From Acutalibacteraceae bacterium (GTDB lineage: Bacteria; Bacillota; Clostridia; Oscillospirales; Acutalibacteraceae): a stretch of 64,000 bases of DNA. Numbering within the stretch: position 1 is the first letter of the stretch; each line of letters opens with the position of its first letter. The position numbers were made by a program, and so were the translations under genes. The notes beneath the pieces are model-generated. The model made no database searches, had not been told where the DNA came from, and saw only the letters and a program-made list of their open reading frames with translations. Shown here piece after piece: positions 1 through 64,000 of this stretch. The stretch lies in NCBI GenBank assembly GCA_045541175.1, contig JAZQIP010000022.1, positions 14,129 to 78,128 on the forward strand, in the 5' to 3' direction.

Positions 1-670
1 CAACGACAACATATTCTTTATGTTCATTTTTTAATTTGGTACGGTGGATTTGTAGGGTCTTGTTTTTGAAATCTATATCTTCCCATTTTAAGCCTCCGAT
101 TTCAGAAGCACGCATCGAAAGCATACCAAGGTATGATTCCAATTCAAATTCATTACCCTTTAAAACACGAAAGATTTGTTTTATATACTCATCTGAATAA
201 ACTTTTTTAACCGTTTTTTTCATTTTAGGATATTTTACAGCCCATATAAATTGAGGGTGATATACTGATAATATAGTCTGCAAAAATCCGTAACGATTCT
301 TTATAGTTTTAGGAGAAAGAACAGAAGAGTAATTGTTTATAGAATTTTGAATTATAGGACATGTTAAAGTGTATAAAGGCTTATTGATTATATCCTGCAT
401 ATCATTATCAGAAATACGCACATATTCCTTAACTGTTGAGGGGGAGAGGTTGTTACGGTTTTTTTCTATATAAAATTTCATTGCTTCTTTTACAGTCATT
501 CGGGAACTGTCTGAACCAATCATTTTTATATAGTTTCGCCATTCTTCGGCAGATTTCTCGGCTTTGGCGGCAGTGCTTTCGGTGAAAGAGCGAATATATT
601 TCTCGCCGTCTATTGTTACGCTTGCCTGCACCCTCCAATTCCCTGAGGGTAATTTTTTCGCTTTAGCCAT
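1..670 (-). CDS. int: Tyrosine recombinase / phage integrase, N-terminal 223 codons (the remainder lies left of the window)
   Basis: Hand translation of the minus strand from the ATG at 670 stays open to position 1: MAKAKKLPSGNWRVQASVTIDGEKYIRSF...YLGMLSMRASEIGGLKWEDIDFKNKTLQIHRTK. It shows an N-terminal arm-binding-type KLPSGNWRVQ motif and the first catalytic Arg box (R-x-x-E...L-x-W-x-D-I-D). It is absent from the ORF track because no stop lies in the window. Confidence 0.85.
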   Translation of the reverse strand, partial: MAKAKKLPSGNWRVQASVTIDGEKYIRSFTESTAAKAEKSAEEWRNYIKMIGSDSSRMTVKEAMKFYIEKNRNNLSPSTVKEYVRISDNDMQDIINKPLYTLTCPIIQNSINNYSSVLSPKTIKNRYGFLQTILSVYHPQFIWAVKYPKMKKTVKKVYSDEYIKQIFRVLKGNEFELESYLGMLSMRASEIGGLKWEDIDFKNKTLQIHRTKLKNEHKEYVVV

Positions 671-732
671 AAAAATACCGTCCTTTCTTTGCAAAACGCT
701 TGCAGAATACGGACGGATATGTTAAAATATAA

Positions 733-816
733 CTGCAAGTGGGTTCCAAACATTTGCAGCCGGTCCGTCCGGTACAGCTCCGCTTTGGTGTTGGTAGCAC
801 CAGGGCGGAGTTTTTT
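733..816 (+). ncRNA. Candidate ~80-nt small RNA between int and the repressor gene (cis-antisense to any cI-to-int readthrough or int leader)
   Basis: Plus-strand sigma-A-like promoter TTGCAG (700-705), 17 nt, TAAAAT (723-728). Then hairpins CTGCAA/TTGCAG (733-738/754-759) and CCGG/CCGG (760-763/769-772), followed by a 13-bp terminator stem and U-run. No plus-strand ORF with an RBS is present. Confidence 0.35.
778..816 (+). terminator. Strand-specific intrinsic terminator (plus strand)
   Basis: CTCCGCTTTGGTG (778-790) pairs with CACCAGGGCGGAG (798-810), 13 bp including two G-U pairs, with a 7-nt loop and then TTTTTT (811-816). On the minus strand the G-U pairs become A-C mismatches and there is no U-run. 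Confidence 0.6.
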
Positions 817-825
817 ATTTACTTT

Positions 826-1494
826 TTAGTGGTGGATTTCTCTTATGAGCATTTTGGGGATTCCGAGAACACGGCAGAGTTCCAAATCTTCGTTTTCTAT
901 GAGTTTTGGGGGAACGGTGGGATTTATTGCTATAAAGCGCATCCAGTTTTCACCTTGTTTATATTCAACTTTTTTGAGGGTGGCTAACTCATTATCATAT
1001 AAAACAACGCCGACCTGACCACTGTAATTAAGGGTTGTCTGCTTGAGTACAAGCACCTTGTCACCGTCCTGATAGTCGGGATACATACTGTCACCCTTTA
1101 CGCGTAAAACAAAAAACTCATCTTTCCGTCTGCCGCAGAGGTATTCGTCAGGAATGTCTACTGTATCGCCCTCCCAGTCCTCTATAGCGGGGTAATCATA
1201 TCCTGCGGCAACCTCGCCGATAACAGGGAATGTGGTGTAGTTCTGGGTGATGTTGGGTTGGGGCAGATTTGGGTTTTGATATTCTTCTATAAGGTCAGAT
1301 TTCTGAATACCAAAATAATTGGCTAACATTTCAATTTTATCGATACGAGGATATTTGTTGGCTGATAACCATTCAGATAATGTTGTGTATTTGAAATTCA
1401 ATGCTTGACATAATTGATATCTATCGATATTATGAATTTTCATATATCTTTTTAAGTTGTTTGCAAAAACTTGCTTATTTCCTAAATCGTTCAT
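826..1494 (-). CDS. CI/LexA-like phage repressor (XRE HTH plus S24 peptidase autocleavage domain)
   Basis: N-terminal HTH (NNLKRYMKIHNIDRYQLCQALNFKYTTLSEWLS). C-terminal S24 signature VKGDSMYPDYQDGDKVLV and a later ...TLKKV Lys region. Divergent from a Cro-like gene. Confidence 0.9.
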   Translation of the reverse strand: MNDLGNKQVFANNLKRYMKIHNIDRYQLCQALNFKYTTLSEWLSANKYPRIDKIEMLANYFGIQKSDLIEEYQNPNLPQPNITQNYTTFPVIGEVAAGYDYPAIEDWEGDTVDIPDEYLCGRRKDEFFVLRVKGDSMYPDYQDGDKVLVLKQTTLNYSGQVGVVLYDNELATLKKVEYKQGENWMRFIAINPTVPPKLIENEDLELCRVLGIPKMLIREIHH

Positions 1495-1561
1495 AAGAAA
1501 CCTCCTTGCGATATTGATTATACGCTATAAATGGAATAAAGTCAATAAAAAAATAAAAAAA

Positions 1562-1626
1562 TTCCACTTTAGGTGTTGACAAAGAGTAAAATGTGTGATA
1601 TACTCAAATTACACTAAAAGTGGAAC
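1562..1626 (+). promoter_or_regulatory. Early rightward promoter flanked by two operator-like sites
   Basis: TTGACA (1576-1581), 17 nt, TATACT (1599-1604). Flanking sites are TTCCACTTTAGGTG (1562-1575) and CACTAAAAGTGGAA (1612-1625), a near-perfect inverted pair. Each carries a CACT-N3-(A/G)GTG palindromic core. Confidence 0.6.
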
Positions 1627-1638
1627 AGAGGTGAAAAT

Positions 1639-1842
1639 ATGAAAATTTCTTTAAAAGCGGCGAGAACTAATGCTAACCTAACGCAGAAACAGGCAGCAAA
1701 TAAATTAAACGTAACGAGAGATACGATATCTAATTGGGAAACAGGAAAAACCTATCCTGATGCGTTGAAAATTAAAGACATAGAGCGAGTATATAATGTT
1801 ACGTATAATGATATTATTTTTTTGCCAGACGATTACACTTAA
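1639..1842 (+). CDS. Cro/XRE-family HTH regulator
   Basis: 67 aa with RBS GAGGTG upstream. Motif LTQKQAANKLNVTRDTISNWETGKTYP is a typical XRE HTH. Divergent from the repressor. Confidence 0.8.
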   Translation: MKISLKAARTNANLTQKQAANKLNVTRDTISNWETGKTYPDALKIKDIERVYNVTYNDIIFLPDDYT

Positions 1843-1849
1843 AGTGTAA
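1833..1849. promoter_or_regulatory. Third operator-like site, a 17-bp perfect palindrome overlapping the cro stop codon
   Basis: TTACACTTAAAGTGTAA is a perfect palindrome. Its core CACTTAAAGTG matches the CACT-N3-AGTG cores at 1564-1575 and 1612-1623. Confidence 0.45.
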
Positions 1850-1875
1850 AAATACTTAAAGGGTGGTGAGAGGTA

Positions 1876-2052
1876 ATGGTTCAGAAGAAGGCTGAGGTTA
1901 TACAGGTAATCAAACTTGTGACAGAAATAGGCAACGGCACAGATAAAGACCCTTATCGTGCAGGAATAGAATATTGGGATACCGATGGTAATTTGCTGTT
2001 TGTTACGGAAGCTAAAGAATGCCTTAATATTTCTTATAAGTCATCCCCATAG
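1876..2052 (+). CDS. Small hypothetical early protein (58 aa)
   Basis: ATG at 1876 follows GGTGAGAGG. Translation is MVQKKAEVIQVIKLVTEIGNGTDKDPYRAGIEYWDTDGNLLFVTEAKE.... It is below the ORF-track size cut-off, and its 3' end overlaps the convergent gene by about 29 nt. Confidence 0.4.
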   Translation: MVQKKAEVIQVIKLVTEIGNGTDKDPYRAGIEYWDTDGNLLFVTEAKECLNISYKSSP

Positions 2053-2725
2053 CTTTTTGATAAGCGAGTTCGGATTCTATATATGTTAAAAGTGCTTTTA
2101 TAAATAGTTTTAAGTCTGCAATATTATAATCTGTTTGTTTACGAATATAATGACATTCGTCATTGCCGAGCCATATACAACGTTTAGAAAGATTTTGAAT
2201 TTTTATATCAGTTATTCTTTTGATTGCATCACCTAAAAATTCTTTTTCTATATCGGTTTTTTGCTCAGGAAAAGTAAGGATTAAGTAATCTTTTAATAAG
2301 AACTCAAGTGCTTTACGATATCCCATTCCGCAGATTTCATTATAGTTTTCAGATTCAGCAGAAAATGCTTGTTCGTATATTTTGCAAAACTGCGGCGAGA
2401 GCGATTTTATTTCTTCGGTAAATTTGCAAGCCGTTTGATAATACGGATATGTGACAGCGGTGAATTTGGTTAAATCTATATTCCTTTCATAATCACTGTA
2501 ATTTTTAGCTAATTGATAGGTTTGAAAATAGAGTTCGCCACATTCGTGACAGACTCTTATCAATGAAATTTGGAGTCCGGATTTATTATTTGAGTAAAAT
2601 CCAGATATTATATTTTTACTCGAGCCTGTTAGACATTTGGGACATAAACCGCTTTTAAAGCAGGTAATCAGTTTAGCAGCATTATGGTTTGATGCATTGT
2701 AAACTTCGAGATTTGTTTTTTCCAT
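2024..2725 (-). CDS. Zinc-ribbon plus DUF4145-like protein (reverse-strand moron in the early region)
   Basis: Best start is MEKTN at 2725, with RBS GGAAAGGA. N-terminal Cys pairs CPKC...CHEC. The C-terminal helical region (ENYNEICGMGYRKALEFLLKDY...RCIWLGNDECHYIRK...DLKLFIKALLTYIE) resembles DUF4145 as I remember it. Very AT-rich and opposite in strand to its neighbours. Confidence 0.6.
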   Translation of the reverse strand: MEKTNLEVYNASNHNAAKLITCFKSGLCPKCLTGSSKNIISGFYSNNKSGLQISLIRVCHECGELYFQTYQLAKNYSDYERNIDLTKFTAVTYPYYQTACKFTEEIKSLSPQFCKIYEQAFSAESENYNEICGMGYRKALEFLLKDYLILTFPEQKTDIEKEFLGDAIKRITDIKIQNLSKRCIWLGNDECHYIRKQTDYNIADLKLFIKALLTYIESELAYQKAMGMTYKKY

Positions 2726-3001
2726 ATTATTGCATCCTTTCCTGATGTGTGTTGTTAAGCCTAACAAGTAAATTATACAACATAATTCGTATTTTTTTCA
2801 ACTGCACATCAAAAAGAAATTTTGTATAGTTTTCACAAGGCTAATCGTTAAAAAACACATAAATAAGACATAAAAAACAAAAGTACGACACGAATAATTT
2901 TGGGAACGGCGGTTTTTTGTTTAATTTAACGATTTTAATTACCGACAACTAAAGTTTAAAAAAACAACTGTACGATAAACAGGACGGATGGAGGTGATAC
3001 A

Positions 3002-3313
3002 ATGAGTGAAATTAAACGAATAATCAAATATCATAGAGCAGAAGTCAAAAGATTGGTCGGTTATGAACAAGCCAAAGTTTTATTTGCGGCAATAAAACAA
3101 GGTATTCCAATCATAATATACGAAAGGAATACCGATGTTCTTATTGATGGTGATTTATATCGCTCTCTTAAAATGTTGGGCGCAAAAAAAGTTTACAATT
3201 TTTCTCTATATTTAGATAGAAAAAAAGAAATCAAAGGTGTTTTTTGTGCAGTATTTAATATTGGTTATTCCCAAAATTTCTCAAAATGTTTAAATGCAGG
3301 CGAAGAAGAATGA
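3002..3313 (+). CDS. Hypothetical early protein
   Basis: Strong RBS GGAGGTG 6 nt upstream of the ATG. 103-aa ORF with no recognisable motif. The 3' end overlaps a convergent ORF. Confidence 0.45.
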   Translation: MSEIKRIIKYHRAEVKRLVGYEQAKVLFAAIKQGIPIIIYERNTDVLIDGDLYRSLKMLGAKKVYNFSLYLDRKKEIKGVFCAVFNIGYSQNFSKCLNAGEEE

Positions 3314-3531
3314 AAACTAAAATAATATTCTTCATTTCTCGTTTCAAAAGTATATCCAAGTGAAGAGAGGGCTTCAAAAACATCTCTATCAGAAACCTGG
3401 AAATAGCATCTTGAGAAATTCGAGGCAATTATATGAGAGGAATATGTAAATTTACAATTTTTATCTTCTATAAGATTTTGTGAAAGCCAATTTTTTAGTC
3501 CTTCATAGTTATAGCAATTTGATTGATACAT
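3265..3531 (-). CDS. Hypothetical protein (second reverse-strand moron, 88 aa)
   Basis: Internal start MYQSNCYNYEGL... at 3531 is preceded by AAAGGTGGTG. AT-rich and antiparallel to the early operon. Confidence 0.45.
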   Translation of the reverse strand: MYQSNCYNYEGLKNWLSQNLIEDKNCKFTYSSHIIASNFSRCYFQVSDRDVFEALSSLGYTFETRNEEYYFSFHSSSPAFKHFEKFWE

Positions 3532-3597
3532 ATATTCACCACCTTTCAAAAAAATTATAACAGGTGGAAACAGTAAAGGCAAGTGAGGTGATATCAA

Positions 3598-3741
3598 GTG
3601 GCATTTATAGCGTTGGTACTGTCATTGTTTGCAATACTTCTTGTAGTGACGGTATATAAAATTCTATCCATTATAACTATTGTTAAGTTTAAATCTTCTG
3701 TCAGAGAAATAGTTGATGAATATGAAAAGCAAATGAGGTGA
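3598..3741 (+). CDS. Small membrane protein (47 aa)
   Basis: GTG start 7 nt after GAGGTG. MAFIALVLSLFAILLVVTVYKILSIITIV... has one clear TM helix. Below the ORF-track cut-off. Confidence 0.3.
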   Translation: MAFIALVLSLFAILLVVTVYKILSIITIVKFKSSVREIVDEYEKQMR

Positions 3742-3746
3742 GAGCA

Positions 3747-3911
3747 TTGAAAAAGGAAAAGAAGGTTAAGGAAAGACCACGAGAACGTGTGAGCAGGTCG
3801 ACAAACTATCCGCCTGACCCACACAGTGTATTCTGCAAGAGATGTTATGAGTATAACAAAGGCTGCCCGAATACACGAAGCAAACTTAAAGACCGAGCGT
3901 GCAACTTATAA
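3747..3911 (+). CDS. Small Cys-rich basic protein (54 aa)
   Basis: TTG start after GAGGTGAG. Translation is LKKEKKVKERPRERVSRSTNYPPDPHSVFCKRCYEYNKGCPNTRSKLKDRACNL. Low confidence because of the alternative start and small size. Confidence 0.25.
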   Translation: MKKEKKVKERPRERVSRSTNYPPDPHSVFCKRCYEYNKGCPNTRSKLKDRACNL

Positions 3912-3924
3912 GGGGGGTGAAAAT

Positions 3925-4197
3925 ATGCCAAGGACATACCTTACGATGGCAGAGCGGCAAGATGCTGAACGAGAAGCTTTTAATCGAAAGCAGGACAATA
4001 ATTTACGAATTGAGTTACTTACCGCTAAGAAAACTCAAAGGCTTACATACAGAGAGTTAGCAGAAAAGGCGAGCGTAGGGGTTTCTACTGTTCAGAGGAT
4101 TTTGGATGTTAGCTTTGATTTGGGCAAGGTTGAACTCGATAAGCTTAGAAGTGTATGCGGTGCATTGGGTGTTAGGCTCATGATGTGCACCGAATAA
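3925..4197 (+). CDS. XRE-like HTH DNA-binding protein (90 aa)
   Basis: ATG at 3925 is preceded by the strong RBS AAGGGGGGTG. HTH motif LTYRELAEKASVGVSTVQRIL. Confidence 0.7.
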   Translation: MPRTYLTMAERQDAEREAFNRKQDNNLRIELLTAKKTQRLTYRELAEKASVGVSTVQRILDVSFDLGKVELDKLRSVCGALGVRLMMCTE

Positions 4198-4253
4198 AAA
4201 AAGAAATCCGCCCTAGGAACGGCAATTCCGTTTTTAGGAAGGAGTGAAACAAT

Positions 4254-4817
4254 TTGAAAGATATTACTGGTCAAAGATTCGGGAGATTGCAAGCGGTTAA
4301 TGTGCATCATTCTTATAATCATAAGCGATATTGGGAATGTATATGTGATTGTGGTAATAACGCCGTTATAAGGCAAGACCAACTTACAACAGGAAAGACC
4401 AAGAGCTGTGGTTGTTATCTTAATGAAATTCGTATGAATTTTGCAAGGAAATATGTCAAACCAAAGAATATGAAATCTAAAAAAGTTTCATATAAGATTG
4501 ATGGACATACTATCAGATACAATCCGTTAAAACATCAATATCCTCGAATATATTGCATTTGGCAAAGTATGAAAAGCCGTTGCTATTATGCAAAAAATAA
4601 ATGTTATAGCAGTTACGGTGGCAGGGGTATCAGTATTTGTGATGAATGGCGTCATTCATTTAATACGTTTGCAAATTGGGCATTATGTAACGGGTATAAA
4701 GATAATCTTTCAATAGACAGAATAGATGTTAACGGCGATTATACTCCTGAAAATTGTAGATGGATAACTATGGCTGAACAACAAAAAAACAAAAGAAAAT
4801 CCCCCACTAATAAATAG
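4254..4817 (+). CDS. Conserved phage DNA-binding-type protein (Cys cluster plus YGGRGI...IDRID...NCRW module)
   Basis: RBS GGAAGGAG with a TTG start. Motifs GRLQAV...WECICDCGN...SCGC and YGGRGISICDEW...LSIDRIDVNGDYTPENCRWITMAEQQKNK are typical of a family common in Firmicutes phages. The exact family name is not asserted. Confidence 0.65.
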   Translation: MKDITGQRFGRLQAVNVHHSYNHKRYWECICDCGNNAVIRQDQLTTGKTKSCGCYLNEIRMNFARKYVKPKNMKSKKVSYKIDGHTIRYNPLKHQYPRIYCIWQSMKSRCYYAKNKCYSSYGGRGISICDEWRHSFNTFANWALCNGYKDNLSIDRIDVNGDYTPENCRWITMAEQQKNKRKSPTNK

Positions 4818-4922
4818 TAAGGGATTTATACCGAGTAGAGTGGATGTTTCTACATACGGCAAACAAAAATACTTTTATTAAATTTTAGCAAAAATATTAT
4901 TAAATGTCAAGGAGATATGAAA

Positions 4923-5210
4923 ATGGAAAATAAGAAAGTAATTATTAGAGCTGACAGAGCAGGAGTTTTCTTCGGAACACTCAAAGAGAAGAATGGCACA
5001 GAGGTAACGCTTACAGATTGCCGTAGGTTATGGTATTGGGATGGTGCAGCGAGTTTGTCACAGTTAGCGGTTGACGGAACTAATGCTCCCGGAGATTGCA
5101 AATTCACCGTAACAGTACCCGAAATAATTATAACAGGTGTAATTGAAATTATACCCTGTACTGATAAGGCAATTAAGTCTATTGAGGGTGTAAAGGAATG
5201 GAAAAGATAA
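4923..5210 (+). CDS. Conserved hypothetical phage protein
   Basis: The ORF is 4917-5210, and the ATG at 4923 has better RBS spacing (AAGGAG). Translation is MENKKVIIRADRAGVFFGTLKEKNGTEVTLTDCRRLWYWDGAASLSQLA.... Confidence 0.6.
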   Translation: MENKKVIIRADRAGVFFGTLKEKNGTEVTLTDCRRLWYWDGAASLSQLAVDGTNAPGDCKFTVTVPEIIITGVIEIIPCTDKAIKSIEGVKEWKR

Positions 5211-5956
5211 AAGAATTTTTAAGGATTGAACGTGGCTCTGGCTCTGGCGATGGCGATGGCTCTGGCTCTGGCTCTGGCTCTGGCTATGGCTATGGCTATG
5301 GCTATGGCGATGGCTCTGGCGATGGCGATGGCTCTGGCTCTGGCTCTGGCTATGGCTCTGGCTCTGGCTATGGCGATGGCTCTGGCGATGGCTCTGGCTA
5401 TGGCTCTGGCTATGGCTCTGGCTATGGCTCTGGCTATGGCTATGGCGATGGCTCTGGCTATGGCTCTGGCTATGGCTATGGCATAAAAGCCATAAATGGC
5501 GATACTATCTATCAAATAGACGGAATCGCAACCGTTATAAAGCAGGTTAGAAACAATGTAGCAAAAGGTTATATTTTCAATGATGATTTATCCTTAACAC
5601 CTTGCTACATAGTAAAAGGGCATAACAAATTCGCTCACGGTGAAACGCTCAAAAAGGCTATGGAAGATTTAGAAAATAAAATCTTTGAAGATATGGACAC
5701 CGAAGAAGCAATCGAAATGTTCTTAAAAGAGTTTTCAGACCTTACCAAAAAATACCCTGCTAAAGATTTCTATGTATGGCATAACCGCTTGACAGGCTCT
5801 TGTGAAATGGGAAGAAACTCATTTGTGAAAAATGGCGGTTACGACCTTGAAAACGATACGTTTACCGTGCAAGAGTTTATCGAAATTACAAAAGATGCCT
5901 TTGGTAGTTATGTTATTAAACTATTAGAACAAAAAATCAAGGGAGTAACGATATGA
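5198..5956 (+). CDS. Early protein with an 83-residue (Gly-Ser/Asp/Tyr)n low-complexity tract and a conserved C-terminal globular domain
   Basis: Residues 13-95 are a strict G-X dipeptide repeat. The C-terminal 157 aa (IKAINGDTIYQIDGIATVIKQV...FAHGETLKKAMEDL...WHNRLTGSCEMGRNSF...) look like an ordinary folded domain. Confidence 0.8.
   Translation: MEKIKEFLRIERGSGSGDGDGSGSGSGSGYGYGYGYGDGSGDGDGSGSGSGYGSGSGYGDGSGDGSGYGSGYGSGYGSGYGYGDGSGYGSGYGYGIKAINGDTIYQIDGIATVIKQVRNNVAKGYIFNDDLSLTPCYIVKGHNKFAHGETLKKAMEDLENKIFEDMDTEEAIEMFLKEFSDLTKKYPAKDFYVWHNRLTGSCEMGRNSFVKNGGYDLENDTFTVQEFIEITKDAFGSYVIKLLEQKIKGVTI
5234..5482 (+). repeat. Hexanucleotide tandem repeat, 41.5 units of GGC-NNT (NNT = TCT, GAT or TAT)
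   Basis: Read directly from the sequence: every Gly is GGC, every Ser TCT, every Asp GAT and every Tyr TAT. It is open in at least four of the six frames, including all three forward frames (see the artefactual ORFs 5219-5515 minus and 5226-5486 plus). Confidence 0.95.
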
Positions 5957-6183
5957 ACAGTTACATTTTTATAGACGGGCCTGTATTGTGGATTATTATT
6001 GGCTTTATAGCCTTTTTATTACTTTGGGTTATGTATTTGTCCTTTCACTGTATGTCAGTTGAGAGGACAAATGATAAGTTGAAAGAAGAAAATAAGTGCT
6101 TTAAAACAAATATTAGTCTAAAGGATAGCGAGATTAGATATTTGAAATTTAAATTATCGTATAAACACCCGGAGGTCGAATGA
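5953..6183 (+). CDS. Small membrane protein with a C-terminal coiled coil
   Basis: Start ATGA-coupled to the upstream stop. TM helix GPVLWIIIGFIAFLLLWVMYL followed by a KLKEENK... heptad-like segment. Confidence 0.55.
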   Translation: MNSYIFIDGPVLWIIIGFIAFLLLWVMYLSFHCMSVERTNDKLKEENKCFKTNISLKDSEIRYLKFKLSYKHPEVE

Positions 6184-6383
6184 TGGCTACATGTGTCAAG
6201 AGTGGAAAAACACTACCTGAGATAAATGTGCATTTAAAAGGTTACGAATGTCGCGAAAATAATAGGATATACTGCCAGTATTTTAGTCGTTGTTTTATCG
6301 ATGGGACTAATTGTGTTTTACTTCGCAAGCCTCGTGATATTAGGAGAATTTTAGGAATTGAGGCGGCGAATAAGAATGTATAA
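6180..6383 (+). CDS. Hypothetical small protein
   Basis: ATGA overlap with the upstream gene. 67 aa, Cys-containing, no recognised motif. Confidence 0.45.
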   Translation: MMATCVKSGKTLPEINVHLKGYECRENNRIYCQYFSRCFIDGTNCVLLRKPRDIRRILGIEAANKNV

Positions 6384-6660
6384 ATGCAAAAACTGTAATA
6401 CCGAATTCGAGCATTATGACACTATTGATGACAATGGTGAAAAATGGGATGTTTGCCCCGTCTGCAGAGGTGCTGATTTTGACGAAGCAGCAAAGTGTGA
6501 ATATTGCGGCAAATATTTCATGGAGAGCCGAATGGATGTTTTGTGTAAAGATTGTTTAGATGAACTTCAAATAAAGTTTTCAAATATGCTGCATAGCAAT
6601 TTTACAGAGTATGAGATCAAGGCGCTTAATGCTATTTACGATGGGAGGAATTTGGAGTGA
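6376..6660 (+). CDS. Zinc-ribbon protein
   Basis: MYKCKNCNTEF...CPVCRGADF...CEYCGKYF...CKDCLDEL, giving four CxxC pairs. The start overlaps the upstream stop (ATGTATAA). Confidence 0.6.
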   Translation: MYKCKNCNTEFEHYDTIDDNGEKWDVCPVCRGADFDEAAKCEYCGKYFMESRMDVLCKDCLDELQIKFSNMLHSNFTEYEIKALNAIYDGRNLE

Positions 6661-7787
6661 GTAACACATTATCTGTATACAGGCAACTTATAGGTACACC
6701 TTCGAATATGTTTGATGTATTAAAACATGAAATAGGGCTTAAAACCACTTGCGTTCCGTTTGCTGTTAAAGCACAAGAAGCCTTAAAAACCTTAGGCAGT
6801 CTCACAGAGTCGGAAGCGACAAATGCAGCCAATGTGTTTTTAAGTCATTTACAAGCGTTAAATCAGGGCGGAATTACCGCTGATGATTATGACAAGATAG
6901 ACTTTGTTAAACGAGGTAAAACGATAACCATATCTGCAAGGGTTGAGGCGTTTTACAGAGCGGCAGCACGCAAGGGCTACAGAATAACTGATAAAATTGT
7001 ACCTGTGCCGACAGAAGATGAGAACACCACATATTTCCGCGAGGAATACGCAAATGGTGATATCGTTTATGTATTAGAAGATAAGCGAAAAAATCCCGAC
7101 CGTACAGTAACTGCCGAGAGAATTGCAAAAGGATATTTTAAGAAATATATATGCAGGCTTACTGTAGTAGACATTAAGAATGGTACTCGCTTTATGAGCG
7201 AGTGTGAAATTTCTAACGATGAAATGCTTGATATAGCCAACACAAGCGAGCAGGGCATATATAAATCAAAATGGGTGGAATATACAAAGCAGAATGGTAA
7301 TATCGGAAAAAGGAAAGTATTAACAGAAGAACTAAATACCGATGGATTTTGGTATAAGTGGACGGGCGAAATGGCAAAGAAAACAATAATTCGCCGAGCT
7401 TTAAAGAGAGTTAAAGAGGTATTGCCCGAGCTTAAGGAAACAATCTATGCATTTGAAGAAGCGGATATTGAAGAGGCTATCATAGACAACAACCCGCCTA
7501 AAATAGATTTCGAGATACCTATGGAAACGGTTAATGTAGATATTTATAACCTTACAGCTGAGCAGAAAGCTGATGCTAACGAAACCATGGAATTGTTTAA
7601 GGCTAATCCAAAGCTTGCGACCGACAAAGCAAATGAGATTAAGGCTCTGCTTGAGGGAGATGCTGATATACAAGAGGTTATCAACACTCACTATGCAAGC
7701 ATTGTGTGTCTGCTTAAGGGCAAAACCACAGCAGCGATTATAGCACCGCTGTTCAGCGAGATGCTTAAAGGTGACAAAGATGAATAA
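6657..7787 (+). CDS. RecT-like single-strand annealing protein
   Basis: RKGYRITD...GYFKKYICRL...NDEMLDIA...WTGEMAKKTIIRRALKRV matches the RecT C-terminal pattern (M-x-x-K-T-x-I-R-R-L-x-K). Followed by a YqaJ-type exonuclease, as in RecET-like pairs. Confidence 0.65.
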   Translation: MSNTLSVYRQLIGTPSNMFDVLKHEIGLKTTCVPFAVKAQEALKTLGSLTESEATNAANVFLSHLQALNQGGITADDYDKIDFVKRGKTITISARVEAFYRAAARKGYRITDKIVPVPTEDENTTYFREEYANGDIVYVLEDKRKNPDRTVTAERIAKGYFKKYICRLTVVDIKNGTRFMSECEISNDEMLDIANTSEQGIYKSKWVEYTKQNGNIGKRKVLTEELNTDGFWYKWTGEMAKKTIIRRALKRVKEVLPELKETIYAFEEADIEEAIIDNNPPKIDFEIPMETVNVDIYNLTAEQKADANETMELFKANPKLATDKANEIKALLEGDADIQEVINTHYASIVCLLKGKTTAAIIAPLFSEMLKGDKDE

Positions 7788-8811
7788 AACCAAACTTAAA
7801 CAAGGTACTCTTGAATGGGAAAAGGCAAGACAGACAAGAATCGGCGGCAGCGAAGTGTTTGATATAGTACGTTACTATGCTACCGATGAAGAGTTGCAAA
7901 ACTGCGGTATAAATTCCGAAAGTTTTAAAGCTGAAAAGCCTTACACAACCACTTGGGCATTATACCATAAGCTTAAAAATGACGGAGTATACCAAAAAGA
8001 AGAACTGCCGCCTGAATTTGCGGAATACGGTCACGCAGTAGAACCCTATGGCTTATCAATATTACAGCATGAGCGAACAAAAAAACTTAAAGCAGGTGCG
8101 GTTTATGCATCGGACAGGCTCATAGCCAGTCTTGATATAAGCGGAATAAGCGAAGAGGCGGATGTTAGACCATTTAATTATGGCGGCGGTATTGTACCCA
8201 TAGGGAAAAAATTCGTATGTGAGCAAAAGACTATGATGCCGAGTGTTGTAAAGAAAGGCTTGCCATATAAATACATAGTGCAGGCACAATACCAATTATC
8301 TATGACAAAAGCGGACTTTTATATTCTTCAGATAATGGTTCTTGAAAATGACACAATATTTGAACGCGGCAAGATAACTCAAATGTCAAAAAAGAAGCGT
8401 GCCGAATATCTTAAGGACAAAATGAGCGTTAATATGCTTTATTTTGCCGACAACCCACATTTATCTGCTCTTATAAAGGTCTGTCTCGAACGCTTTTTTG
8501 CAGATGTAGACGATAATAAAGAACCTAAAGCATATATAGCACATGATACACAAAAAAACATTATCGAGAGTATAAGAATAAACACAGCTTACAACAAAAA
8601 TCTTACTCTTACTTACGATTTATCTGAATACGCAAAGGCAAAGGAAGAAGTAGATAAGGCAGATGGGTATCGCAAGGCGTGTTTACAGAAAATAATTGAG
8701 CAAGCCAAGGAATACAATGCAAGCCGGTTCAAGACAGAAGACGGAAGCATAACAGGAAGCTTTTCAGCGGCAGGTGCATTTCTTTTGAAAGAGAGGCAAA
8801 CAGATGGCTGA
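7771..8811 (+). CDS. YqaJ/lambda-Exo-like recombination exonuclease
   Basis: N-terminal GTLEWEKARQTRIGGSEVFDIV is the YqaJ-type motif. Its position directly after the annealase supports the call. Confidence 0.7.
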   Translation: MTKMNKTKLKQGTLEWEKARQTRIGGSEVFDIVRYYATDEELQNCGINSESFKAEKPYTTTWALYHKLKNDGVYQKEELPPEFAEYGHAVEPYGLSILQHERTKKLKAGAVYASDRLIASLDISGISEEADVRPFNYGGGIVPIGKKFVCEQKTMMPSVVKKGLPYKYIVQAQYQLSMTKADFYILQIMVLENDTIFERGKITQMSKKKRAEYLKDKMSVNMLYFADNPHLSALIKVCLERFFADVDDNKEPKAYIAHDTQKNIIESIRINTAYNKNLTLTYDLSEYAKAKEEVDKADGYRKACLQKIIEQAKEYNASRFKTEDGSITGSFSAAGAFLLKERQTDG

Positions 8812-10387
8812 AATTAAATTAAGACCTTATCAGGAAACCGCGGTACAAAATGCCGTTGAGATGCTTAAGGAACGTGGAAACTCCCTTATAGTAGCAGGAA
8901 CAGGGGCAGGCAAAACAATAATGATGGCGGCGGCAATAGGAAGATTTGCCAACGGTTTTTATGCAGAAAATAAAAGACGACCGCATGTGCTTGCATTAGT
9001 GCACCGTACCGAGATACATGGACAGAATAGAACTAAGTTTGAAAAGGTCTGTCCGGAGCTTGCAACGAGCGAAATAACTGCTACTCGAAAGAGCCTACAC
9101 GGTTATGTACATTTTGGAATGGTACAGACTGTAGTTAATTTACTTAATGATTTTGCCGCTGCCGGCAGTTACTTTGACCTTATAGTAATTGATGAGGCGC
9201 ACCACGCAAAAGCTAGCACCTACGAAGCTATTATTAATTGGAATAAGCAAGGAAATCCAAACGCCTGTTTGCTTGGTGTTACGGCAACACCGAACAGAGG
9301 CGATAAGTTACCTTTAATAGAATTGTTTGACAACTTTAATCAGATAACAACAAAATTTCTTATAGATAGCCACTATCTTGTAAGACCGAGGTTTGTAGAC
9401 CTTACTCCTACCTTTCAAACAGAAGAAGGCAAAGAAAAGGGACACCTTTCCAAAAATTGCAAGCTTAATGATATATTCGGACGTGAGCTTATACAAAAAC
9501 TATGTGAGGAATACCTAAGGCTTAAGGAAGATGGCAAAACAGTTATATTTGCACCGTCGCACGAATACTGCATTTTCATATACGACACGCTTAAGGGGCT
9601 CGGCAGAAAACCCGCATATCTTTCGTTAGGGCTTGATGAAGTTACACGCAAGGATGAGCTCGAACGATTTGAAGAGGGCGATTGTGACGAGCTTATAAAT
9701 GTTGACATCTGTACCGAAGGGTATGATTTCCCCGAACTTCGCAACATTGTTGATTTTGATACTAACGGTACTCATGGCCAATGGGTGCAGAAGGTTGGCA
9801 GAGTGCTTAGAACCGCACCAAACAAAACTAGCTGTACAGTTATAGATTTCGGCGGTAATATTGAGCTTTATCCCGAGGGTGTGGAAACCGATGTTAATTT
9901 AAACGGAGTTGTTAAAAAGCCAAAGGGTGAATACTTAACCAGCGAAGAACTTTTTAAACCTAAAAATTCCAAAGAAAATATAACAAAGGATTATACCACT
10001 GCCTCCGAGCAAAGCTATACACCTTATAATCCGCCTTTCGGATTTGAAACCGTATTAGATAAGGATTATGGTATCGTGCTTGTAGCCTGCGGCAAAAACA
10101 AAGATTTTATACTGATAACGGAAGAAAAATGCTGTGCGGCCTATTTTGGTGATAAATTAAGCATCAAAAAGCAAGCAAGCGGTGATTTTGATACTCTTGT
10201 TAAAAGCGGTATAGAGTGGATAGGTGAGGTTGAAAAGCCCGACAGACCTATAAGCCGACTGCAAATAGAGTTATTAGCACCCGAATATGCTACCACTGCT
10301 ATGGATTGGTATGGAGCGAACTGTTGTATATGTTGGAAGACATGGAAGGGAGAGATTATCACGTATGCCAAGCGAACTAAATTTTGA
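8804..10387 (+). CDS. SF2 DEAD/DEAH-box helicase
   Basis: LRPYQETAV, Walker A AGTGAGKT, DEAH box VIDEAHHA, motif III VTATPNR, and a C-terminal helicase lobe (VIFAPSHEY...TEGYDFP...QKVGRVLR). Confidence 0.85.
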   Translation: MAEIKLRPYQETAVQNAVEMLKERGNSLIVAGTGAGKTIMMAAAIGRFANGFYAENKRRPHVLALVHRTEIHGQNRTKFEKVCPELATSEITATRKSLHGYVHFGMVQTVVNLLNDFAAAGSYFDLIVIDEAHHAKASTYEAIINWNKQGNPNACLLGVTATPNRGDKLPLIELFDNFNQITTKFLIDSHYLVRPRFVDLTPTFQTEEGKEKGHLSKNCKLNDIFGRELIQKLCEEYLRLKEDGKTVIFAPSHEYCIFIYDTLKGLGRKPAYLSLGLDEVTRKDELERFEEGDCDELINVDICTEGYDFPELRNIVDFDTNGTHGQWVQKVGRVLRTAPNKTSCTVIDFGGNIELYPEGVETDVNLNGVVKKPKGEYLTSEELFKPKNSKENITKDYTTASEQSYTPYNPPFGFETVLDKDYGIVLVACGKNKDFILITEEKCCAAYFGDKLSIKKQASGDFDTLVKSGIEWIGEVEKPDRPISRLQIELLAPEYATTAMDWYGANCCICWKTWKGEIITYAKRTKF

Positions 10388-10892
10388 TTTCAGGTCAATA
10401 TCATCTTTTAACTTTCACATGCCGACACTTCTTAACTTTATATCTCAGCTCAAAGAGGGAGAATATACACTCGAAATCAAGAAAAAGAAAAAGCGTAGGA
10501 GTTTGAATGCTAATGCGTATCTTTGGGAAATGTGTAGTCAACTTGCCGAGGAATTAAGCAAAGACGGAAAGATTTTTACTAAAGAAGATATATACCGCAA
10601 AGCAATAAAGGATTGCGGTATATACAAAGATTTCTCAGGACTTACCTCTAAGGATGCAGAAACCTTAAGACACGCTTGGGAAATGCTAGGTACAGGATGG
10701 ATAACCGAGCAGGTCGATTATATGTCTGATGGTGAAAATGTAATTATTCGCTGTTACTACGGTAGTAGCCAGTATAATACAAAGCAGATGTCGAGGATAA
10801 TCAACCATATTGTTGAAGATTGCAAGGCGGTAGGGATAGAAACTATGTCCGAACAAGAAAGGAGCCTGCTTTTAGAACAATGGGGAAATTGA
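10365..10892 (+). CDS. NinB/Orf-like recombination mediator
   Basis: KKKRRSLNANAYLWEMCSQLAEE parallels lambda NinB ERNRSLDQNRKLWACLGDVS as remembered. Later GSSQYNTKQMSRIINHIVEDCKAVGIE parallels QSTSRMRVGEFAELLELIQAFG. The start was chosen at MPSELNF. Confidence 0.55.
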   Translation: MPSELNFDFRSISSFNFHMPTLLNFISQLKEGEYTLEIKKKKKRRSLNANAYLWEMCSQLAEELSKDGKIFTKEDIYRKAIKDCGIYKDFSGLTSKDAETLRHAWEMLGTGWITEQVDYMSDGENVIIRCYYGSSQYNTKQMSRIINHIVEDCKAVGIETMSEQERSLLLEQWGN

Positions 10893-11173
10893 AAGAATTT
10901 TGCATTATGCCTGAAAGCGAGTTTTATTCTACCGAACGACGAGACGGTTTACATAGGCACGAAGTATTCTATGGTGCAAACAGGCAGAAGTCTATACAGT
11001 ATGGACTTATCGTATTCCTTACACCCGAAATGCATAATATGAGTAATTATGGAGTGCATTTTAATACAGAATTTAATACTATGCTTAGGCAGATAGGTCA
11101 AAAGGCAGCAATGGAATATTACGGTTGGAATATAGACCAATTCCGCGATATATTCGGCACAAATTACTTATAA
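10880..11173 (+). CDS. Conserved phage protein with a His-rich motif (function unknown, nuclease-like)
   Basis: ATG overlaps the upstream stop (ATGGGGAAATTGA). LHRHEVFYGANRQKSIQYGLIVFLTPEMHNMSNYGVHFN...FGTNYL is a pattern frequent next to recombination genes in Firmicutes phages. Confidence 0.5.
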   Translation: MGKLKEFCIMPESEFYSTERRDGLHRHEVFYGANRQKSIQYGLIVFLTPEMHNMSNYGVHFNTEFNTMLRQIGQKAAMEYYGWNIDQFRDIFGTNYL

Positions 11174-11184
11174 GGAGAGATGAT

Positions 11185-11631
11185 ATGTTTAATTTAGTTG
11201 TACTTACAGGAAGATTAACATCTAATCCGGAATTAAAAACCACGCCAAGCGGAATCTCTGTGACCACTTTTTCTTTAGCAGTAGACAGACCATATAGAAA
11301 AGATAAAGAGCAAGAAGCGGATTTTATAAACATAATTGCTTGGAGACAAACTGCTGAGTTTATAACTCGATATTTCACAAAAGGCAGCCTTATTGGTATC
11401 GAGGGTTCAATACAAACTCGCAGATACCAGGACAAAAACAACAATAATCGCACCGCGTTTGAGGTAGTAGCAAATAAAGCTCAGTTTGTGATGCCAAAAT
11501 CTGCCTCAGAAAAAGCTTTTAACGAAGAGGAGAACAATTCCTCTTTCGCTGAAGAAACGCCTTGCGGAGGCAATACAGAAGATTTTGAAGATATAGGCGA
11601 TATGTCATCAGATGATGATTTACCGTTTTGA
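11185..11631 (+). CDS. ssb: Single-stranded DNA-binding protein
   Basis: MFNLVVLTGRLTSNPELKTTPSGISVTTFSLAVDRPY...INIIAWRQTAEF...GSLIGIEGSIQTRRY and the acidic tail DDDLPF. Confidence 0.92.
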   Translation: MFNLVVLTGRLTSNPELKTTPSGISVTTFSLAVDRPYRKDKEQEADFINIIAWRQTAEFITRYFTKGSLIGIEGSIQTRRYQDKNNNNRTAFEVVANKAQFVMPKSASEKAFNEEENNSSFAEETPCGGNTEDFEDIGDMSSDDDLPF

Positions 11632-11639
11632 GGTGAAAG

Positions 11640-12164
11640 ATGGACAAGGGATATGTTTTTGCATATCGCGAGCTGATGAACAATCCTATTTTTGAAGACC
11701 CTTGGTTATTAAAGATTTGGCTTTGGTGTTTATTCAAAGCCTGCTATATGCCTCAAAAGGTTATCCAAGGAAACAGTGTAACTAATTTAGAAAGAGGAGA
11801 GTTTTTATTTGGTAGAGAAAAGGCCGCCAAAGAGTTGAGTTCTGATAAATATAAAATAAATTCGTCTACTTTATATAGAAAAATGAAACTCTTAGAAAAA
11901 ATGGGTAGTATATCGCTAAATGCGAACAGCCTTGGAACGGTTGTAACTATAGTAAATTACGACAATTATCAGCCTTTCATCGCCGATGATGAACAGCAAG
12001 TGAACAGCGAGCGAACAGCAAGTGAACACTTAATAAAAAATAAAAAATATAAAAAAAATAACCCCCTATTATCCCCCTTAAAAAAAGGGGGAAGAAAAAA
12101 GCGTAATGATTCTGCAACTTTTGACTTGGGGCTATACGAAGAAATGTTAAATAGCGATGATTGA
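11640..12164 (+). CDS. Replication organizer/initiator-type winged-helix protein
   Basis: N-terminal YVFAYRELMNNPIFEDPWLLKIWLWCLFKA...LERGEFLFGREKAAKEL...STLYRKMKLLEKMG is typical of phage replisome-organizer N-terminal wHTH domains. It contains an origin-like iteron/AT tract. Confidence 0.55.
   Translation: MDKGYVFAYRELMNNPIFEDPWLLKIWLWCLFKACYMPQKVIQGNSVTNLERGEFLFGREKAAKELSSDKYKINSSTLYRKMKLLEKMGSISLNANSLGTVVTIVNYDNYQPFIADDEQQVNSERTASEHLIKNKKYKKNNPLLSPLKKGGRKKRNDSATFDLGLYEEMLNSDD
11991..12061 (+). repeat. Origin-like structure: four 11-bp-phased GAACA(G) iterons followed by a 30-bp A/T-only tract
   Basis: GAACAGCAAGT GAACAGCGAGC GAACAGCAAGT GAACACTTAAT start at 11991, 12002, 12013 and 12024. 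The 16-mer GAACAGCAAGTGAACA is exactly duplicated at 11991 and 12013. Then TAATAAAAAATAAAAAATATAAAAAAAATAA (12031-12061), followed by CCCCC...CCCCC...GGGGG. Confidence 0.45.
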
Positions 12165-12186
12165 ACGGAAGGTGTAGGTTGAAGGA

Positions 12187-12525
12187 ATGAAATACATAAT
12201 ACCGGGAATACCGCCGAGCAACAATAAGTTTATCGGCAGAAATATGCGGTGGGAGTATCAAGCAACAAAGCAAGAATGGATGAACTTGGTTGCGCTATAT
12301 TGCAGGCCAAGACCTATCAACCCATTAAAGGGTGTTAGGGTGAAGATTACATATTTTTTCACCGATAACAGGCGGCGCGACCCTGATAATTATTCGGGCA
12401 AATTCATTCTTGACGGTTTAACAAAGAGCGGAATTATCTCGGACGATAATTTTCAAAACATTAAGCTTGAACTCGCTGCGAAATTTAAACAGTCCGAAAC
12501 GAAAACGGAGATTGAGATACTATGA
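12187..12525 (+). CDS. rusA: RusA-family Holliday junction resolvase
   Basis: IPGIPPSNNKF...RRRDPDNYSGKFILDGLTKSGIISDDN matches the RusA D-x-D-N/...DD catalytic pattern and size (112 aa). Confidence 0.8.
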   Translation: MKYIIPGIPPSNNKFIGRNMRWEYQATKQEWMNLVALYCRPRPINPLKGVRVKITYFFTDNRRRDPDNYSGKFILDGLTKSGIISDDNFQNIKLELAAKFKQSETKTEIEIL

Positions 12526-12836
12526 AAAACAAATGTAAAATCTGTGGGAAACTTTGCAGGATTAAATACTGCGCAGATTGTAGAGAAGAGCAATATAAGA
12601 AACTGCGAGACGGATATGCAAAGCTTGGACCTGAAAGGAAGAAATTGCGAGAGCCGACAAATGAAAAGTTTTATGTGTTCTACGATAAAAATGATTTTGT
12701 TCGGTATTTTGGAACAGCGAAACAGTTAGTCGGTGACGGTATTTCCCCGACTATAAAAGCAGTACATGTATTAGCAAGCAAGATTAATGCAGGTAAGATA
12801 AATGGTAAAGTACTGATTTTGAGATGTGAGGGATGA
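12522..12836 (+). CDS. Zinc-ribbon hypothetical protein
   Basis: CKICGKLC...YCADC at the N-terminus. Translationally coupled (ATGA) to rusA. Confidence 0.55.
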   Translation: MKNKCKICGKLCRIKYCADCREEQYKKLRDGYAKLGPERKKLREPTNEKFYVFYDKNDFVRYFGTAKQLVGDGISPTIKAVHVLASKINAGKINGKVLILRCEG

Positions 12837-12837
12837 A

Positions 12838-13461
12838 ATGAAATCAGTTTTAATAAGCATACAGCCGAAATGGTGTGAACTTATTGCAAACGGTAAAAAG
12901 ACCATTGAGGTTAGAAAGACACAACCGAAACTTGAAACACCGTTTAAGGTTTATATCTATTGTACGAAAAACAAAAGGCAATGGTTAAGGAAAATAAATA
13001 ATTTTGTTAGAGAAATATTCTTAACCGAAAATAAAGATATTATTGGAAGAACTGATAAGGTTAAATCTCTTATAGGTGATTGTACTACTTTTGTTGAAAA
13101 TGGTGGTTATAATGGCAAGGTCATAGGCGAATTTGTGTGTGACAAAATACAAGTAGATAGACCCAAAAGCCTTTATGCAAGCCACAAAACAGTAGTTAAT
13201 TCTTGCGTTCCTATTCAAGAACTTATTGATTATGTAGGTGAAAAAGATTTTTTATATTTTTGGCACATATCAAAACTTGTAATCTATGACAAGCCGAGAG
13301 AGTTGGGAGAGTTTTATGTTTCTGTTAAGGACCATTGGGAAACATATGACCCAAACAAATATATTAATGGTTGTTGGCAAAAACCATTAACAAGACCGCC
13401 GCAAAGTTGGTGTTATGTTGAAGAACTAACACAGGCATTAAAGGAGTGTGAGGGGAAATGA
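12838..13461 (+). CDS. ASCH/PUA-like domain protein
   Basis: MKSVLISIQPKWCELIANGKKTIEVRKT resembles the ASCH N-terminal strand-helix motif. The start was chosen at the ATG after GAGGGA. Confidence 0.55.
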   Translation: MKSVLISIQPKWCELIANGKKTIEVRKTQPKLETPFKVYIYCTKNKRQWLRKINNFVREIFLTENKDIIGRTDKVKSLIGDCTTFVENGGYNGKVIGEFVCDKIQVDRPKSLYASHKTVVNSCVPIQELIDYVGEKDFLYFWHISKLVIYDKPRELGEFYVSVKDHWETYDPNKYINGCWQKPLTRPPQSWCYVEELTQALKECEGK

Positions 13462-13601
13462 AAGAACTGTTTATATTGTCAGCAATAATTGCAGTAATAA
13501 TTGTAGCTTTACCCTTTGTGCTATTAATTCTTTCAGCCATAATCCAATTAATCTATGGCTTGTGGATAGATGCTTGGAAAGTTTTAGCTACAGTTTGGTA
13601 A
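13458..13601 (+). CDS. Small hydrophobic protein (47 aa)
   Basis: ATGA-coupled start. MKELFILSAIIAVIIVALPFVLLILSAIIQLIYGLWIDAWKVLATVW. Confidence 0.4.
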   Translation: MKELFILSAIIAVIIVALPFVLLILSAIIQLIYGLWIDAWKVLATVW

Positions 13602-13610
13602 AAAAGGAAA

Positions 13611-13874
13611 ATGAGTGAAATGAAAAAAGTTTTAATAAAATTTCTGTTTGGACTGTTTATATTATTTTTTAGCTTTATATTCATAGTGGCAATAAATTTA
13701 GGAATCGTATCATTTTTCTATACAGATACATTGACAGGTAAAATTATAGGGTTGTTATTATTTGTAGGGACATTTTGGGGTGTATGTTGGTTAGGTGAAA
13801 TTGTTCTTGATAGTGTGGAATTAACAACAACCAAAGGCGGTGACAACAATGCCCGACAGAAAACTAACCGATAA
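13611..13874 (+). CDS. Membrane protein (2 TM)
   Basis: KFLFGLFILFFSFIFIVAINLGIVSFFY and IIGLLLFVGTFWGVCWLGEIVL hydrophobic helices. Confidence 0.55.
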   Translation: MSEMKKVLIKFLFGLFILFFSFIFIVAINLGIVSFFYTDTLTGKIIGLLLFVGTFWGVCWLGEIVLDSVELTTTKGGDNNARQKTNR

Positions 13875-14064
13875 CGAGATTATAAAGGCTTTGGAGTGTT
13901 GTTCAAAAGGGGTAAACCGACAAGTATGTGAACAATGTGCTTTTAGAAATTAGGATAATAGAATCAATATAAATTGCTTTAACCTTGAAAAATATGCTCT
14001 TGACCTAATCAACCGCCTACAGGCAAAAATTAAAAAGTTACAAAAAGAATTGGAGGGAAAATAA
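13849..14064 (+). pseudogene. Small Cys-rich/coiled-coil phage gene interrupted by an in-frame TAG at 13951-13953
   Basis: MPDRKLTDNEIIKALECCSKGVNRQVCEQCAFRN-TAG-DNRININCFNLEKYALDLINRLQAKIKKLQKELEGK-TAA. Both halves are in the same frame, and together they resemble one conserved small phage protein (DNEIIKALECC...C..C...ALDLINR...). Confidence 0.5.
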
Positions 14065-14065
14065 T

Positions 14066-14209
14066 ATGCAGATTAAATTGGCAGAACTGATGTTGAAATA
14101 TATAACAAAGGTTATTAACAAATATAAAGATGAAGGTTTAGGTCTTGTAAAGTCTTCAAAGCTTTCTGGCGAGCTTTCTTATAAATTAGAGTGGCACGAT
14201 TGTAATTGA
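14066..14209 (+). CDS. Small hypothetical protein (47 aa)
   Basis: The ATG lies 1 nt after the upstream stop. MQIKLAELMLKYITKVINKYKDEGLGLVKSSKLSGELSYKLEWHDCN. Support is weak, from packing only. Confidence 0.3.
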   Translation: MQIKLAELMLKYITKVINKYKDEGLGLVKSSKLSGELSYKLEWHDCN

Positions 14210-14226
14210 TAAAATAGAAAAGGAGT

Positions 14227-14400
14227 ATGGAAATAATGGAACTTGATAAATATAAAGTTTTGATAGATGAAACCACCATAGCAGAGAACATGGGGATTGA
14301 AACGGCTTTGATTTTAGTTAAAGCATTATTTGAAGAATATTATAATGACTATTCAATGAAAGTAATCATTATGAAAATGGAAAAACAGGAGGAAAAATAA
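14227..14400 (+). CDS. Small hypothetical protein (57 aa)
   Basis: RBS AAAGGAG precedes the ATG. MEIMELDKYKVLIDETTIAENMGIETALILVKALFEEYYNDYS.... It ends 1 nt before the next ATG. Confidence 0.35.
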   Translation: MEIMELDKYKVLIDETTIAENMGIETALILVKALFEEYYNDYSMKVIIMKMEKQEEK

Positions 14401-14401
14401 T

Positions 14402-14761
14402 ATGTCAAGTACACCTTGGGGAAATGAAACCGAAAGAGCAGAACATTATAAAAATGAATATAAGACTCAACTTGCTATATGCAAAAGGCTCGAAGCAGAG
14501 AATGATAGGTTGAAAGAAGAAGTTGCTAATATGGATAAGGCATATTTCGATGTTCGCACTCGACTTGAAACCGCCAAAGCCGAAGCATACAAAGAGTGTA
14601 TTGAAAAGGCAAAGAGTGAAATTGACAGTCAATCACATAGCCGAAGTTTAGAAGCAAGTGGGGAACGATTTAGAATTCATAAAATTCTTGACAACCTTTT
14701 AAAAGAAATGGTGGGTGAGGATAATGCCGAAATGCAGGCACTACAAGAAAATGAAAAATAA
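14402..14761 (+). CDS. Coiled-coil hypothetical protein
   Basis: 119 aa with heptad-rich sequence (CKRLEAENDRLKEEVANMDKAYFDVRTRLETAKAEAYKE). Confidence 0.55.
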   Translation: MSSTPWGNETERAEHYKNEYKTQLAICKRLEAENDRLKEEVANMDKAYFDVRTRLETAKAEAYKECIEKAKSEIDSQSHSRSLEASGERFRIHKILDNLLKEMVGEDNAEMQALQENEK

Positions 14762-14885
14762 AAATTATAATCGTTGTCTTAGGGATAATTCAATACGCAC
14801 TTGCGACGGATTATATTGTCCGTTCAGGCAAAGTTGGTACGAAAGATTTATTAAATGGCTGAGAGGTGTGTTTTATGGCGAATGA
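14724..14885 (+). CDS. Small Cys-rich protein (53 aa), overlapping both neighbours
   Basis: MPKCRHYKKMKNKNYNRCLRDNSIRTCDGLYCPFRQSWYERFIKWLRGVFYGE. It fills the otherwise non-coding stretch 14762-14865. Low confidence. Confidence 0.3.
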   Translation: MPKCRHYKKMKNKNYNRCLRDNSIRTCDGLYCPFRQSWYERFIKWLRGVFYGE

Positions 14886-15069
14886 CCGCAAGCCCCAAAA
14901 TGAGCCGAAGAAAGACAAGCCTTTTCATCGGGTAAATCCTGAATCGGTTGGTATTGTGAAAATGACAGCTATTATCGAAGATTACAACAAAGCTCATGGG
15001 ACTAGCTATACATACGGAAAATTTGTTGCCCTAGTAGATAGTGGGAAAATTAAGATTGAGAGGTGCTAA
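14875..15069 (+). CDS. Hypothetical protein
   Basis: The ATG at 14875 lies 6 nt after GAGAGGTG. MANDRKPQNEPKKDKPFHRVNPESVGIVKMTAIIEDYNKAHGTSYTYGKFVALVDSGKIKIERC. Confidence 0.5.
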   Translation: MANDRKPQNEPKKDKPFHRVNPESVGIVKMTAIIEDYNKAHGTSYTYGKFVALVDSGKIKIERC

Positions 15070-15332
15070 GATTGACTGTAAAAGACCTGGAAAAGTATCA
15101 GGATTATATTAAAGCAAAGAAAACAGCAGAACGTAAAGCTCGAATAGAGCTTAGAAAACTTAGTTCTTTTATTGCGAATTGCCAGGATAATGTTGTAAGA
15201 CAGATAATTATAAGCCGTTACATAGATGGTCTCAGTTGGACTGCAACCGCAATAAGGGCTGGTGGGAACAACACACCTGATACATGTAGAATGATGTTAA
15301 AAAGATATTTAACAAAACTTAATAAGAAATAG
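15063..15332 (+). CDS. Sigma-70 region-4-like / ArpU-RinA-type late transcription regulator (candidate)
   Basis: VVRQIIISRYIDGLSWTATAIRAGGNNTPDTCRMMLKRYL looks like a region-4 HTH. It is the last gene before the first late cassette. An alternative TTG start lies at 15072. Confidence 0.55.
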   Translation: MLRLTVKDLEKYQDYIKAKKTAERKARIELRKLSSFIANCQDNVVRQIIISRYIDGLSWTATAIRAGGNNTPDTCRMMLKRYLTKLNKK

Positions 15333-15337
15333 CTCTG

Positions 15338-15366
15338 AGCGCTCGTTTTGAGCGCTTTTTTCTTTT
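15338..15366 (+). terminator. Intrinsic terminator
   Basis: AGCGCTC (15338-15344), loop GTTTT, GAGCGCT (15350-15356), followed by a T-run. Confidence 0.8.
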
Positions 15367-15373
15367 TGAAAAG

Positions 15374-15407
15374 TTGTTCGTTTTTTGAAGGTAGAAAGGT
15401 TTATAAT
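15374..15407 (+). promoter_or_regulatory. Late promoter copy 1: TTGTTCGTTTT, 17 nt, TATAAT
   Basis: TTGTTCGTTTT at 15374-15384 and TATAAT at 15402-15407. The same motif with the same spacing occurs at 19405 and 23337. Confidence 0.55.
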
Positions 15408-15430
15408 TTAAAAAACAAGGAGGTGAGGTT

Positions 15431-15784
15431 ATGGCGAATGAACAGAATTTAATACCGCAAGCACACACTTTAACTGTCGAGGAACAGTCGAAAGGTGGTA
15501 AAGAATCTGCTAAAACAAGAAGGTTACAGGGTGCATTGATTCGTGCTTTGGAAAGTAAAGCAAATTCAACCGAGTTTGCAGAGGTTTTTGAGGATTTTGG
15601 AATTGATGAAGAGGATAGAGATTATGCCGTTGCTATAGCCTGTGCCTTAGTGCGAAAGGCGGCAAAAGGCGATTTGAGTGCTGCGAGCTTTGTTCGAGAT
15701 TCTATAGGTGAAAAGCCTAAAGAAGAAATAAATATGTCGGGTGGTCCAATATTCATTTCAGGAGAAGAAAAAATAAGTGAGTAA
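15431..15784 (+). CDS. terS: Terminase small subunit
   Basis: MANEQNLIPQAHTLTVEEQSKGGKESAKTRR...VRKAAKGDLSAASFVRDSIGEKP is the pattern seen in Firmicutes phage TerS proteins. It overlaps the TerL start. Confidence 0.65.
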   Translation: MANEQNLIPQAHTLTVEEQSKGGKESAKTRRLQGALIRALESKANSTEFAEVFEDFGIDEEDRDYAVAIACALVRKAAKGDLSAASFVRDSIGEKPKEEINMSGGPIFISGEEKISE

Positions 15785-17102
15785 TATATATCTTCCCGAT
15801 ATTATCGGCGGGGGTTATGGCAAGTTCTGGAAGGACAAGAGCCGTTATAGGGTTTTAAAGGGCGGCAAGGGTAGTAAAAAGAGTACAACAACAGCCTTGA
15901 ATTACATTTACCGTCTAATGAAATATCCTCAGAGTAATTTACTTGTAGTGAGAGCGGTTATGAATACCCACCGTGATAGTACTTTTGCACAGCTTAAATG
16001 GGCTCAGGAAAAGCTAGGTGTATCTCACTTATGGCACAATACGGTATCGCCTATGGAAATGACATACTTGCCTACCGGACAAAAGATATTGTTCAGAGGC
16101 TTTGATGATGTTTTAAAGCTCGCATCAACAACCGTCTCAAAAGGATATTTATGCTGGGTTTGGATAGAAGAGGCCTATGAAATTGAAAGCGAAGCAGATT
16201 TCGAAAAACTTGACTTTTCTGTTCCAAGAAGCAAATTACCGGAACCGCTGTTTAACCAAACAACATTGACATTCAATCCCTGGAGCGAAACACATTGGCT
16301 TAAAGCAAGATTTTTTGATAAGGAATCGTCTTTGGTTTCAACATATTCGACTAACTACCTCTGCAACGAGCATTTAACACCCGAATATCATACAGCTATG
16401 CTCGAGCTTAAAGAAAGAAATTACCGCCGATATGCTGTTACAGGTCTTGGTGAATGGGGTGTTGCAGAAGGTCTTGTATTTGAAAATTGGGAAGTTCTTG
16501 ATTTTGAGGTTGATAAACTAGGCGCTGAGGATGAAACCAAATGGCAGTTTAAGCATTTCTTCGGGCTTGATTATGGTTACACGAATGACCCTACAGCTTT
16601 TATAGCCTTTGCGGCGAATCCTATTACAAAAGAGCTTTACATATACGACGAACATTATGAGCACAAAATGCTTAATTCTGATATTGCCGCTATGATAAAG
16701 CGCAAAGGTTTTGCCAAGGAGCGAATCCGCGCCGATGCTGCAGAACCGAAATCTAATGATGATTTAAGGCGGTTGGGTATCGGTAGGATAATAGCCTCGG
16801 TAAAAGGCAGGGATAGCATAATTAACGGTATTTCTAAGCTTCAGGAATATAAGATTTATGTTCTGCCGCGGTGTGAAAATGTTATATCAGAGCTTTCAAG
16901 TTACTGTTGGAAAAAGGATAAGCAGACTGATAAGCCTTTGAATGAACCTGAGGACAATAATAATCATTTATGCGATGCTTTGAGATATGCCTTTGAGGAT
17001 GTAAAGTTCTTTCATCCTGAGGACCCGAAGATTAGAAAGAGGATACCTGAAACGGCACGATACAGCATCACACAAGAAGATTTTAAGGAAGGATGGGAAT
17101 GA
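15777..17102 (+). CDS. terL: Terminase large subunit (PBSX-like family)
   Basis: Walker A VLKGGKGSKKST, Walker B-like LCWVWIEEAYE, and a C-terminal RNase-H-like nuclease with FGLDYGYTNDPTAF...ADAAEP.... Confidence 0.9.
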   Translation: MSNIYLPDIIGGGYGKFWKDKSRYRVLKGGKGSKKSTTTALNYIYRLMKYPQSNLLVVRAVMNTHRDSTFAQLKWAQEKLGVSHLWHNTVSPMEMTYLPTGQKILFRGFDDVLKLASTTVSKGYLCWVWIEEAYEIESEADFEKLDFSVPRSKLPEPLFNQTTLTFNPWSETHWLKARFFDKESSLVSTYSTNYLCNEHLTPEYHTAMLELKERNYRRYAVTGLGEWGVAEGLVFENWEVLDFEVDKLGAEDETKWQFKHFFGLDYGYTNDPTAFIAFAANPITKELYIYDEHYEHKMLNSDIAAMIKRKGFAKERIRADAAEPKSNDDLRRLGIGRIIASVKGRDSIINGISKLQEYKIYVLPRCENVISELSSYCWKKDKQTDKPLNEPEDNNNHLCDALRYAFEDVKFFHPEDPKIRKRIPETARYSITQEDFKEGWE

Positions 17103-17305
17103 GTATGGAATCTTTGTTAATTATTTTGGTTTTGATATGCTGTCTGTTTTCATTTTTAAGCGGTTTTATATTCGCAATGATAAAAGGTGCTCCTATAGAA
17201 CGAAAAGAGCGTCCTGAGCTGACAGAGACGGAAAAGCGAAAGCTTGAAAAGGAAAAGAAAGAATATGAAAACTTTCTAACATATGACGGAAGTGAGCAAG
17301 GTTAG
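17099..17305 (+). CDS. Small membrane protein
   Basis: ATGA overlap with the terL stop. TM helix LLIILVLICCLFSFLSGFIFAMI followed by a charged tail. Confidence 0.5.
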   Translation: MSMESLLIILVLICCLFSFLSGFIFAMIKGAPIERKERPELTETEKRKLEKEKKEYENFLTYDGSEQG

Positions 17306-17368
17306 TTACGCTGTGAATAGCGTTAATTATAAATAATCTCCCCGACCATAGGGAGAAAGGAGAAAACA

Positions 17369-18169
17369 ATGGAAGATACACAAACAATGGAAACTTTGCA
17401 GGAAGAGACCATACCGAATGCAGAGGGGACGAGTGAGACAGCAGAGGCAAAGGAAAATGCAACCTCATCACAGGGAGCGGATTCACAGGCGGAGCAGTCA
17501 GAAACAGTTGCGGATAATACCGAAGGTGTTCAAAACGAGGCGGACAATGATTTTTTACCCGTTAAGTTTTTACACGAAGAAAGGACTTTAAACCGTGAAG
17601 ATGCAATAAGATATGCGCAGATGGGTATGAATTATGAAAGATTCGAGCCTATGATTGCAAAACTTGATTATCTTGCGGCGGTTCAGGGTGTTACGCGCGA
17701 TGAGTACATTGAAGGGCAATTGAAGAACCAAGAAGATGCGATGCGAAAGAGCATTATTGAAAAGTTCGGTGATGATGAGAAAACCATTAATGAGATGATG
17801 GAATTCAAAAAGCAGAAGCATCAAAAGGCTTATGATGATATGATTGCCAAAGCTAAGGCGGATGAAAAAACCGCCGAAGAAAATACCGAAGCAAGGCTTG
17901 CTACAGAGTTTGCAGGACTTGTATCGGAGTTTCCCGAACTTGAGGGGAAAAGCTTTAAGGATTTGCCAAAGGAAGTAAAACAAGCCGGCTTTAAAGGTGA
18001 AAATCTTTTGAATGCTTATTTACTCCATCAGCACAGGGAAGCAAAAAACATAGCGGCAGCTCAAAAACAATCTGAGACTGCGGCTAAAAAGTCAACAGGT
18101 TCGATGGGTACCGATAATGGAGCACAGGCGGCTCCTGACGCGTTCCTTGAGGGCTTGTTTGGAAGATAA
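17369..18169 (+). CDS. Scaffolding protein (candidate)
   Basis: Acidic, helical 266-aa protein directly upstream of the capsid gene. RBS AAAGGAG. Confidence 0.6.
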   Translation: MEDTQTMETLQEETIPNAEGTSETAEAKENATSSQGADSQAEQSETVADNTEGVQNEADNDFLPVKFLHEERTLNREDAIRYAQMGMNYERFEPMIAKLDYLAAVQGVTRDEYIEGQLKNQEDAMRKSIIEKFGDDEKTINEMMEFKKQKHQKAYDDMIAKAKADEKTAEENTEARLATEFAGLVSEFPELEGKSFKDLPKEVKQAGFKGENLLNAYLLHQHREAKNIAAAQKQSETAAKKSTGSMGTDNGAQAAPDAFLEGLFGR

Positions 18170-18192
18170 TAAATTAAAAAGGAGAAATTGTT

Positions 18193-19092
18193 ATGTCACT
18201 TAACACACTTGAAAATGCTCAAAAATATACGAGCGCACTTGATAAGGTAATCGTTCAGAAGGCGGTTACAGGCTTTATGGTCGATAACGGACTTAAGGCA
18301 CAGTTTATGGGAGCGGATACTGTTAAAATTCCCTCTATGGATTTTGTTGGTCTTGCAGATTATGATCGTGATGAAGGCTTCAACAAGGGCGGAATCACGG
18401 TTTCTCGCGATTCATACATCTTAACACAGGACAGAGGCAGACAGCTTCAGATAGATGCTGTTGATATGGATGAGACCGGTGTTGCCAACCTTTCGGGTTC
18501 GGTTCTCGGAGAGTTTGTTCGTACAAAGGTTGTTCCGGAAATGGATGCTTATGTACTTTCTAAGCTCTACGGAGTTGCCAGCACTCAGAATCATATCAAA
18601 ACATACAATGAGGCTACTGTTATCGCAGACCTTCTTAAGGTGTTCAACTCAGTTCAGGATGCGGCAGGTTATAACGATACCGAGCTTGTAGCCTTTGTTG
18701 ACCCTGAGCTTTACGGTCTTTTACAGACTACCAATGAAATTACCCGTCAGATAGTTGTTTCTGATTTTAAGCAGGGTGACCTTAATTTCAAAGTTAAAAC
18801 TCTTAACGGTGTTTCGCTTATTCCTGTATCATCTGCACGTATGAAATCTGCATACGAGTATCCTGAGGATTCAAATGGCGGCTTTACACCGGCGGCAGAT
18901 GCTAAGGATGTTCGCGCAATCATTCTTCCTAAGAGTGCTTGTCATGTAGTTAAGAAGCACGAAACCCTTCGCATCTTTGAGCCTTCGCAGAACAAGGATG
19001 CAGATGCTTATGTATTTAATTATCGTCTGCACTATGATGCTTTTGTTAAGAAGAGCGAGATTAATACTATTTATGCTATTGCTACAGCGTAA
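18193..19092 (+). CDS. Major capsid protein (candidate)
   Basis: 299 aa with strong RBS AAAGGAG. Sits after the scaffold and before a terminator. The composition is typical of a highly expressed structural protein. The family was not identified by eye. Confidence 0.7.
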   Translation: MSLNTLENAQKYTSALDKVIVQKAVTGFMVDNGLKAQFMGADTVKIPSMDFVGLADYDRDEGFNKGGITVSRDSYILTQDRGRQLQIDAVDMDETGVANLSGSVLGEFVRTKVVPEMDAYVLSKLYGVASTQNHIKTYNEATVIADLLKVFNSVQDAAGYNDTELVAFVDPELYGLLQTTNEITRQIVVSDFKQGDLNFKVKTLNGVSLIPVSSARMKSAYEYPEDSNGGFTPAADAKDVRAIILPKSACHVVKKHETLRIFEPSQNKDADAYVFNYRLHYDAFVKKSEINTIYAIATA

Positions 19093-19113
19093 ATACGGAA
19101 GGGCGGTTACATT

Positions 19114-19354
19114 ATGAAATACATACTGAAAAGCAGGTATGGTAATGTTATTAAGAAAACCGACAGTGAGCGCAAGCGTGACCGATTGCTAGGTTTGGGT
19201 TATAAATTAGTTGAGGAAGACATAAACCTTGACAAGATGACTGTAGACCAATTAGAAGCCTTTGCAAAAAGAAAAGGAAATATCCTTAGAAGGTTGCGGC
19301 AACAAGGCTGAAAAACTTGCAAAAATCAAGGAAACCATTGGCGAAGCAGAATAA
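19114..19354 (+). pseudogene. Small Rho_N/SAP-like protein whose frame is broken at an A5 run (19266-19270)
   Basis: Frame 0 gives ...LDKMTVDQLEAFAKRKGNILRRLRQQG-stop at 19311. The +1 frame continues KEKEISLEGCGNKAEKLAKIKETIGEAE-stop at 19354, right before the terminator. This completes the helix-extended-helix motif L..MTV.QL.AFAKEK.I.L.G...KAE.LAKI. Confidence 0.5.
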
Positions 19355-19364
19355 TTAAATCAGG

Positions 19365-19399
19365 ACAGCAGTCTTTAAAATAAAAGGCTGCTGTTTTTT
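19365..19399 (+). terminator. Intrinsic terminator
   Basis: ACAGCAGTCTTT (19365-19376) pairs with AAAGGCTGCTGT (19383-19394) with one G-U pair, followed by TTTTT. Confidence 0.8.
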
Positions 19400-19404
19400 A
19401 AAAG

Positions 19405-19438
19405 TTGTTCGTTTTATTAAAGTAGAGCGTATTAAAAT
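19405..19438 (+). promoter_or_regulatory. Late promoter copy 2: TTGTTCGTTTT, 17 nt, TAAAAT
   Basis: TTGTTCGTTTT at 19405-19415 and TAAAAT at 19433-19438. The upstream AAAAG flank is identical to copy 1. Confidence 0.55.
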
Positions 19439-19465
19439 CTAATTGAAATAAAGGAGGATGGTAAT

Positions 19466-20731
19466 ATGGCGGTAAGGACTTTTGAATATACAGTTACAGA
19501 AAATTCAATAAATCCTTCAAGCATTGTTCAAGGCGGAATACAGGGAGAGCATAACGCTACAGAGCTGAAATTCAATATAAGCAGTTCACTTAAAACTATA
19601 TTGGTCGGGATGAAGAAAACAGGAAGAACCTTTTATTATAGATTTGATTGTTTTAACGGCGCAGGAATGATGAAGTCGACGGTACCTAAAAGCTTTGACC
19701 CAAGTTCCATAACTGCTTTTTCGCATCTTATTGAAGAGTGGCAGACAAGGTATGGCGGTACTATTCAGGTATATTTGGTTATAACCCTGACAGAATCAGG
19801 AGGTACAAATACTGAACTCTATTCTTATGGTGTTAAGATGTTGCTAAGGTCTTTACCTGGGAGCGGCGGTGTTCAAAAAGATAACTACGAAAGCATCACG
19901 ACTCTTTATGAGGCAACAAGGAACGAGGCGCAAGAAGCTATCAATGCGGCGGAAGACGCTAGTATGGCGGCTAAAGAAGCTTTAATAGCTCATGAAAAAA
20001 CAGAACAAGCGAGAGCGGCTCTATTAGAATCAAACGCAGAATGGATATTCGATGGCGGTGATGCATCGGGAACGATAGATATTGAATTGGTAGTAGACAA
20101 TGCAATGTCGGATTCGAGTGAGAATCCCGTTCAGAATAAAGTTGTGAAGCGATATATAGACGCTCAGCGCCCCATAGGAAGTGTTTATATTGCGAGCGAT
20201 AAAAATACCAACCCTGCTAATCTGTTCGGCGGTACTTGGGAACTGTTTGACAAGGAATTTCATAGAGGCCGTATCTATATTTCAACTGTAGAAGATATGG
20301 CGCAATATATAACACCTTCAAAAGCAAATGTATCTTCTCTTTGCATTGATTATTTCGGACATAGCATAACTATTTCAGCGATTTCAAAATTTAACAGTGT
20401 ACTTGTTGCTGATGACCCCGCTGAGTTATTTACATTTAATGAAGCGATGATAGGAATATCACTAACACAAAAAACTGACGGTACATACGAAAACGTTATT
20501 TATCCTAGATACACCGCCGCAATAGGCGATATGGGAAATAGCCTTAGTTTTGTGAGAGTAGCTGTTCCCGATAGTTCGTCCGGTAAAATTGTTGCAGAGT
20601 ATCAGGATAAAATTCCTCAAGTTGCGCCTGCTGTTGGTGATAATGTTGATTTTACTGTTACTTTAGATATTTTACCGAAAAATATGCTTGATGATTTCTG
20701 TGATAAATTCTATTGGAAACGAACAGCGTAA
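19466..20731 (+). CDS. Tail fibre / receptor-binding-type structural protein
   Basis: DSSENPVQNKVVKRYIDAQRPIGSVYIASDKNTNPANLFGGTWELFDKEF resembles the collar/fibre segments of phage tail fibres. First gene of late cassette 2. Confidence 0.6.
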   Translation: MAVRTFEYTVTENSINPSSIVQGGIQGEHNATELKFNISSSLKTILVGMKKTGRTFYYRFDCFNGAGMMKSTVPKSFDPSSITAFSHLIEEWQTRYGGTIQVYLVITLTESGGTNTELYSYGVKMLLRSLPGSGGVQKDNYESITTLYEATRNEAQEAINAAEDASMAAKEALIAHEKTEQARAALLESNAEWIFDGGDASGTIDIELVVDNAMSDSSENPVQNKVVKRYIDAQRPIGSVYIASDKNTNPANLFGGTWELFDKEFHRGRIYISTVEDMAQYITPSKANVSSLCIDYFGHSITISAISKFNSVLVADDPAELFTFNEAMIGISLTQKTDGTYENVIYPRYTAAIGDMGNSLSFVRVAVPDSSSGKIVAEYQDKIPQVAPAVGDNVDFTVTLDILPKNMLDDFCDKFYWKRTA

Positions 20732-20743
20732 GGAGGGACTATA

Positions 20744-21133
20744 ATGAGCGAAAGTGTAATAATCAAAGGCAAAGCCAGATTCAAGCCGCGAAGTGATACA
20801 GCGGCTAATTGGAAAACTAAAAACCCTGTTTTGCTTGCAGGAGAGCCTGGGGTCGTTATTGACGGTACCGAAACCGAAAAAATAAAGTTTGGTGACGGTG
20901 TTACACCTTGGAATGACCTTGGTTGGTGGAAAGGACCAAAAGGTGTAAAAGGCGATATAGGTCCTCAAGGTATCCAAGGCGAGAAAGGTGATAAGGGCGA
21001 TACAGGTGAACCGGGTAAAGATGCAGTAACAGACCAAACCTACAACCCGACAAGCGAAAATGCTCAAAGCGGTAAAGCGGTTGCAGAGGCGGTTACAATT
21101 GCTATAGGCAACGCATTAGAGGAGGAGTATTAA
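20744..21133 (+). CDS. Fibre protein with a HylP/Mtd-type N-terminal motif and a collagen-like triple-helix segment
   Basis: RSDTAANWKTKNPVLLAGEPGVVIDGTETEKIKFGDGVTPWNDLGW, then 9 G-X-Y triplets GPKGVKGDIGPQGIQGEKGDKGDTGEPG (nt 20933-21022). Confidence 0.7.
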   Translation: MSESVIIKGKARFKPRSDTAANWKTKNPVLLAGEPGVVIDGTETEKIKFGDGVTPWNDLGWWKGPKGVKGDIGPQGIQGEKGDKGDTGEPGKDAVTDQTYNPTSENAQSGKAVAEAVTIAIGNALEEEY

Positions 21134-22011
21134 TGTTAAAAGAATACTTATCCAATATTGCAAATGCCATACGCAGTCACCTAAATACTAATAAAAAAAT
21201 CAATGCCCAAGACTTTTCTGCTGCAATAGGTGAAGTTCACCAATATGGTTATGCTGCAGGCAAACTTGCTATCCTAAGTGAAAGCAAATATATGCATCCG
21301 ACAATTAGCGGTGAGATTGTGTCTATGAGTGATGTAAATGCTCTTAACCATAATTTATCAGTCAGTCTTACCAGCGACACTTTAAATGATTTTTCTAATA
21401 TTTCGGTCAGCCGACTTGGTAAAAATCTAGCTACAGCTCAGGAAATATATACGGGCAATACCTCTTATGATGTAGTAGAGTTTGAGGGTAGGTCTTGTGT
21501 AAGATTCGTAGATAACAAAGCAATACACTATGATAATATACCTTTTAAACCAAACACTCAATATACTGTTTCCTTTGAGGCTAGAATAATTAAAAGAGAA
21601 GAGAAAGAGGGCACTAGTGGCTTATTTTACTTTATATATAGTGACGGAACATATACAAGATTGGTAGGAGCTAGAAATACAGAGTTTGAGTATTTTACTT
21701 GTACCTCTAAGGCTGGGAAAACAGTAGTAAGTGTAGGCACAAATACTCATAATTATGTAAATTACAACTATATAGATATTAATAGCTTTCAGCTAGAAGA
21801 GGGTACAATAGCTACAGAATACGAGCCATATAATTCTATCACTGCGATTACCGATACAGACGGTACAGTTGAAGGACTTACGAGCTTATCGCCCAATATG
21901 ACTCTTATGACAGATAGTGAGGGTGTTGTTATTAATTGTCAGTATTATAGGGATATTGACCTATACATTGATAATCTAATGGTTGATGTTGCTACATCAG
22001 GAGGTGAGTAA
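21133..22011 (+). CDS. Fibre-associated / carbohydrate-binding-like structural protein (candidate)
   Basis: Start ATGA-coupled to the collagen-like gene. 292 aa with a beta-rich composition. No motif recognised. Confidence 0.5.
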   Translation: MLKEYLSNIANAIRSHLNTNKKINAQDFSAAIGEVHQYGYAAGKLAILSESKYMHPTISGEIVSMSDVNALNHNLSVSLTSDTLNDFSNISVSRLGKNLATAQEIYTGNTSYDVVEFEGRSCVRFVDNKAIHYDNIPFKPNTQYTVSFEARIIKREEKEGTSGLFYFIYSDGTYTRLVGARNTEFEYFTCTSKAGKTVVSVGTNTHNYVNYNYIDINSFQLEEGTIATEYEPYNSITAITDTDGTVEGLTSLSPNMTLMTDSEGVVINCQYYRDIDLYIDNLMVDVATSGGE

Positions 22012-22012
22012 T

Positions 22013-22195
22013 ATGGCTTTTAATTTAAGACAATTCATTAAGAACGGTTTAAAACTCGCAATTGGTAATAAGCCCGATTATGAGGTTATATTAAGCTCGG
22101 CAAGTTGGCTTGATAAAGGTGTTCTGACAGAAGATGACCTTGCAGAAATTCAGGCGGCTATTGATGAAAAGACCACATCTGCAGAGGAGGTGTAG
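22013..22195 (+). CDS. Small hypothetical protein (60 aa)
   Basis: The ATG at 22013 is preceded by AGGAGGTGAG. MAFNLRQFIKNGLKLAIGNKPDYEVILSSASWLDKGVLTEDDLAEIQAAIDEK.... Confidence 0.5.
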   Translation: MAFNLRQFIKNGLKLAIGNKPDYEVILSSASWLDKGVLTEDDLAEIQAAIDEKTTSAEEV

Positions 22196-22198
22196 CAG

Positions 22199-22507
22199 AT
22201 GGATTTAGTTGAAATAATAGTACTTACAGCAAGCATTATAACCTCAATTTCGGTTGTTTTGACTGCAATAGTAACCGCTTATAAGTTTATACGGAAGTGG
22301 GATAAATGGGTAAAACAGAAGGATAAGCATGATATAGAGCAATATGTGCAAATACTCAGGCTTGTTATAATGACACCCGAAATGCCATTGAGCGAAAGAA
22401 TAGCAGCCGGAGATACTTATGTAAATGAATTAAATAGAAACGGCGCTGTAAAACAAAAGTATAACGAGCTTTTGTTAAGATTTAAAAATGAACATTTGGA
22501 GGAATAA
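22199..22507 (+). CDS. Membrane-anchored protein of the lysis cassette (single N-terminal TM)
   Basis: MDLVEIIVLTASIITSISVVLTAIVTAYKFI followed by a soluble helical tail. Immediately upstream of the endolysin. Confidence 0.55.
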   Translation: MDLVEIIVLTASIITSISVVLTAIVTAYKFIRKWDKWVKQKDKHDIEQYVQILRLVIMTPEMPLSERIAAGDTYVNELNRNGAVKQKYNELLLRFKNEHLEE

Positions 22508-22509
22508 TT

Positions 22510-23076
22510 ATGAACAGTCCATATAACGGAAAATTCAGAGTATCACAGCAATTCAAAGGTTCTAGTCACGATGGGCTCGACCTTGTAGGAATAAGCAGTA
22601 AGGAAATCCATAGCACAGTAAACGGCAAGGTTGAGCGCGCAGGCTGGGAAAATCCTTTAAACCGTAAGCAGGGTTTTGGCAGATATGTCCGCATAAAGAA
22701 AAGCGGCAGTAGTGACCGCTATTATTTCGGGCATTTATCTGCTGTAAAAGTTAAAGTAGGACAAACTGTCAAGGTAGGCGATGTTATCGGTATTGAGGGC
22801 AGTACTGGAAGGTCTACAGGCTCGCATTGTCATTACTGCATCCGCGGTAACGCTTCCAAGTCAAAGATAAGGGACGTTTGTGAAATTAGCGGTATTCCCA
22901 ACAAAATCGGTACATATACCGACGAACCCAAGAAGACTACCAAAAAGTCCAACGAGGCAATTGCTAAAGAGGTAATAGCTGGTAAATGGGGTAACGGCTC
23001 TACAAGAAAAAAGAAGCTCACTGCCGCCGGTTACGATTATAAGGCGATTCAGAAGATTGTAAATAAGCTTGTATAA
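22510..23076 (+). CDS. Endolysin: M23 peptidase domain plus C-terminal CW_7 (Cpl-7-type) cell-wall-binding repeat
   Basis: M23 motifs HDGLDL...GHLS...GSTGRSTGSHCHY. The C-terminus AIAKEVIAGKWGNGSTRKKKLTAAGYDYKAIQKIVNKL matches the CW_7 repeat consensus. Confidence 0.85.
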   Translation: MNSPYNGKFRVSQQFKGSSHDGLDLVGISSKEIHSTVNGKVERAGWENPLNRKQGFGRYVRIKKSGSSDRYYFGHLSAVKVKVGQTVKVGDVIGIEGSTGRSTGSHCHYCIRGNASKSKIRDVCEISGIPNKIGTYTDEPKKTTKKSNEAIAKEVIAGKWGNGSTRKKKLTAAGYDYKAIQKIVNKLV

Positions 23077-23088
23077 GGAGGAGTTTTT

Positions 23089-23292
23089 ATGTCAAAAACA
23101 AAGTTTATAAAATGGATAAAGGCGGCAAGTGTCAGGGCAGTAAAGACTATGGCACAAACCGCAATAGCTTCTATCGGTTCGGCAGCTATAATTTCTTCGG
23201 TTGATTGGAAGGTGGTAGTTTCAGCCTCAGTTCTTGCGGGCGGTCTGTCATTACTTACCTCTGTTGCAGGTCTGCCTGAGGTTAAAGAATAA
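23089..23292 (+). CDS. Holin
   Basis: 67 aa. RAVKTMAQTAIASIGSAAIISSVDWKVVVSASVLAGGLSLLTSVAG gives two TM helices typical of small Firmicutes phage holins. Adjacent to the endolysin. Confidence 0.75.
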   Translation: MSKTKFIKWIKAASVRAVKTMAQTAIASIGSAAIISSVDWKVVVSASVLAGGLSLLTSVAGLPEVKE

Positions 23293-23304
23293 TCAATAAA
23301 AATG

Positions 23305-23333
23305 AGCGCTTATCGTAAAAGATAGGCGCTTTT
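23305..23333 (+). terminator. Intrinsic terminator
   Basis: AGCGCTTATC (23305-23314) pairs with GATAGGCGCT (23321-23330) with one G-U pair, followed by TTT. Confidence 0.7.
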
Positions 23334-23336
23334 AAT

Positions 23337-23370
23337 TTGTTCGTTTTGGTGAGGCTCAGCGGTCTACAAT
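23337..23370 (+). promoter_or_regulatory. Late promoter copy 3: TTGTTCGTTTT, 17 nt, TACAAT
   Basis: TTGTTCGTTTT at 23337-23347 and TACAAT at 23365-23370. Confidence 0.55.
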
Positions 23371-23402
23371 GTAAGCATAAACGATAAAAAGGAGCTTTGA
23401 TA

Positions 23403-25247
23403 ATGAACGATTTAAAAATCAAAACAGAGCCTAAATCTATTTTTGGAGAGTTTAAAACAGGCGATTCATATAAGCAAGGTTTAGGTAAACGCGGTATCAC
23501 TGAACAAGGAAAGGTGAATGAGCGTTTCTTCATTGGTGACCAATGGCACGGTGCGAAATGCGGAAACAATCGACCGCTTGTCCGCCGAAACATTATAAAG
23601 CGAATTGGCGAATTTAAGATGTCGTCTATAACCGCGGCACCGTTGGCGGTAAATTATACAGCTGACGGTATTCCTGATATTGGAATTGAGGAAGAAAAGC
23701 AGGCTATGACCGATAACCTTAATAAAGGTATTGCTCCCCAGGGCGAGGTAAGCAATGCGGAAATAGCAACAGTTATGCAGAGCCTTTCAGAATATTTCAA
23801 GATAACGGGAGAGCGCTTAAAGCTTGATACCCTTAAAGAACAGGCGCTTAGAAACTGCTATATCAGCGGTACAGGACTTTTATATACATATTGGGACAGC
23901 AAGATTGAAACAGGTCTTTATGCTGATACGGCTAAGCAGGTGCCAATAAACGGTGATATAAACTGCGAGGTATTAGAGGTTGAAAATGTTGTTTTCGGTG
24001 AGCCGAACAATGACAATATACAAAGCCAGCCTTATATCATAATAACCCGCAGAAGGCATATAGGAGAGGTTATAAGAGAGGCAAAAAGAAACCGCATACC
24101 TGCAGAGCAAATAGCGGATATTAAACCTGATAATGTGGACTATTATCAAAATTCGGGTGAGCAGGGTGAAAGCGAGCCTACAGACAGCAAGCGTGTTACC
24201 ACTATGACAAAGTTTTATAAAAAGTGGTCTGAAGATGGCAACGATTTCAAAGTTATGTGTACCGAGGTTACAGAAAAGGTTGTTATAAGAAAGCCTTTTG
24301 ATATTGGTATAAAGCATTACCCTATAGCTCTGATGCCTTGGGAGCGGAGAAGGTCCTGCATTTACGGTGAAAGCGAAATAACTCATTTAGTCCCAAATCA
24401 GATTGCTATAAACCGTTGCCTTACCGCCGCAGTTTGGGGAATGATTTCAACAGGTATGCCGATTATGGTTGTAAACGGTGATATTGTAACCGACAGGATA
24501 ACCAACGAACCGGGACAAATTATAAAGTGCTATGGCAGTAATGAGGATATGAAGGGGGCTATAAGCTATGTTCAGCCGCCAATATTCCAGTCACAGTATT
24601 TCAACAGCGTTAACGAAATGGCTACGAGCACACTTAACGATTCGGGCGCAAACGATGCGGCGCTTGGAAACCTTAGACCTGATAATGCCTCAGCAATTAT
24701 ACAAATGCGAGAGGCAGCAATGCAGCCTATGCAGATGTATATGAACCGCTTTTATGATTTTATCGAACAGCTTGCGCGTATATGGGCAGATTTTTGGGTG
24801 AATCTTTACGGTAAAAGAATGCTAAGGGCCGTTACCAAAGAGGGTACCAATTATATTCCCTTTGATGGAGAAAGATATAAGAACCTTGTTATTACAGCGA
24901 GAATTGATGTAGGAGCGGCTACGCTTTGGAGTGAGGCTGTAGTTATTTCTACCCTTGATAACCTCTTAGAAAGAAAAATGATAACCTTTGAGCAGTATCT
25001 AGACAGATTGCCTGCGGGAATTATTCCTGATGTTACAGGGCTTAAAGAGGATTTACAGATACAGTCACAGCAGGCCGAAACACAAGCTGCCCTTTCGGAT
25101 GAGGCAATTTTGCGAGATTTTGCACAGCAACAGCCCGAGCTTTATAAACAGTATGAGAGAATGCCTGCATCTGAGCAAATGGCGGTTATGGCTAAGATAA
25201 AAGGAGCCTATAACGGCGGTACTGCAGAGGGAGGAGCAATACAATGA
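23403..25247 (+). CDS. Portal protein
   Basis: 614 aa from the ATG 8 nt after AAAGGAG. N-terminal NERFFIGDQWHG portal motif with size and charge pattern typical of portals. Confidence 0.8.
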   Translation: MNDLKIKTEPKSIFGEFKTGDSYKQGLGKRGITEQGKVNERFFIGDQWHGAKCGNNRPLVRRNIIKRIGEFKMSSITAAPLAVNYTADGIPDIGIEEEKQAMTDNLNKGIAPQGEVSNAEIATVMQSLSEYFKITGERLKLDTLKEQALRNCYISGTGLLYTYWDSKIETGLYADTAKQVPINGDINCEVLEVENVVFGEPNNDNIQSQPYIIITRRRHIGEVIREAKRNRIPAEQIADIKPDNVDYYQNSGEQGESEPTDSKRVTTMTKFYKKWSEDGNDFKVMCTEVTEKVVIRKPFDIGIKHYPIALMPWERRRSCIYGESEITHLVPNQIAINRCLTAAVWGMISTGMPIMVVNGDIVTDRITNEPGQIIKCYGSNEDMKGAISYVQPPIFQSQYFNSVNEMATSTLNDSGANDAALGNLRPDNASAIIQMREAAMQPMQMYMNRFYDFIEQLARIWADFWVNLYGKRMLRAVTKEGTNYIPFDGERYKNLVITARIDVGAATLWSEAVVISTLDNLLERKMITFEQYLDRLPAGIIPDVTGLKEDLQIQSQQAETQAALSDEAILRDFAQQQPELYKQYERMPASEQMAVMAKIKGAYNGGTAEGGAIQ

Positions 25248-25612
25248 CAGGACAAGATATATTGAAAACCGCAACTGAGCTACTCGGTTATACCAACGCA
25301 AATAATAATTTACAGTTAACTTCGAGAATAACAGGCAAGTCGGTCGCAATACTTAACCTGATATACAGTGACCTTTGGAGGATTTGCAATGAGGGTGAAT
25401 TCATACCGATAAATACCGTTCAGGATGATATTTTTCTTCCCGAACGGGCGCTTAATGATGTTATGCCTTATGGGTTGGCTATGATGATAGCTCAAAGCGA
25501 GAGTGACGGTGACAGTCAGCAGCTATATTCTGTGCTTTATAACCGCAAGCGCGCGGGACTTTCAAGAAAAGAAAATATACAGGATGTACTACCAAGGAGC
25601 TATGATATATGA
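25244..25612 (+). CDS. Head-tail connector/adaptor candidate
   Basis: 122 aa, ATGA-coupled to the portal stop. Assigned by position only. Confidence 0.4.
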   Translation: MTGQDILKTATELLGYTNANNNLQLTSRITGKSVAILNLIYSDLWRICNEGEFIPINTVQDDIFLPERALNDVMPYGLAMMIAQSESDGDSQQLYSVLYNRKRAGLSRKENIQDVLPRSYDI

Positions 25613-27768
25613 AATTTCCGGCAATGAATAAACAGAGCAGACGCGGGGTTAATATCCCTGAGTTTGCGGGCGGACTGAACCTACGAGATAACCCCGTTCA
25701 GGTAAATGACAATCAATTGACCGACCTTAAAAATATGTGGTATAAGGATGGAACTTTGAGGACAAGACCAGGGATATATTCTTGTGACGATATGAATGTA
25801 CAAATTGGCAATCCTAACGGTAAGCAGAATATCGATAAGCGCCAATTTCTTGAAATTGAATACGAAAAAGATTCTCAAAGGTACATACTTAGCGTAACAA
25901 AGAGAGAAACTTCTGGGGTAACAAATTTGATTTTTTGTTGGCAAGGGGAAGATAAAATCATAGTATTGCCAGGAATAACTATAACTGCAACAGGCATCAA
26001 TTATTTTGTTGTTAGACATAATGATCTTCTTTATTGTTTTGTTAGCAACCAAAAAATATATAGGTTAGTACCCAATTCGACGAGTGGATGGATAGAATTA
26101 CCCGAAAGAGAATATTATGTGCCGTTAGTTGCTACTAATTGTCTAGCTTTAGAAGGATTTAATAAGAAAAGTGAAGAGATAGTGTCAAGTGGCATAATGC
26201 TTGAAGGATATAATCTTTTAAGTGATTATTATAAAATTAGCTATAATTCCTTTAATAATGATTTAGCTCCAGTAGAGACCGGAACTCACCCAATGAAATA
26301 TCATTTACTATCATCTATTTATAATGCTGATTATAAGGGTAAATACGTGACTGTAGAATATACAAAAAATGGGAATACTGCAATGCATAAATTAAAATTG
26401 GATGGTAGTTTTGAAGCCAAAGAGTCGGCTTGTAATGATATAGATGGTATGAAAATACGGATACGCTTTAATTGGCTCTGTTTTGAGGATGAAAACGATA
26501 ACATTGTATATATAGAAGAGGGTATGGAAAACGATATTGTTATAACAGCGCCGTATATTCCAAAGAACCGCGATAAAGAGCTTAAAAAAATCTTTAATAT
26601 GACCCGTTCTGTATGGTTCGGCGGCACTAATTCGGGGTTTAAAAACGGAACAAGGCTGTTTCTATGCGGTAATACAATAGAAAGTGAAAAAGCTTTGGTA
26701 TGTTGGTCCGGGCTGAATAATCCGCTATATTTTCCTGAAAACTCATATTTTTATGTTGGTGATACTAATGAAGCTGTGACCTGCTTCGGCAAGCAGTCGG
26801 ATATGCTGGTTGTTTTTAAAAATAATGAAACCTGGTATACGCAGTATAGGCAAAATACGGATATTACTGCCGCAGACCTTATAAATCAAACTGTTGTTGA
26901 CTTACAAGCAAGTTCAGTTTATTTTCCGATTACACAGGTAAATCCCAATATTGGCTGCGCATATCCTGATACGGTTTGCCTTTGCAGAAACAAGCTGGTT
27001 TTTGTAGGCTCTGATAAAAAGGTTTATACCCTCGTTTCTAACAGTCAATATAATGAGCGTAACATATTCTGCGTTTCTGAAATGGTAGACAAAGCCTTGA
27101 AAGACGAAGGCATCTCAAGTGCTTGCGATTGGAACGGTTATTATTGCCTAAGCTGTGGTAAAAAAATTTACTTGATGGACTATAACAGCTATGGATATCA
27201 ATATATAACAAGCTTTTCAAAAACAGAGGATGCCAATAAGAGGATACCTTGGTATTGTTGGGAATTGCCGATATCTTCCGGTTTGATATGTGCTATAGGA
27301 AATTCGATAATCATACCTGATTATTTTGCAGCAGATTCTGCCGTAAATTGTTCTATCCTTGGTTATATGCTAAATGTAGATAATGGTGAGAATGATTCTA
27401 TTTTGCAAGAAAAAGCTAACGGCGCTCTTGAATTTACTGCACAAAAAATCAAAAGCAGTCTTCAAACAAAGTTTTTTGATTTTGGTGCGCCAAATAACTA
27501 TAAAAATATTGATTCTGTTGGCTTGTCATTGGGTTATAACGGTGGTAACGAGATAACCGCTACCTTGCTGACAGATGGCGGTGAGGAGCAAATAGGACTT
27601 GTTTTAGAGGATGAGGCAGAAGAGCGCTCTGCAGGGTTTACCAAGAGCAGAATATTATATCCGGCAATACGCTCTGTGATAAGGCTTGGGGTTAAGCTTG
27701 AATGTGAGGGAAATATGATTGTAGATGGTATGACACTTGAATATCGAATGACAGGCAGAGCCAGATGA
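25609..27768 (+). CDS. Large virion structural protein (tail/nozzle candidate)
   Basis: 719 aa, coupled to the upstream gene. N-terminal IPEFAGGLNLRDNPVQVNDNQLTDLKNMWYKDGTLRTRPG resembles conserved N-termini of podovirus tail-tube-type proteins. Not verified. Confidence 0.45.
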   Translation: MKFPAMNKQSRRGVNIPEFAGGLNLRDNPVQVNDNQLTDLKNMWYKDGTLRTRPGIYSCDDMNVQIGNPNGKQNIDKRQFLEIEYEKDSQRYILSVTKRETSGVTNLIFCWQGEDKIIVLPGITITATGINYFVVRHNDLLYCFVSNQKIYRLVPNSTSGWIELPEREYYVPLVATNCLALEGFNKKSEEIVSSGIMLEGYNLLSDYYKISYNSFNNDLAPVETGTHPMKYHLLSSIYNADYKGKYVTVEYTKNGNTAMHKLKLDGSFEAKESACNDIDGMKIRIRFNWLCFEDENDNIVYIEEGMENDIVITAPYIPKNRDKELKKIFNMTRSVWFGGTNSGFKNGTRLFLCGNTIESEKALVCWSGLNNPLYFPENSYFYVGDTNEAVTCFGKQSDMLVVFKNNETWYTQYRQNTDITAADLINQTVVDLQASSVYFPITQVNPNIGCAYPDTVCLCRNKLVFVGSDKKVYTLVSNSQYNERNIFCVSEMVDKALKDEGISSACDWNGYYCLSCGKKIYLMDYNSYGYQYITSFSKTEDANKRIPWYCWELPISSGLICAIGNSIIIPDYFAADSAVNCSILGYMLNVDNGENDSILQEKANGALEFTAQKIKSSLQTKFFDFGAPNNYKNIDSVGLSLGYNGGNEITATLLTDGGEEQIGLVLEDEAEERSAGFTKSRILYPAIRSVIRLGVKLECEGNMIVDGMTLEYRMTGRAR

Positions 27769-27783
27769 AAGGGGTAAATTAAA

Positions 27784-28800
27784 ATGGCAAATTACACTTA
27801 TAATTCTATAAGAAAGGGCTATGACGATGACAAAGAGCTCAATAAGAAATTAGACGAAAAAATCAAAGCCAATAATACGATATACGATACTAATGCGCAG
27901 ACTATTAGAAATACTTATAATCAACAAATTGAGGATACCGAGGATGATTATGAGGATGCGCACAGAGAAAATGCAGTTCAGCAAAAGGTAAATGAGCATT
28001 ATATTGCCGAGGAAATGGCGAATATGGGACTAACCGATTCAGGACTTAACCGCACTCAGATTACAGCAAATCAGTTATCCTATGCCAATAACAAAGCAAA
28101 GCTCGACCGACAGAGGCAAAGCTTTGTAGACGGTCTTACTCTTGAGATGACAAATCGCATTGCAGAAAATGAAAACAGCAGATTAAGTTCTGAGCAGAGT
28201 ATCAGGGACGCGGATTCACAGTACCGCGACAGCTTGGCTACAAGTGAATATAACACAAGGGTCGAGCAGGATGCGGCAAAGTATAAGGCCGATATGGATT
28301 ATAAGACCAAGATAGAAAAAGCAAATATTGACGCTCAAACAGAAATAACAAAGGCTGGGATTAAGGCGGCCGGAAACGGACCTAAAGGTATAATTTCCGG
28401 AAATAATAAATTATTAAGTCGAAATTATACAGGACTTTTGGAAGAAAGCGGTGTATCGGTAATCTTCAATGATGACGAAACAACAACATATATTGATAGA
28501 AAAACCGGATACAAGTCTACATTTAATAGCAATGTTAATCCATATACAAATACTGTTAATCCTGATACAGAATATGGTGTATTTACTTCTACAGGTTATC
28601 AACCTACTCATAAAAACGGTGTGAAACTTTCTAAGGCAGATACTACATATTTACCTAGTTTAGGAAGAAGTCAAAATGTATTCAAAGGGGAATATATTGA
28701 AAACGGGAAAACTGTTACAAAATATTGGTTATGGGATGATAGTATCAATGACTATCAGCAGGTCTATAAGTCTAATGGTAAATGGGTAATTAAAAATTGA
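27784..28800 (+). CDS. Virion-associated coiled-coil protein (internal/ejection protein candidate)
   Basis: 338 aa. The N-terminal two-thirds is Q/E/D/N-rich and helical. Sits between the tail-like gene and the giant protein. Confidence 0.4.
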   Translation: MANYTYNSIRKGYDDDKELNKKLDEKIKANNTIYDTNAQTIRNTYNQQIEDTEDDYEDAHRENAVQQKVNEHYIAEEMANMGLTDSGLNRTQITANQLSYANNKAKLDRQRQSFVDGLTLEMTNRIAENENSRLSSEQSIRDADSQYRDSLATSEYNTRVEQDAAKYKADMDYKTKIEKANIDAQTEITKAGIKAAGNGPKGIISGNNKLLSRNYTGLLEESGVSVIFNDDETTTYIDRKTGYKSTFNSNVNPYTNTVNPDTEYGVFTSTGYQPTHKNGVKLSKADTTYLPSLGRSQNVFKGEYIENGKTVTKYWLWDDSINDYQQVYKSNGKWVIKN

Positions 28801-28816
28801 ACAGGAGCGAGGACAA

Positions 28817-31800
28817 ATGGATAATAAAAGCATTTTATTTCAACCGGGACAGGTTTTAGGAGCAGTATCTAGCACAAACACAACGGTTAAGCAGAGTAGT
28901 CTGTTTCAGCCCGGTCAAGTTTTAGGAGAAGTATCAGCAGAAGAACAATTAAAATCACAACTCAACAGCAAAATAGTTCAGCCGATGGAATTGGTAAAGA
29001 ACCCTACCTCAGCGAATAAGAAACTTGCGGATGCGGTAAATCTAAAAACCACTATACCTTCGGCGAGTTATGATGAGGGTGTTGTTAAAGAACTTAAATT
29101 AAAAAATGAAATGGATGTTGCCGAAAAGGAATATAAAAATGCTCAGGATACGTTTAATATTAATCCTGTAATGAAGCAGTTGGAAAGTTTGGGTGTAAAT
29201 CATAAAAATGTAGGACCGTACGAAACTGCTTATGAGAATAAGAAAAAGGAATACAAGACATATGAAAAGGCAAGATATTATGCTGCAATGCCTAACGGTG
29301 AGGTGAAAACCACAAATCCTGAAAACAAACGCTATTTTTCTTTGGATTCGTCAATAGATTGGGAATATGAATACATAAACGATATCGGCGGTATACGCAA
29401 TACAATTCAGGCGCAGTCTGTTCGTTCCGGTGGCGGAAATGCTTACGAACTTTACGATTATATGACAGAAAGAGAAGTAGGTATTTATAATTATATATAT
29501 GCTGAAAATGGAAAAAAACAAGCGAAAGAATTTTTGGATTTTATTGAAGATGATTTAGAGACAAGGCTTTCTACAAAGAATGCCAAATCTGCTCAAAAGT
29601 TTGCGGATGAACATCCTTATGTGGCAGCAGCTCTTTCGATTCCTGCAAATGTATTTGCTGCGGGCGAACAAGTATCAAATATATTGGAATATACTTTTAC
29701 TGGCGACCTTAATCGAAACAATATGGCAGACACAGCTAATGTATATAGAAGTTATTTGCCTGAAAAGGTTAATTGGGAAATTGGAAATTGGGATGCTTTC
29801 GATTTTGTGTATAATACAACAATGTCGGGTATTGATTCGTTTGTTGTAGCTCCCGCAGGAACTGTTGGTGCGGTTGCTTTAGGTCTGTCAGCGGCGGCGA
29901 GTACAACCAACGATATACTCGATAGAGGCGGAAATAATGTGCAGGCTTTTTGGGGCGGTATAGCAGCAGGAACTTTTGAGGGATTTTTTGAAAAGTTTTC
30001 CTTAAGTCAACTTGATTCTATGCAAGAGGGAATGGTAAAAGGCTTCAAGGATTTTGCGAAGAATGTGGGAAAATCTATGCTTGTTAATGCCTCTGAGGAA
30101 ACAGCTACCGAAATTGCAAATATTTTGTATGATTATGTAGCTAACGGAGGTATTTCTCAGTATGCTTTGCTTGTTAAGGAATATACCGATAATGGTGATG
30201 ACGAAAAAACCGCAAAGAAAAAAGCAGCCCAAAAATTAGGACTGCAAATACTTGAAGCTGGGGCATCAGGTGCTCTTATGGGTTTGGGTTTTGCTTCTGT
30301 TGGTTCTGCTTCGGCTTATAGAAATTATAAAAAAGACACCTCTTTTGCAAAACAGGTTGATGAAGTTATAAATGGTACTCATAATCCGAGATATGATTTA
30401 TATGTTTCGGAAACACCTAAAATATTTACTGATTTAGGCTTTACTGATTCTCCACTATTAATGAGAAATGGTAAAGTAAATGAAATTCTAAAAAAACATT
30501 CTGAAATGTCAGTTGATACTATTAAACAGATTCCGCAGGCTATTCAAAATCCAATACTTATTTTAAAATCAAAAACAAATCCAACACAAAGCGTAGTGGC
30601 TATTACCGATGTTATAACAGAAAAGGGCAATATGATAGTTCCGGTATGGATAAATCAAGAGGGAAACTATATAGATGTTGATTTTGGAATAGATGTTGTT
30701 ACGGATACTAATTTTGTTGCTTCGGCTTATGGAAGAAATGTAAAAAGTCTTTTAGAATATGCGAATGAAAATAACGGATTTCTATATCAAAGTCAGAATA
30801 TAGAAAAAGTCAGACAACTTATAGCAAGAAATGGGCTGCAATTGCCCACACCACTAAAGTTATCTGACTCTGACATTAATATATCACAAAATGATAACGA
30901 TGTCAATAATATTATATCCACCGAACCCTCAAATAATTCCCAAAATCCCGATTCGGGAGCGGGAGATGTTGCACGTGTAATCGGTGATAGGGTATCTATT
31001 TTAAGAAATAATACCGACCGCAGGCATACTACTTTAAAAGAACAACAGTATATTCAAAAAATATGTGATGCTTTAGGTGTAGAAGTTGTATTTGAGGATA
31101 TGGCTGAATATATGAAAGCAAACGGCTTTGATACAAGTAGCGGGATTATAGAGGGATATATTGATAAAAGCAATGTTATACATATCGGTTGGACTGTAAG
31201 GAATCCTGTACAATTTGTTTTGAAGCACGAGCTTACACATTTCTTAGAGAATAATAAAGCGAAATACAACGATTTTGCAAATTCAATTATGGATAACGAA
31301 TTATTTAAGGAATGGGTAAAATCTAAGGGATATGCATCTACAAGTGAATATAATGCTACTATAGTGCAACATTATTCTCAACTGGATAAAAAATTCGGCG
31401 AACACGAAGCTAATTTAGAAATGGTTGCTAATTTTGTTGGTGAAAATTTATTCGGTAACGAAAACGAGCTCAAAAGACTTTTAGAAAGTCTTAATCCTAA
31501 TCAACGGTCGAAATTTGTTCAATTCATTCACGACTTTCTTGCTTTCCTAAAAGAAAAACTCGGCGGACAAGCAGAGGTTTCCGCGGAGATAAAAGTGCTT
31601 GAAAACAATTTTATTAAGTTACTTAAAGAGGTATCATCAGAGCAAAAAAACACCGCCGAGAATAGCGGTGAATATGTATATAGTTTTTCTGCGGAAAGAC
31701 AAAGAGAGTCAGACACCCCACGGACTTTACATGCCGTAGTGAACGAAAGGGAAAACCCTAACGCCAATGTCGAACTCTCTAACAGTAGAGTAGCACAAAA

Positions 31801-34800
31801 GTCACCTACTGTCAAGAACAATTCTATGCAGGAAAGTGAAAATTATTCCTCGAACAACGATAAATTCAGCTTTGCACCTGTGGATGATAAGTCACTAGTT
31901 GCCAAAGCTGAGGATATGGAGAGTAACAATGCAAGCCGAAAAGAGATATGGCAAAAGTTAGGTATTATAAGAGATGCATCGGGTGAGTGGATTTATGAAA
32001 TATCTGACGATGAAATGAAATTTTCTCCTTTGGGTAAAGTGAAATATCTGGAAAGTCCTGAATATAAGGAATATCTTGAGCTTAGAAAATTAAAAAGGCG
32101 AACCAAAGAAAAGACTAAAAGATTTTTTGATTTGGGAATGAAGTACGGTACAGGCGCTTTGCCTCACGGCAAGCTGAAAGATTTCCTGATTCATGATAAA
32201 CTCTTTGAAAAATATCCAAATTTGAAAGAAACAAATTTCGAATTTGGAATGTTGGGAAAAGGAACTTTTGGCAACTATAATCCCGATACAAATACTATAA
32301 CTTTGAACGCTGATTTTTTAGAGGAATCTACAGCAAACGATAAGAGCGAAAGGGATTTCGAGGATTTTGCTAACGAGTTGAAAATGAAACAAACGCTTAT
32401 GCATGAAGTCCAACACGCTATGCAGGAATATGATAATCGAGAACGTGGCTCTAATGAATTGTATTGGCAACATCGCGCTATGATGGGTGATATTCCGCTA
32501 AGTTCAAACAGCAAACCGCTTACTCCTCGAAAAGCATACGAAAATACGGCCGGTGAAATTGAAGCTAAACAAACAGAAAACAGAACTTTTTTGAACGAAG
32601 AAAGCCGTAGAGATAAAATGCCGAATCTCGGTTGGGATAAAGCTGTGTTTACCAGCAAATCTTATCAATTAGCAAACAAATCTTCTGAGGCTATCGATGC
32701 GGAATATAGCTCAGCCGTTGAGAAAGGTGATACACGGGCAATTCAGAACATGGTTGATAATGCCGCTATGTCATCAGGGTATACAGAAAGATTGTATCAT
32801 CAAACAAATGCTGATTTCACAGAGTTTAATACTGAAAATCAAAAAGCAGGCAAATATGATACAGAATTGCCTACAGGTACATTTTTGAAACCTTCCGATG
32901 AAGATATTGGACTTTCGGGTAAAAAGCAAATGGAACTTTATGCGCAGATTAAAAAGCCTCTGCAATTTAAGGACAGAGATGATGCACGACAGTTCTGGAG
33001 CGAAAATATAGACGGATATGCCGAGGCAATAAAGGTTGTTAGTGATATAGATTCAGAGTACCGTCAAAAGTATAGCGAAGCTGAGGGTGATGTCAGAAGG
33101 TATATGATAAATTGGCGACATTCTAATCCCGATGCATCGAGGCAGGATATTTATAGTGATACCGAGTTCCAACGCTTACTTGGCAGACAACAGCAAGTGC
33201 TTGAAGAATGGGAAAACAAATCCAACGAAGCAAGTCTTGAGGCGAAGCGGCTCATCGATGATTTTATTGCTAAAAACGATTATGACGGTGTTATTATTGA
33301 GAATGACCAGGACGGAGATAACATAAGTACAAAGTCATACATCGTATTCAATTCTAATCAGCTTAAAGATGCTGCTCCTGTCACTTATGATGATGCAGGC
33401 AATGTTATTCCGTTATCAGCAAGGTTTGACACTGAACAAGGGGATATAAGATATTCTTTCACAGAATATACAAGTGCTGAAAGTTTGCTTGAACAGTATG
33501 AAAACGGCAAGATTACAAGGCAAGAGTATTTAGATATGATTAAAAAAGAAAAGCCGCTAAATCCTGTAGAAATAGCAAATTTAAAAGAGGAAGATGCTAA
33601 CACAACTCCAACGTTGAAAAAGCGTAACGGTACAAATGTCGGGGATAAACAAAGTGAGACCTATGAAAGTCTACTTGGCTCAAGTATCTTTGACGAGAGA
33701 TTTAAAGAGGAGATAGCCGACGATACATTCATAAAGAATTATCAGTCGATTACCAACAAGGAAACTCTTGCAAAAGCGGCTAAGGAGCTTGATGAGGGTG
33801 GTCTCAGTTATGTTCTAAAATGGAATAACACAGACCCCGAACACGCAAGCCTAATTGATATAGCGGTGGGCTTCATTCTTATGGATAGATATCAGCGTGT
33901 TGGTGATTACGAAAGTGCTGCTTCTGTAGCAGAAAAGGTAAGAATGTTTGGTACTTCAAGCGGTCAACAGGTGCAGATTTTCTCAATCCTCGGAAGACTT
34001 GACCCGAATTCAATGCAGGCTTATGCGCAGCAGACATTGGACAAAGCTTTTGAAAAATTGGCAGATATTAAAACAAAACAATGGATTGATAAAAACCAGT
34101 CTAAATTTAAGCTCACAGAAGAAGATATTGAATTTATTCGTCGTCACACTTTGCAAGCTGCTTTGTTTGATGATAATACTAGACCTAAGGCGATAGCTCT
34201 TGGTAAAATATGTGCAAGGATTCAGGATAAGATACCGCCTGAGGCAGGACAATCCATCAGAGCTTTGCAAAGGTCCAATATGTTATTGAATTTAAAAACA
34301 ATACTCCGCAACATAAATGGTAATGCGGGTATGACACCGCTATTTATTGCATCTGACTTTTTTGGAACTCTCATTGATAAAGGATTGTCTAAAAAGACAG
34401 AGATACGAACTACGGGTATTTATGGTCACCCATTTACAAAGAACGGTAGAGAGCGTTTGGCGAAAAATATGGAAAGTTTCGGGAAAGGTGTATATGAATC
34501 TTGGGATGATTTCAAAAGGGGGATACGTACAAAACAAGAAGATTTAAACCGTTTTGAACTTAATTCTTCATCGGGTAAGAATTTTAACGAGCATCACACT
34601 GGGAAGTTGGCTAAGCAATTTGATGCTATTTCAAAATTCCTTAATAAGATGGATAACTTCACCTCTTTCTGTTTAGAAGTAGGAGACAGACCTTTCTTTG
34701 AAATGTGGATGACAAATTCATTAAATAACCAATTGAGGCTTAATAAGTTAGAAATACCTACACCTGAAATGTTGGAAGTTGCCAAGCAGGAAGCATTACA

Positions 34801-36190
34801 AAGAACTTGGCAGGATGATAGCAGGTTTACAAGGTCAGCGAGCAAAATCAAATCGGCACTTAATGATATGGTGCATATACCAGGAACCTCTTACGGTCTT
34901 GGGGATGGGGTTATGAAGTTTATAAAAACTCCTTCCAATATTGCCAGAGCGATTGGAAGTTTTTCGCCGGCAGGTTTTGTATCCGCCGGAGTGAACGCAA
35001 AAAAACTAAAGAATGCTATAGATAAAGATAAATTTACACCTCAACTACAAAAAGAATATGTAAGAAGTCTGAGCAATGCTATAACAGGAACTTTGATTTA
35101 TGTTCTTGTTGCGGTAGGAGCAGGTTTAGGAGTTGTAAAGTTATCAGGAGACGATGACGACGATAAGGATGCGTCGAATTATGAAAAGTACATTATGGGT
35201 ATTCCTCCGTATTCAATAGAATTTTTCGGAGTGAACATAACTTATGATTGGATGCAACCTTTCGGTTCGGTTTTGGCCATTGTTGCAGATTTTATGGAAA
35301 GTCAAGAAGAAAATCCTGACGGTGATGTAGCAAATGCAATATTAGAGGCTATAAAGGCAGGGGGAAAGGCATTTACAAAACAATCTTTTTTACAAAGCTT
35401 ATACGATGTGTTCTCGTCAGAGGATATAGTAGAAGCGTTAACATCTGTAGCTTTGGCAGAGCCGGCAGCGTTCGTTCCTCAACGTTGGTCTCAAATGGCA
35501 AGTTTTCTTGATGAGTACAGTAGGACATCTTATGATAATACAAATAGTTTTAAATCAGCCATAAATAAGGTTATTGCTAAAATCCCCGGACTGAGAACTA
35601 CGCTACCTAAAAGGGTTAATGTTTTAGGCGAAGATGTTAAAAACACACAGTATCTTGATGCTTGGGAGGCTTTTGCATCACCATGGAACACTTACCCTAA
35701 AAGTTCAAGCGAGGTTATAGGTGAAATTTATAGCCTTTATAAATCAACAGGGGAAAATTCAGTTATTCCAAGAACTGCACCGAATTATTTTACAGTTAAA
35801 GGAACTAAAGTTGCATTTACTCCGGAAGAAAAGGCGGAGTTCCAACGTAATATTGGAAAGCGTAGCGCTGAAATGTTGGGACAACTTTTTGACAGTAAAG
35901 AATACACCAACCTTTCTGATGAAGAAAAGGTTACTGTAATAAGTAAAATATATCAATTTGCCTATGATAAAGCAAAATCGGAGCGCAAATATGATTATGA
36001 CACCTTGTCGGCTATGGTCGGCGAAAAGAAAAACGGTGACCCGATACTTACAAAGTCTGTTTACGGTAGGTTATCAGAAGAGGATAAAGAGGAACTCGCA
36101 CAGGAATATTTCTTGTCTAAAACAGAAATGAGGTATATAAACAATTATGATAGGTTGATACAGTATTACATTAAGCAGGCTAAGGAATAA
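28817..36190 (+). CDS. Giant (2457 aa) multi-domain polyvalent-type virion protein with two zincin HExxH motifs, an ART-PolyVal-like domain and a C-terminal TM segment
   Basis: HELTH at nt 31226-31240. HEVQH at 32402-32416, followed by NTAGEIEAKQTENR. LYHQTNADFTEF (His at 32798) ... YIVFNSNQLKDAAPVTYDDAGNVIPLSARFDTEQGDIRYS. A KKHSEMSVDTIKQIPQAIQNPILILKS segment. TM helix ITGTLIYVLVAVGAGLGVV. N-terminal duplicated LFQPGQVLG(A/E)VS. Confidence 0.85.
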   Translation: MDNKSILFQPGQVLGAVSSTNTTVKQSSLFQPGQVLGEVSAEEQLKSQLNSKIVQPMELVKNPTSANKKLADAVNLKTTIPSASYDEGVVKELKLKNEMDVAEKEYKNAQDTFNINPVMKQLESLGVNHKNVGPYETAYENKKKEYKTYEKARYYAAMPNGEVKTTNPENKRYFSLDSSIDWEYEYINDIGGIRNTIQAQSVRSGGGNAYELYDYMTEREVGIYNYIYAENGKKQAKEFLDFIEDDLETRLSTKNAKSAQKFADEHPYVAAALSIPANVFAAGEQVSNILEYTFTGDLNRNNMADTANVYRSYLPEKVNWEIGNWDAFDFVYNTTMSGIDSFVVAPAGTVGAVALGLSAAASTTNDILDRGGNNVQAFWGGIAAGTFEGFFEKFSLSQLDSMQEGMVKGFKDFAKNVGKSMLVNASEETATEIANILYDYVANGGISQYALLVKEYTDNGDDEKTAKKKAAQKLGLQILEAGASGALMGLGFASVGSASAYRNYKKDTSFAKQVDEVINGTHNPRYDLYVSETPKIFTDLGFTDSPLLMRNGKVNEILKKHSEMSVDTIKQIPQAIQNPILILKSKTNPTQSVVAITDVITEKGNMIVPVWINQEGNYIDVDFGIDVVTDTNFVASAYGRNVKSLLEYANENNGFLYQSQNIEKVRQLIARNGLQLPTPLKLSDSDINISQNDNDVNNIISTEPSNNSQNPDSGAGDVARVIGDRVSILRNNTDRRHTTLKEQQYIQKICDALGVEVVFEDMAEYMKANGFDTSSGIIEGYIDKSNVIHIGWTVRNPVQFVLKHELTHFLENNKAKYNDFANSIMDNELFKEWVKSKGYASTSEYNATIVQHYSQLDKKFGEHEANLEMVANFVGENLFGNENELKRLLESLNPNQRSKFVQFIHDFLAFLKEKLGGQAEVSAEIKVLENNFIKLLKEVSSEQKNTAENSGEYVYSFSAERQRESDTPRTLHAVVNERENPNANVELSNSRVAQKSPTVKNNSMQESENYSSNNDKFSFAPVDDKSLVAKAEDMESNNASRKEIWQKLGIIRDASGEWIYEISDDEMKFSPLGKVKYLESPEYKEYLELRKLKRRTKEKTKRFFDLGMKYGTGALPHGKLKDFLIHDKLFEKYPNLKETNFEFGMLGKGTFGNYNPDTNTITLNADFLEESTANDKSERDFEDFANELKMKQTLMHEVQHAMQEYDNRERGSNELYWQHRAMMGDIPLSSNSKPLTPRKAYENTAGEIEAKQTENRTFLNEESRRDKMPNLGWDKAVFTSKSYQLANKSSEAIDAEYSSAVEKGDTRAIQNMVDNAAMSSGYTERLYHQTNADFTEFNTENQKAGKYDTELPTGTFLKPSDEDIGLSGKKQMELYAQIKKPLQFKDRDDARQFWSENIDGYAEAIKVVSDIDSEYRQKYSEAEGDVRRYMINWRHSNPDASRQDIYSDTEFQRLLGRQQQVLEEWENKSNEASLEAKRLIDDFIAKNDYDGVIIENDQDGDNISTKSYIVFNSNQLKDAAPVTYDDAGNVIPLSARFDTEQGDIRYSFTEYTSAESLLEQYENGKITRQEYLDMIKKEKPLNPVEIANLKEEDANTTPTLKKRNGTNVGDKQSETYESLLGSSIFDERFKEEIADDTFIKNYQSITNKETLAKAAKELDEGGLSYVLKWNNTDPEHASLIDIAVGFILMDRYQRVGDYESAASVAEKVRMFGTSSGQQVQIFSILGRLDPNSMQAYAQQTLDKAFEKLADIKTKQWIDKNQSKFKLTEEDIEFIRRHTLQAALFDDNTRPKAIALGKICARIQDKIPPEAGQSIRALQRSNMLLNLKTILRNINGNAGMTPLFIASDFFGTLIDKGLSKKTEIRTTGIYGHPFTKNGRERLAKNMESFGKGVYESWDDFKRGIRTKQEDLNRFELNSSSGKNFNEHHTGKLAKQFDAISKFLNKMDNFTSFCLEVGDRPFFEMWMTNSLNNQLRLNKLEIPTPEMLEVAKQEALQRTWQDDSRFTRSASKIKSALNDMVHIPGTSYGLGDGVMKFIKTPSNIARAIGSFSPAGFVSAGVNAKKLKNAIDKDKFTPQLQKEYVRSLSNAITGTLIYVLVAVGAGLGVVKLSGDDDDDKDASNYEKYIMGIPPYSIEFFGVNITYDWMQPFGSVLAIVADFMESQEENPDGDVANAILEAIKAGGKAFTKQSFLQSLYDVFSSEDIVEALTSVALAEPAAFVPQRWSQMASFLDEYSRTSYDNTNSFKSAINKVIAKIPGLRTTLPKRVNVLGEDVKNTQYLDAWEAFASPWNTYPKSSSEVIGEIYSLYKSTGENSVIPRTAPNYFTVKGTKVAFTPEEKAEFQRNIGKRSAEMLGQLFDSKEYTNLSDEEKVTVISKIYQFAYDKAKSERKYDYDTLSAMVGEKKNGDPILTKSVYGRLSEEDKEELAQEYFLSKTEMRYINNYDRLIQYYIKQAKE

Positions 36191-36222
36191 AAAAAGAAAA
36201 GGGACCGCGTTATTGCGGTCCC
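36191..36222 (-). terminator. Intrinsic terminator for the minus-strand 158-aa gene; the hairpin also closes the late operon
   Basis: GGGACCGC (36201-36208), loop GTTATT, GCGGTCCC (36215-22). The U-run exists only on the minus strand (plus-strand AAAAAAGAAAA at 36190-36200). The hairpin overlaps the last codons of 36210-36686. Confidence 0.65.
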
Positions 36223-36686
36223 AAAAATGTTAATATTAATGCTATTAATAAAATAATAATATGAGGTATGAGTGATTTAAAATGGAATGCATTGTCCTTT
36301 TTATAAAAACCATAACCAAACATCTTATCTAATTTTTCGAGTATAAATAAATCAAAAATTACATATAAAAGCGAAAAAACACAAAAACAAGCGTAAAATG
36401 TGGCAAACCAAAGAAGGAATCTCTCAAAGAAAGATAAACCAATAAATCCGTTTTTTAGCTCATAACTGTTTATTGATGTAAAAAAAGCTATTATGTATGC
36501 TGTTATTCCGCCTGGCCATGCTGGAAGTCTGCGAACACTTAATTCGTTTTTATCGTTTATTATATTACGCTTTTCAAGTTCCTTGAGATTTTCTTTGAGC
36601 AATCTGTTTTCTTCACGCAGATAGTCTAATTCATTCATATTTTTTTTAGCAAAATTACTCCATTGATTAACATCCCTCATAAACAA
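36210..36686 (-). CDS. Multi-pass membrane protein with an N-terminal cytoplasmic coiled coil (158 aa), unknown function
   Basis: RBS GGAGGGG. NELDYLREENRLLKENLKELEKRN, then 3-4 hydrophobic helices (GGITAYIIAFFTSI, FLLWFATFYACFCVFSLLYVIFDLFIL, IPHIIILLIALILTFLG). Own promoter-like TTTACA, 17 nt, TATTTT upstream. Confidence 0.6.
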   Translation of the reverse strand: MFMRDVNQWSNFAKKNMNELDYLREENRLLKENLKELEKRNIINDKNELSVRRLPAWPGGITAYIIAFFTSINSYELKNGFIGLSFFERFLLWFATFYACFCVFSLLYVIFDLFILEKLDKMFGYGFYKKDNAFHFKSLIPHIIILLIALILTFLGPQ

Positions 36687-36730
36687 CCCCTCCTATACCA
36701 CTTAAAATATCACATCTTCCAAAATTTGTA

Positions 36731-36767
36731 AAGGAAAATAAAGAAAGCCACCCAAATAGGATGGCTT
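36731..36767 (-). terminator. Intrinsic terminator after the 359-aa gene
   Basis: On the minus strand AAGCCATCC, loop TATTT, GGGTGGCTT (one mismatch), followed by TCTTTATTTTCC. Confidence 0.55.
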
Positions 36768-36876
36768 CTATTTGACAATCTGTTATTTTAGACGAAAGGC
36801 TATGCCCACTGGTCCTCCATTAATAATTTACGCATAATAAACACTCCTTTCTGTATTCATTATATAACATTAGTAA

Positions 36877-37956
36877 TTATTTTGCAACATTTTTTTCTAA
36901 ATATACGCAAACGCCATCTAGAGGGAAAATCCAATCATCAAACTTTATAGATACTCGTTTTCTATCGTCTGTGTGATTAGGAGAACTTTTTGCATCATCA
37001 ATGAAACCAAATGCTACAGGATTTATAGCATAATTATCATTTCTTACAACAAAGTTAAAATCGAAATTTTTGCATGGATAAGGCATTCTACAAGAATAAA
37101 CCATATCGTTAAGCGGACATCTGGTTATATATTCCATTTCAATTTTAATAGATTTTTTACTCGAAAAATTTAATGATTTATCCAGCAAAAACTTAATATT
37201 ATCAATATATCCTCTTTTTTTATCTAATGGGTCTGGTGATTCAGAATTGTTTTGCTTTATGCGTTTTGAATCGACGGCTTCACCATTAATTGTCAACTTT
37301 TTTATTTCAGCAGGGATATAATCCGAGGATTTTGGGGTTGTCAATGCAAGTAATATATAGTTATCAATATTAATCGATTTGCAAAGAGATTTTATTTCAA
37401 CACATTTTACAATGGTTTTTTCAATAAATTGCTCATTAATATCGCAAATAATATTCAAGTAATATTTTTCATAAAAAAGATCATGCCCAAAAAGAGGTTT
37501 ATTTAATTTGTTTTTAACCGCTACATACATTTCACTTTTTTCACGACATTTGTTGAATTCAAGCTGAGTTTCCAATGCTGTTAATACTTTCAACTTTTCT
37601 TCATCATCTAAAATTTTCAAAAAATTGTCACTTGTTAAAAAATCATCAACAAAAATTTGTTCAACGATTTTATTTGAGTTTCTTTTTTCAATTAAAATAG
37701 AAGAAAGTAAAGCACTTCCTGCTACTGAAAAAAAGACCAATATAATTTCTGAATAAGTTTGCATATTATTATGCTTTTTTGTTAGTTCTGTTACGGTTTC
37801 TGAATTATTATCTAAATTAGAAACCTGGAAGCTTAGTTCTGAAGTTCTTAAAGTGGCATATGAGTAAATAACTCCAAGGACAATAGTAAGTAATATTAGT
37901 GGTATTATAGCACCTTTTTTAAAAAAGAATTTTTGCAATATTTTCTTATTTTTCAT
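36877..37956 (-). CDS. 2-TM membrane protein with a ~260-aa C-terminal soluble domain (359 aa), unknown function
   Basis: Start MKNKKIL at 37956 after GGAGGAGAG. TM1 AIIPLILLTIVLGVIYSY and TM2 IILVFFSVAGSALLSSILI. The remainder is mixed alpha/beta with no motif I recognise. Extremely AT-rich. Confidence 0.65.
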   Translation of the reverse strand: MKNKKILQKFFFKKGAIIPLILLTIVLGVIYSYATLRTSELSFQVSNLDNNSETVTELTKKHNNMQTYSEIILVFFSVAGSALLSSILIEKRNSNKIVEQIFVDDFLTSDNFLKILDDEEKLKVLTALETQLEFNKCREKSEMYVAVKNKLNKPLFGHDLFYEKYYLNIICDINEQFIEKTIVKCVEIKSLCKSINIDNYILLALTTPKSSDYIPAEIKKLTINGEAVDSKRIKQNNSESPDPLDKKRGYIDNIKFLLDKSLNFSSKKSIKIEMEYITRCPLNDMVYSCRMPYPCKNFDFNFVVRNDNYAINPVAFGFIDDAKSSPNHTDDRKRVSIKFDDWIFPLDGVCVYLEKNVAK

Positions 37957-38097
37957 CTTCTCTCCTCCAAAACTATTATACAATAGTCTGGACAAATTGC
38001 AACATTATTTTACCAAATGATGGTATTTTTTTAAATAGTCATTCACCGACAAATGTACATATTATAATGATGTAATCAAGAGATTTTTTGATTTATA

Positions 38098-38358
38098 TTA
38101 CTTTAATTCCCCGTCAAACAATCTCCCGGACATTTCTTGCCAACTTATAAGTTCTAGGGGGTTCACATTTAAAGCTTCAGCGAAGATATTTATTTTTGAA
38201 TATGGAGGGTGATTAATTCCTGATTCTATTTTGCTAATGGTTGAACCGTACTTATAACCGAGTTTTTTAGCAAGCTCCTGTTGAGTCATTCCTAATTCGA
38301 TTCTTCTGCGTTTTATAGCCTCGCGAAATAGCTCGATATTTTCGTGTAGTATTTCCAT
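38098..38358 (-). CDS. XRE-family HTH regulator (86 aa)
   Basis: RRRIELGMTQQELAKKLGYKYGSTISKIESGINHP is a canonical XRE HTH. RBS GAGGTG. Confidence 0.85.
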   Translation of the reverse strand: MEILHENIELFREAIKRRRIELGMTQQELAKKLGYKYGSTISKIESGINHPPYSKINIFAEALNVNPLELISWQEMSGRLFDGELK

Positions 38359-38387
38359 ATTTTACACCTCGACTAATAACTATATTG

Positions 38388-38431
38388 CGTGTGAATTTTC
38401 GTGTGAATTTTTTATAATTTCGTGTGAATTT
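38388..38431. repeat. Three direct copies of CGTGTGAATTT overlapping the promoter of the XRE gene
   Basis: Copies at 38388-38398, 38400-38410 and 38421-38431, with start-to-start spacing of 12 and 21 bp. On the minus strand, the TTCACA of copy 2 lies 17 nt upstream of TATAGT. Confidence 0.8.
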
Positions 38432-38481
38432 ATGTGTTTTTTTAAGAGAAAATTTAAATAAAATGAAACTCTAAAAACGGC

Positions 38482-38517
38482 TTAAATAAAGGGAAAAGAC
38501 CGCATTTAAGCGGTCTT
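38482..38517 (-). terminator. Intrinsic terminator of ssrA
   Basis: AAGACCGC (38496-38503), loop ATTTAA, GCGGTCTT (38510-17). On the minus strand it is followed by TTCCCTTTATTT. Confidence 0.7.
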
Positions 38518-38522
38518 GAAAA

Positions 38523-38870
38523 TGGTGGAGATGGCGGGAATCGAACCCGCGTCCGAAAATCTATCCGTACCGGCGTCTCCGAGCGCAGACACCTGTTTAA
38601 ATTCCCTTATACCGCCGTCAAGTGTCCGACTGCGATATTCGGTAGCTCCCAATGCGTGACAGCCGCAGGAGCAAGCAACTGTTCACGTTCACCACTAAAA
38701 TGACACCCGAGCCTGAGCCGTGGTACTCTCAGGTCAGATGAGCCGCCTTAATTAGGCAGCTAAAGCAACTTTATTGTTGTTAGTTAATTTTTTATGCGGC
38801 TTTTAAAGCGGTTCCGCACCGCTGCTCGCTTCCGGTATTTCAAAATCCCCGTCGAAACCTTTACATCCCC
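38523..38870 (-). ncRNA. ssrA: tmRNA (SsrA), 348 nt
   Basis: 5' GGGGATGTAAAGGTTTCGACGGGG and 3' GGACGCGGGTTCGATTCCCGCCATCTCCACCA. The acceptor stem has the G3-U pair required for Ala charging. The tag reading frame ends ...AAC AAC AAT AAA GTT GCT TTA GCT GCC TAA (..NNNKVALAA). smpB is adjacent. Confidence 0.95.
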
Positions 38871-38910
38871 ATATTATTAAAGTAATAGGTAAAAGTGAAT
38901 AGTGAAGAGG

Positions 38911-39369
38911 TTATCTATTTTGTTCTTTCATTGCTCTTTCAATTGCTCTGTCAGCATCTCGCTTTGCGGCGGTATCACGCTTATCGTGAAGCTTTTTACC
39001 CTTGCAAAGCCCAAGCTGAACTTTAACAAGCGAGCCCTTGAAATAAACAGAGAGCGGAACAAGTGCCAAGCCTTCCTGCTTAACAGCACCGAAAAGACGC
39101 ATTATTTCACGTTTGTGCATTAACAGTCTTCTATTACGGGCAGGGGGCTTATTAAAAATATTCCCATGCTCATAAGGGCTTATGTGCATTTGCTTTATTA
39201 TCATTTCGCCCTCATCAACACTGCACCAGGCATCTTTAAGATTAACTCCGCCTTGACGGATGGATTTAACCTCTGTTCCTGAAAGCTCGATTCCTGCTTC
39301 AAAGCTCTCAAGCACAAAATATTCGTGATACGCTTTTTTATTAGTTGCAATAGTTTTAGTATTCTCCAC
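38911..39369 (-). CDS. smpB: SsrA-binding protein SmpB
   Basis: NKKAYHEYFVLESFEAGIELSGTEVKSIR...LLMHKREI...GLALVPLSVYFKGSLVKVQLGLCKGKKLHDKR. Confidence 0.95.
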   Translation of the reverse strand: MENTKTIATNKKAYHEYFVLESFEAGIELSGTEVKSIRQGGVNLKDAWCSVDEGEMIIKQMHISPYEHGNIFNKPPARNRRLLMHKREIMRLFGAVKQEGLALVPLSVYFKGSLVKVQLGLCKGKKLHDKRDTAAKRDADRAIERAMKEQNR

Positions 39370-39418
39370 AGGAATCCCTCCTTTTTTAACATAGCCTCAT
39401 TGATGATATCAGGCTGCC

Positions 39419-39463
39419 TTAGTGCTGCCAATATTAGTGCTGCTAATGTTAGTGCTGCCAATG
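39419..39463. repeat. 15-bp tandem repeat x3 upstream of smpB
   Basis: TTAGTGCTGCCAATA / TTAGTGCTGCTAATG / TTAGTGCTGCCAATG, head to tail. Intergenic between ferredoxin and smpB. Confidence 0.9.
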
Positions 39464-39511
39464 ATTGATTATAACATATACTTTTTTACTATTCAAGAAA
39501 AGTATGTCGAA

Positions 39512-39544
39512 AAGAAAAATCACACGCCCGCAGCTGTGCGGGCG
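39512..39544 (-). terminator. Intrinsic terminator after the ferredoxin gene
   Basis: CGCCCGCA (39525-32), loop GCTG, TGCGGGCG (39537-44). On the minus strand it is followed by TGTGATTTTTCTTTT. Confidence 0.75.
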
Positions 39545-39572
39545 TTTTAATCCTATTTTACTATGTTCAGAA

Positions 39573-39740
39573 TTATTCAGAAATAGCCTCTACAGGACAA
39601 CCGGCAGCACAAGCACCGCAGTCAATGCACTTGTCAGCGTCGATTACGTACTGGGTATCACCCTCAACGATAGCCTCGCAGGGACAGCCTGCAGCACAAG
39701 CACCGCAACTGATACAAGCATCAGAAATTTTGTAAGCCAT
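39573..39740 (-). CDS. fdx: 2x[4Fe-4S] clostridial-type ferredoxin (55 aa)
   Basis: Hand translation gives MAYKISDACISCGACAAGCPCEAIVEGDTQYVIDADKCIDCGACAAGCPVEAISE, with two CxxCxxCxxxCP motifs. Below the ORF-track cut-off. Confidence 0.92.
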   Translation of the reverse strand: MAYKISDACISCGACAAGCPCEAIVEGDTQYVIDADKCIDCGACAAGCPVEAISE

Positions 39741-39857
39741 TAAAAACACCTCCGTACTTTAAGCAAACAGGTAAAAACCCGTCTAAAATACATTTTAACA
39801 ACTATTACGACAAAAAGCAAGTAAAATATTATTTTATATTTTTGTCTAGTTATACTA

Positions 39858-40709
39858 TTATTTATTATCCTCGGGAAGGGCGGCACCCTTATTCTTCTTT
39901 GAGCGCGAAATTATTTTAACATCATCGCGGTGAATTTTAAAGGGAATAGAGTCGCTGTCATTAAATTTAACCAAAAGATTTCCTGTAATTAAATTCACAT
40001 CAACGACAGTAGCAATACCGTCTCTTGTCTTAACTGTAGCACCGACACCGGGGGTGAGAGAATTAAGGTACTCATAAGAATCTTGCTCATATTTAAGGCA
40101 GCACATAAGTCTTCCGCAGCTGCCCGAAACCTTTGTAGGATTAAGAGAAAGGCCCTGTTCCTTTGCCATTTTAATCGAAACAGTCTGGAAATCGTTAAGA
40201 AAACGCTTACAGCAATAGGGCTGACCGCATATTCCTATGCCGCCGAGCATTTTTGCCTCATCTCTCACACCGATTTGCCTGAGCTCGATTCTGGTATGAA
40301 AATGAGCGGCAAGGTCCTTTACGAGCTCTCTGAAATCTACTCTGCCGTCAGCGGTGAAGAAGAATACGATTCTGCCACCGTCAAAGGAATATTCAACATC
40401 AACAAGCTTCATTTCAAGCTTATGACGAAGCACCATTTCTTCGCAAACCTTGAGAGCATCAGCTTCCTTTTGCTTGTTTTCCTCTATTTTCTTGAAATCC
40501 TTATCATTAGCTACTCTTACCATTTTGCGAAGAGGCGGTACTATGCAGTCGTCCTCTACAGAATGGTTGCCCTCGCTGATAACACCCATTTCGCGGCCGG
40601 TTTGCATTTCAACTATTACCTTTTGACCTACTGAGACCTGATGTCCAGCGGGGTCGAAAAAGTACGCCTTTCCGCCTTCCTTGAATTTTACGGATATAAC
40701 CTCTGTCAT
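39858..40709 (-). CDS. yaaT: PSP1-domain protein YaaT/RicT
   Basis: MTEVISVKFKEGGKAYFFDP...MLGGIGICGQPYCCKRFL...SGSCGRLMCCLKYE. It follows holB, as in Bacillus. Confidence 0.9.
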   Translation of the reverse strand: MTEVISVKFKEGGKAYFFDPAGHQVSVGQKVIVEMQTGREMGVISEGNHSVEDDCIVPPLRKMVRVANDKDFKKIEENKQKEADALKVCEEMVLRHKLEMKLVDVEYSFDGGRIVFFFTADGRVDFRELVKDLAAHFHTRIELRQIGVRDEAKMLGGIGICGQPYCCKRFLNDFQTVSIKMAKEQGLSLNPTKVSGSCGRLMCCLKYEQDSYEYLNSLTPGVGATVKTRDGIATVVDVNLITGNLLVKFNDSDSIPFKIHRDDVKIISRSKKNKGAALPEDNK

Positions 40710-40721
40710 AAAGACCTCCAA

Positions 40722-41648
40722 TTATTTGCTTTGGCTCGCGGATTTGGTTGCGAGAGTACAAAACAAAAGACTTAAATTAACATTAGTAATGAGCGATTTT
40801 TCAAGTGATGACAGCTCATTATAAAATCCTGAAAGCAACCTTGCCTCAGGGGTATTAAGGCTTTTTCTTAACCTTAAAGCTGTTTTATATTTCAAATCCT
40901 TGAAAAAAAGCTCGGCATCAATTCGGCTTTTTTCAAAGGGAGCAGAAATACTCAGCATACCGAAAATATCAGAGCGAAGCATACGCTCTAAATATTCCTC
41001 TGCCGCAACGCCTGTTTTAGTGTCGGCGGCACCTTGCAGTAATTTCAGGGCATTACCGATATTGTTTTGCTTATTATCAAGGGCATTTATAATATCGTCC
41101 TCAGAAAAATCGGTGTTTGCACTTATATATTCTGCCGCGGTCTGCCTGTCAGGACAGCTTAGCGTCAGGATAACGCATCTTGAAATAACCGTATCCAAAA
41201 AAGCGGATTTGGATTCGGCTATCAATATAAACATCACAGTTTCGGGTGGCTCTTCAAGTATTTTGAGGAGCGCATTTTGAGCCTGCTCGTTCATAGAATC
41301 GGCATTGTCGATTATAAAGACACGGCGTCTTGCCTCGTGGGGCTTAACAAAAGCATCAAGGCGAAGATCTCTTATCTGCGCTACAGAAATATTTTTCTTG
41401 CCGTCAATCGGGGCGGTAATAGTAATATCAGGGTGGTTATCATTTGCGAAAAGCTTGCAGTTTCTGCACTCGTCGCAAGGCGGATTTTCACCCGAGCATA
41501 CAGCCGCCGAGGAAATAAATCTGGCTAAGGTGTGCCTGCCGGTACCTTTATCACCCTCGATAAGTATAGCGTGGGGGAGGCGGTTTTCTTTAATAGCGCA
41601 GGTTATAGCCGCATTTATTTTACTGTTTCCAACAAGCGGAAAAATCAT
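40722..41648 (-). CDS. holB: DNA polymerase III delta' subunit
   Basis: LPHAILIEGDKGTGRHTLARF, zinc module CDECRNC, FIIDNADSMNEQAQNALLKILEEPP. Confidence 0.9.
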   Translation of the reverse strand: MIFPLVGNSKINAAITCAIKENRLPHAILIEGDKGTGRHTLARFISSAAVCSGENPPCDECRNCKLFANDNHPDITITAPIDGKKNISVAQIRDLRLDAFVKPHEARRRVFIIDNADSMNEQAQNALLKILEEPPETVMFILIAESKSAFLDTVISRCVILTLSCPDRQTAAEYISANTDFSEDDIINALDNKQNNIGNALKLLQGAADTKTGVAAEEYLERMLRSDIFGMLSISAPFEKSRIDAELFFKDLKYKTALRLRKSLNTPEARLLSGFYNELSSLEKSLITNVNLSLLFCTLATKSASQSK

Positions 41649-42652
41649 AATACAAAACCGACCTTTTTCATAGCCTTGAAATAGGTCTTGCGGGCAATCT
41701 TTTCTGCCTTTTCGGCACCCTCGCGGTATAAAGCCTCTAAAGCCTTTTTATCCTTGATTATTTCGTCATAGCGCTGTTTTACAGGAGCTAAGGTATCTGC
41801 AACAGCTTCTCCTACTGCAAGTTTAAAGTCGCCGTACCCTTTGCCCTCAAATTCTTTTTCAACCTCTGCTACAGTCTTATTAGTAATGGTTGAATAAATG
41901 GTTATAAGATTAGAAATACCCGGCTTTTCTTCTGCCATACGAACGGTTGCATCCGAATCTGTCACGGCTCGCTTGAACTTGCGGATTATAGTATCCTTAT
42001 CGTCAAGGATTGCTACCCAGGCATTTGGATTATCGTCCGACTTGGACATCTTTTTAGCAGGGTCCTGAAGAGACATAATACGGGCGCCTGCCTTTGGAAT
42101 ATAAGGCTCAGGAATAGTGAAAACATCGCCGTATTTATTGTTAAAACGAATTGCGATATCCCTTGCAATTTCAAGGTGCTGCTTCTGGTCAGCGCCTACA
42201 GGTACAAAGTCGGGCTGATAGAGCAGGATATCTGCTGCCATTAGCACAGGGTAGGAGAAAAGTCCTACATTTATATTTTCGGGGTGCTTTGCAGATTTAT
42301 CCTTAAACTGAGTCATTCTCGACATTTCGCCAAACTGAGTATTGCAAGAAAGCAACCACGAAAGATTTGCATGCTCAGGCACATGGGACTGAATAAAAAT
42401 GGTATTTTTTTCGGGATCCAGTCCTAAAGCCAAGAGCAGGGCATAGGTAGAATAAATCTGCTGTCTTAAAGCAGAGGGCTCCTGACGGACTGTTATAGCG
42501 TGCAGGTCAGCTACTGCAAAGGTGCAGTCAAATTCATCCTGCATAAGAGTCCAATTCTTAAGCGCACCGAGATAATTGCCGAGAGTAAGCATTCCGCTCG
42601 GCTGAATACAGCTCAGCACTTTCTTTTTAAGGTTTGTATTTTCTTGACACAT
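41645..42652 (-). CDS. trpS: Tryptophan--tRNA ligase
   Basis: CIQPSGMLTLGNYLGA (HIGH-region equivalent), KMSKSD, AADILLYQ...VPVGADQKQHLE. Confidence 0.95.
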   Translation of the reverse strand: MCQENTNLKKKVLSCIQPSGMLTLGNYLGALKNWTLMQDEFDCTFAVADLHAITVRQEPSALRQQIYSTYALLLALGLDPEKNTIFIQSHVPEHANLSWLLSCNTQFGEMSRMTQFKDKSAKHPENINVGLFSYPVLMAADILLYQPDFVPVGADQKQHLEIARDIAIRFNNKYGDVFTIPEPYIPKAGARIMSLQDPAKKMSKSDDNPNAWVAILDDKDTIIRKFKRAVTDSDATVRMAEEKPGISNLITIYSTITNKTVAEVEKEFEGKGYGDFKLAVGEAVADTLAPVKQRYDEIIKDKKALEALYREGAEKAEKIARKTYFKAMKKVGFVL

Positions 42653-42717
42653 TAAAATCACGCCTTAATACTAGATATCTTATTTATATTAACATATTTC
42701 AAAACGCTTTACAAGAT

Positions 42718-45342
42718 TTATTTATCATCGTTGAAAGCATCTTCATCGATTTTGAATCCGCCGCTGAAATGGGTGCTGATATCAGGAATATCTATTCCGT
42801 CATCATCGAGAATGCCTTTCTTTTTAAGAGTCGAGGCTTCTGATAATATACTAGCTCCCATTTCCTCGGACTCCTGTATTCTCCACTGTTTAAGCAGTTC
42901 TTCACCTTCGGGGTAGGTATCGGATACTTTTCGGTTGCGTCCAAATATCTTAAAGAGAATTATATACGCAAGGAAGATAACAGCCGAAACAGCGGTAATC
43001 TTAACCCCTGTAAGCAACAGGGGAGCGGTATAATCAAAACGGATTTCGCTTATACCCTCATTAACCTTAACTGCCATAAAGCCTGAATTCACTTTTTCTA
43101 TTTCAGCAGGCTTACCGTTTACGGTTGCAGACCAACCCTTGTCAAAAGGAACAGAGAAGAATACCAGAGTTTCATTCTCACGCTCTACGGTAGCCGAAAA
43201 TCCGCGGTTATCGGTAGAAAATGCCGAAGCGGCAGTTTCTTTAAGACGGGCAGAGTCGTAAACCACCATTTCTTCGGAAATATTTAGTGAGGTTTCAGTT
43301 GGGGAATAATATCCGCTGTAGTTTAAGTTGCTGATATCTTCAAACATATATCCGTATTTTTCAATCTGCTCATCGGTAAGAAGAATTGCTTTGAGCATCA
43401 TTGAGGCACGGTCATTTCCTGAATAATTATCGCAGAAATCATAGCTCATATAGTAATCATAGGAAAAACCGTAGGGGATATAGTTATTATTTTCGTAGAT
43501 ATAATACCCACTCTCGGTTTTGAGATAGGTATATCCAGGCATTTCTGTTTCACCTGAATCCTGATCGACAAAGCTGTCTCCGTCCTTGCGGTTCAGCAGA
43601 TATTTTACCGAAAGCAGAGGTCTTATAGCATAAACATCGGTTTCGGGTCTGCTTCCTACAGAGCGTTCAACCCCGATATATTCATAAAATTCTATGATAG
43701 AAGCAGGTACTACCGAGTGAAACGCATTTATACCCGACAGACCTAAATACATAGAGGTATTGTCAACCCCGTCATAAACATCTACTCTGAATTCGCTTTC
43801 ATCATTAAGGTCAACTTCACCCTCAATAAGAGAGTCTATCATAACATCCTTTACCTCATAAGAATGAGACCTGCCGGTTGCTATGAAAACGCAGGAATAA
43901 AGAACGGATATAATGCATACACAGGCGATAGCAGATTTTGTAAAGGTTTCCCTTTTATTTTTCACAAGCTTAAGCAACAGCCCTAATATCAGCAGGCTGA
44001 TAATTGCTATTGCACAGGATGCCCAAAATCTCACTGCATACATAACTCGGTCGTCTATTTCACCGTTGCCTTGAGAATAAAGACCGAAAATGAGTTTGTC
44101 ATCGTCATTTTTCTGAGGGAAAAAGCCTATAACAGCCGAGACGGCTATGGTTATACCGTAAACCCATTTATAGCCAGATGACCAATCAATATTTTTGTCC
44201 TCTGTAAGGCAGACGGTTGCCAGACACATCATAAGTATCGGCATATAAAACCAGCGCGCATAATACGAGGTATTAAAGGCATAAAAAGCGCTGTTGAGAA
44301 CGGGAACTAATGCCATAAATATGCTGATACCGATGATTCTTTTAAGCCAATGGCCCTTTCTCTGAGAGAAAAAGGTAAAAACGCCTACCATACTGAATAT
44401 CGGAAGCCATCCGCCGAGCGAGGACCATTTAACCTCAGCTCCGGGGAAAAATACCGGGCGCGCGGGAATATCGGGTGGGAAGAAGAAGCACTGCATAACA
44501 TTCGCATATATCTGCTCTTTTCCGTACATAATTGCATTCCAGCCGAGAAGCGTGCTTGAAACACGGGAATTATCAATTATAGCCGCGAGGGAGGGCAAAA
44601 GCAGACCTGCGGCAAGCGCAAGGCCGAGTATTGCCTCGAAAACAAGAACAGCAAAGCGGGAAACCTTTAATTTGAAAACGCCGCTTAAAAGTCTTACAAA
44701 GAAGTATATTACCGTAAACACTACCATTCCAAAGAAGAAGAAATAGTTTGTTACAGCGCATATACATACTGTAAAGGCGAAAATAAATCGACGGTTTTCG
44801 GTGATAAGCAATTCCAGCGCAAGCAAAAGCAGGGGGAAAAAGATTATTGCCTCGTGGAAATGATTGAAGAATATGTTATAAACAGAAAAGCCCGAAAATG
44901 CGTATAAAAGACCGCCTAGCATGGCTGTTTCGGGTGCTCTTGTAAAACGGCGGATATAAGCATAGGCTGTGAGAGCGGCGCAGGCAAATTTTAAAATAAG
45001 CAAAGGCCCCATAAGATAGGGAACAAAGCTATTAGGAAAAGGAATTGTCAGCCAGAAAAAGGGACTGCCCAAAAGATAAAAGCTATAAGCCCCGATAAAA
45101 TTAGCACCGAGGTCGGTATGCCAATTCCAGAAAAATCCTCCTGATTTTACCGCAGCATGGCATTCCTGATAAAAAGGAATCTGCTGAACATTAAAGTCTC
45201 CGTAAAAGATAAAATAACCCTCGCCCATAATAATAAACGGCACAAAAAATGCCGCCGCAACTGCCAAAGCAGTCAAAAAAGTAGCAAGGTATTTTTCTTT
45301 TTTAGGTCTTAGAGCCATTGATTTCGAATATGAAAAAACCAT
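42718..45342 (-). CDS. yfhO: YfhO-family polytopic membrane protein (glycosyl-transfer to cell-envelope polymers)
   Basis: 874 aa. N-terminal FIFYGDFNVQQIPFYQE... with more than 10 TM helices, a large extracytoplasmic C-domain and a terminal TM. Confidence 0.8.
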   Translation of the reverse strand: MVFSYSKSMALRPKKEKYLATFLTALAVAAAFFVPFIIMGEGYFIFYGDFNVQQIPFYQECHAAVKSGGFFWNWHTDLGANFIGAYSFYLLGSPFFWLTIPFPNSFVPYLMGPLLILKFACAALTAYAYIRRFTRAPETAMLGGLLYAFSGFSVYNIFFNHFHEAIIFFPLLLLALELLITENRRFIFAFTVCICAVTNYFFFFGMVVFTVIYFFVRLLSGVFKLKVSRFAVLVFEAILGLALAAGLLLPSLAAIIDNSRVSSTLLGWNAIMYGKEQIYANVMQCFFFPPDIPARPVFFPGAEVKWSSLGGWLPIFSMVGVFTFFSQRKGHWLKRIIGISIFMALVPVLNSAFYAFNTSYYARWFYMPILMMCLATVCLTEDKNIDWSSGYKWVYGITIAVSAVIGFFPQKNDDDKLIFGLYSQGNGEIDDRVMYAVRFWASCAIAIISLLILGLLLKLVKNKRETFTKSAIACVCIISVLYSCVFIATGRSHSYEVKDVMIDSLIEGEVDLNDESEFRVDVYDGVDNTSMYLGLSGINAFHSVVPASIIEFYEYIGVERSVGSRPETDVYAIRPLLSVKYLLNRKDGDSFVDQDSGETEMPGYTYLKTESGYYIYENNNYIPYGFSYDYYMSYDFCDNYSGNDRASMMLKAILLTDEQIEKYGYMFEDISNLNYSGYYSPTETSLNISEEMVVYDSARLKETAASAFSTDNRGFSATVERENETLVFFSVPFDKGWSATVNGKPAEIEKVNSGFMAVKVNEGISEIRFDYTAPLLLTGVKITAVSAVIFLAYIILFKIFGRNRKVSDTYPEGEELLKQWRIQESEEMGASILSEASTLKKKGILDDDGIDIPDISTHFSGGFKIDEDAFNDDK

Positions 45343-45435
45343 TGGTTACATCCTTTTAAAATATTTTTATTGATATTATACCAATAAATGTGATAATATT
45401 CAATAAGATAAATGATAAAAAATAGTGAGGGAATT

Positions 45436-46011
45436 ATGAAAAACCATTTTTATGCAATGATGGCAAGGATGAAGAATATATACCGCTGGGGGCTTATGAA
45501 AAATATCCGCCGAGAAAATTTAAGCGAGCATTCCTTAGAGGTGGCTCAGATTGCGCACGCTCTGGCAATTATCAGAAACGAGCGCTTTGGCGGAAATATA
45601 GACCCTAATTTTACTGCGGTTGCCGCAATGTATCACGATACCTGCGAGATAATAACAGGCGATATGCCGACCCCTATCAAGTATTATAACAACGAGATAA
45701 AAACCGCTTATAAGCAGATAGAGTGTGAGGCTCAAAAGCAGCTTACAGCAATGCTCCCTGAGGATTTCAAAAACACCTTTAAGGCTATTTATGAGCCTGA
45801 CGAACAAACCGAAAAGCTGATTAAGGCGGCAGACAAGCTTTCTGCACTTATAAAATGCACCGAGGAATTGAATTTCGGAAATAGAGAATTTGCCGTTGCA
45901 GAAAAGTCGACAAGAAAAGCAATTGAGAAGCTTGATGTGCCTGAAGCACTTGTATTTTTAGAGGAATTTATCCCAAGCTTTTCGCTTTCTCTTGATGAAC
46001 AGAGAAATTAA
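45436..46011 (+). CDS. HD-domain 5'-deoxynucleotidase (YfbR-like)
   Basis: IYRWGLMKNIRRENLSEHSLEVAQIAHALA...MYHDTCEIITGDMPTP. Confidence 0.85.
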   Translation: MKNHFYAMMARMKNIYRWGLMKNIRRENLSEHSLEVAQIAHALAIIRNERFGGNIDPNFTAVAAMYHDTCEIITGDMPTPIKYYNNEIKTAYKQIECEAQKQLTAMLPEDFKNTFKAIYEPDEQTEKLIKAADKLSALIKCTEELNFGNREFAVAEKSTRKAIEKLDVPEALVFLEEFIPSFSLSLDEQRN

Positions 46012-46022
46012 TAGCACGCTCA

Positions 46023-46051
46023 GCACCGTCTTTTAAGGCGGTGCTTTTTCT
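46023..46051 (+). terminator. Intrinsic terminator
   Basis: AGCACCG (46023-29) pairs with CGGTGCT (46040-46), followed by TTTTT. Confidence 0.75.
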
Positions 46052-46176
46052 ATTTTAAAAAAATAAAATAATATTAACAAAATGTCTTTATTTTTTGAAA
46101 GGATTGTGCTATAATCTATAATGTATATCTATGTGTATGTTGGATATTGCAAATTGTAATCAAATCAGCTTGAGAG

Positions 46177-47502
46177 GTGAGTGCTGTGGCAAGAAGAATA
46201 TTGAGTGTATTAGTCTGTTTTGCGATTTCGTTATTGCTTTGCGGATGCGAGCTGTTTGCCGCAGATACGGCAGAGCTTTTAGCCCCGCCGGCGCTTTCGG
46301 GCGAGCTTTATCCGATAGCTAAGGTTATAGATGAAACAGCAGGCGGAGATTATACCTTCAAGTACCCTTCTCACGGAAATTACCGCTCGGCAGTAGTGCA
46401 GAATGATATTGACAGTGACGGTAATCTTGAGGCTTTCGCATTTTACAGTATGTCTGACGGAGAAACGGTTACAATGCAGGTTAATGCAATTTGTCTGGTA
46501 GACGGGGTATGGAAGTCTGTGGCACAGCAGAAAATAGTAGCAGGCGGTATTGACAGTCTTGATTTCTGCGACCTTGATAATGACGGTATTCAGGAGATAC
46601 TTATCGGTTGGGAGATTTACGGTACAAGCGAAATGCAGCTTGCGGTATACAGTCTGGGAGAAAATACTCTTGCCCAGCGTATGCTTCAGAAATATACCCA
46701 TTTTGTCACCTGTGACCTAGATGAGAACGACAAAAAAGAAATACTGATTATTAAAAGCTCGACAGCCGAACAGACTAACTCGGCATCGCTTTTTGCTTTG
46801 ACTGATGATGGTATAACCGAAATTTCTTCCTGTGAGCTTGACAGTGCGGCAAAAACCTTTAATCACCCTATAGTTGCAACCCTTTCTTCGGGCAAGCCTG
46901 CGGTTTATATTGATGAAATCAAAGGTGCGGGTGCGGTTACAGAGGTGCTCTTTATGGAAAAGGGTGAGCTTGTAAATCCGCTTTATGATAAGGATGCTAA
47001 GGAAACCCTTGCGACCTTGCGTTCGGTAGCATTCAGCGTTAAGGATATTAATAATGACGGTATAATGGAAATACCGATTCAGGTGGATGTGCCTTCGGTT
47101 ACGAGATATCAGTCTAACCAAAGACTTTATCTTACAAGCTGGTGCTCATTTAACGGAGAGATTCTCACCAGTCAAATGGTGACGATGATAAATGTTGAGG
47201 ACGGTTATTGCTACACTATACCCTCAAAATGGGTGGGCAGTATAGCTGTTCTTAAGGATACTGAAAACCGACTCAGAGAAATATACCGATATGACCCTGA
47301 AAACCAGACCGAAACCGAAAGTTTGCTTTATATAAAGGCAGTTCCCAAGACCGATTGGGATGACGGCAAATATAAAGCAGTAGGTATTGAGGAAATTTAT
47401 AATGACGGGGAAACCTCGTTTATTTGCAGTATTTCTGCTGCAGGTGTTGCAGACGGTGTTACGATGGAATATGTCAAATCAAACTTTATGATTTTTGAAT
47501 AG
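46177..47502 (+). CDS. Lipoprotein with FG-GAP/VCBS-like Asp-rich repeats
   Basis: Lipobox LLLCGC. Repeats DIDSDGNLE, DLDNDGIQEILIG, DLDENDKKEILI, INNDGIMEIP. Confidence 0.7.
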   Translation: MSAVARRILSVLVCFAISLLLCGCELFAADTAELLAPPALSGELYPIAKVIDETAGGDYTFKYPSHGNYRSAVVQNDIDSDGNLEAFAFYSMSDGETVTMQVNAICLVDGVWKSVAQQKIVAGGIDSLDFCDLDNDGIQEILIGWEIYGTSEMQLAVYSLGENTLAQRMLQKYTHFVTCDLDENDKKEILIIKSSTAEQTNSASLFALTDDGITEISSCELDSAAKTFNHPIVATLSSGKPAVYIDEIKGAGAVTEVLFMEKGELVNPLYDKDAKETLATLRSVAFSVKDINNDGIMEIPIQVDVPSVTRYQSNQRLYLTSWCSFNGEILTSQMVTMINVEDGYCYTIPSKWVGSIAVLKDTENRLREIYRYDPENQTETESLLYIKAVPKTDWDDGKYKAVGIEEIYNDGETSFICSISAAGVADGVTMEYVKSNFMIFE

Positions 47503-47515
47503 GAGCAGGATTTAT

Positions 47516-48223
47516 ATGAAACGAATTCTTATAGTTGAAGATGAAGCCGCAATAAGAGAGTTTGAAGCAATAAATCTGAAAAGGGTAGGCTATAATATCT
47601 GCGAAGCGGGAAGCGGAGAGGAAGCCCTTGATATTTACGATAATGATATAGAAGGCTTTGATATAGCTCTTCTTGATATTTCAATGCCCGGTATGGATGG
47701 CTTTACTCTTTGTAAAGAGCTTAGAAAGCGCAGTGAAAACCTCGGAATTATAATGCTGACAGCCCGCACTCAGGAAATGGATAAAATAAGCGGACTTATG
47801 CTAGGCGCCGATGATTACATAACAAAGCCTTTCAGCCCGACGGAGCTGTTAGCCAGAGTTGATTCGCTTTACCGCAGAGTAGAAATGCATACTCAAAAGG
47901 CGGCAGTACCTGTTGTGACAGATGAGATAACTCTCGGAGATTTCACCCTCAATCTCAGAAGACGCACCCTTGTTAAAAACTCGGTAAACATCGAGCTTAC
48001 TCAGGTTGAGTTTCAGATGGTCGAATATTTTTTTAATAATCCCGATGTTGCTCTTGACCGTACCGATATACTCAACCGCGTATGGGGAAGCAATTATTAT
48101 GGTGAAGAAAAAATAGTTGATGTTAATATAAGAAGACTTCGCAAAAAAATCGAGGAAGACCCCTCGGAGCCTAAATATTTGCTGACAGTCTGGGGTATGG
48201 GTTATAAGTGGAACACCCATTAA
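47516..48223 (+). CDS. OmpR-family response regulator
   Basis: MKRILIVEDE...DIALLDISMPGMDG...TAR...ADDYITKPF, with a C-terminal winged helix (VWGMGYKW). Confidence 0.92.
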   Translation: MKRILIVEDEAAIREFEAINLKRVGYNICEAGSGEEALDIYDNDIEGFDIALLDISMPGMDGFTLCKELRKRSENLGIIMLTARTQEMDKISGLMLGADDYITKPFSPTELLARVDSLYRRVEMHTQKAAVPVVTDEITLGDFTLNLRRRTLVKNSVNIELTQVEFQMVEYFFNNPDVALDRTDILNRVWGSNYYGEEKIVDVNIRRLRKKIEEDPSEPKYLLTVWGMGYKWNTH

Positions 48224-48257
48224 TTTGATTTTTTAAAATTTTGAAAGGAGAAGGCAA

Positions 48258-49718
48258 ATGCAACTGGAAATCAAGTTTAAAAGTATAGCAATGCGCTGGT
48301 TTTTAAATATATTTTTAATTCTTGCCGTAGTTATCTGTGCGGTGGCAATTGCTTTCTCGGCAGTATTCAGTTCGTTCTACAGCGAGCGTATACAGGAGCT
48401 TGCAGAGGATTATTCCTATGAATTTTATGCCCTTTCCGGCTCTAATAATCTAACCTTTAACGATACCGCTATTTCTATTGCGGGTGAATTTAAGTATAAA
48501 GATAAAATTGAGGTTCAGGTAATAGGCAATGACGATAGCATAGTCGTTTCTACTACGGGCTTTCAGTCTGGTAATGACCCTATGCCTGATTACTATGAGG
48601 CTAAGAAATCGGGACATGCGGTTAAAGAGACTGTGACAACAGGTGGAGAAGCAATCCTTGCGGGAACTACTATGATATATGATTCCGAGGGCGAGTCTTT
48701 AGGTGCATATAGGTGGATAACCTCACTCAGAACATTTGACAGAATGAAAGGCAATTTTATAGCGGTTATAACTATAGTTGCATTGGCGATTTTAGGCTTT
48801 AGTGCTTTCTCGGGACTGTTTTTTATAAAATCTATCGTACAGCCTATAAGAGATGTGAGCAATATCGCCCGAAAAATTGCAATGGGCGATTTGAATTCGA
48901 GAATAGAAATCACCAAGAATGATGAAATAGGTGAGCTTTGCGATACTATTAATTATATGGCAACGGAATTGAGTCAGGCGCAGAATTTGAAGAATGATTT
49001 TATTTCCTCGGTGTCTCACGAATTAAGAACCCCTTTAACCGCTATCAGGGGTTGGGGTGAGACGGCTAAAATGTCGGTAGGTACAGATGAAGAGCTTGTA
49101 AACCGCGGGCTTGATGTTGTGCTTTCGGAGGCAGACAGGCTTTCGAGCCTCGTTGAGGAGCTACTCGATTTTTCAAGAATGGAATCCGGTAGAATGACGG
49201 TCGTTTCTCAGCCGCTTAATATTTCGCAGCTTTTGTCCGAATCGGTGGATATGTATACCGAGCTTTCAAAGCAGCAGGGAATAGAGCTTATATATGCCAG
49301 ACCTACTGAAGACCTCGAGGTTTTGGGGGATACAAATAGACTGAAACAGGTATTTATAAATATTATCGATAATGCGGTCAAGTATACCGAAACAGGCGGA
49401 CAGGTGCTTATAGATCAGATTAAGGAAGAAGCGTGTGTCAGAATTTCGGTTAAGGATACAGGCGTCGGTATTCCTGCTCAGGATATCGACCGCATAAAGG
49501 AAAAATTCTATAAAGCTAATAAAACAGTCCGCGGTTCGGGTATAGGCCTTGCGGTTGCGGATGAGATTATAAAACAGCATCAGGGACTTTTGTTTATTGA
49601 AAGTACCGAGGGTGTCGGAACAACGGCTACTATAGTTTTGCCGCTGTATGAGCCGCCTGAGGAAGAGGTTGTAACAGAAGTTGAAAATGAAAACGATCAA
49701 GGAGAACAGAATGGCTAA
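48258..49718 (+). CDS. Sensor histidine kinase (2 TM, HAMP, HisKA, HATPase_c)
   Basis: H-box SHELRTPLT, N-box NIIDNAVKYT, G-boxes DTGVGI and GSGIGLAV. Confidence 0.92.
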   Translation: MQLEIKFKSIAMRWFLNIFLILAVVICAVAIAFSAVFSSFYSERIQELAEDYSYEFYALSGSNNLTFNDTAISIAGEFKYKDKIEVQVIGNDDSIVVSTTGFQSGNDPMPDYYEAKKSGHAVKETVTTGGEAILAGTTMIYDSEGESLGAYRWITSLRTFDRMKGNFIAVITIVALAILGFSAFSGLFFIKSIVQPIRDVSNIARKIAMGDLNSRIEITKNDEIGELCDTINYMATELSQAQNLKNDFISSVSHELRTPLTAIRGWGETAKMSVGTDEELVNRGLDVVLSEADRLSSLVEELLDFSRMESGRMTVVSQPLNISQLLSESVDMYTELSKQQGIELIYARPTEDLEVLGDTNRLKQVFINIIDNAVKYTETGGQVLIDQIKEEACVRISVKDTGVGIPAQDIDRIKEKFYKANKTVRGSGIGLAVADEIIKQHQGLLFIESTEGVGTTATIVLPLYEPPEEEVVTEVENENDQGEQNG

Positions 49719-50718
49719 ATATACATCAATAGGCGGTCAGGCACTTATCGAGGGAATTATGATGAAAAGTCCCGAAAAAACTGCAATGGCTGTCAGAAAA
49801 AAGGACGGAGATATTGATATCTCGTATCCTGTGGGCAAAAGTATCCGCGAAAAATATAAAATTTTAAAGCTTCCGATAATAAGAGGTGTTGTAGGCTTTA
49901 TTGAGTCTATGGTGCAGGGCTATAAAGCAATGATGCAGTCGGCTGAAATTTCAGGCTTTACAGACCTTGAAGAAGAGGAAGATAAGAAAAAAGCTGAAGA
50001 AACAGGCGAAAAAAAGGACTATAGTACACTTATCAATATCGTTATGGTAATAGGAACAGTATTAGGTGTTGCCCTTTCGGTGGTTCTTTTTATGCTGATT
50101 CCAAGACTTTGCGTTTCGGGTTTGCAGGCGCTGTTTAATACCAATTTTTCAAAGTTTGTCCGCTCAGGTATAGAGCAGCTTTTAAAGCTTTCGGTATTTG
50201 TGCTTTATGTATGGCTTGTTTCCTTTATGAAGGATATAAAAAGAGTATTTATGTATCACGGTGCTGAGCATAAAACCATTTTCTGCTATGAAAAAGGACT
50301 TGAGCTGACAGTTGAGAATGTAAGAGAGCAAAAACGCTTTCATCCCAGATGCGGAACCTCTTTTATGATACTTATGATACTCATAAGCGTTATAGTATCG
50401 ACTGTTGTGCAGATGATTTTCCCCAGTGTTTATGACGTAGCTCTGCTTTGGACCGTTGCTAAGATACTTATGCTCCCTATTATTTGCGGTCTTGGATTCG
50501 AGGTACTTAAAATCTGCGGAAAATATGATAATGTGATTACAAAAATCATTTCAGCTCCGGGAATGTGGCTCCAGAGAATTACTACAAAAGAGCCTGAGGA
50601 CGATATGATTGAGATTGCAATTGCCGCTTTGAAGGCTTGCGAGCCTGAGATTCCCGATGTTGACAGAAGTGTTGATAATAAAGCGGCAGAGGGTGAAGAT
50701 ACTGATGACAATATTTGA
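49711..50718 (+). CDS. DUF1385 (YqhQ-like) membrane protein
   Basis: IGGQALIEGIMMKSP...YHGAEHKTI...HPRCGTSF. Upstream of prmC as is usual. Confidence 0.85.
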   Translation: MAKYTSIGGQALIEGIMMKSPEKTAMAVRKKDGDIDISYPVGKSIREKYKILKLPIIRGVVGFIESMVQGYKAMMQSAEISGFTDLEEEEDKKKAEETGEKKDYSTLINIVMVIGTVLGVALSVVLFMLIPRLCVSGLQALFNTNFSKFVRSGIEQLLKLSVFVLYVWLVSFMKDIKRVFMYHGAEHKTIFCYEKGLELTVENVREQKRFHPRCGTSFMILMILISVIVSTVVQMIFPSVYDVALLWTVAKILMLPIICGLGFEVLKICGKYDNVITKIISAPGMWLQRITTKEPEDDMIEIAIAALKACEPEIPDVDRSVDNKAAEGEDTDDNI

Positions 50719-51547
50719 GGCGTACAACAATACTAAGAAAAAGCTTGAGGCGGCAGGAATAGAGGATTATATCTTTGAGGCAAAGCAGATAATTAAGCAT
50801 ATAACAGGTCTTAATGCCGCTCAGATACTAAGCAAATATAATAATAAATTAACCCAGTTTCAGGAAGATAATTTAACCGTTATCGTAAGGCAAAGAGAAA
50901 TCCGCTATCCCCTGCAGTATATTTTCGGAGAATGGGATTTTTACGGCAGGAGCTTTGATGTAGGAGTCGGGGTTCTTGTTCCAAGAGCGGATACCGAGGC
51001 GATAGTAGAAGCTTGTCTTGAATACTTAAAGGATAAAAAAAATCCGGAAATACTTGACCTTTGTGCAGGGTGCGGCTGTATAGGAATTACTTTAGCGGCT
51101 GAAAAAACTGACAGCAAGGTTTTATTGCTTGAAAAATATGATGAAGCTTTAAGGTTTGCAGTAAGAAACATTGAGAAAAACGCTCTTTCTAATGTAACCG
51201 CACATAATGGCGATATATTTAATGGTGACTGCTCAGATAAAAAGTATGACCTTATAGTAAGCAATCCGCCTTATATTCCGCAAAGCGAATGGCATCTGGT
51301 GTCGCCTGAAACAGAATTCGAGCCTAAAACTGCTCTTTTAGCCGAGGACGGCGGAATGGAATTTTATAAGGCGATAATTGATAATTATAAAAATAGTCTC
51401 AAAGAGGGCGGAATGCTCTGCTTTGAGGTTGGGATAAATGGCAGCGAGACTGTTGCAGACTTGCTCAAATGTGCAGGCTTTTGTGATATAACCTTTAAAA
51501 AGGATTTAAACGAAATAGTAAGAGCAGTCTCAGGAACAAAAAATTAG
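50705..51547 (+). CDS. prmC: Release-factor glutamine N5-methyltransferase
   Basis: PLQYIFGEWDFYGRSF...LDLCAGCGCIG...VSNPPYI. Confidence 0.9.
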   Translation: MTIFEAYNNTKKKLEAAGIEDYIFEAKQIIKHITGLNAAQILSKYNNKLTQFQEDNLTVIVRQREIRYPLQYIFGEWDFYGRSFDVGVGVLVPRADTEAIVEACLEYLKDKKNPEILDLCAGCGCIGITLAAEKTDSKVLLLEKYDEALRFAVRNIEKNALSNVTAHNGDIFNGDCSDKKYDLIVSNPPYIPQSEWHLVSPETEFEPKTALLAEDGGMEFYKAIIDNYKNSLKEGGMLCFEVGINGSETVADLLKCAGFCDITFKKDLNEIVRAVSGTKN

Positions 51548-51564
51548 GAAAGTAGGGAATAAAA

Positions 51565-52704
51565 ATGGCAACAAAATCACTTGCAAAACCTCCTGTTAAA
51601 AAGGTTGAAGACGAGGAGAGACAAAAAGCGCTTAAAACCGCGATGGACCAGATAGAGAAGAAATTCGGCAAGGGTGCCGTTATGCGCCTTGGCGAAAATG
51701 CGGCAATGAATATTGAACATATTAAAACAGGCTCTTTAATGCTTGATATAGCTTTAGGTATAGGCGGTATTCCAAAGGGAAGAATCGTAGAAATTTACGG
51801 TCCTGAATCTTCGGGTAAAACCACCGTTGCGCTACACTGCGTAGCCGAGGCTCAAAAAGCAGGCGGCACCGCCGCATTTATAGATGTCGAGCATGCGCTT
51901 GATCCTGTATATGCAAGCCATTTGGGTGTTGATATTGATAGTCTTTTAGTATCTCAGCCTGATTCGGGTGAACAGGCTCTTGAGATTGCAGAGGCACTTG
52001 TGCGTTCTGGAGCTATTGATATTATAGTTGTTGACTCGGTTGCCGCTCTTGTAACCAGAGCCGAAATAGACGGTGAAATGGGTGACAGCCATGTAGGTCA
52101 GCTTGCCCGTCTTATGTCTCAGGCTATGAGAAAGCTTGCAGGTGCGCTTTCAAAGTCTAACTGCGCCGCAATATTTATTAACCAGCTTCGTGAGAAGATT
52201 GGTGTTATGTACGGTAACCCCGAAACTACTCCGGGCGGTCGTGCTCTTAAATTCTATGCGAGTGTTCGTATAGATGTTCGCAAAGGCGAAACCATTAAGG
52301 AGGGTAATGAGCTTATCGGTACTCATACAAAGGTTAAGATTGTTAAGAATAAGGTGGCTCCGCCATTTAAGACTGCAGAGTTTGATATTATGTATGGTAC
52401 AGGTATTTCCCATACAGGTGAAATAGTCGATGCAGGTGTTGAACTCGGTATTCTCAAAAAATCAGGTGCTTGGTTCTATTACGGCGATACCCGTCTTGGC
52501 CAAGGCAGAGATAATGTTAAAAAGCTGTTTGAGGATAACCCCGAAATGGCAGAGGAGATAGAGGCAAAGATTATGGCGGCTGTTATGGATGGAAATGAAA
52601 TATCCGAAACAGTATCGGCAGATGATGAAATCGAGATTATGCCCTCTGAGCCGGCAGCAAGACCGCGTAAAAGCGTTGATATAGATATCGCGGTTGACGA
52701 ATAA
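51565..52704 (+). CDS. recA: Recombinase RecA
   Basis: [67 protein letters not shown]. Confidence 0.98.
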
Positions 52705-53324
52705 TGAAAATATCCGAGCTTAAAAAGGATAAAAAGCATCTGACAAAAGTTTGCTTTATAGGCGGTAAGGAAATACTGCTTGATAACGATGTATGCTGTG
52801 AAAATTCGCTTTGCGCTGATATTGAATTAGATGATGAGCAAATAAAAGAACTGAAGCATATATCGGATTTTAAAAGGGCAAAATCAAGAGCGCTTTGGTA
52901 TCTTGACCGTATGGATTATACTGAAAAGGCGTTGTTTGAAAAGCTTATAAAAGCAGGATTTAATAAAAAGATATCCGCTGAGGTTTTGGCAAAGCTTTGC
53001 GAATTCGGACTTATTGATGACCGCCGATATGCCGAGCGGTTTGCCGAAAGATGCAAAGACAATAATATCTCAAAGCGAGAGGCGAGCCAGAGGCTTTTCC
53101 AAAAGGGAGTGCCTTTAGATCTTATAAAAGAGGTGCTTTCAGAGGTCGAGGTTGATGAAATAGAGCAGATAACCGCCCTTTTAGAGCGGAAATATGCTTA
53201 TAAATTAACCCAGGAAAAGGGCTTTGAAAAAGTATATGCGGCGCTTATAAGAAAAGGTTTTTCGTATAGCGCAGTAAAAGATGCTATGAGAAAATATAAT
53301 TCAGATTTAGAGTGGGAAGAATAA
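52704..53324 (+). CDS. recX: RecA regulator RecX
   Basis: ALWYLDRMDYTEKALFEKLIKAGF...LIDDRRYAERFAE three-repeat helical pattern. Directly after recA. Confidence 0.85.
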   Translation: MKISELKKDKKHLTKVCFIGGKEILLDNDVCCENSLCADIELDDEQIKELKHISDFKRAKSRALWYLDRMDYTEKALFEKLIKAGFNKKISAEVLAKLCEFGLIDDRRYAERFAERCKDNNISKREASQRLFQKGVPLDLIKEVLSEVEVDEIEQITALLERKYAYKLTQEKGFEKVYAALIRKGFSYSAVKDAMRKYNSDLEWEE

Positions 53325-54649
53325 TGTATAAGGTAAGTATGGTGTCACTCGGCTGTCCTAAAAATCAGGTAGATGCCGAGATGATGCTCAGCAGTTTAAA
53401 AACAGCAGGCTTTGAAATAAGTCCCGAAGAAGCTGCGGCAGATGCTATAATAATTAACACCTGCGGCTTCATAGAGGCGGCAAAAGCAGAGGCTATTGAA
53501 AATATTTTAGAGGCGGCGCAGTATAAGACCGATGGCAACTGCAAAGCTCTTATTGTTACAGGCTGTCTTGCAGAGAGATACAAGGACGATGTCACCGAGG
53601 AAATTCCTGAGGTGGACGTTTGCGTTGGAATAGGCTCTAATAAAGATATTGCCGAGATAGTAAAAAATGCTATTGAGGGTAATTGCCAAAACTGCTACGG
53701 CGAAAAGGATGAGCTTCCTTTGAGCGGAGAGCGTATTTTGGGCGGTTATCCGTTTACGGCATATCTCAAAATTGCAGACGGATGTAATAACTGCTGTACT
53801 TATTGCGCGATACCAAAAATCAGAGGCAGAATGAGAAGCAGAACTATTGAGGACTGTATCTTAGAGGCTAAAAAGCTTGCAGAGCAAGGAGTAAAAGAGC
53901 TTATAGTCGTAGCTCAGGATACTACCGCTTACGGTGAGGATATTTATGGCAAATCAAAACTGCCCGAGCTTTTGAGTGAGCTTTGCAAAATCGACGGTAT
54001 TCATTGGATAAGAACCCTTTATACCTATCCCGACCGTATAACTGACGAGCTTTTAGAGGTTATAGCAAAAGAACAAAAGCTTGTAAAATATCTTGATATA
54101 CCGCTTCAGCATATAGACGGTGAAATACTGAAAAGAATGAACCGCAAGGGTGATAAAGAGAGTATTTCAGCGCTTATTGATAAAATCAGAAATAAAATTC
54201 CTGAAATAACTTTAAGAACTACATTTATAACAGGCTTCCCCGGGGAGACTGATGAGCAGTTTACCTCGCTTGCAGAGTTTGTAAAGGAAAAGCGCTTTGA
54301 CAGGCTTGGCTGTTTTACATATTCGGCTGAGGAAGATACCGCCGCCGCCCTTTTTGATAATCAGGTGGATGAGCAGGTAAAAACCGACCGAATGGAAAAT
54401 ATAATGGAAATGCAGATGACTATTGCGGCTGAGAAAAACGAGGAAAAGGCAGGAACAGTCACTGAGGTGCTTATCGAGGGCTGGGATGACTATATAAAAT
54501 GTTATTTTGGCAGAACTACTGCCGATGCCCCCGAAATCGACGGTAAAATTTTCTTTATGTCTACAAAACCGCTGGTTATTGGTGAGTTTGTAAAGGTAAG
54601 AGTTAACGATTGCATTGAATATGATTTGTTAGGAGAATTAGAAGAATGA
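53324..54649 (+). CDS. rimO: Ribosomal protein S12 methylthiotransferase
   Basis: SLGCPKNQVDAE, radical-SAM CNNCCTYC, C-terminal TRAM domain. Confidence 0.9.
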   Translation: MYKVSMVSLGCPKNQVDAEMMLSSLKTAGFEISPEEAAADAIIINTCGFIEAAKAEAIENILEAAQYKTDGNCKALIVTGCLAERYKDDVTEEIPEVDVCVGIGSNKDIAEIVKNAIEGNCQNCYGEKDELPLSGERILGGYPFTAYLKIADGCNNCCTYCAIPKIRGRMRSRTIEDCILEAKKLAEQGVKELIVVAQDTTAYGEDIYGKSKLPELLSELCKIDGIHWIRTLYTYPDRITDELLEVIAKEQKLVKYLDIPLQHIDGEILKRMNRKGDKESISALIDKIRNKIPEITLRTTFITGFPGETDEQFTSLAEFVKEKRFDRLGCFTYSAEEDTAAALFDNQVDEQVKTDRMENIMEMQMTIAAEKNEEKAGTVTEVLIEGWDDYIKCYFGRTTADAPEIDGKIFFMSTKPLVIGEFVKVRVNDCIEYDLLGELEE

Positions 54650-54709
54650 ATAAAAATCGCCCACAGCACTGTGAACGATTTTTGTGAGTTTTGAAAGGAT
54701 TGATTAAAA

Positions 54710-55306
54710 TTGAATACACCGAATAAATTGACAATAGCCCGAATAATTGCAACGCCTGTTTTTATGGCTACTATGATAATTGATTTTCCGTTTCATTATC
54801 TGATTTCTCTTATCCTTTTTATTGCCGCATCTCTTACCGATATGATAGACGGTAAAATGGCAAGAAAATATAATCTTATAACCGATTTCGGAAAATTTTT
54901 AGACCCTCTTGCAGATAAAATGCTGACAACATCTGCGTACCTTGGCTTTATATGTATGTATGCAGATAAATATGCTTTTTGCTGGCAGATAACTATTATC
55001 ACCTTTATTGTGCTTTTCAGAGAGTTTATGGTATCCTCTGTTAGACTGGTTGTTGTATCGTCAGGAGGAAAGGTTATTGCCGCTAATATGTGGGGTAAAT
55101 GCAAAACTGTAAGTCAGATGGCAGGCATTATTTTCGCCCTTTTGGCTTATACTCTTATTAAGGATTTCGGTATTAATAATCCGACTTTTGTTTCAGCTTG
55201 CGATATTATAATAAGTGTACTTTTCTGGGCATCAGCTGTACTTTGTATTATTTCGGGTGCAATATATCTGCTCGCAAGCAAGGAGTATATTGATCCTTCC
55301 AAATAA
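54710..55306 (+). CDS. pgsA: CDP-diacylglycerol--glycerol-3-phosphate 3-phosphatidyltransferase
   Basis: NKLTIARI...LTDMIDGKMARKYNLITDFGKFLDPLADK (CDP-alcohol phosphatidyltransferase motif). Confidence 0.9.
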   Translation: MNTPNKLTIARIIATPVFMATMIIDFPFHYLISLILFIAASLTDMIDGKMARKYNLITDFGKFLDPLADKMLTTSAYLGFICMYADKYAFCWQITIITFIVLFREFMVSSVRLVVVSSGGKVIAANMWGKCKTVSQMAGIIFALLAYTLIKDFGINNPTFVSACDIIISVLFWASAVLCIISGAIYLLASKEYIDPSK

Positions 55307-55319
55307 TGGGGGTTTTGGT

Positions 55320-55958
55320 TTGTTTAAGAGAATTATAGAAGATGTTAACGCTGTAAGAGAAAGAGACCCTGCGGCACGAAGCTTTTTAGAGGTACTGCTT
55401 CTTTATCCCGGCGTTAAGGCAATAAGGATGCACCGACGAGCGCATTTTTACTATACTCACGGGCTTCAGTTTTTAGCGCGTTATGTATCTCAAAGAGCGG
55501 TAAGAAAAACCGGCATTGAGATTCATCCAGGTGCAACAATCGGCAGAAGACTCGTTATTGACCACGGAACAGGAATAGTAATAGGAGAAACTACTGAAAT
55601 CGGCGACGATGTGCTGATTTATCAGGGTGTTACCCTTGGCGGTACAGGTAAGGATACCGGCAAGCGCCATCCTACCATAGGCAATAATGTTATGATATCT
55701 GCGGGTGCTAAGGTTTTAGGCCCGTTTAAGATAGGGGATAATTCCCGTGTAGCGGCAGGTGCTGTTGTGCTGGAAGAAGTGCCGCCTAATTCCACCGTTG
55801 TAGGTATTCCTGCAAGGGTTGTCCGTCAGGACGGCAAGAAAGTAGGTCAGCTTGACCAGATTCATATTCCCGACCCTGTAAAGCAGAAGATGGACGATAT
55901 GGATAAACGAATTGATGAATTAGAGAGTATTATTTCCAATTTAGGAGCGAATAAGTAA
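55320..55958 (+). CDS. cysE: Serine O-acetyltransferase
   Basis: ERDPAARS...IHPGATIGRRLVIDHGTGIVIGETTEIGDDVLIYQGVTLGG hexapeptide repeats. TTG start 7 nt after GGGGG. The ORF-track N-terminal extension overlaps pgsA. Confidence 0.88.
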   Translation: MFKRIIEDVNAVRERDPAARSFLEVLLLYPGVKAIRMHRRAHFYYTHGLQFLARYVSQRAVRKTGIEIHPGATIGRRLVIDHGTGIVIGETTEIGDDVLIYQGVTLGGTGKDTGKRHPTIGNNVMISAGAKVLGPFKIGDNSRVAAGAVVLEEVPPNSTVVGIPARVVRQDGKKVGQLDQIHIPDPVKQKMDDMDKRIDELESIISNLGANK

Positions 55959-57343
55959 TGAAGATTTTTAACACTTTAACAAGAACTAAGGACGATTTCA
56001 AACCGATAGTAGACGGAGAGGTTAAGATTTATGCCTGCGGTCCTACGGTTTATAACTATATTCATATAGGAAACGCAAGACCTCTTTGCGTTTTCGATGT
56101 TTTGCGCAGATATTTTGAATGGCGCGGATATAAGGTGAATTTTGTTCAGAACTTCACCGATATTGACGATAAGCTTATCAAAAAGGCAAACGAAGAGGGT
56201 ATAACTGTACCCGAGGTTGCAGAAAGATATATCGGCGAATTCTGGACCGATGCTAAAGGCCTTAATGTCCGAGAGGCTACTGTTCATCCAAGAGCAACTG
56301 AGAATATCGAGCAGATTCAGGGTATAATTTCTTCTCTTATGGAAAACGGATATGCTTATGAGGCAGGCGGCGATGTTTATTACAGAGCAAAGAAATTTGA
56401 CGGTTACGGCAAGCTTTCTCATCAGCCTTTAGAGGATTTGGAAGTAGGAGCTTCGGAGCGTGTCGATTCAGGAGATATCAAGGAAGACCCGATGGATTTC
56501 TGCCTTTGGAAAGGTGCAAAACCGGGTGAGCCTTATTGGGAGTCTCCTTGGGGTAAGGGTAGACCGGGCTGGCATATAGAATGCTCGGCAATGGCAGGAA
56601 GATATCTTGGCAAGACTATTGATATCCACTGCGGCGGTCTTGACCTTATCTTCCCTCATCACGAAAATGAAATTGCTCAGAGTGAGGCGGCAAACGGCTG
56701 TGATTTTGCTCATTATTGGATGCATAACGGTTTCATCAATGTAGATAACCATAAGATGTCAAAATCGCTCAACAATTTCTTTACTGTTCGTGATGTTGCT
56801 GATAAATTCGGCTATGAGCCTATTCGTTATTTCCTTGTTTCTTCTCAGTACAGAAGCCCGATAAACTATTCTGTCGAGATAATCGAGCAGGCTAAAAATT
56901 CTCTTGAAAGACTTTATACCTGCCGTGATAATATTGATTTTGCGCTTAAAAATGCTGCAGATGGCGGTGAAATTCCTGCATTTATAGAAGAACGTAAAAA
57001 TGAGTTTATAAATGCTATGGAAGATGACCTTAATACCGCTGATGCTTTGGCTGCTGTATTTATGCTTGTAAGAGATATCAATACTGCTATCGCAAACGGT
57101 GCGGGCAAGGCAACTCTCGAAGCTTGCGCAGATATTTTTGACCAGCTCACAGGTGTTTTAGGTCTTGTTTATAACCGTAAGACCGAGGCGCTTGATGATG
57201 AGATAGAGGCGCTAATTGAAAAGAGAACCGAGGCAAGAAAAGCTAAGGACTTTAAGACTGCCGATGCTATTCGCGATCAGCTCAAGGATATGGGTATTAT
57301 CTTAGAGGATACTCCTCAGGGTGTGAAATGGACCAGAGCGTAA
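55958..57343 (+). CDS. cysS: Cysteine--tRNA ligase
   Basis: [18 protein letters not shown] (HIGH), KMSKSLNN (KMSKS), [18 protein letters not shown]. Confidence 0.97.
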
Positions 57344-58062
57344 TAAAACGCGAGCCTTTAGGCAGGGATTATTATATTAATGTATCACCGCATCATACCT
57401 TTGGTACCGATGCGGTGCTGCTGAGTTATTTTGCTAGTGCTAAAAAGAAAGACCGTATGGTCGATTTGGGTACAGGCTGCGGTATAATTCCTTTGCTTAT
57501 GCTTAGAGACGGTCTTTTGACAAAAGCGGTCGGCGTAGATATAAGCGAAGAAGCGGCTTTTCTAGCAAAGAAGACTGTGGAAGAGCTTGAAATTTCCAAT
57601 TTTGAGGTTGTTTGCAGTAATCTTTTGGAGCTTAAGGGTAAGGTGGATTTTGGATGTCATACGCTTATTACCTGTAATCCGCCTTATAAAGCACCAAATG
57701 CGGGGCTTAAAAATCCCGATAAGGTGGAAATGGTTGCCCGTCACGAGGTTGCCTGCACTCTGGAAGATATAATTGCTGTGTCATCCAAGCTTTTGCAGAC
57801 AGGCGGCAGACTTTGTATGTGCCACAGGCCTGAAAGACTTAGCGAACTGATGACCCTTATGGCAAAATACAAAGTTGAGCCCAAAAGACTCAGACTTGTA
57901 GCTCAAAGAAAAGGTGAGGAGCCTTGGCTTGTGCTTGTAGAGGGAAAGCGCTGTGCCAATATAGGACTCAGGATTGAGCCTACACTTTATGTTGAAGATA
58001 ACGGCGGATTTTCGCCTGAGATGATAAAAATTTACGGACCTTACAAGGAGGCATACCTATAA
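57328..58062 (+). CDS. SAM-dependent tRNA (adenine-N6) methyltransferase, YabB/TrmN6-like
   Basis: VDLGTGCGIIPL and CNPPYK motifs. Followed by rsmI, as with the Bacillus yabB-yabC pair. Confidence 0.8.
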   Translation: MDQSVIKREPLGRDYYINVSPHHTFGTDAVLLSYFASAKKKDRMVDLGTGCGIIPLLMLRDGLLTKAVGVDISEEAAFLAKKTVEELEISNFEVVCSNLLELKGKVDFGCHTLITCNPPYKAPNAGLKNPDKVEMVARHEVACTLEDIIAVSSKLLQTGGRLCMCHRPERLSELMTLMAKYKVEPKRLRLVAQRKGEEPWLVLVEGKRCANIGLRIEPTLYVEDNGGFSPEMIKIYGPYKEAYL

Positions 58063-58883
58063 TGAGCGGAAAACTTTATGTTGTAGGGACTCCTATAGGC
58101 AATCTGGGTGATTTTAGTCCTCGCGCGGTAGAAACCCTGGATAAGGTTGATTTTATAGCCGCAGAGGATACCCGTGTCACGGTGAAATTACTTAATCATT
58201 TTGAGATAAAAAAAGAAATGCTCTCTTATTATGAGCATAATAAGAATTCTAAGGGCAATTTAATTATAGAAAGAATTTTAAAAGGGGAAAGCTGTGCGCT
58301 TGTATCAGATGCAGGTATGCCCGCTATATCTGACCCCGGTGAACAGCTTGTAAAGCAAGCGAGAGAAATTGGAATTGAGGTAGAATCGGTACCGGGACCG
58401 AGCGCTCTTATAACGGCACTTAGTATCTCCGGAATGCCGAGCGGCAGATTTTGCTTTGAAGGCTTTTTGTCGGTAAATCGAATCAGCCGCCGTGAGCATT
58501 TGCAGTCGCTTATAAACGAACAGCGTACAATGATTTTTTACGAAGCACCACATAAGCTGCTTCAAACCCTTAAAGATATGAAGGATTATTTCGGTAACAG
58601 AGAAATAGCCCTTGTAAAAGAGCTTACAAAATTGCATGAAAATGTTTTTTTAACAACCTTTGAGGATGCCATAGTTAATTATGAGCAAAATCCGCCTAAG
58701 GGTGAATTTGTGCTGATAATAAGGGGTGCTGAGCCTGAAAAAACGGAATACACCTTAGAAGATGCTGTAGAAATCGCTAAAAAGCTCATAAACAGCGGAA
58801 CCCCGATTTCTGCCGCCTCGAAAGAAGCCGCATCTTTGACAGGGCTTAAAAAAGGAGATATTTATAAAGCTGTTTTAAACTAA
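58062..58883 (+). CDS. rsmI: 16S rRNA (cytidine1402-2'-O)-methyltransferase
   Basis: KLYVVGTPIGNLGDFSPRAVETL...IAAEDTR...DAGMPAISDPG. Confidence 0.92.
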   Translation: MSGKLYVVGTPIGNLGDFSPRAVETLDKVDFIAAEDTRVTVKLLNHFEIKKEMLSYYEHNKNSKGNLIIERILKGESCALVSDAGMPAISDPGEQLVKQAREIGIEVESVPGPSALITALSISGMPSGRFCFEGFLSVNRISRREHLQSLINEQRTMIFYEAPHKLLQTLKDMKDYFGNREIALVKELTKLHENVFLTTFEDAIVNYEQNPPKGEFVLIIRGAEPEKTEYTLEDAVEIAKKLINSGTPISAASKEAASLTGLKKGDIYKAVLN

Positions 58884-58898
58884 AAGGCTGGGGGATAT

Positions 58899-60029
58899 AT
58901 GAAAAATCAAGATAATTTTGATGAAAAATTGCCTCAAGAAGAGGTTGCTTCCCACTCGTATAAAAAAGAAAAGAATAAAAATACAAAGCTTATAATACTT
59001 ATTGTGGCTTGTGCATTAGTTATCGCTGTCATAGCTACAGTTATATTCGGTGTTTTTTATATCAAAGGTATTTTAAATTTCAAGTTCAATGAAATAAGTG
59101 AAAAACCAGAGGATTTGGGATTTGAAGAGGTTAAAAGCGATGATATAGAAAATATTGCGCTTTTTGGTGTTGATACGCATGACAATGAGTCATTTGAAGG
59201 TCGTTCGGACAGTATAATCATTTTAAGTGTTAATAAAACAGATAAGAAAATTAAGCTTGTGTCTGTGCTGAGAGATAGTTTTGTTCCGATTGTGGAAAAT
59301 GGAAAAACCAGATATCATATTCTGAATAATGCTTATTTCACCGGCGGACCTGAGCTTGCAATTAAAACCCTCAATACGGTTTATGATTTGGATATTTCTG
59401 AATATGCTACTGTTAATTTTTACGGTGTCTTAAAAATTGTAGATTCAATCGGTGGTATTGAAATTGATATTACCCCAAAAGAGCTTGAAATGATTAACAG
59501 TTCAGTAAAAGCCTATTGCGAACGGTCTGATTTGTCCTTTCGTGATTATGAACTTAAAAAATCAGGAAAACAGATGGTGGAAGGTATTCATGTTATGGCT
59601 TATACGCGCATCAGGATGATACCTAATGCAGATGGTACGAAGTACGATTATGGCAGAACCGACCGCCAAAGATATGTTTTGGAGCAGATTTTTAATAAGG
59701 CGGTAAAGCTTGATATACCGCAGATAGTCGAGCTAATTAAGACCTTGACACCTTTTTGCGAAACCTCTCTTTCGTATACTGAAATGTTAGGACTTGCGGC
59801 AAGTGTTTTACTTGATTCGCCGACATTTGAAGATACAAGGGTGCCTTTTACCGAATATGTTATGGATGACCCTAAAAATAATATAGGCGATGTGGTTTAT
59901 TATGATCTCGATTTTGCCGCAAAGCTTATTCATTCATATATATACGAGGATATTACCCCCGAAAAATATATAGAGCAATACGGCATAGAGCAAAAGGATT
60001 GGTATGCCGATATAATAAGGGAAAACTAA
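58899..60029 (+). CDS. LytR-CpsA-Psr (LCP) family cell-wall polymer transferase
   Basis: N-terminal TM. IALFGVDTHD...GRSDSIIILSVN...VSVLRDSFV...INNAY..GGPELAIKTLN...ATVNFYG...RTDRQRYV. Confidence 0.9.
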   Translation: MKNQDNFDEKLPQEEVASHSYKKEKNKNTKLIILIVACALVIAVIATVIFGVFYIKGILNFKFNEISEKPEDLGFEEVKSDDIENIALFGVDTHDNESFEGRSDSIIILSVNKTDKKIKLVSVLRDSFVPIVENGKTRYHILNNAYFTGGPELAIKTLNTVYDLDISEYATVNFYGVLKIVDSIGGIEIDITPKELEMINSSVKAYCERSDLSFRDYELKKSGKQMVEGIHVMAYTRIRMIPNADGTKYDYGRTDRQRYVLEQIFNKAVKLDIPQIVELIKTLTPFCETSLSYTEMLGLAASVLLDSPTFEDTRVPFTEYVMDDPKNNIGDVVYYDLDFAAKLIHSYIYEDITPEKYIEQYGIEQKDWYADIIREN

Positions 60030-60068
60030 AGCTTTGGAAAATAATATTTTAATAATCAGGAGTCGTTT

Positions 60069-61835
60069 ATGGAAAAGAAAGAAAATTTAAACGGTATGTT
60101 TTATATAGAAGAAAGTGAAAATTCAGAACAGGATACGGCTGAAAACACCTTGGAAAACTCAGAGGAAGTGACTGAAGAGAATACTGAAGAGAATACTGAG
60201 GAAAGTGCTCCTGCAGAAGAATTTATTGATATTATGACCGATTTTGACGATGTCAAAGGCGGTGCAAAGCACGCTCTCGAAAAACCGCAGGGAAAATTTG
60301 CCTGGTGGAAGAAAATGAAAGGTTGGCAAAAAGCTATCCTTTTATCTGGCATAGCATTAGTGCTTGTAGTAGCAATTGTTTTAGGGATTGTTTTATCAAG
60401 CTTTGATTATAATTATAACGAGATAACAAGCGACCCTGTTGAACTTGGATTTGAAAATGTTTTGGATGAAAATATAGTCAATGTTGCACTTTTTGGTATT
60501 GATGCGAGAAATCCAAAGTCTTTTGAAGGCCGTTCGGATAGTATAATGATACTCAGCCTTAATACCATAACTAAAAAGGTAAAAATAATGTCTGTTATGA
60601 GAGATTCGCTGGTTCCTATTACTTATAACGGAAATACTACCTATAATAAAATCAACAGCGCTTATAGCAAAGGCGGTCCAGAGCTTGCTATAAAAACTCT
60701 TAATACCATTTTTGATTTGGATATTTCCGAATATGCTACTGTTAACTTCTACGGTATGGCAGATATTATAGAAGCAGTAGGCGGAATAGATGTTGAGCTT
60801 ACAGCAGGCGAGGTAGGAAAATTTAACGGTACTCAGCATAATATTAACGGATGTATTTACGAAATCTGTGAGCATTTAGGTCTTAATCCTGCGGATTATT
60901 ATGTCCACGAGTCGGGCGTTCAGCATCTAAACGGTGTTCAGGCGGTGGCATATTCCCGTATAAGATATGTTGCAAATATATGGGGAACTAATAATGACCA
61001 CGGTAGAACAGACCGTCAGCGTTATGTTATGGAACAGCTTTTTAATAAGGCTCTTACATTGGAAAAATCCAAGTATGCAAAGCTTGCAAAATCACTTATT
61101 CCCTGTAGCGAAACCTCGCTTTCCTATAGCGAGATAATGGGGCTTGCTTTTGATATATTGCTTTCTTCTCCAACCTTTTCCCAAACCCGTATTCCGCAAT
61201 CAGAGTGGCAGATGAGACAGCCTAATGCAGGGGTGGGCTCGGTAATTTATTATGACCTTGATTTTGCCTCAAAGGTTATTCACGCATTTATATATGATGA
61301 TATAGACCCCGAAACCTTTGTTGAAGAAAACGGAATCGAGAAAAACGATTGGTATAGAGCTTTATTCGGCGGCTCTTCTACGGTCAGCAAGAATGATAAA
61401 GACGACGATGACAATGATAAGGATTCCTCAAAGGATAAATCGTCTTCAAAGGATAAGGGAAGCTCAAAGGATAAAGGTTCCTCTAATGATAAGGGCTCTT
61501 CGGACGATAAGTCTTCTTCGGATGACAAAAAAGGATCTGGAGATAAAGGAACATCAGATCAAACTCCTGATAGCGGAGAGGACGATACAACAAAAGAGCC
61601 TACATCTTCTGATGATACATCTGAAGATGATAAATCAGAGGATAGTACAAGCTCGGCAGATAGCGAATCTACCGGCGGGACATCATCTGACCAACACTCT
61701 TCTAATGAAAACGACAGTCAGACCTCTGAGGGCGGAGAGTCCTCAAATGCGAGTAGTGACGAGAGTGGGACCCAAAGCGGTGTAGATTCTTCTACTCAGT
61801 CAAGCAATGAATCAAAAGGCGATACATCTCAATAA
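60069..61835 (+). CDS. LCP family transferase paralog with a ~150-aa Ser/Asp/Lys-rich C-terminal tail
   Basis: Same LCP motifs (VALFGIDARN, GRSDSIMILSLN, MSVMRDSLV, GRTDRQRYV). The tail contains SSKDKSSSKDKGSSKDKGSSNDKGSSDDKSSSDDKK... (about nt 61380-61832). Confidence 0.9.
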   Translation: MEKKENLNGMFYIEESENSEQDTAENTLENSEEVTEENTEENTEESAPAEEFIDIMTDFDDVKGGAKHALEKPQGKFAWWKKMKGWQKAILLSGIALVLVVAIVLGIVLSSFDYNYNEITSDPVELGFENVLDENIVNVALFGIDARNPKSFEGRSDSIMILSLNTITKKVKIMSVMRDSLVPITYNGNTTYNKINSAYSKGGPELAIKTLNTIFDLDISEYATVNFYGMADIIEAVGGIDVELTAGEVGKFNGTQHNINGCIYEICEHLGLNPADYYVHESGVQHLNGVQAVAYSRIRYVANIWGTNNDHGRTDRQRYVMEQLFNKALTLEKSKYAKLAKSLIPCSETSLSYSEIMGLAFDILLSSPTFSQTRIPQSEWQMRQPNAGVGSVIYYDLDFASKVIHAFIYDDIDPETFVEENGIEKNDWYRALFGGSSTVSKNDKDDDDNDKDSSKDKSSSKDKGSSKDKGSSNDKGSSDDKSSSDDKKGSGDKGTSDQTPDSGEDDTTKEPTSSDDTSEDDKSEDSTSSADSESTGGTSSDQHSSNENDSQTSEGGESSNASSDESGTQSGVDSSTQSSNESKGDTSQ

Positions 61836-61847
61836 AATAAATAGAAA

Positions 61848-61881
61848 GGGCACAGTATGCATCCGCATACTGTGCCCTTTT
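61848..61881. terminator. Bidirectional intrinsic terminator between the LCP gene and acpP
   Basis: GGGCACAGTATGC (61848-60), loop ATCC, GCATACTGTGCCC (61865-77). TTTT follows downstream and an A-run lies upstream. Confidence 0.85.
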
Positions 61882-61901
61882 AAAAAGCGATATAAATTTA
61901 A

Positions 61902-62129
61902 TCAGGAATTAGCGTTGATGTAATCAACAAGCTCGCCTATAGTTCTGATATTCTCAATTTCCTCATCGGGAATTTCAACTTCAAATTCATCTTCTATAGA
62001 CATAAGCAGTTCAACAACATCAAGGCTGTCTGCGCCTAAATCTTTTGCTATGTTTGTTTCTAATGTCATGTCATTTTCATCAGCATCCAGCTGTTCAGCC
62101 AGCATTGCTTTTATTTTTTCAAAAACCAT
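61902..62129 (-). CDS. acpP: Acyl carrier protein
   Basis: 75 aa. DLGADSLDVVELLMSIEDEFEVEIPDEE with the phosphopantetheine Ser in DSLD. Confidence 0.9.
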   Translation of the reverse strand: MVFEKIKAMLAEQLDADENDMTLETNIAKDLGADSLDVVELLMSIEDEFEVEIPDEEIENIRTIGELVDYINANS

Positions 62130-62253
62130 AAAAAACCTCCTGAAAATTCCGCATCACAAAAGCGGTTATATTCAAATAATATGTTCTATTTTATGATTTG
62201 TCAATAGATTTTTTTCATTTTTTGTTAAAGTTTATTTCTTTTGTTAAAAAATG

Positions 62254-62282
62254 TTGCAAATTAAGAATATTTGCATTATAAT
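62254..62282 (+). promoter_or_regulatory. Sigma-A-type promoter of proS
   Basis: TTGCAA (62254-59), 17 nt, TATAAT (62277-82). Confidence 0.55.
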
Positions 62283-62332
62283 TATTTGGAATAAGTTGAA
62301 AGGTGGTAACAGGCGTTTATCGCCTAACCGAT

Positions 62333-63766
62333 ATGGCTAAGGAAAAACTTGTAAAATCTATTACTTCTATGGATGAGGATTTTGCCAAATGGTATACTGA
62401 TGTGTGCATTAAGGCAGAGCTTGTCGATTATGCTTCGGTAAAGGGCTGTATGATTATCAGACCCTACGGCTATGCTATCTGGGAAAATATCCAGCGTGAG
62501 ATGGATTCCCGCTTTAAAGCAACAGGTCACGAAAATGTTTATATGCCCTTATTTATTCCCGAGAGCTTGCTTCAAAAGGAAAAGGACCATGTTGAGGGCT
62601 TTGCTCCTGAGGTTGCTTGGGTGACTCATGGCGGCGAGGAAAAGCTTGAAGAGAGAATGTGTGTCAGACCTACCTCTGAGACGCTTTTCTGCGACCATTT
62701 CAAAAATATAGTTCATTCTTACAGAGATTTGCCTAAATTATATAATCAGTGGTGTAATGTTGTAAGATGGGAAAAGACTACCCGTCCTTTCCTTCGCTCG
62801 CGCGAGTTTTTATGGCAGGAAGGACATACTCTGCACGCTACAGCAGAAGAAGCTCAGGCAGAGACTATTCAAATGCTTAATATCTATGCCGAGTTTGCTG
62901 AGAATGTACTTGCGATGCCTGTGGTAAAGGGAATCAAGACTGAAAAAGAGCGTTTTGCAGGCGCAGAGGCTACTTATACTATTGAGGCTCTTATGCACGA
63001 TGGTAAAGCTTTGCAGAGCGGAACCTCTCATTATTTCGGAGATGGTTTCTCAAAAGCCTTTGAGGTTGAGTATACAGATAAAAATAATAATTCAGTTCAT
63101 CCGTTCCAGACCTCTTGGGGAACAACAACCCGCCTTATCGGTGCGGTTATTATGACCCACGGTGACGACAGCGGTTTGGTTCTTCCTCCTGCAATTGCGC
63201 CTATACAAGCTGTATTAGTACCAATTGCTACCCATAAGGAAGGCGTTTTAGAGAAGGCCGCTGAGGTTTACGGTAAAATAAAGAATATTTGCAGAGCTAA
63301 GCTGGATGATAGCGACCAGTCTCCAGGCTGGAAATTCGCAGAGTATGAGATGAAGGGTGTACCGCTCAGAATCGAACTTGGTCCTAAAGATATTGAAAAT
63401 AATTGCTGTGTTGTAGTTCGCAGAGACAACGGTGAGAAAATAGTAGTATCGCTTGATGAGCTTGAAGCAAAGATTCCTGAGCTTTTAAAGGCAGTTCACG
63501 ACGGCCTTTATGAAAAGGCGCTGAATCGTCGCGAAACTATGACTTATGATGCTCATAACCTCGATGAAATGAAGGATATCGCAGATAATAAGCCTGGATT
63601 TATACGCGCTATGTGGTGCGGTGACCGTGAATGTGAAGATAAGCTAAAGGAAATTGCAGGTGTTACCTCGCGCTGTATTCCTTTTGAGCAGGACGAAATT
63701 GCAGAAACTTGTGTATGCTGCGGTAAAAAGGCTAAAAATATGCTTTATTGGGGCAAGGCGTATTAA
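62333..63766 (+). CDS. proS: Proline--tRNA ligase (archaeal/eukaryote-like short form)
   Basis: [33 protein letters not shown]...RPTSETLF...[22 protein letters not shown]... and C-terminal Zn-type CGDRECE...CVCCG. Confidence 0.95.
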
Positions 63767-63790
63767 ACTACAGTTTATGAGGGATTTGAA

Positions 63791-64000
63791 ATGAAATTAA
63801 AGCTTATTTCGGCTTTGGAAAAATGTTTTTTAGATGAAAAAATAGATTCCAAAATGGAATATAAGCAGGGCTCTTGCTTTAAAAATGAAATTTTCCGTTT
63901 TGGCTGTTGCTATACATTGGCATGGCCATGCTATAATAAAGAAACCTATATTCTTGAAATAAAATCGCCTATTGCAAAATATGTTAATGTGCGCAGAGTT
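63791..64000 (+). CDS. Hypothetical protein, N-terminal fragment (continues beyond the window)
   Basis: The ATG at 63791 stays open to the window end. MKLKLISALEKCFLDEKIDSKMEYKQGSCFKNEIFRFGCCY.... It is reminiscent of DUF4091-type glycoside-hydrolase-like N-termini. Not verified. Confidence 0.4.
   Translation, partial: MKLKLISALEKCFLDEKIDSKMEYKQGSCFKNEIFRFGCCYTLAWPCYNKETYILEIKSPIAKYVNVRRV

Follow-up and report, generated by a model that had tools for sequence, protein, structure and literature searches.

Results

Organization of the late operon and the giant gene

The window, a stretch of 64,000 nucleotides in all, belongs to a gut Clostridia genome (Acutalibacteraceae bacterium), and within it lies a short-tailed prophage that encodes terminase, capsid, helicase, RecT and a CI-type repressor. 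Its late block, headed by the portal gene, is closed by a single giant gene (Table 1). As claimed in a preliminary description made from the DNA alone, the reading frame of this gene was open throughout its 2457 codons, and a ribosome-binding site (GGAG/GAGG) was located 6-12 nt ahead of the ATG. The claim that it is the last late gene was also borne out, in that the giant gene is the final late gene on the + strand and is followed by an accessory cassette on the minus strand. Beyond this cassette are the tmRNA gene (38523-38870; detected with Rfam, missed by ARAGORN) and then smpB. No att repeat was recognised when the end of the tmRNA was compared with the leftmost 30 kb of the window, the shared words being chance 13-mers only.

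Table 1. Positions of the giant gene, its predicted domains and its neighbours in the window; residues (aa) are those of the giant protein except for the upstream genes.
Feature	Position	Strand	Residues and remarks
Portal, P22/SU10 type	23397..25247	+	heads the late block holding the giant gene
Three genes between portal and giant gene	25244..28800	+	122 aa, 719 aa, 338 aa
Giant gene	28817..36190	+	2457 aa, 277 kDa, pI 5.2; closes the late operon
Twin peptide LFQPGQVLG	28835..28927	+	aa 7-15 and 29-37
Gly/Ala-rich hydrophobic module	29414..30376	+	aa 200-520
MuF_C (PBECR clade, predicted RNase-like), cargo slot 1	30479..30790	+	aa 555-658
Predicted zincin domain 1	31031..31657	+	aa ~739-947; HELTH 804-808, third ligand E868
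LPD23	31898..32023	+	aa 1028-1069
Predicted zincin domain 2, SprT-like	32105..32623	+	aa ~1097-1269; H1126, HEVQH 1196-1200, E1247
ART-PolyVal-type ADP-ribosyltransferase domain (predicted)	32780..33457	+	aa 1322-1547
Linker motif, conserved, predicted disordered	33458..33736	+	aa 1548-1640
gp16/IVP-D-type internal virion (ejection) module (predicted), family-defining carrier	33737..36187	+	aa 1641-2457
Hydrophobic TM-capable helix ITGTLIYVLVAVGAGLGVV	35081..35137	+	aa 2089-2107; Kyte-Doolittle 2.14
G+C-rich hairpin, terminator-like	36201..36222	.	between the giant gene stop and the convergent accessory gene

Of the three genes that separate portal and giant gene, the 122-aa one occupies the adaptor position and is a putative adaptor. 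The 719-aa product is probably the tail nozzle, a weakly supported assignment made from an N-terminal weak match to T7 gp12, P-SSP7 gp12 and the nozzle 8vbx; phrog_3287 (virion structural protein) was also matched in this interval. The matches gave no role to the 338-aa gene immediately upstream of the giant gene. The order of these five genes is kept in close relatives (L084, L085 and L097), and an M23 peptidase bearing a CW_7 repeat for wall binding is encoded among the structural genes of the prophage. The preliminary description had noted the lack of a recognisable tape measure, and this holds: Pfam and PHROGs scans gave no matches to tape measure, tail-tube, sheath or fibre families, tail-tube genes are absent from the context, and the giant protein itself had no match to tape-measure families in Pfam, PHROGs and NCBIfam. 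Partner proteins of the gp14 or gp15 type were not recognised.

At full length, the giant protein gave no match in the PHROGs and NCBIfam scans and nothing meaningful in phmmer and profile searches of PDB sequences. A search of 50,697 phage records by tblastn and megablast found no related phage genome and only two weak matches, both in the MuF_C region; among the public sequencing runs, one contained 8% of the words, too few to be usable. All of the motifs that had been read from the translation were found in place, and the observation as a whole was confirmed. Their conservation across a family set of 247 relatives sets these motifs apart from chance occurrences.

Twin peptide and hydrophobic module of the N-terminal part

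The duplication of LFQPGQVLG near the N terminus was seen as described, and an N-terminal 9-mer is likewise duplicated in 53 of 188 family members, against 1/188 and 2/188 in controls. As a recurring protease site the motif was rejected, with three extra copies elsewhere compared with four in shuffled sequences and with no association with zincin 1 either.

The Gly/Ala-rich hydrophobic segments of the preliminary description correspond to a module with 22% G+A, of which the hydrophobicity is maximal at aa 339-360. This module was detected in 189/247 family members, with G371 and E388 conserved. No match was obtained in Pfam (the members gave noise only) or in PDB sequences, and hhalign comparison of its profile with P-SSP7 gp16 and phi24B gp47 was negative. 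Judged by its sequence conservation, the N-terminal module is a frame element without a named family.

Enzyme-like domains in the central region

The first cargo domain was identified as MuF_C (Pfam PF18819, E 1.5e-14, 54.4 bits against a threshold of 27.6). The His-containing MuF-type module recognised earlier, KKHSEMS...ILKS, lies at aa 559-585 within this domain, and H561 aligns with the conserved His of the MuF_C family after a gap shift of one residue. Only MuF_C is present, since the Phage_Mu_F (MuF) head-morphogenesis domain had no Pfam match. In relatives, cargo slot 1 is occupied by PBECR3, LPD3 or Zeta_toxin.

The giant protein contains only two HExxH sequences, HELTH at aa 804 (nt 31226) and HEVQH at aa 1196 (nt 32402). 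In zincin 1, at least 90% of the 170 domains aligned retain H804, E805, H808 and E868, and the AF2 model (pLDDT 84-96) predicts a helix, a three-stranded sheet, the HExxH helix and a Glu helix. Weak matches were obtained to selecase/jannalysin, LF, ColG and ArdC, and the profile of the central region against PDB sequences gave sub-threshold matches of selecase/neprilysin type only. Zincin 1, a predicted peptidase of gluzincin type, is the commonest insert, being present in 149 of the 247 members and absent from 98. In zincin 2, H1126, H1196, E1197, H1200 and E1247 are kept in 84-89% of 64 domains; zincin topology is again seen in the AF2 model of aa 690-1300, and the collinear orthologous segment of one relative (P0007) matches Pfam SprT-like with E 6.5e-6. 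The reading of both sequences as zincin motifs thus stood, with a conserved downstream Glu and a predicted zincin topology for each, and both motifs sit in domains modelled with the zincin core of polyvalent type. The Pfam MPTase-PolyVal model did not match the giant protein, and Foldseek searches of PDB with both AF2 models gave nothing significant (best E 0.22 and 0.46) and returned no structure of T7 gp16. Zincins were enriched in the list of weak Foldseek PDB matches, which is suggestive only.

Between the two zincins, LPD23 (Pfam PF18838) was recognised at 28.2 bits against a cutoff of 27, with the conserved residues G1056, W1058, E1061 and D1064. The last cargo domain has LYHQTNADFTEF at aa 1326 and ends at aa 1547 with ...DIRYS. 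Its resemblance to ART-PolyVal (PF18760), pointed out earlier together with the DIRYS tail, was scored at 29.8 bits, 1.4 bits below the gathering threshold of 31.2, and PF18760.8 appears among the precomputed matches listed for the giant protein. The ART triad of H1328 (strand 1), Y1375 (strand 2) and D1490 (strand 5) is intact and is kept in 85-94% of about 55 ART domains of the family. The carriage of MuF_C, LPD23, the ART-PolyVal-type domain and two zincins by one polypeptide agrees with its original reading as a polyvalent-type protein, for which at least two disparate domains were found, encoded among the late and virion genes of a prophage.

The linker that follows (AF2 pLDDT <50) carries the conserved residues N1582 P1583 I1586 ... 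T1596 T1597 P1598 ... S1613. It was detected in 196/247 members, 129 with and 67 without zincin 1. A role as a zincin-1-specific site is not supported, with these 67 members against it, and the linker is not clearly a self-cleavage site because it is present both with and without zincin 1. Further disordered linkers lie at aa ~660-740 and 951-1022.

C-terminal module related to internal virion proteins

In the preliminary description, the whole C-terminal ~950 aa was left unassigned. This no longer holds, since Foldseek, hhalign, HMMER and PHROG 6651 relate its last ~820 aa to the gp16/IVP-D type. The AF2 model of aa 1641-2457 is all-alpha (pLDDT 79, pTM 0.70), and Foldseek against BFVD retrieved internal virion proteins of pelagi- and cyanopodophages with E from 1e-13 to 1e-7, at modest TM-scores to the named internal virion proteins (0.31-0.44) and large rmsd. 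The top named match was the 'internal virion protein' of Pelagibacter phage Eyrgjafa (E 3.8e-13), and others were from Synechococcus phages S-CBP2 and S-CBP3 (~1e-11 to 1e-10) and cyanophage NATL2A-133. By hhalign, the family profile aligned with P-SSP7 gp16, a name given by its annotators from synteny and size, at a probability of 95.6% and E 1.2e-8, and the 258 aligned columns take in the hydrophobic helix. HMMER with --max scored P-SSP7 gp16 at 24.1 bits, compared with 0.5 or less in 67 control ORFs. PHROG 6651 'internal virion protein' matched the C-terminal piece (E 8.7e-6) and 19 of 33 family members.

The late TM helix noted previously was located at aa 2089-2107, directly followed by an acidic GDDDDDKD patch, and aligns with the hydrophobic segment of P-SSP7 gp16 near residues 885-905. 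The alignment also spans motifs outside the helix, e.g. G..YSI.IG...YTYDW.QP. In hhalign, the C-terminal profile gave a probability of 0.2% with T7 gp16 and was negative with T7 gp15, P-SSP7 gp15, N4 vRNAP and phi24B gp47; phmmer and profile searches of PDB sequences with this module gave nothing meaningful. The link to 'gp16' therefore runs via P-SSP7 gp16 and the PHROG name. Even for P-SSP7, homology to T7 gp16 is hard to detect (PMC4819975). These four results agree that the C-terminal ~820 aa, in profile and predicted fold, is related to internal virion (ejection) proteins of the gp16 type (IVP-D), and the earlier suggestion of an ejectosome component is supported by this homology.

A large family with exchangeable cassettes

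The profile of the C-terminal module matches 24,371 cluster representatives, the best 150 all being close relatives. The module occurs in at least 457 viral contigs of IMG/VR (~33-60 kb), in every case as the C-terminal part of an ORF of 1048-2933 aa. The relatives with named hosts are prophages of gut Clostridia and Bacilli, and one related prophage (locus L109) resides in the cultured strain Christensenella hongkongensis HKU16. This family of Gram-positive hosts, of which the giant protein is a member, is very large and has no name. Throughout the set of 247 members, the order of N-terminal hydrophobic module, cargo, linker and C-terminal module holds, and minimal members of about 1050-1120 aa have no recognisable cargo. 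Whole cassettes differ among close relatives, with breakpoints at aa ~505-685 and ~957-1546, and Zeta_toxin, NAD:arginine ART and PBECR nuclease domains occupy the equivalent slots. As read from these alignments, the N- and C-terminal modules frame exchangeable cargo cassettes. The domain string, at first taken as particular to this protein, is instead one permutation in a large cassette-shuffling family.

Discussion

Proposed role of the giant protein

We consider it likely that the giant protein is a virion-internal ejection protein of the T7 gp16/IVP-D type that has expanded to become a polyvalent phage protein. The carrier would consist of the N-terminal module of aa 200-520 and the C-terminal all-alpha module with its buried helix, and the cargo framed by them would be, in order, a MuF_C/PBECR RNase-like domain, a gluzincin-type peptidase, LPD23, an SprT-like zincin and an H-Y-D ART. 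Late synthesis would start from the portal-nozzle transcription unit, of which the gene position is the part directly seen. By homology to gp16, a few copies would be packaged inside the capsid above the portal, and upon infection the protein would pass through the tail in an unfolded state. The hydrophobic segments may then, by analogy with T7 gp16, become inserted into the only membrane that the Gram-positive host possesses and contribute to a DNA conduit, leaving the cargo and a gp16-like hub between the segments in the cytoplasm. Such a topology with two membrane anchors is an analogy only, the N-terminal module being without detectable homology to the first membrane region of gp16. Polyvalent proteins have been predicted by Iyer et al. 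(2017; PMC5512222) to be co-injected with DNA and self-processed by zincins. Following that proposal, the zincins may cut disordered linkers and release the enzyme domains, and the freed ART and RNase-like domains may modify host proteins or RNA within the first minutes, for takeover of the host or blunting of its defences.

The purpose of the cargo is the point at which another reading comes closest. The carrier may function as proposed and the cargo may consist of toxins or takeover factors, serve superinfection exclusion or represent MuF-type polymorphic toxins, rather than counter-defence; this is possible, though not the reading we favour. Zeta_toxin, NAD:arginine ART and PBECR nuclease are classic toxin folds found in the slots of relatives, and host modification and superinfection control are rated as equally possible in PMC5512222. 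The sequence itself, however, does not separate takeover from counter-defence, and the rapid turnover of cassettes is at least equally consistent with an arms race against variable defences of the host. It is rather unlikely that the zincins, instead of self-processing, act as effectors or as wall- or envelope-directed enzymes that aid wall crossing or cleave host proteins. A peptidoglycan role has been proposed for the gp47 metallopeptidase of phi24B (bioRxiv 10.64898/2026.04.10.717836), muralytic domains occur in T7 gp16 and K1E gp35 (PMC8954989), and the frequency of zincin 1 (149/247) would fit a role in entry itself; on the other hand, zincin 1 is missing from 98 members, the M23 peptidase with its CW_7 repeat is already among the structural genes, and the predicted folds are nearer, at non-significant scores, to intracellular peptidases of minigluzincin, SprT, ArdC and IrrE type than to muralytic enzymes.

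Two further alternatives concern the carrier. Convergence of the gp16 likeness, with the C-terminal module being another head-internal or decoration anchor and the protein being packaged cargo that takes no part in the DNA conduit, is improbable. T7 gp16, T7 gp15 and N4 vRNAP are all unmatched, the TM-scores are modest with large rmsd, and spurious matches are a risk with alpha-helical proteins, as PMC4819975 cautions. Against this, four methods converge on one class of proteins, none of them picking gp15, portal, tail or fibre proteins, the P-SSP7 gp16 alignment includes specific motifs outside the helix, and the position after the portal and the putative nozzle equals that of IVP genes. We give very little weight to the readings that a long-tailed phage uses the protein as its tape measure or tail fibre, or that the host has domesticated a polyvalent gene of which the product belongs to no virion. 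The great length and the Gly/Ala-rich hydrophobic stretches are superficially similar to those of a tape measure, and host-captured polyvalent genes are noted in PMC5512222; the portal, however, is of podovirus type, the scans gave no tape-measure, tail-tube, sheath or fibre match, the gene lies within an apparently complete late operon, in a prophage that also has repressor, RecT, helicase, terminase and capsid genes, and the module is carried by hundreds of viral contigs of 33-60 kb. A plain tape-measure or tail-fibre architecture without catalytic folds, named in the preliminary description as the outcome contrary to its own view, was looked for and not found.

Comparison with known systems

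The concept behind this reading is already published (Iyer 2017; Hardies 2016; phi24B gp47). The polyvalent proteins of PMC5512222 (J Bacteriol) resemble the giant protein in having zincins, H-Y-D ART, PBECR-clade MuF_C and LPD domains, and in being single giant late-gene polypeptides adjoining virion genes. The giant protein differs from them by its gp16/IVP-D-type and N-terminal hydrophobic carrier, and by the lack of a MuF head domain, portal, DarA, helicase-methylase, vRNAP and MPTase-PolyVal match; neither 'gp16' nor 'internal virion' was found mentioned in the passages of that paper covered by the search.

Proteins of the T7 gp16/IVP-D type are likewise large and alpha-helical, are encoded downstream of the portal and tail-tube genes, and have a membrane-capable hydrophobic helix near the C terminus; P-SSP7 gp16 and PHROG 6651 are the relatives detectable by profile and predicted fold. 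[quoted passage not shown] Unlike T7 gp16, the giant protein is without an N-terminal lytic transglycosylase, is about twice as large, has no detectable similarity to it, and belongs to a Gram-positive host (Clostridia), whereas ejection proteins are described in a 2022 review as a feature of podophages of Gram-negative hosts (PMC8954989). N4 gp50, of which the C-terminal domain is assigned to the IVP-D family (PMC4819975), is a comparable giant protein that is packaged and ejected; the present protein is without an RNA polymerase module, and the family profile finds no similarity between them. N4-like vRNAPs of other phages bear zincin and ART-PolyVal domains (PMC5512222).

For gp47 of the Stx podophage phi24B, a polyvalent protein of 2811 aa, proteomics of virions showed high abundance, and a function in ejection has been proposed (bioRxiv 10.64898/2026.04.10.717836). 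Like the giant protein, it is a polyvalent of about 2800 aa from a short-tailed temperate phage, being encoded by the last gene of the genome, but has no detectable homology to either frame module, carries LPD1, LPD5 and LPD38, and has a Gram-negative host. The MuF-fused polymorphic toxins of temperate phages share MuF_C and the principle of a swappable enzyme or toxin domain on a virion-internal protein; in the giant protein, by contrast, the Phage_Mu_F head domain is lacking and the cargo is internal rather than C-terminal.

The proposed gp16-like carrier with two cargo slots offers an anatomical model for enzyme delivery into Gram-positive cells by very abundant gut prophages. With it, a module that is unnamed in Pfam, NCBIfam and PHROGs (full-length) and matches more than 24,000 protein clusters receives a likely role, and the published generalisation that ties T7-type ejection proteins to phages of Gram-negative hosts is now qualified. 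The cargo slots supply a ready list of candidates for early effectors (ARTs, RNases, zeta-toxin kinases and peptidases) in studies of defence and counter-defence, and the twin N-terminal peptide is a candidate packaging signal that can be tested.

A wider reading, which we regard as doubtful, is that the family is a general chassis for effector delivery by short-tailed phages of Gram-positive gut bacteria. The gp16-like ejection protein would be divided functionally between two frame modules, both inserting into the membrane, by which an exchangeable enzyme payload is offered to the host cytoplasm, and the lineage-specific twin peptide would be the signal for packaging or docking by which it is loaded into the capsid. 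If true, a single protein would serve as a compact ejectosome suited to hosts with only one membrane and would bring along a portable tag for encapsidation.

Location of the giant gene within a temperate prophage

Based on the set of CI-type repressor, RecT and helicase genes on the left and the tmRNA gene, smpB and then housekeeping genes on the right, the element is a temperate prophage adjoining ssrA. The giant gene is the final late gene of this prophage, as proposed in the preliminary description; it ends the + strand block and is followed by a minus-strand accessory cassette. The tmRNA gene was identified by Rfam and missed by ARAGORN; its 3' end is abutted by the prophage, and the left 30 kb of the window yielded no att repeat. 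The giant gene, 2457 codons without a stop, carries a good ribosome-binding site and a G+C-rich hairpin (36201-36222) directly past its stop, and encodes an acidic protein of 277 kDa (pI 5.2), in which all the features listed by that description were recovered at the positions given there.

Positions of prophage genes and of features along the giant protein
Feature	Position	Strand	Remarks
CI-type repressor, RecT, helicase	left of late block		
Large terminase	15777-17102	+	upstream block
Major head protein	18193-19092	+	phrog_422
Fibre and tail proteins	upstream block	+	
M23 peptidase with CW_7 repeat	22510-23076	+	wall-binding repeat; amid structural genes, just before portal
Portal	23397-25247	+	P22/SU10-type
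122-aa protein	after portal	+	
719-aa protein	25609-27768	+	"virion structural protein"
338-aa protein	after 719-aa protein	+	
Giant gene	28817-36190	+	
Duplicated LFQPGQVLG	aa 7-15 and 29-37; 28835-28927	+	
MuF_C	aa 555-658	+	Pfam, E 1.5e-14; 43 of 247 members
MuF-type segment with His	aa 559-585	+	
HELTH	aa 804; nt 31226	+	zincin 1
LPD23	aa 1028-1069	+	Pfam, 28.2 bits, cutoff 27; 54 of 247 members
HEVQH	aa 1196; nt 32402	+	zincin 2
ART-PolyVal	aa 1322-1519	+	Pfam, 29.8 bits, cutoff 31.2; 58 of 247 members
ART-like segment	aa 1326-1547	+	
Hydrophobic helix	aa 2089-2107	+	
Accessory cassette, AT-rich	right of giant gene	-	
tmRNA gene	38523-38870	-	Rfam, 160 bits

Genes for a tape measure, tube or sheath could not be recognised in the prophage, in agreement with the earlier claim on the tape measure, and the phage is therefore short-tailed. 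A probable identity for the 719-aa protein is the tail nozzle: in its family profile, the N-terminus (IP.L.GGV...DNQ...N.W...G.L.TRPG) aligned with those of T7 gp12 and P-SSP7 gp12, and the top PDB hit of the protein was the tail nozzle 8vbx, all three scores being sub-significant. The M23 peptidase could serve as the endolysin, or as a lysin carried on the virion to breach the Gram-positive wall. Among the fibre genes, a 129-aa ORF (20744-21133) carries an Mtd_N-type N-terminal motif and a short collagen repeat.

Assignment of the C-terminal module

By BLAST coverage, the stretch of aa ~1550-2400 is common to 114 of 119 relatives. AlphaFold prediction of the C-terminal module (aa 1641-2457) from a 45-sequence alignment gave a confident all-alpha model (pLDDT 79.1, pTM 0.70), and the module had no significant match in PDB by structure or by sequence. 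Foldseek search against predicted viral structures gave a total of 47 matches at E <= 1e-3, led by the C-terminal halves of metagenomic phage proteins named for MuF_C, ART-PolyVal or LPD3, followed by the "internal virion protein" of Pelagibacter phage Eyrgjafa (E 3.8e-13), and including those of Synechococcus phages S-CBP2 (E 3.4e-11) and S-CBP3 (E 8.2e-11) and a protein of cyanophage NATL2A-133. Upon hhalign comparison, a 33-sequence family profile aligned with gp16 of Prochlorococcus phage P-SSP7 (95.6% probability, E 1.2e-8, 258 columns) over a region including the hydrophobic helix and then the motif G..YSI.IG...YTYDW.QP, and gave nothing with P-SSP7 gp15. When the same profile was run by unfiltered HMMER on all 68 ORFs of 100 aa or longer in the T7, P-SSP7 and phi24B control regions, P-SSP7 gp16 scored 24.1 bits and all others 0.5 bits or less. 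In a PHROGs scan, 19 of 33 family members matched phrog_6651 ("internal virion protein", profile of length 1375), among them the C-terminal piece from the window itself (E 8.7e-6).

From these Foldseek, hhalign, HMMER and PHROGs results altogether, we conclude that the C-terminal module, considered unassigned in the preliminary description, is an ejection-protein module of the gp16/IVP-D type, linked to the marine-podovirus branch of that family and, in structure, to predicted models rather than solved ones. T7 gp15, T7 gp16 and N4 vRNAP were undetected by the family profile, consistent with the published difficulty of sequence links among these proteins (PMC4819975).

Cargo domains of the giant protein

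The Pfam match to MuF_C bears out the MuF-type module noticed previously. MuF_C is a predicted RNase domain of the PBECR clade according to Iyer et al. (PMC5512222), and H561 of the giant protein is aligned to the conserved His of the family. The end of this cassette (aa 674-678, window 30836-30850) carries a near-invariant LQLP, with P677 in 100% of aligned domains, and the motif sits exactly at a recombination breakpoint between relatives (aa 683-685). For the resemblance to ART-PolyVal, the Pfam score falls just below the cutoff, and H1328, Y1375 and D1490 retain the H-Y-D triad, the defining feature of this clade.

The giant protein has no HExxH motif besides HELTH and HEVQH. Zincin 1 (aa ~739-947), present in 149 of 247 giant relatives, retains H804, E805, H808 and the downstream E868 each in at least 90% of domains, and zincin 2 (aa ~1097-1269), present in 56, retains H1126, H1196, E1197, H1200 and E1247 in 84-89%. 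The AlphaFold model of aa 690-1300 built from 53 homologous segments (mean pLDDT 73.5; domain cores 80-96) contains two separate domains with a disordered linker (aa 951-1022) between them, each predicted to consist of a helix, a 3-4-stranded sheet, a long HExxH helix and a later Glu-bearing helix. As modelled, both domains match the zincin-like core described for peptidases of polyvalent proteins, in support of the two zincins first read from the motifs. Database support was weak but all in one direction: the best real matches in a profile search of PDB sequences were to the minigluzincin selecase (E 0.03-0.06), the non-significant Foldseek top list included an IrrE-like regulator, anthrax lethal factor, collagenase G, jannalysin/selecase and ArdC, and a segment of the relative P0007 collinear with zincin 2 (57% identity) matched Pfam SprT-like (E 6.5e-6).

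Family and cassette architecture

The C-terminal profile detected 24,371 cluster representatives at E <= 1e-3 and 11,455 at 1e-30, and the module was found on at least 457 IMG/VR contigs, most of 33-60 kb, and in 92 species-representative genomes. Titled genome records are gut MAGs of Acutalibacteraceae, Oscillospiraceae, Christensenellaceae and uncultured Bacilli/"Tenericutes"; Christensenella hongkongensis HKU16 is a cultured carrier. In all viral loci that were fetched, the module forms the C-terminal end of an ORF 1048-2933 aa long. The shortest versions are made up of an N-terminal region that is hydrophobic and rich in Gly/Ala, followed by a low-complexity linker and the C-terminal module.

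Across the set of 247 giant relatives, with 119 database proteins and 127 full ORFs from fetched loci, the order is constant: N-terminal hydrophobic module (189 members), cargo, conserved linker motif (196) and C-terminal module (242). Close relatives are set apart by whole cassettes. The relative P0004/L085, with a C-terminal module 83% identical to that of the giant protein, is devoid of the LPD23-zincin 2-ART block and carries LPD3 at the MuF_C position; this slot is occupied by PBECR3 in P0003 and by a Zeta toxin domain in P0067. The exact domain string of the giant protein is absent from the 25 commonest architectures, and each block recurs. On an uncultured Bacilli MAG contig (CALVKK010000001.1), two giant-gene C-terminal modules are located ~36 kb apart (L107, 40897-63275; L148, 4732-27110), which suggests that two related prophages lie in tandem or close to it.

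A repeated 9-mer (pair BLOSUM62 >= 30) within aa 2-80 was identified in 53 of 188 dereplicated members, compared with 1/188 for aa 121-199 and 2/188 for shuffled N-termini. The twin peptide is 9-14 aa long at the extreme N-terminus, the first copy beginning at aa 2-8 with a spacing of 12-34 residues (mode 20), and was seen in relatives P0002-P0120, L051, L075, L103 and others, with no recurrence elsewhere in the family proteins. Its sequence is lineage-specific and its presence independent of zincin 1; we hypothesize that it may be a docking or packaging signal co-evolving with a partner. The conserved linker motif, NP..I...L....TTP.L...G...S.F (aa ~1582-1615, window 33560-33660), falls within residues that AF2 predicts as disordered, immediately before the gp16-like module, and occurs with or without zincin 1.

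Relation to known systems and proposed mechanism

The giant protein belongs to an already known kind, since polyvalent proteins were defined as a class in 2017 (PMC5512222), Hardies et al. (PMC4819975) showed that domains destined for the cytoplasm, among them N4 vRNAP and the methylase of H66 gp60, are hosted by IVP-D homologues, and the polyvalent gp47 of phi24B (2811 aa) is reported to be abundant in virions and proposed as the ejection protein (2026 preprint, bioRxiv 10.64898/2026.04.10.717836). The phi24B gene (L164, HM208303 49148-57571) is the last gene at the right end of that podophage genome, as the giant gene is the last late gene here. No shared frame modules were detectable between the two polyvalent proteins, and their placement and architecture thus look convergent. 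The increment lies in the assignment of a C-terminal module that previously had no name, its very high abundance among phages infecting Gram-positive gut bacteria, the explicit anatomy of a frame with two slots, and the twin N-terminal peptide as a family trait. In contrast to this Gram-positive distribution, a 2022 review (PMC8954989) describes podophages of Gram-negative hosts as common carriers of ejection-protein genes.

The best-supported reading is that the giant protein would be a packaged gp16-type ejection protein doubling as a delivery vehicle. T7 gp16 is organized as a cytoplasmic hub flanked by two membrane-capable regions (PMC8954989). By analogy, the N-terminal hydrophobic module (aa 200-520) and the helix at aa 2089-2107 would be inserted into the host membrane, placing the cargo on the cytoplasmic side, where the zincins may cleave the disordered linkers to free the RNase-like, LPD23 and ART domains for their putative targets. 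The homologies, conserved residues, domain architecture and gene position are observed, and packaging, topology, cleavage and targets inferred. Four copies of the giant protein would add ~1.1 MDa, which falls within the mass of the T7 internal core.

What the first reader, a model, noticed from the sequence alone, without database searches (positions are those of the whole stretch)
36210..38431. AT-rich three-gene minus-strand cassette (XRE regulator, 2-TM 359-aa protein, multi-TM 158-aa protein) between the phage late operon and ssrA
Directly after the 2457-aa virion gene, the coding strand flips and composition drops sharply. A hand count of one 60-nt line at 37381 gives 14 G+C, against 24 at 24001 in the structural region.

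The three genes are separate transcription units:
- an 86-aa XRE HTH gene with a triple-repeat operator in its promoter
- a 359-aa protein with two N-terminal TM helices and a ~260-aa soluble domain with no motif I recognise
- a 158-aa protein with a cytoplasmic coiled coil and 3-4 TM helices, with its own promoter-like element and terminator

The att-proximal end of temperate phages is the classical location for lysogen-expressed morons such as superinfection exclusion, abortive infection or toxins. Membrane proteins paired with a dedicated regulator fit that logic. I cannot match either membrane protein to Kiwa, a CBASS 2TM effector, Sie/Ltp or any Abi family by eye, so this may be an undescribed exclusion/defence module.
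Basis: partly seen in the sequence, partly recalled or inferred. Interest (0 to 1): 0.72.

Follow-up and report, generated by a model that had tools for sequence, protein, structure and literature searches.

The report
Prophage-end membrane gene, unnamed family
The stretch is the accessory end of a prophage sitting next to the tmRNA gene, and one of its three genes belongs to an unnamed family of membrane proteins that recurs at the ends of unrelated prophages, which makes it a reasonable but untested candidate for a phage-defence gene.

Summary
Three minus-strand genes lie between a prophage's last late gene and ssrA, in the lowest-GC stretch of the window. They encode an 86-aa XRE regulator with a triple repeat in its promoter, a 359-aa 2-TM protein and a 156/158-aa multi-TM protein.

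The reading as one co-functioning "regulator + two membrane proteins" module is not supported.
- The 156-aa protein has no homolog in 5.8 billion proteins.
- No XRE gene is consistently linked to homologs of the 359-aa gene.
- The XRE operator repeat is absent from the other two promoters.

The real finding is the 359-aa gene alone. It belongs to a family of about 400 clusters at 50% identity, with no Pfam, NCBIfam, PADLOC or PHROG model.
- Architecture: an N-in/C-in 2-TM hairpin, whose second TM helix is the most conserved segment, plus a cytoplasmic beta-sandwich of about 200 aa.
- Close homologs sit as single AT-rich genes at prophage ends: after the lysis genes, between integrase and repressor, or beside tRNA genes.
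- Two family members lie near TIR-type defence genes.
- Distant members head a five-gene operon that ends in an OmpA/MotB-like gene.

A lysogen-expressed membrane-acting defence role is the best guess, at roughly 45%. It is untested.

The parts
1..690 (-). N-terminal part of a tyrosine integrase gene that runs off the left end of the window (left end of the prophage)
   Evidence: Open frame seen in the six-frame translation. Pfam Phage_integrase E=2.4e-6, above the gathering score.
826..1494 (-). cI-like repressor (HTH + Peptidase_S24)
   Evidence: Pfam Peptidase_S24 1.7e-18 and HTH_26 2.4e-9.
22510..23076 (+). Phage endolysin (Peptidase_M23 + CW_7), in the middle of the late operon. It shows that the cassette is not needed to explain lysis.
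28817..36190 (+). 2457-aa polyvalent virion protein (MuF_C, ART-PolyVal, LPD23), the last late gene
36201..36222 (-). GC-rich hairpin plus T-run. It is the terminator of the 156-aa gene, overlaps that gene's last codons, and lies 11 nt after the 2457-aa gene's stop.
   Evidence: sequence.
36210..36680 (-). Orphan 156-aa membrane protein (the ORF extends to TTG 36686). It has an N-terminal helix at 2-49 and hydrophobic helices at 59-77, 84-121 and 130-153. GC is 28.9%.
   Evidence: (the only hit is itself).
36704..36732 (-). Promoter-like site (TTTACA-17-TATTTT with TG) upstream of the 156-aa gene
   Evidence: 9/12, a consensus match only.
36744..36768 (-). Terminator-like hairpin plus T-run downstream of the 359-aa gene
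36877..37956 (-). 359-aa member of an unnamed family. TM1 is at 16-34 and TM2 at 71-89, with a helical linker at about 95-155 and a cytoplasmic beta-sandwich at 160-355. GC is 27.4%.
37975..38002 (-). Near-consensus sigma-70-type promoter (TTGCAA-16-TATAAT), 18 nt upstream of the 359-aa start codon
38098..38358 (-). 86-aa XRE/HTH_3 regulator. GC is 36.8%, close to the phage backbone.
38386..38431 (.). Three direct copies of TTCGTGTGAATTT overlapping the XRE promoter (-35 at 38407, -10 at 38379). Probably an autoregulatory operator.
   Evidence: There are no copies upstream of the other two genes.
38496..38517 (-). Terminator hairpin directly after the tmRNA 3' end
38523..38870 (-). tmRNA (ssrA). 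Its 3' end faces the cassette, so it is the presumed attachment site.
   Evidence: Rfam RF00023, 160.5 bits, full length.
38911..39369 (-). smpB (host)
   Evidence: Pfam SmpB 1.7e-61.

Best explanation
The stretch 36.2-38.5 kb is the right-hand, att-proximal accessory arm of a prophage of about 39 kb, which carries a tyrosine integrase and lies against the 3' end of ssrA. In the circular phage the order would be cI - int - attP - XRE - 359 - 156, all on one strand. That makes the cassette an extension of the lysogeny module.

It is not one system. It consists of:
- (i) a small phage-backbone XRE repressor that most likely autoregulates through three direct repeats in its own promoter;
- (ii) a separately acquired, very AT-rich single-gene moron encoding the 359-aa protein;
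- (iii) a second AT-rich moron encoding an orphan 156-aa membrane protein of unknown role.

The 359-aa protein belongs to an unnamed family. It has a hairpin of two TM helices with both ends in the cytoplasm. The second helix carries a conserved Ser/Thr/Gly stripe and is the most conserved part of the family. A helical linker and a cytoplasmic beta-sandwich of about 200 aa follow.

Inferred mechanism, not shown:
- The gene is transcribed in the lysogen from its own near-consensus promoter.
- The cytoplasmic domain recognises a component of an infecting phage.
- The signal passes to the TM2 hairpin, which oligomerises. It then either depolarises the membrane (abortive infection) or blocks genome entry at the inner face of the membrane (exclusion).

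This protects the lysogen, or the population, against other phages.
For: Prophage frame:
- Integrase N-terminus and S24 repressor at the left end.
- TerL, portal and an M23/CW_7 lysin in the late operon.
- tmRNA and smpB on the right.
- No internal att repeat separates the cassette from the phage.

Not a module:
- The 156-aa protein finds only itself.
- tblastn of the 156-aa and XRE proteins against 16 homolog loci gives nothing linked.
- The operator repeat occurs only upstream of the XRE gene.
- GC is 36.8% for XRE, against 27-29% for the two membrane genes.

Family:
- 21 close homologs at 35-60% identity.
- 399 clusters at 50% identity with E<1e-3, nearly all 320-390 aa.
- 129 of 135 members have exactly two TM segments. 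The N-tail has a median of 5 K/R in 15 residues, and the loop between the helices is acidic.
- TM2 has the lowest column entropy (2.21 bits). Position 77 is S/T in 134 of 135 members. The external loop has the highest entropy (3.38 bits, 27% gaps).
- The AF2 model gives pLDDT of about 90 for residues 160-355.

Position of homologs:
- Directly after holin and lysin genes in L002, L007/8, L009-12, L015, L020 and L029.
- Between integrase and S24 repressor in L004 and L006.
- Within 1.6 kb of a tRNA or tmRNA gene in 8 of about 16 distinct loci.
- As a one-gene, 44% GC islet between tRNA-Lys and tRNA-Gly in a genome of 60-70% GC (L021).
- Lower in GC than its flanks in 17 of 17 loci.
- The same allele follows Amidase_3, Amidase_2 or GH25 lysins.

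Defence neighbours:
- Thoeris ThsA/ThsB within about 5 kb in L001.
- A ThsB_TIR + SLATT_1 pair about 5 kb away in L026.

Precedents for membrane-anchored prophage defence genes in exactly these slots:
- PdpSau, always downstream of the amidase gene (PMC10127798).
- Lactococcal Sie genes, between integrase and repressor (PMC7693887).
Against: - There are no functional data of any kind.
- No member matches any PADLOC, PHROG, Pfam or NCBIfam model.
- Only two contexts have recognisable defence genes nearby.
- Distant members (24-25% identity) head a five-gene operon with an OmpA/MotB-like protein, flanked by ordinary chromosomal genes. The family may therefore have an envelope-related role unrelated to phages.
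- The fold matches are generic beta-sandwiches (M1 aminopeptidase N-domain, DUF3857, VIT). TM-scores are 0.27-0.32 over the whole query.
- A strong promoter match (at least 10 of 12) is found upstream in only 6 of 16 loci.
- The left att site lies outside the window, so integration at ssrA is inferred, not shown.
- The copies in L015 and L025 are frameshifted.
Confidence: 0.45

Rival explanations
1. The three genes form one defence or exclusion module. The XRE protein is a dedicated regulator, and the two membrane proteins act together as sensor and effector.
For: The three genes are adjacent on one strand. Two of the three are membrane proteins. No terminator lies between the XRE gene and the 359-aa gene.
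Against: The 156-aa protein has no homolog anywhere. None of 16 homolog loci carries a 156-aa relative or a linked XRE gene. The operator repeat is absent from the other two promoters. A terminator and a separate promoter lie between the 359-aa and 156-aa genes. GC differs: XRE 36.8% against 27-29%.
Confidence: 0.08
2. The 359-aa protein serves the phage's own lytic cycle, for example as a holin partner, antiholin or lysis-timing factor. It is not a lysogen-expressed gene.
For: In at least six phage types it lies about 200 nt downstream of the holin and lysin genes, on the same strand. It has a TM hairpin with a conserved polar face, as holins do.
Against: In this window it is on the opposite strand from the late operon and 14 kb from the M23/CW_7 lysin. 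In L004 and L006 it sits between integrase and repressor. In L021, L016, L014 and L003 it persists beside tRNA genes without any phage. It matches no holin family. It is always much lower in GC than the lysis genes.
Confidence: 0.1
3. It is a lysogenic-conversion or envelope factor unrelated to phage defence. A membrane-anchored cytoplasmic beta-sandwich protein would alter host envelope physiology, or take part in an envelope-spanning complex, as the five-gene OmpA/MotB-like operon of distant members suggests.
For: Distant members head a conserved operon that ends in a protein with a peptidoglycan-binding OmpA domain. No defence model matches. Prophage-end morons also include many non-defence fitness genes (general knowledge).
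Against: Close homologs are always stand-alone, without the other four operon genes. The five-gene operon is itself AT-rich relative to its flanks, so it also looks acquired. Two members lie next to TIR-type defence genes.
Confidence: 0.25
4. The XRE gene and the 359-aa gene form a toxin-antitoxin-like pair, with the XRE protein as antitoxin and the membrane protein as toxin.
For: The XRE protein gives weak matches to HipB/MqsA-type antitoxin models. The genes are adjacent, and no terminator lies between them.
Against: All those matches are far below the curated cut-offs. A 141-nt gap with its own promoter separates the genes. Homologs of the 359-aa gene are never paired with a small XRE gene.
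Confidence: 0.04

Closest known systems
PdpSau of Staphylococcus aureus prophages (and the lactococcal AbiP it resembles)
   Same: It is a single prophage accessory gene that always lies just downstream of the amidase gene of the lysis module. It is membrane-anchored at the N-terminus with a cytoplasmic C-terminal domain. It causes abortive infection with loss of membrane potential (PMC10127798).
   Different: PdpSau has one TM helix and an OB-fold-like domain. The family here has a 2-TM hairpin and a beta-sandwich. There is no homology: hhalign probability is 0.2%.
Lactococcal Sie proteins (Sie2009 type)
   Same: [quoted passage not shown] Homologs in L004 and L006 occupy that slot, and so does this gene in the circular map.
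   Different: Sie2009-type proteins are described as small proteins with a hydrophobic amino terminus (PMC7693887). Here the bulk of a 359-aa protein is cytoplasmic, and the external loop is the least conserved part. No PHROG or PADLOC match was found.
CBASS 2-TM effectors (Cap15 / S-2TMbeta, SLATT)
   Same: They have an N-terminal 2-TM hairpin and a C-terminal beta-rich cytoplasmic ligand-binding domain. Ligand binding drives oligomerisation and membrane disruption (my knowledge of Duncan-Lowey et al. 2021, not re-read here).
   Different: No cyclase or other signal-producing gene lies in the window or next to the close homologs. Only 1 of 135 members gives a weak SLATT_5 hit, at chance level. 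Fold search does not return Cap15.
N-terminal beta-domain of M1 aminopeptidases / DUF3857 / VIT domain
   Same: These are the best Foldseek matches to the C-terminal domain: E of 4e-7 to 1e-6 in the PDB, and giant-virus inter-alpha-trypsin-inhibitor-like proteins in BFVD.
   Different: The resemblance is in fold only. TM-score is 0.27-0.32 on the whole query, identity is 9-15%, and there is no catalytic domain. A profile of the C-terminal domain finds no PDB sequence.

Membership tests
XRE / HTH_3 transcriptional regulators (86-aa gene) | Match to the HTH_3 profile above the curated threshold | tested here: met
   PF01381, E=2e-13, 50.6 bits against a cut-off of 23. phrog_8, phrog_4 and phrog_3 regulator/repressor families also match.
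Known anti-phage defence proteins (PADLOC-DB v2: Kiwa, CBASS effectors, Abi families, Zorya and others) | Sequence match of the 359-aa or 156-aa protein to any model | tested here: not met
   Both proteins match 0 families. Among 135 family members there are only single hits at chance level.
CBASS S-2TMbeta / SLATT effectors | Two N-terminal TM helices | tested here: met
   129 of 135 members have exactly two TM segments.
CBASS S-2TMbeta / SLATT effectors | Match to a SLATT or S_2TMBeta profile | tested here: not met
   1 of 135 members hits SLATT_5, at E=0.0023. None hits S_2TMBeta.
CBASS S-2TMbeta / SLATT effectors | Adjacent CD-NTase/SMODS or other signal-generating gene | tested here: not met
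   The neighbours of the close homologs are holin, lysin, integrase, repressor or host genes.
Sie2009-type superinfection exclusion | Location in the lysogeny module, expressed from the prophage | tested here: inconclusive
   The location is met in L004 and L006, and in the circular map of this phage. Expression cannot be tested here.
Sie2009-type superinfection exclusion | Blocks DNA injection of the incoming phage | not testable with these tools
   This needs adsorption and DNA-entry assays.
PdpSau / AbiP | Sequence or profile homology | tested here: not met
   hhalign of the family profile against PdpSau (phage 53 ORF016) gives probability 0.2%.
Holins / lysis proteins | Match to a holin family, or membership of the late lysis cassette | tested here: not met
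   No holin Pfam or PHROG hit was found. In this window the gene is on the opposite strand and 14 kb from the lysin.
Type II toxin-antitoxin (XRE antitoxin + toxin) | Conserved gene pair | tested here: not met
   No XRE gene is linked to homologs. The antitoxin model hits are far below their cut-offs.
Zorya (only for the distant five-gene operon) | ZorA and ZorB profile matches | tested here: not met
   The only match is a weak ZorB1 hit (3e-5) confined to the OmpA domain of gene 5. No ZorA hit was found.

The most novel reading that the evidence does not exclude
The 359-aa family would be a previously undescribed, widespread single-protein anti-phage defence. Prophages would carry it as a mobile att-proximal moron. 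A cytoplasmic VIT/M1-N-like beta-sandwich would sense infection and gate a pore formed by the conserved polar face of TM2. The same sensor-pore protein would have been recruited as the first component of a five-gene, Zorya-like envelope system with a MotB/OmpA anchor.
Probability: 0.3. Interest if true: 0.65.

Novelty: new variant of a known kind. Interest (0 to 1): 0.45.

Why it matters
If the 359-aa protein is a defence gene, it would add a new single-gene, membrane-acting family to the catalogue. It comes from gut Clostridia (Oscillospirales), whose phage-host biology is almost unexplored and poorly covered by current defence-finder models.

The family carries clear, testable predictions:
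- its position next to attP;
- a conserved Ser/Thr stripe in TM2;
- an invariant D284/R290/C295/G317-F318/W342/G348 set in the cytoplasmic domain.

The link to a five-gene OmpA/MotB-type operon gives a second route to its mechanism.

If it is not a defence gene, it is one more unexplained prophage moron.

Tried and rejected
- **Family libraries:** Pfam, PHROGs, PADLOC and NCBIfam on the three proteins and on 135 family members. Nothing matched except HTH_3 for the XRE protein.
- **PDB by sequence:** the full-length profile and a profile of the C-terminal domain alone. The first gave only TM noise and the second nothing.
- **Foldseek:** the PDB and BFVD returned only generic beta-sandwich matches. 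The single-sequence model of the 156-aa protein (pTM 0.31) had no BFVD match.
- **GenBank phages and PLSDB plasmids:** no match by DNA or protein for the cassette or the 359-aa protein. The C-terminus of the 2457-aa protein was searched against the phages only, also without a match.
- **IMG/VR:** five scans found only L016 and L024-L026.
- **Empty site and att core:** an internal tmRNA 29-mer found nothing in JGI metagenomes. No repeat of the tmRNA 3' end exists in the window. Exact-protein look-ups for this contig failed. The left att site therefore stays unknown.
- **156-aa protein against the five-gene operon:** no similarity to genes 3 or 4.
- **Rfam:** at a permissive threshold on the cassette, only the tmRNA end matched.
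- **Literature:** two searches found no description of this family.
Full report
**1. What is in the sequence**

The window holds a temperate prophage on the plus strand.
- An integrase N-terminus runs off the left end on the minus strand, starting at about 690. Pfam Phage_integrase gives E=2.4e-6.
- It is followed by an HTH + Peptidase_S24 repressor at 826-1494 and a cro-like gene at 1639-1842.
- The late operon holds a large terminase at 15777-17102, an M23+CW_7 endolysin at 22510-23076 and a portal at 23397-25247.
- The last late gene is a 2457-aa polyvalent protein (MuF_C, ART-PolyVal, LPD23) ending at 36190.

After 36190 the coding strand flips. Three minus-strand ORFs follow:
- 36210-36686, most likely starting at ATG 36680, which gives 156 aa;
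- 36877-37956, 359 aa;
- 38098-38358, 86 aa.

Rfam places a full-length tmRNA at 38523-38870 on the minus strand at 160 bits. ARAGORN misses it. smpB follows.

The cassette is the lowest-GC stretch of its length in the window, at 29.2% against a mean of 38.8% (sd 2.8).

**2. Regulatory signals**

- The XRE gene has a -35/-10 match (TTCACA-17-TATAGT). It overlaps three direct copies of TTCGTGTGAATTT at 38386-38431.
- That repeat does not occur upstream of the other two genes.
- The 359-aa gene has a near-consensus TTGCAA-16-TATAAT, 18 nt before its start codon and just ahead of a GGAGGAG ribosome-binding site. A hairpin plus T-run lies about 110 nt after its stop.
- The 156-aa gene has a weaker promoter-like site. 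Its terminator hairpin overlaps its last codons.
- No terminator lies between the XRE gene and the 359-aa gene, so read-through is possible.
- These are consensus matches, not evidence of function.

**3. Is it a three-gene module? No**

- The 156-aa protein finds only itself among 5.8 billion proteins.
- tblastn of it and of the XRE protein against 16 loci that carry homologs of the 359-aa gene finds no 156-aa relative. It finds only one weak HTH match, 0.8 kb away in L011, beyond the tRNA-Pro gene. The same gene in L020 also lies beyond the tRNA-Pro.
- The XRE gene has phage-like GC (36.8%; phage backbone 38.0%). The two membrane genes are 27.4% and 28.9%.

The simplest reading is a backbone regulator plus two independently acquired AT-rich genes.

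**4. The 359-aa family**

- The first search gave 21 homologs of 35-60% identity, none with a name (one, P0018, carries a precomputed Pfam hit, PF01984).
- A profile search of 1.84 billion representatives gave 399 clusters at E<1e-3 and 294 at E<1e-10. Nearly all are 320-390 aa.
- None of 135 diverse members matches a Pfam or PADLOC model beyond chance. Four diverse members, including the window's protein, match no NCBIfam model anywhere near its cut-off.
- The window's protein also has no PHROG match, no match in GenBank phages or PLSDB plasmids, and no PDB relative by sequence.

*Topology*
- 129 of 135 members have exactly two hydrophobic segments.
- The N-tail has a median of 5 Lys/Arg in 15 residues. 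The loop of about 22 residues between the helices is net acidic.
- Both termini, and so the whole C-terminal part of about 270 aa, are therefore cytoplasmic.

*Model*
- The AlphaFold model has mean pLDDT 75.6.
- It shows a long helical hairpin, a helical linker, and a confidently predicted beta-rich domain at 160-355 with pLDDT of about 90.

*Fold matches*
- Foldseek's best PDB hits are the N-terminal beta-domain of M1 aminopeptidases, DUF3857 (3kd4) and the inter-alpha-inhibitor heavy chain. E-values are 4e-7 to 1e-6 and TM-scores 0.27-0.32 on the whole query.
- In BFVD the best hits are giant-virus proteins, one of them named as inter-alpha-trypsin-inhibitor family.
- This is a generic binding-type beta-sandwich and does not give a function.

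*Conservation*
- TM2 is the most conserved segment (2.21 bits mean entropy). It has S/T at position 77 in 134 of 135 members and a small/hydroxyl stripe at 77-81-85 and 82-86.
- TM1 is less conserved (2.84 bits), and the external loop is the least conserved part (3.38 bits, 27% gaps).
- A hairpin that was only an anchor would not be expected to be the best-conserved part. This points to a function within the membrane, either oligomerisation or pore lining. That step is my inference.
- In the cytoplasmic domain, K180, Y250, D284, R290, C295, G317, F318, W342 and G348 are at least 90% conserved.

**5. Where homologs sit**

| Position | Loci | Detail |
|---|---|---|
| About 200 nt after the lysis genes, as the last phage gene | L002 | after an XhlA-like region |
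| | L007, L008 | after amidase + r1t holin |
| | L009-L012 | after SPP1 holin + Amidase_3 or Amidase_2 |
| | L020 | after SPP1 holin + GH25 lysin, then tRNA-Pro and host genes |
| | L015 | after a GH25 lysin; the copy is frameshifted |
| | L029 | after an M23 lysin + r1t holin, then host genes |
| Between integrase and S24 repressor | L004, L006 | in L006 the order is tRNA-Lys, int, gene |
| Beside tRNA genes, with no phage visible | L003/L013 | tRNA-Leu |
| | L014 | tRNA-Leu |
| | L016 | Arg-His-Gln tRNA array |
| | L021 | see below |
| Near defence genes | L001 | island with integrase, AAA_14 and Thoeris ThsA/ThsB |
| | L026 (L025 has the same ORF layout) | ThsB_TIR + SLATT_1 pair about 5 kb away in L026 |

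- In L021 a single gene of 44% GC lies between tRNA-Lys and tRNA-Gly, in a genome of 60-70% GC.
- A tRNA or tmRNA gene lies within 1.6 kb in 8 of about 16 distinct loci. From my rough knowledge of tRNA gene density, a few percent would be expected for a random gene.
- The gene is lower in GC than its ±6 kb flanks in 17 of 17 loci, by 2-18 points.
- One allele (97-99% nucleotide identity) follows three different lysin catalytic domains.
- A promoter match of at least 10 of 12 is present upstream in 6 of 16 loci, against 11% of shuffles.
- The named carriers are Acutalibacteraceae, Ruminococcaceae and Vermiculatibacterium. The host of this window was not identified.

Joining the ends of this prophage gives cI - int - attP - XRE - 359 - 156 on one strand. 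All these positions are therefore the same place on a circular phage map: the accessory region flanking attP.

**6. Distant members**

- P0169 and P0160 (24-25% identity) are the first gene of a conserved five-gene operon.
- The gene order is: the 2-TM/beta-sandwich protein, a 268-aa coiled-coil protein, a 134-aa protein, a 342-aa protein with 4 TM helices and a coiled coil, and a 411-aa protein.
- The last protein has an OmpA/MotB-type peptidoglycan-binding domain. Pfam OmpA gives 8.7e-11. A weak ZorB1 match is confined to that domain.
- The operon is AT-rich relative to its flanks, 26-34% against 40%.
- This shows that the family can work within an envelope-associated complex. It is also the main reason for caution about a pure defence reading.

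**7. Mechanism**

*Shown*
- The architecture, topology and conservation pattern of the family.
- The recurrent att-proximal stand-alone position of the gene.
- Its AT-richness.
- Its independence from the other two genes of the cassette.

*Inferred*
- The gene is expressed in the lysogen.
- The cytoplasmic beta-sandwich recognises a phage component.
- TM2-mediated oligomerisation then depolarises the membrane, or blocks DNA entry from the inner face.

*Precedents*
- PdpSau of S. aureus prophages is a membrane-anchored protein with a cytoplasmic domain. Its gene is always just downstream of the amidase gene, and it causes abortive infection with membrane depolarisation (PMC10127798).
- The family here is not homologous to PdpSau: hhalign probability is 0.2%.
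- It resembles CBASS Cap15-type effectors in plan (2-TM hairpin plus beta-rich sensor), but it lacks a partner cyclase and any profile match.

I put the defence reading at about 0.45. The rivals are:
- a non-defence conversion or envelope role, 0.25;
- a role in the phage's own lysis, 0.1;
- a toxin-antitoxin pair, about 0.04.

The 156-aa protein has a helix at 2-49 and three hydrophobic helices. The model is weak (pTM 0.31) and has no fold match. Its role stays unknown. Its long open frame in 29% GC DNA, its AGGAGG site and its terminator argue that it is a real gene.

**8. Verdict**

- The interesting object is the 359-aa family. It is a new variant of a known kind, namely membrane-anchored accessory genes at prophage ends.
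- Interest is moderate. It is a well-defined, testable candidate with a sizeable unnamed family behind it, but it has no functional evidence and belongs to a category with many such candidates.

Noticed in passing
L017 8001-12744; L018 6966-11709; L019 4648-9375: Distant members of the 359-aa family head a conserved, AT-rich five-gene operon. The genes encode a 2-TM/beta-sandwich protein, a 268-aa coiled-coil protein, a 134-aa protein, a 342-aa protein with 4 TM helices and a coiled coil, and a 411-aa protein with an OmpA/MotB-like domain. Genes 1-4 have no Pfam, PADLOC or NCBIfam names. This may be an undescribed envelope-associated, perhaps Zorya-like, system.
   Followed up: partly
window 38523-38870: ARAGORN reports no tmRNA in the window, while Rfam finds a full-length tmRNA at 160 bits ending in CCA. 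The tool disagreement is unexplained.
   Followed up: partly
window 22199-25247: The late operon has an unusual order. An M23+CW_7 endolysin (22510-23076), preceded by a 102-aa ORF, sits between the terminase/structural genes and the portal gene (23397-25247), not at the end of the operon.
   Followed up: no
window 28817-36190: The 2457-aa last late gene is a polyvalent protein with MuF_C, an ADP-ribosyltransferase (ART-PolyVal) domain and LPD23. It has no PHROG match and no relative in GenBank phages or IMG/VR for its C-terminal 516 aa.
   Followed up: partly
window 5198-5956: A 252-aa early-region ORF has a long Gly-Ser/Gly-Tyr/Gly-Asp repeat at its N-terminus (GSGSGDGDGSGSGSGSGYGYGYGYG...). 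The low-complexity run also opens frames on the opposite strand.
   Followed up: no
L021 7120-9246: In a genome of 60-70% GC, a single family gene of 44% GC sits alone between a tRNA-Arg/His/Gln/Lys array and a tRNA-Gly gene, with no phage genes around it. The IMG/VR 'viral' contig L016 shows the same Arg-His-Gln tRNA array just upstream of its copy.
   Followed up: partly
L026 9624-14844 and L025 9107-14498: In two large IMG/VR contigs the family gene is followed by an unannotated protein of 1319-1376 aa. In L026 a ThsB_TIR + SLATT_1/DUF4231 gene pair comes next. L025 has ORFs of matching size, order and strand, which were not scanned against Pfam. The family gene is frameshifted in L025.
   Followed up: partly
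L009 7635-9424 vs L010 4395-6184 vs L020 7530-9448: A block of 97-99% identity covers the lysin's C-terminal PG_binding_1 part, the intergenic region and the family gene. It is shared by prophages whose lysin catalytic domains differ (Amidase_3, Amidase_2, GH25) and whose other genes are 82-92% identical. This mosaic exchange has its breakpoint inside the lysin gene.
   Followed up: partly
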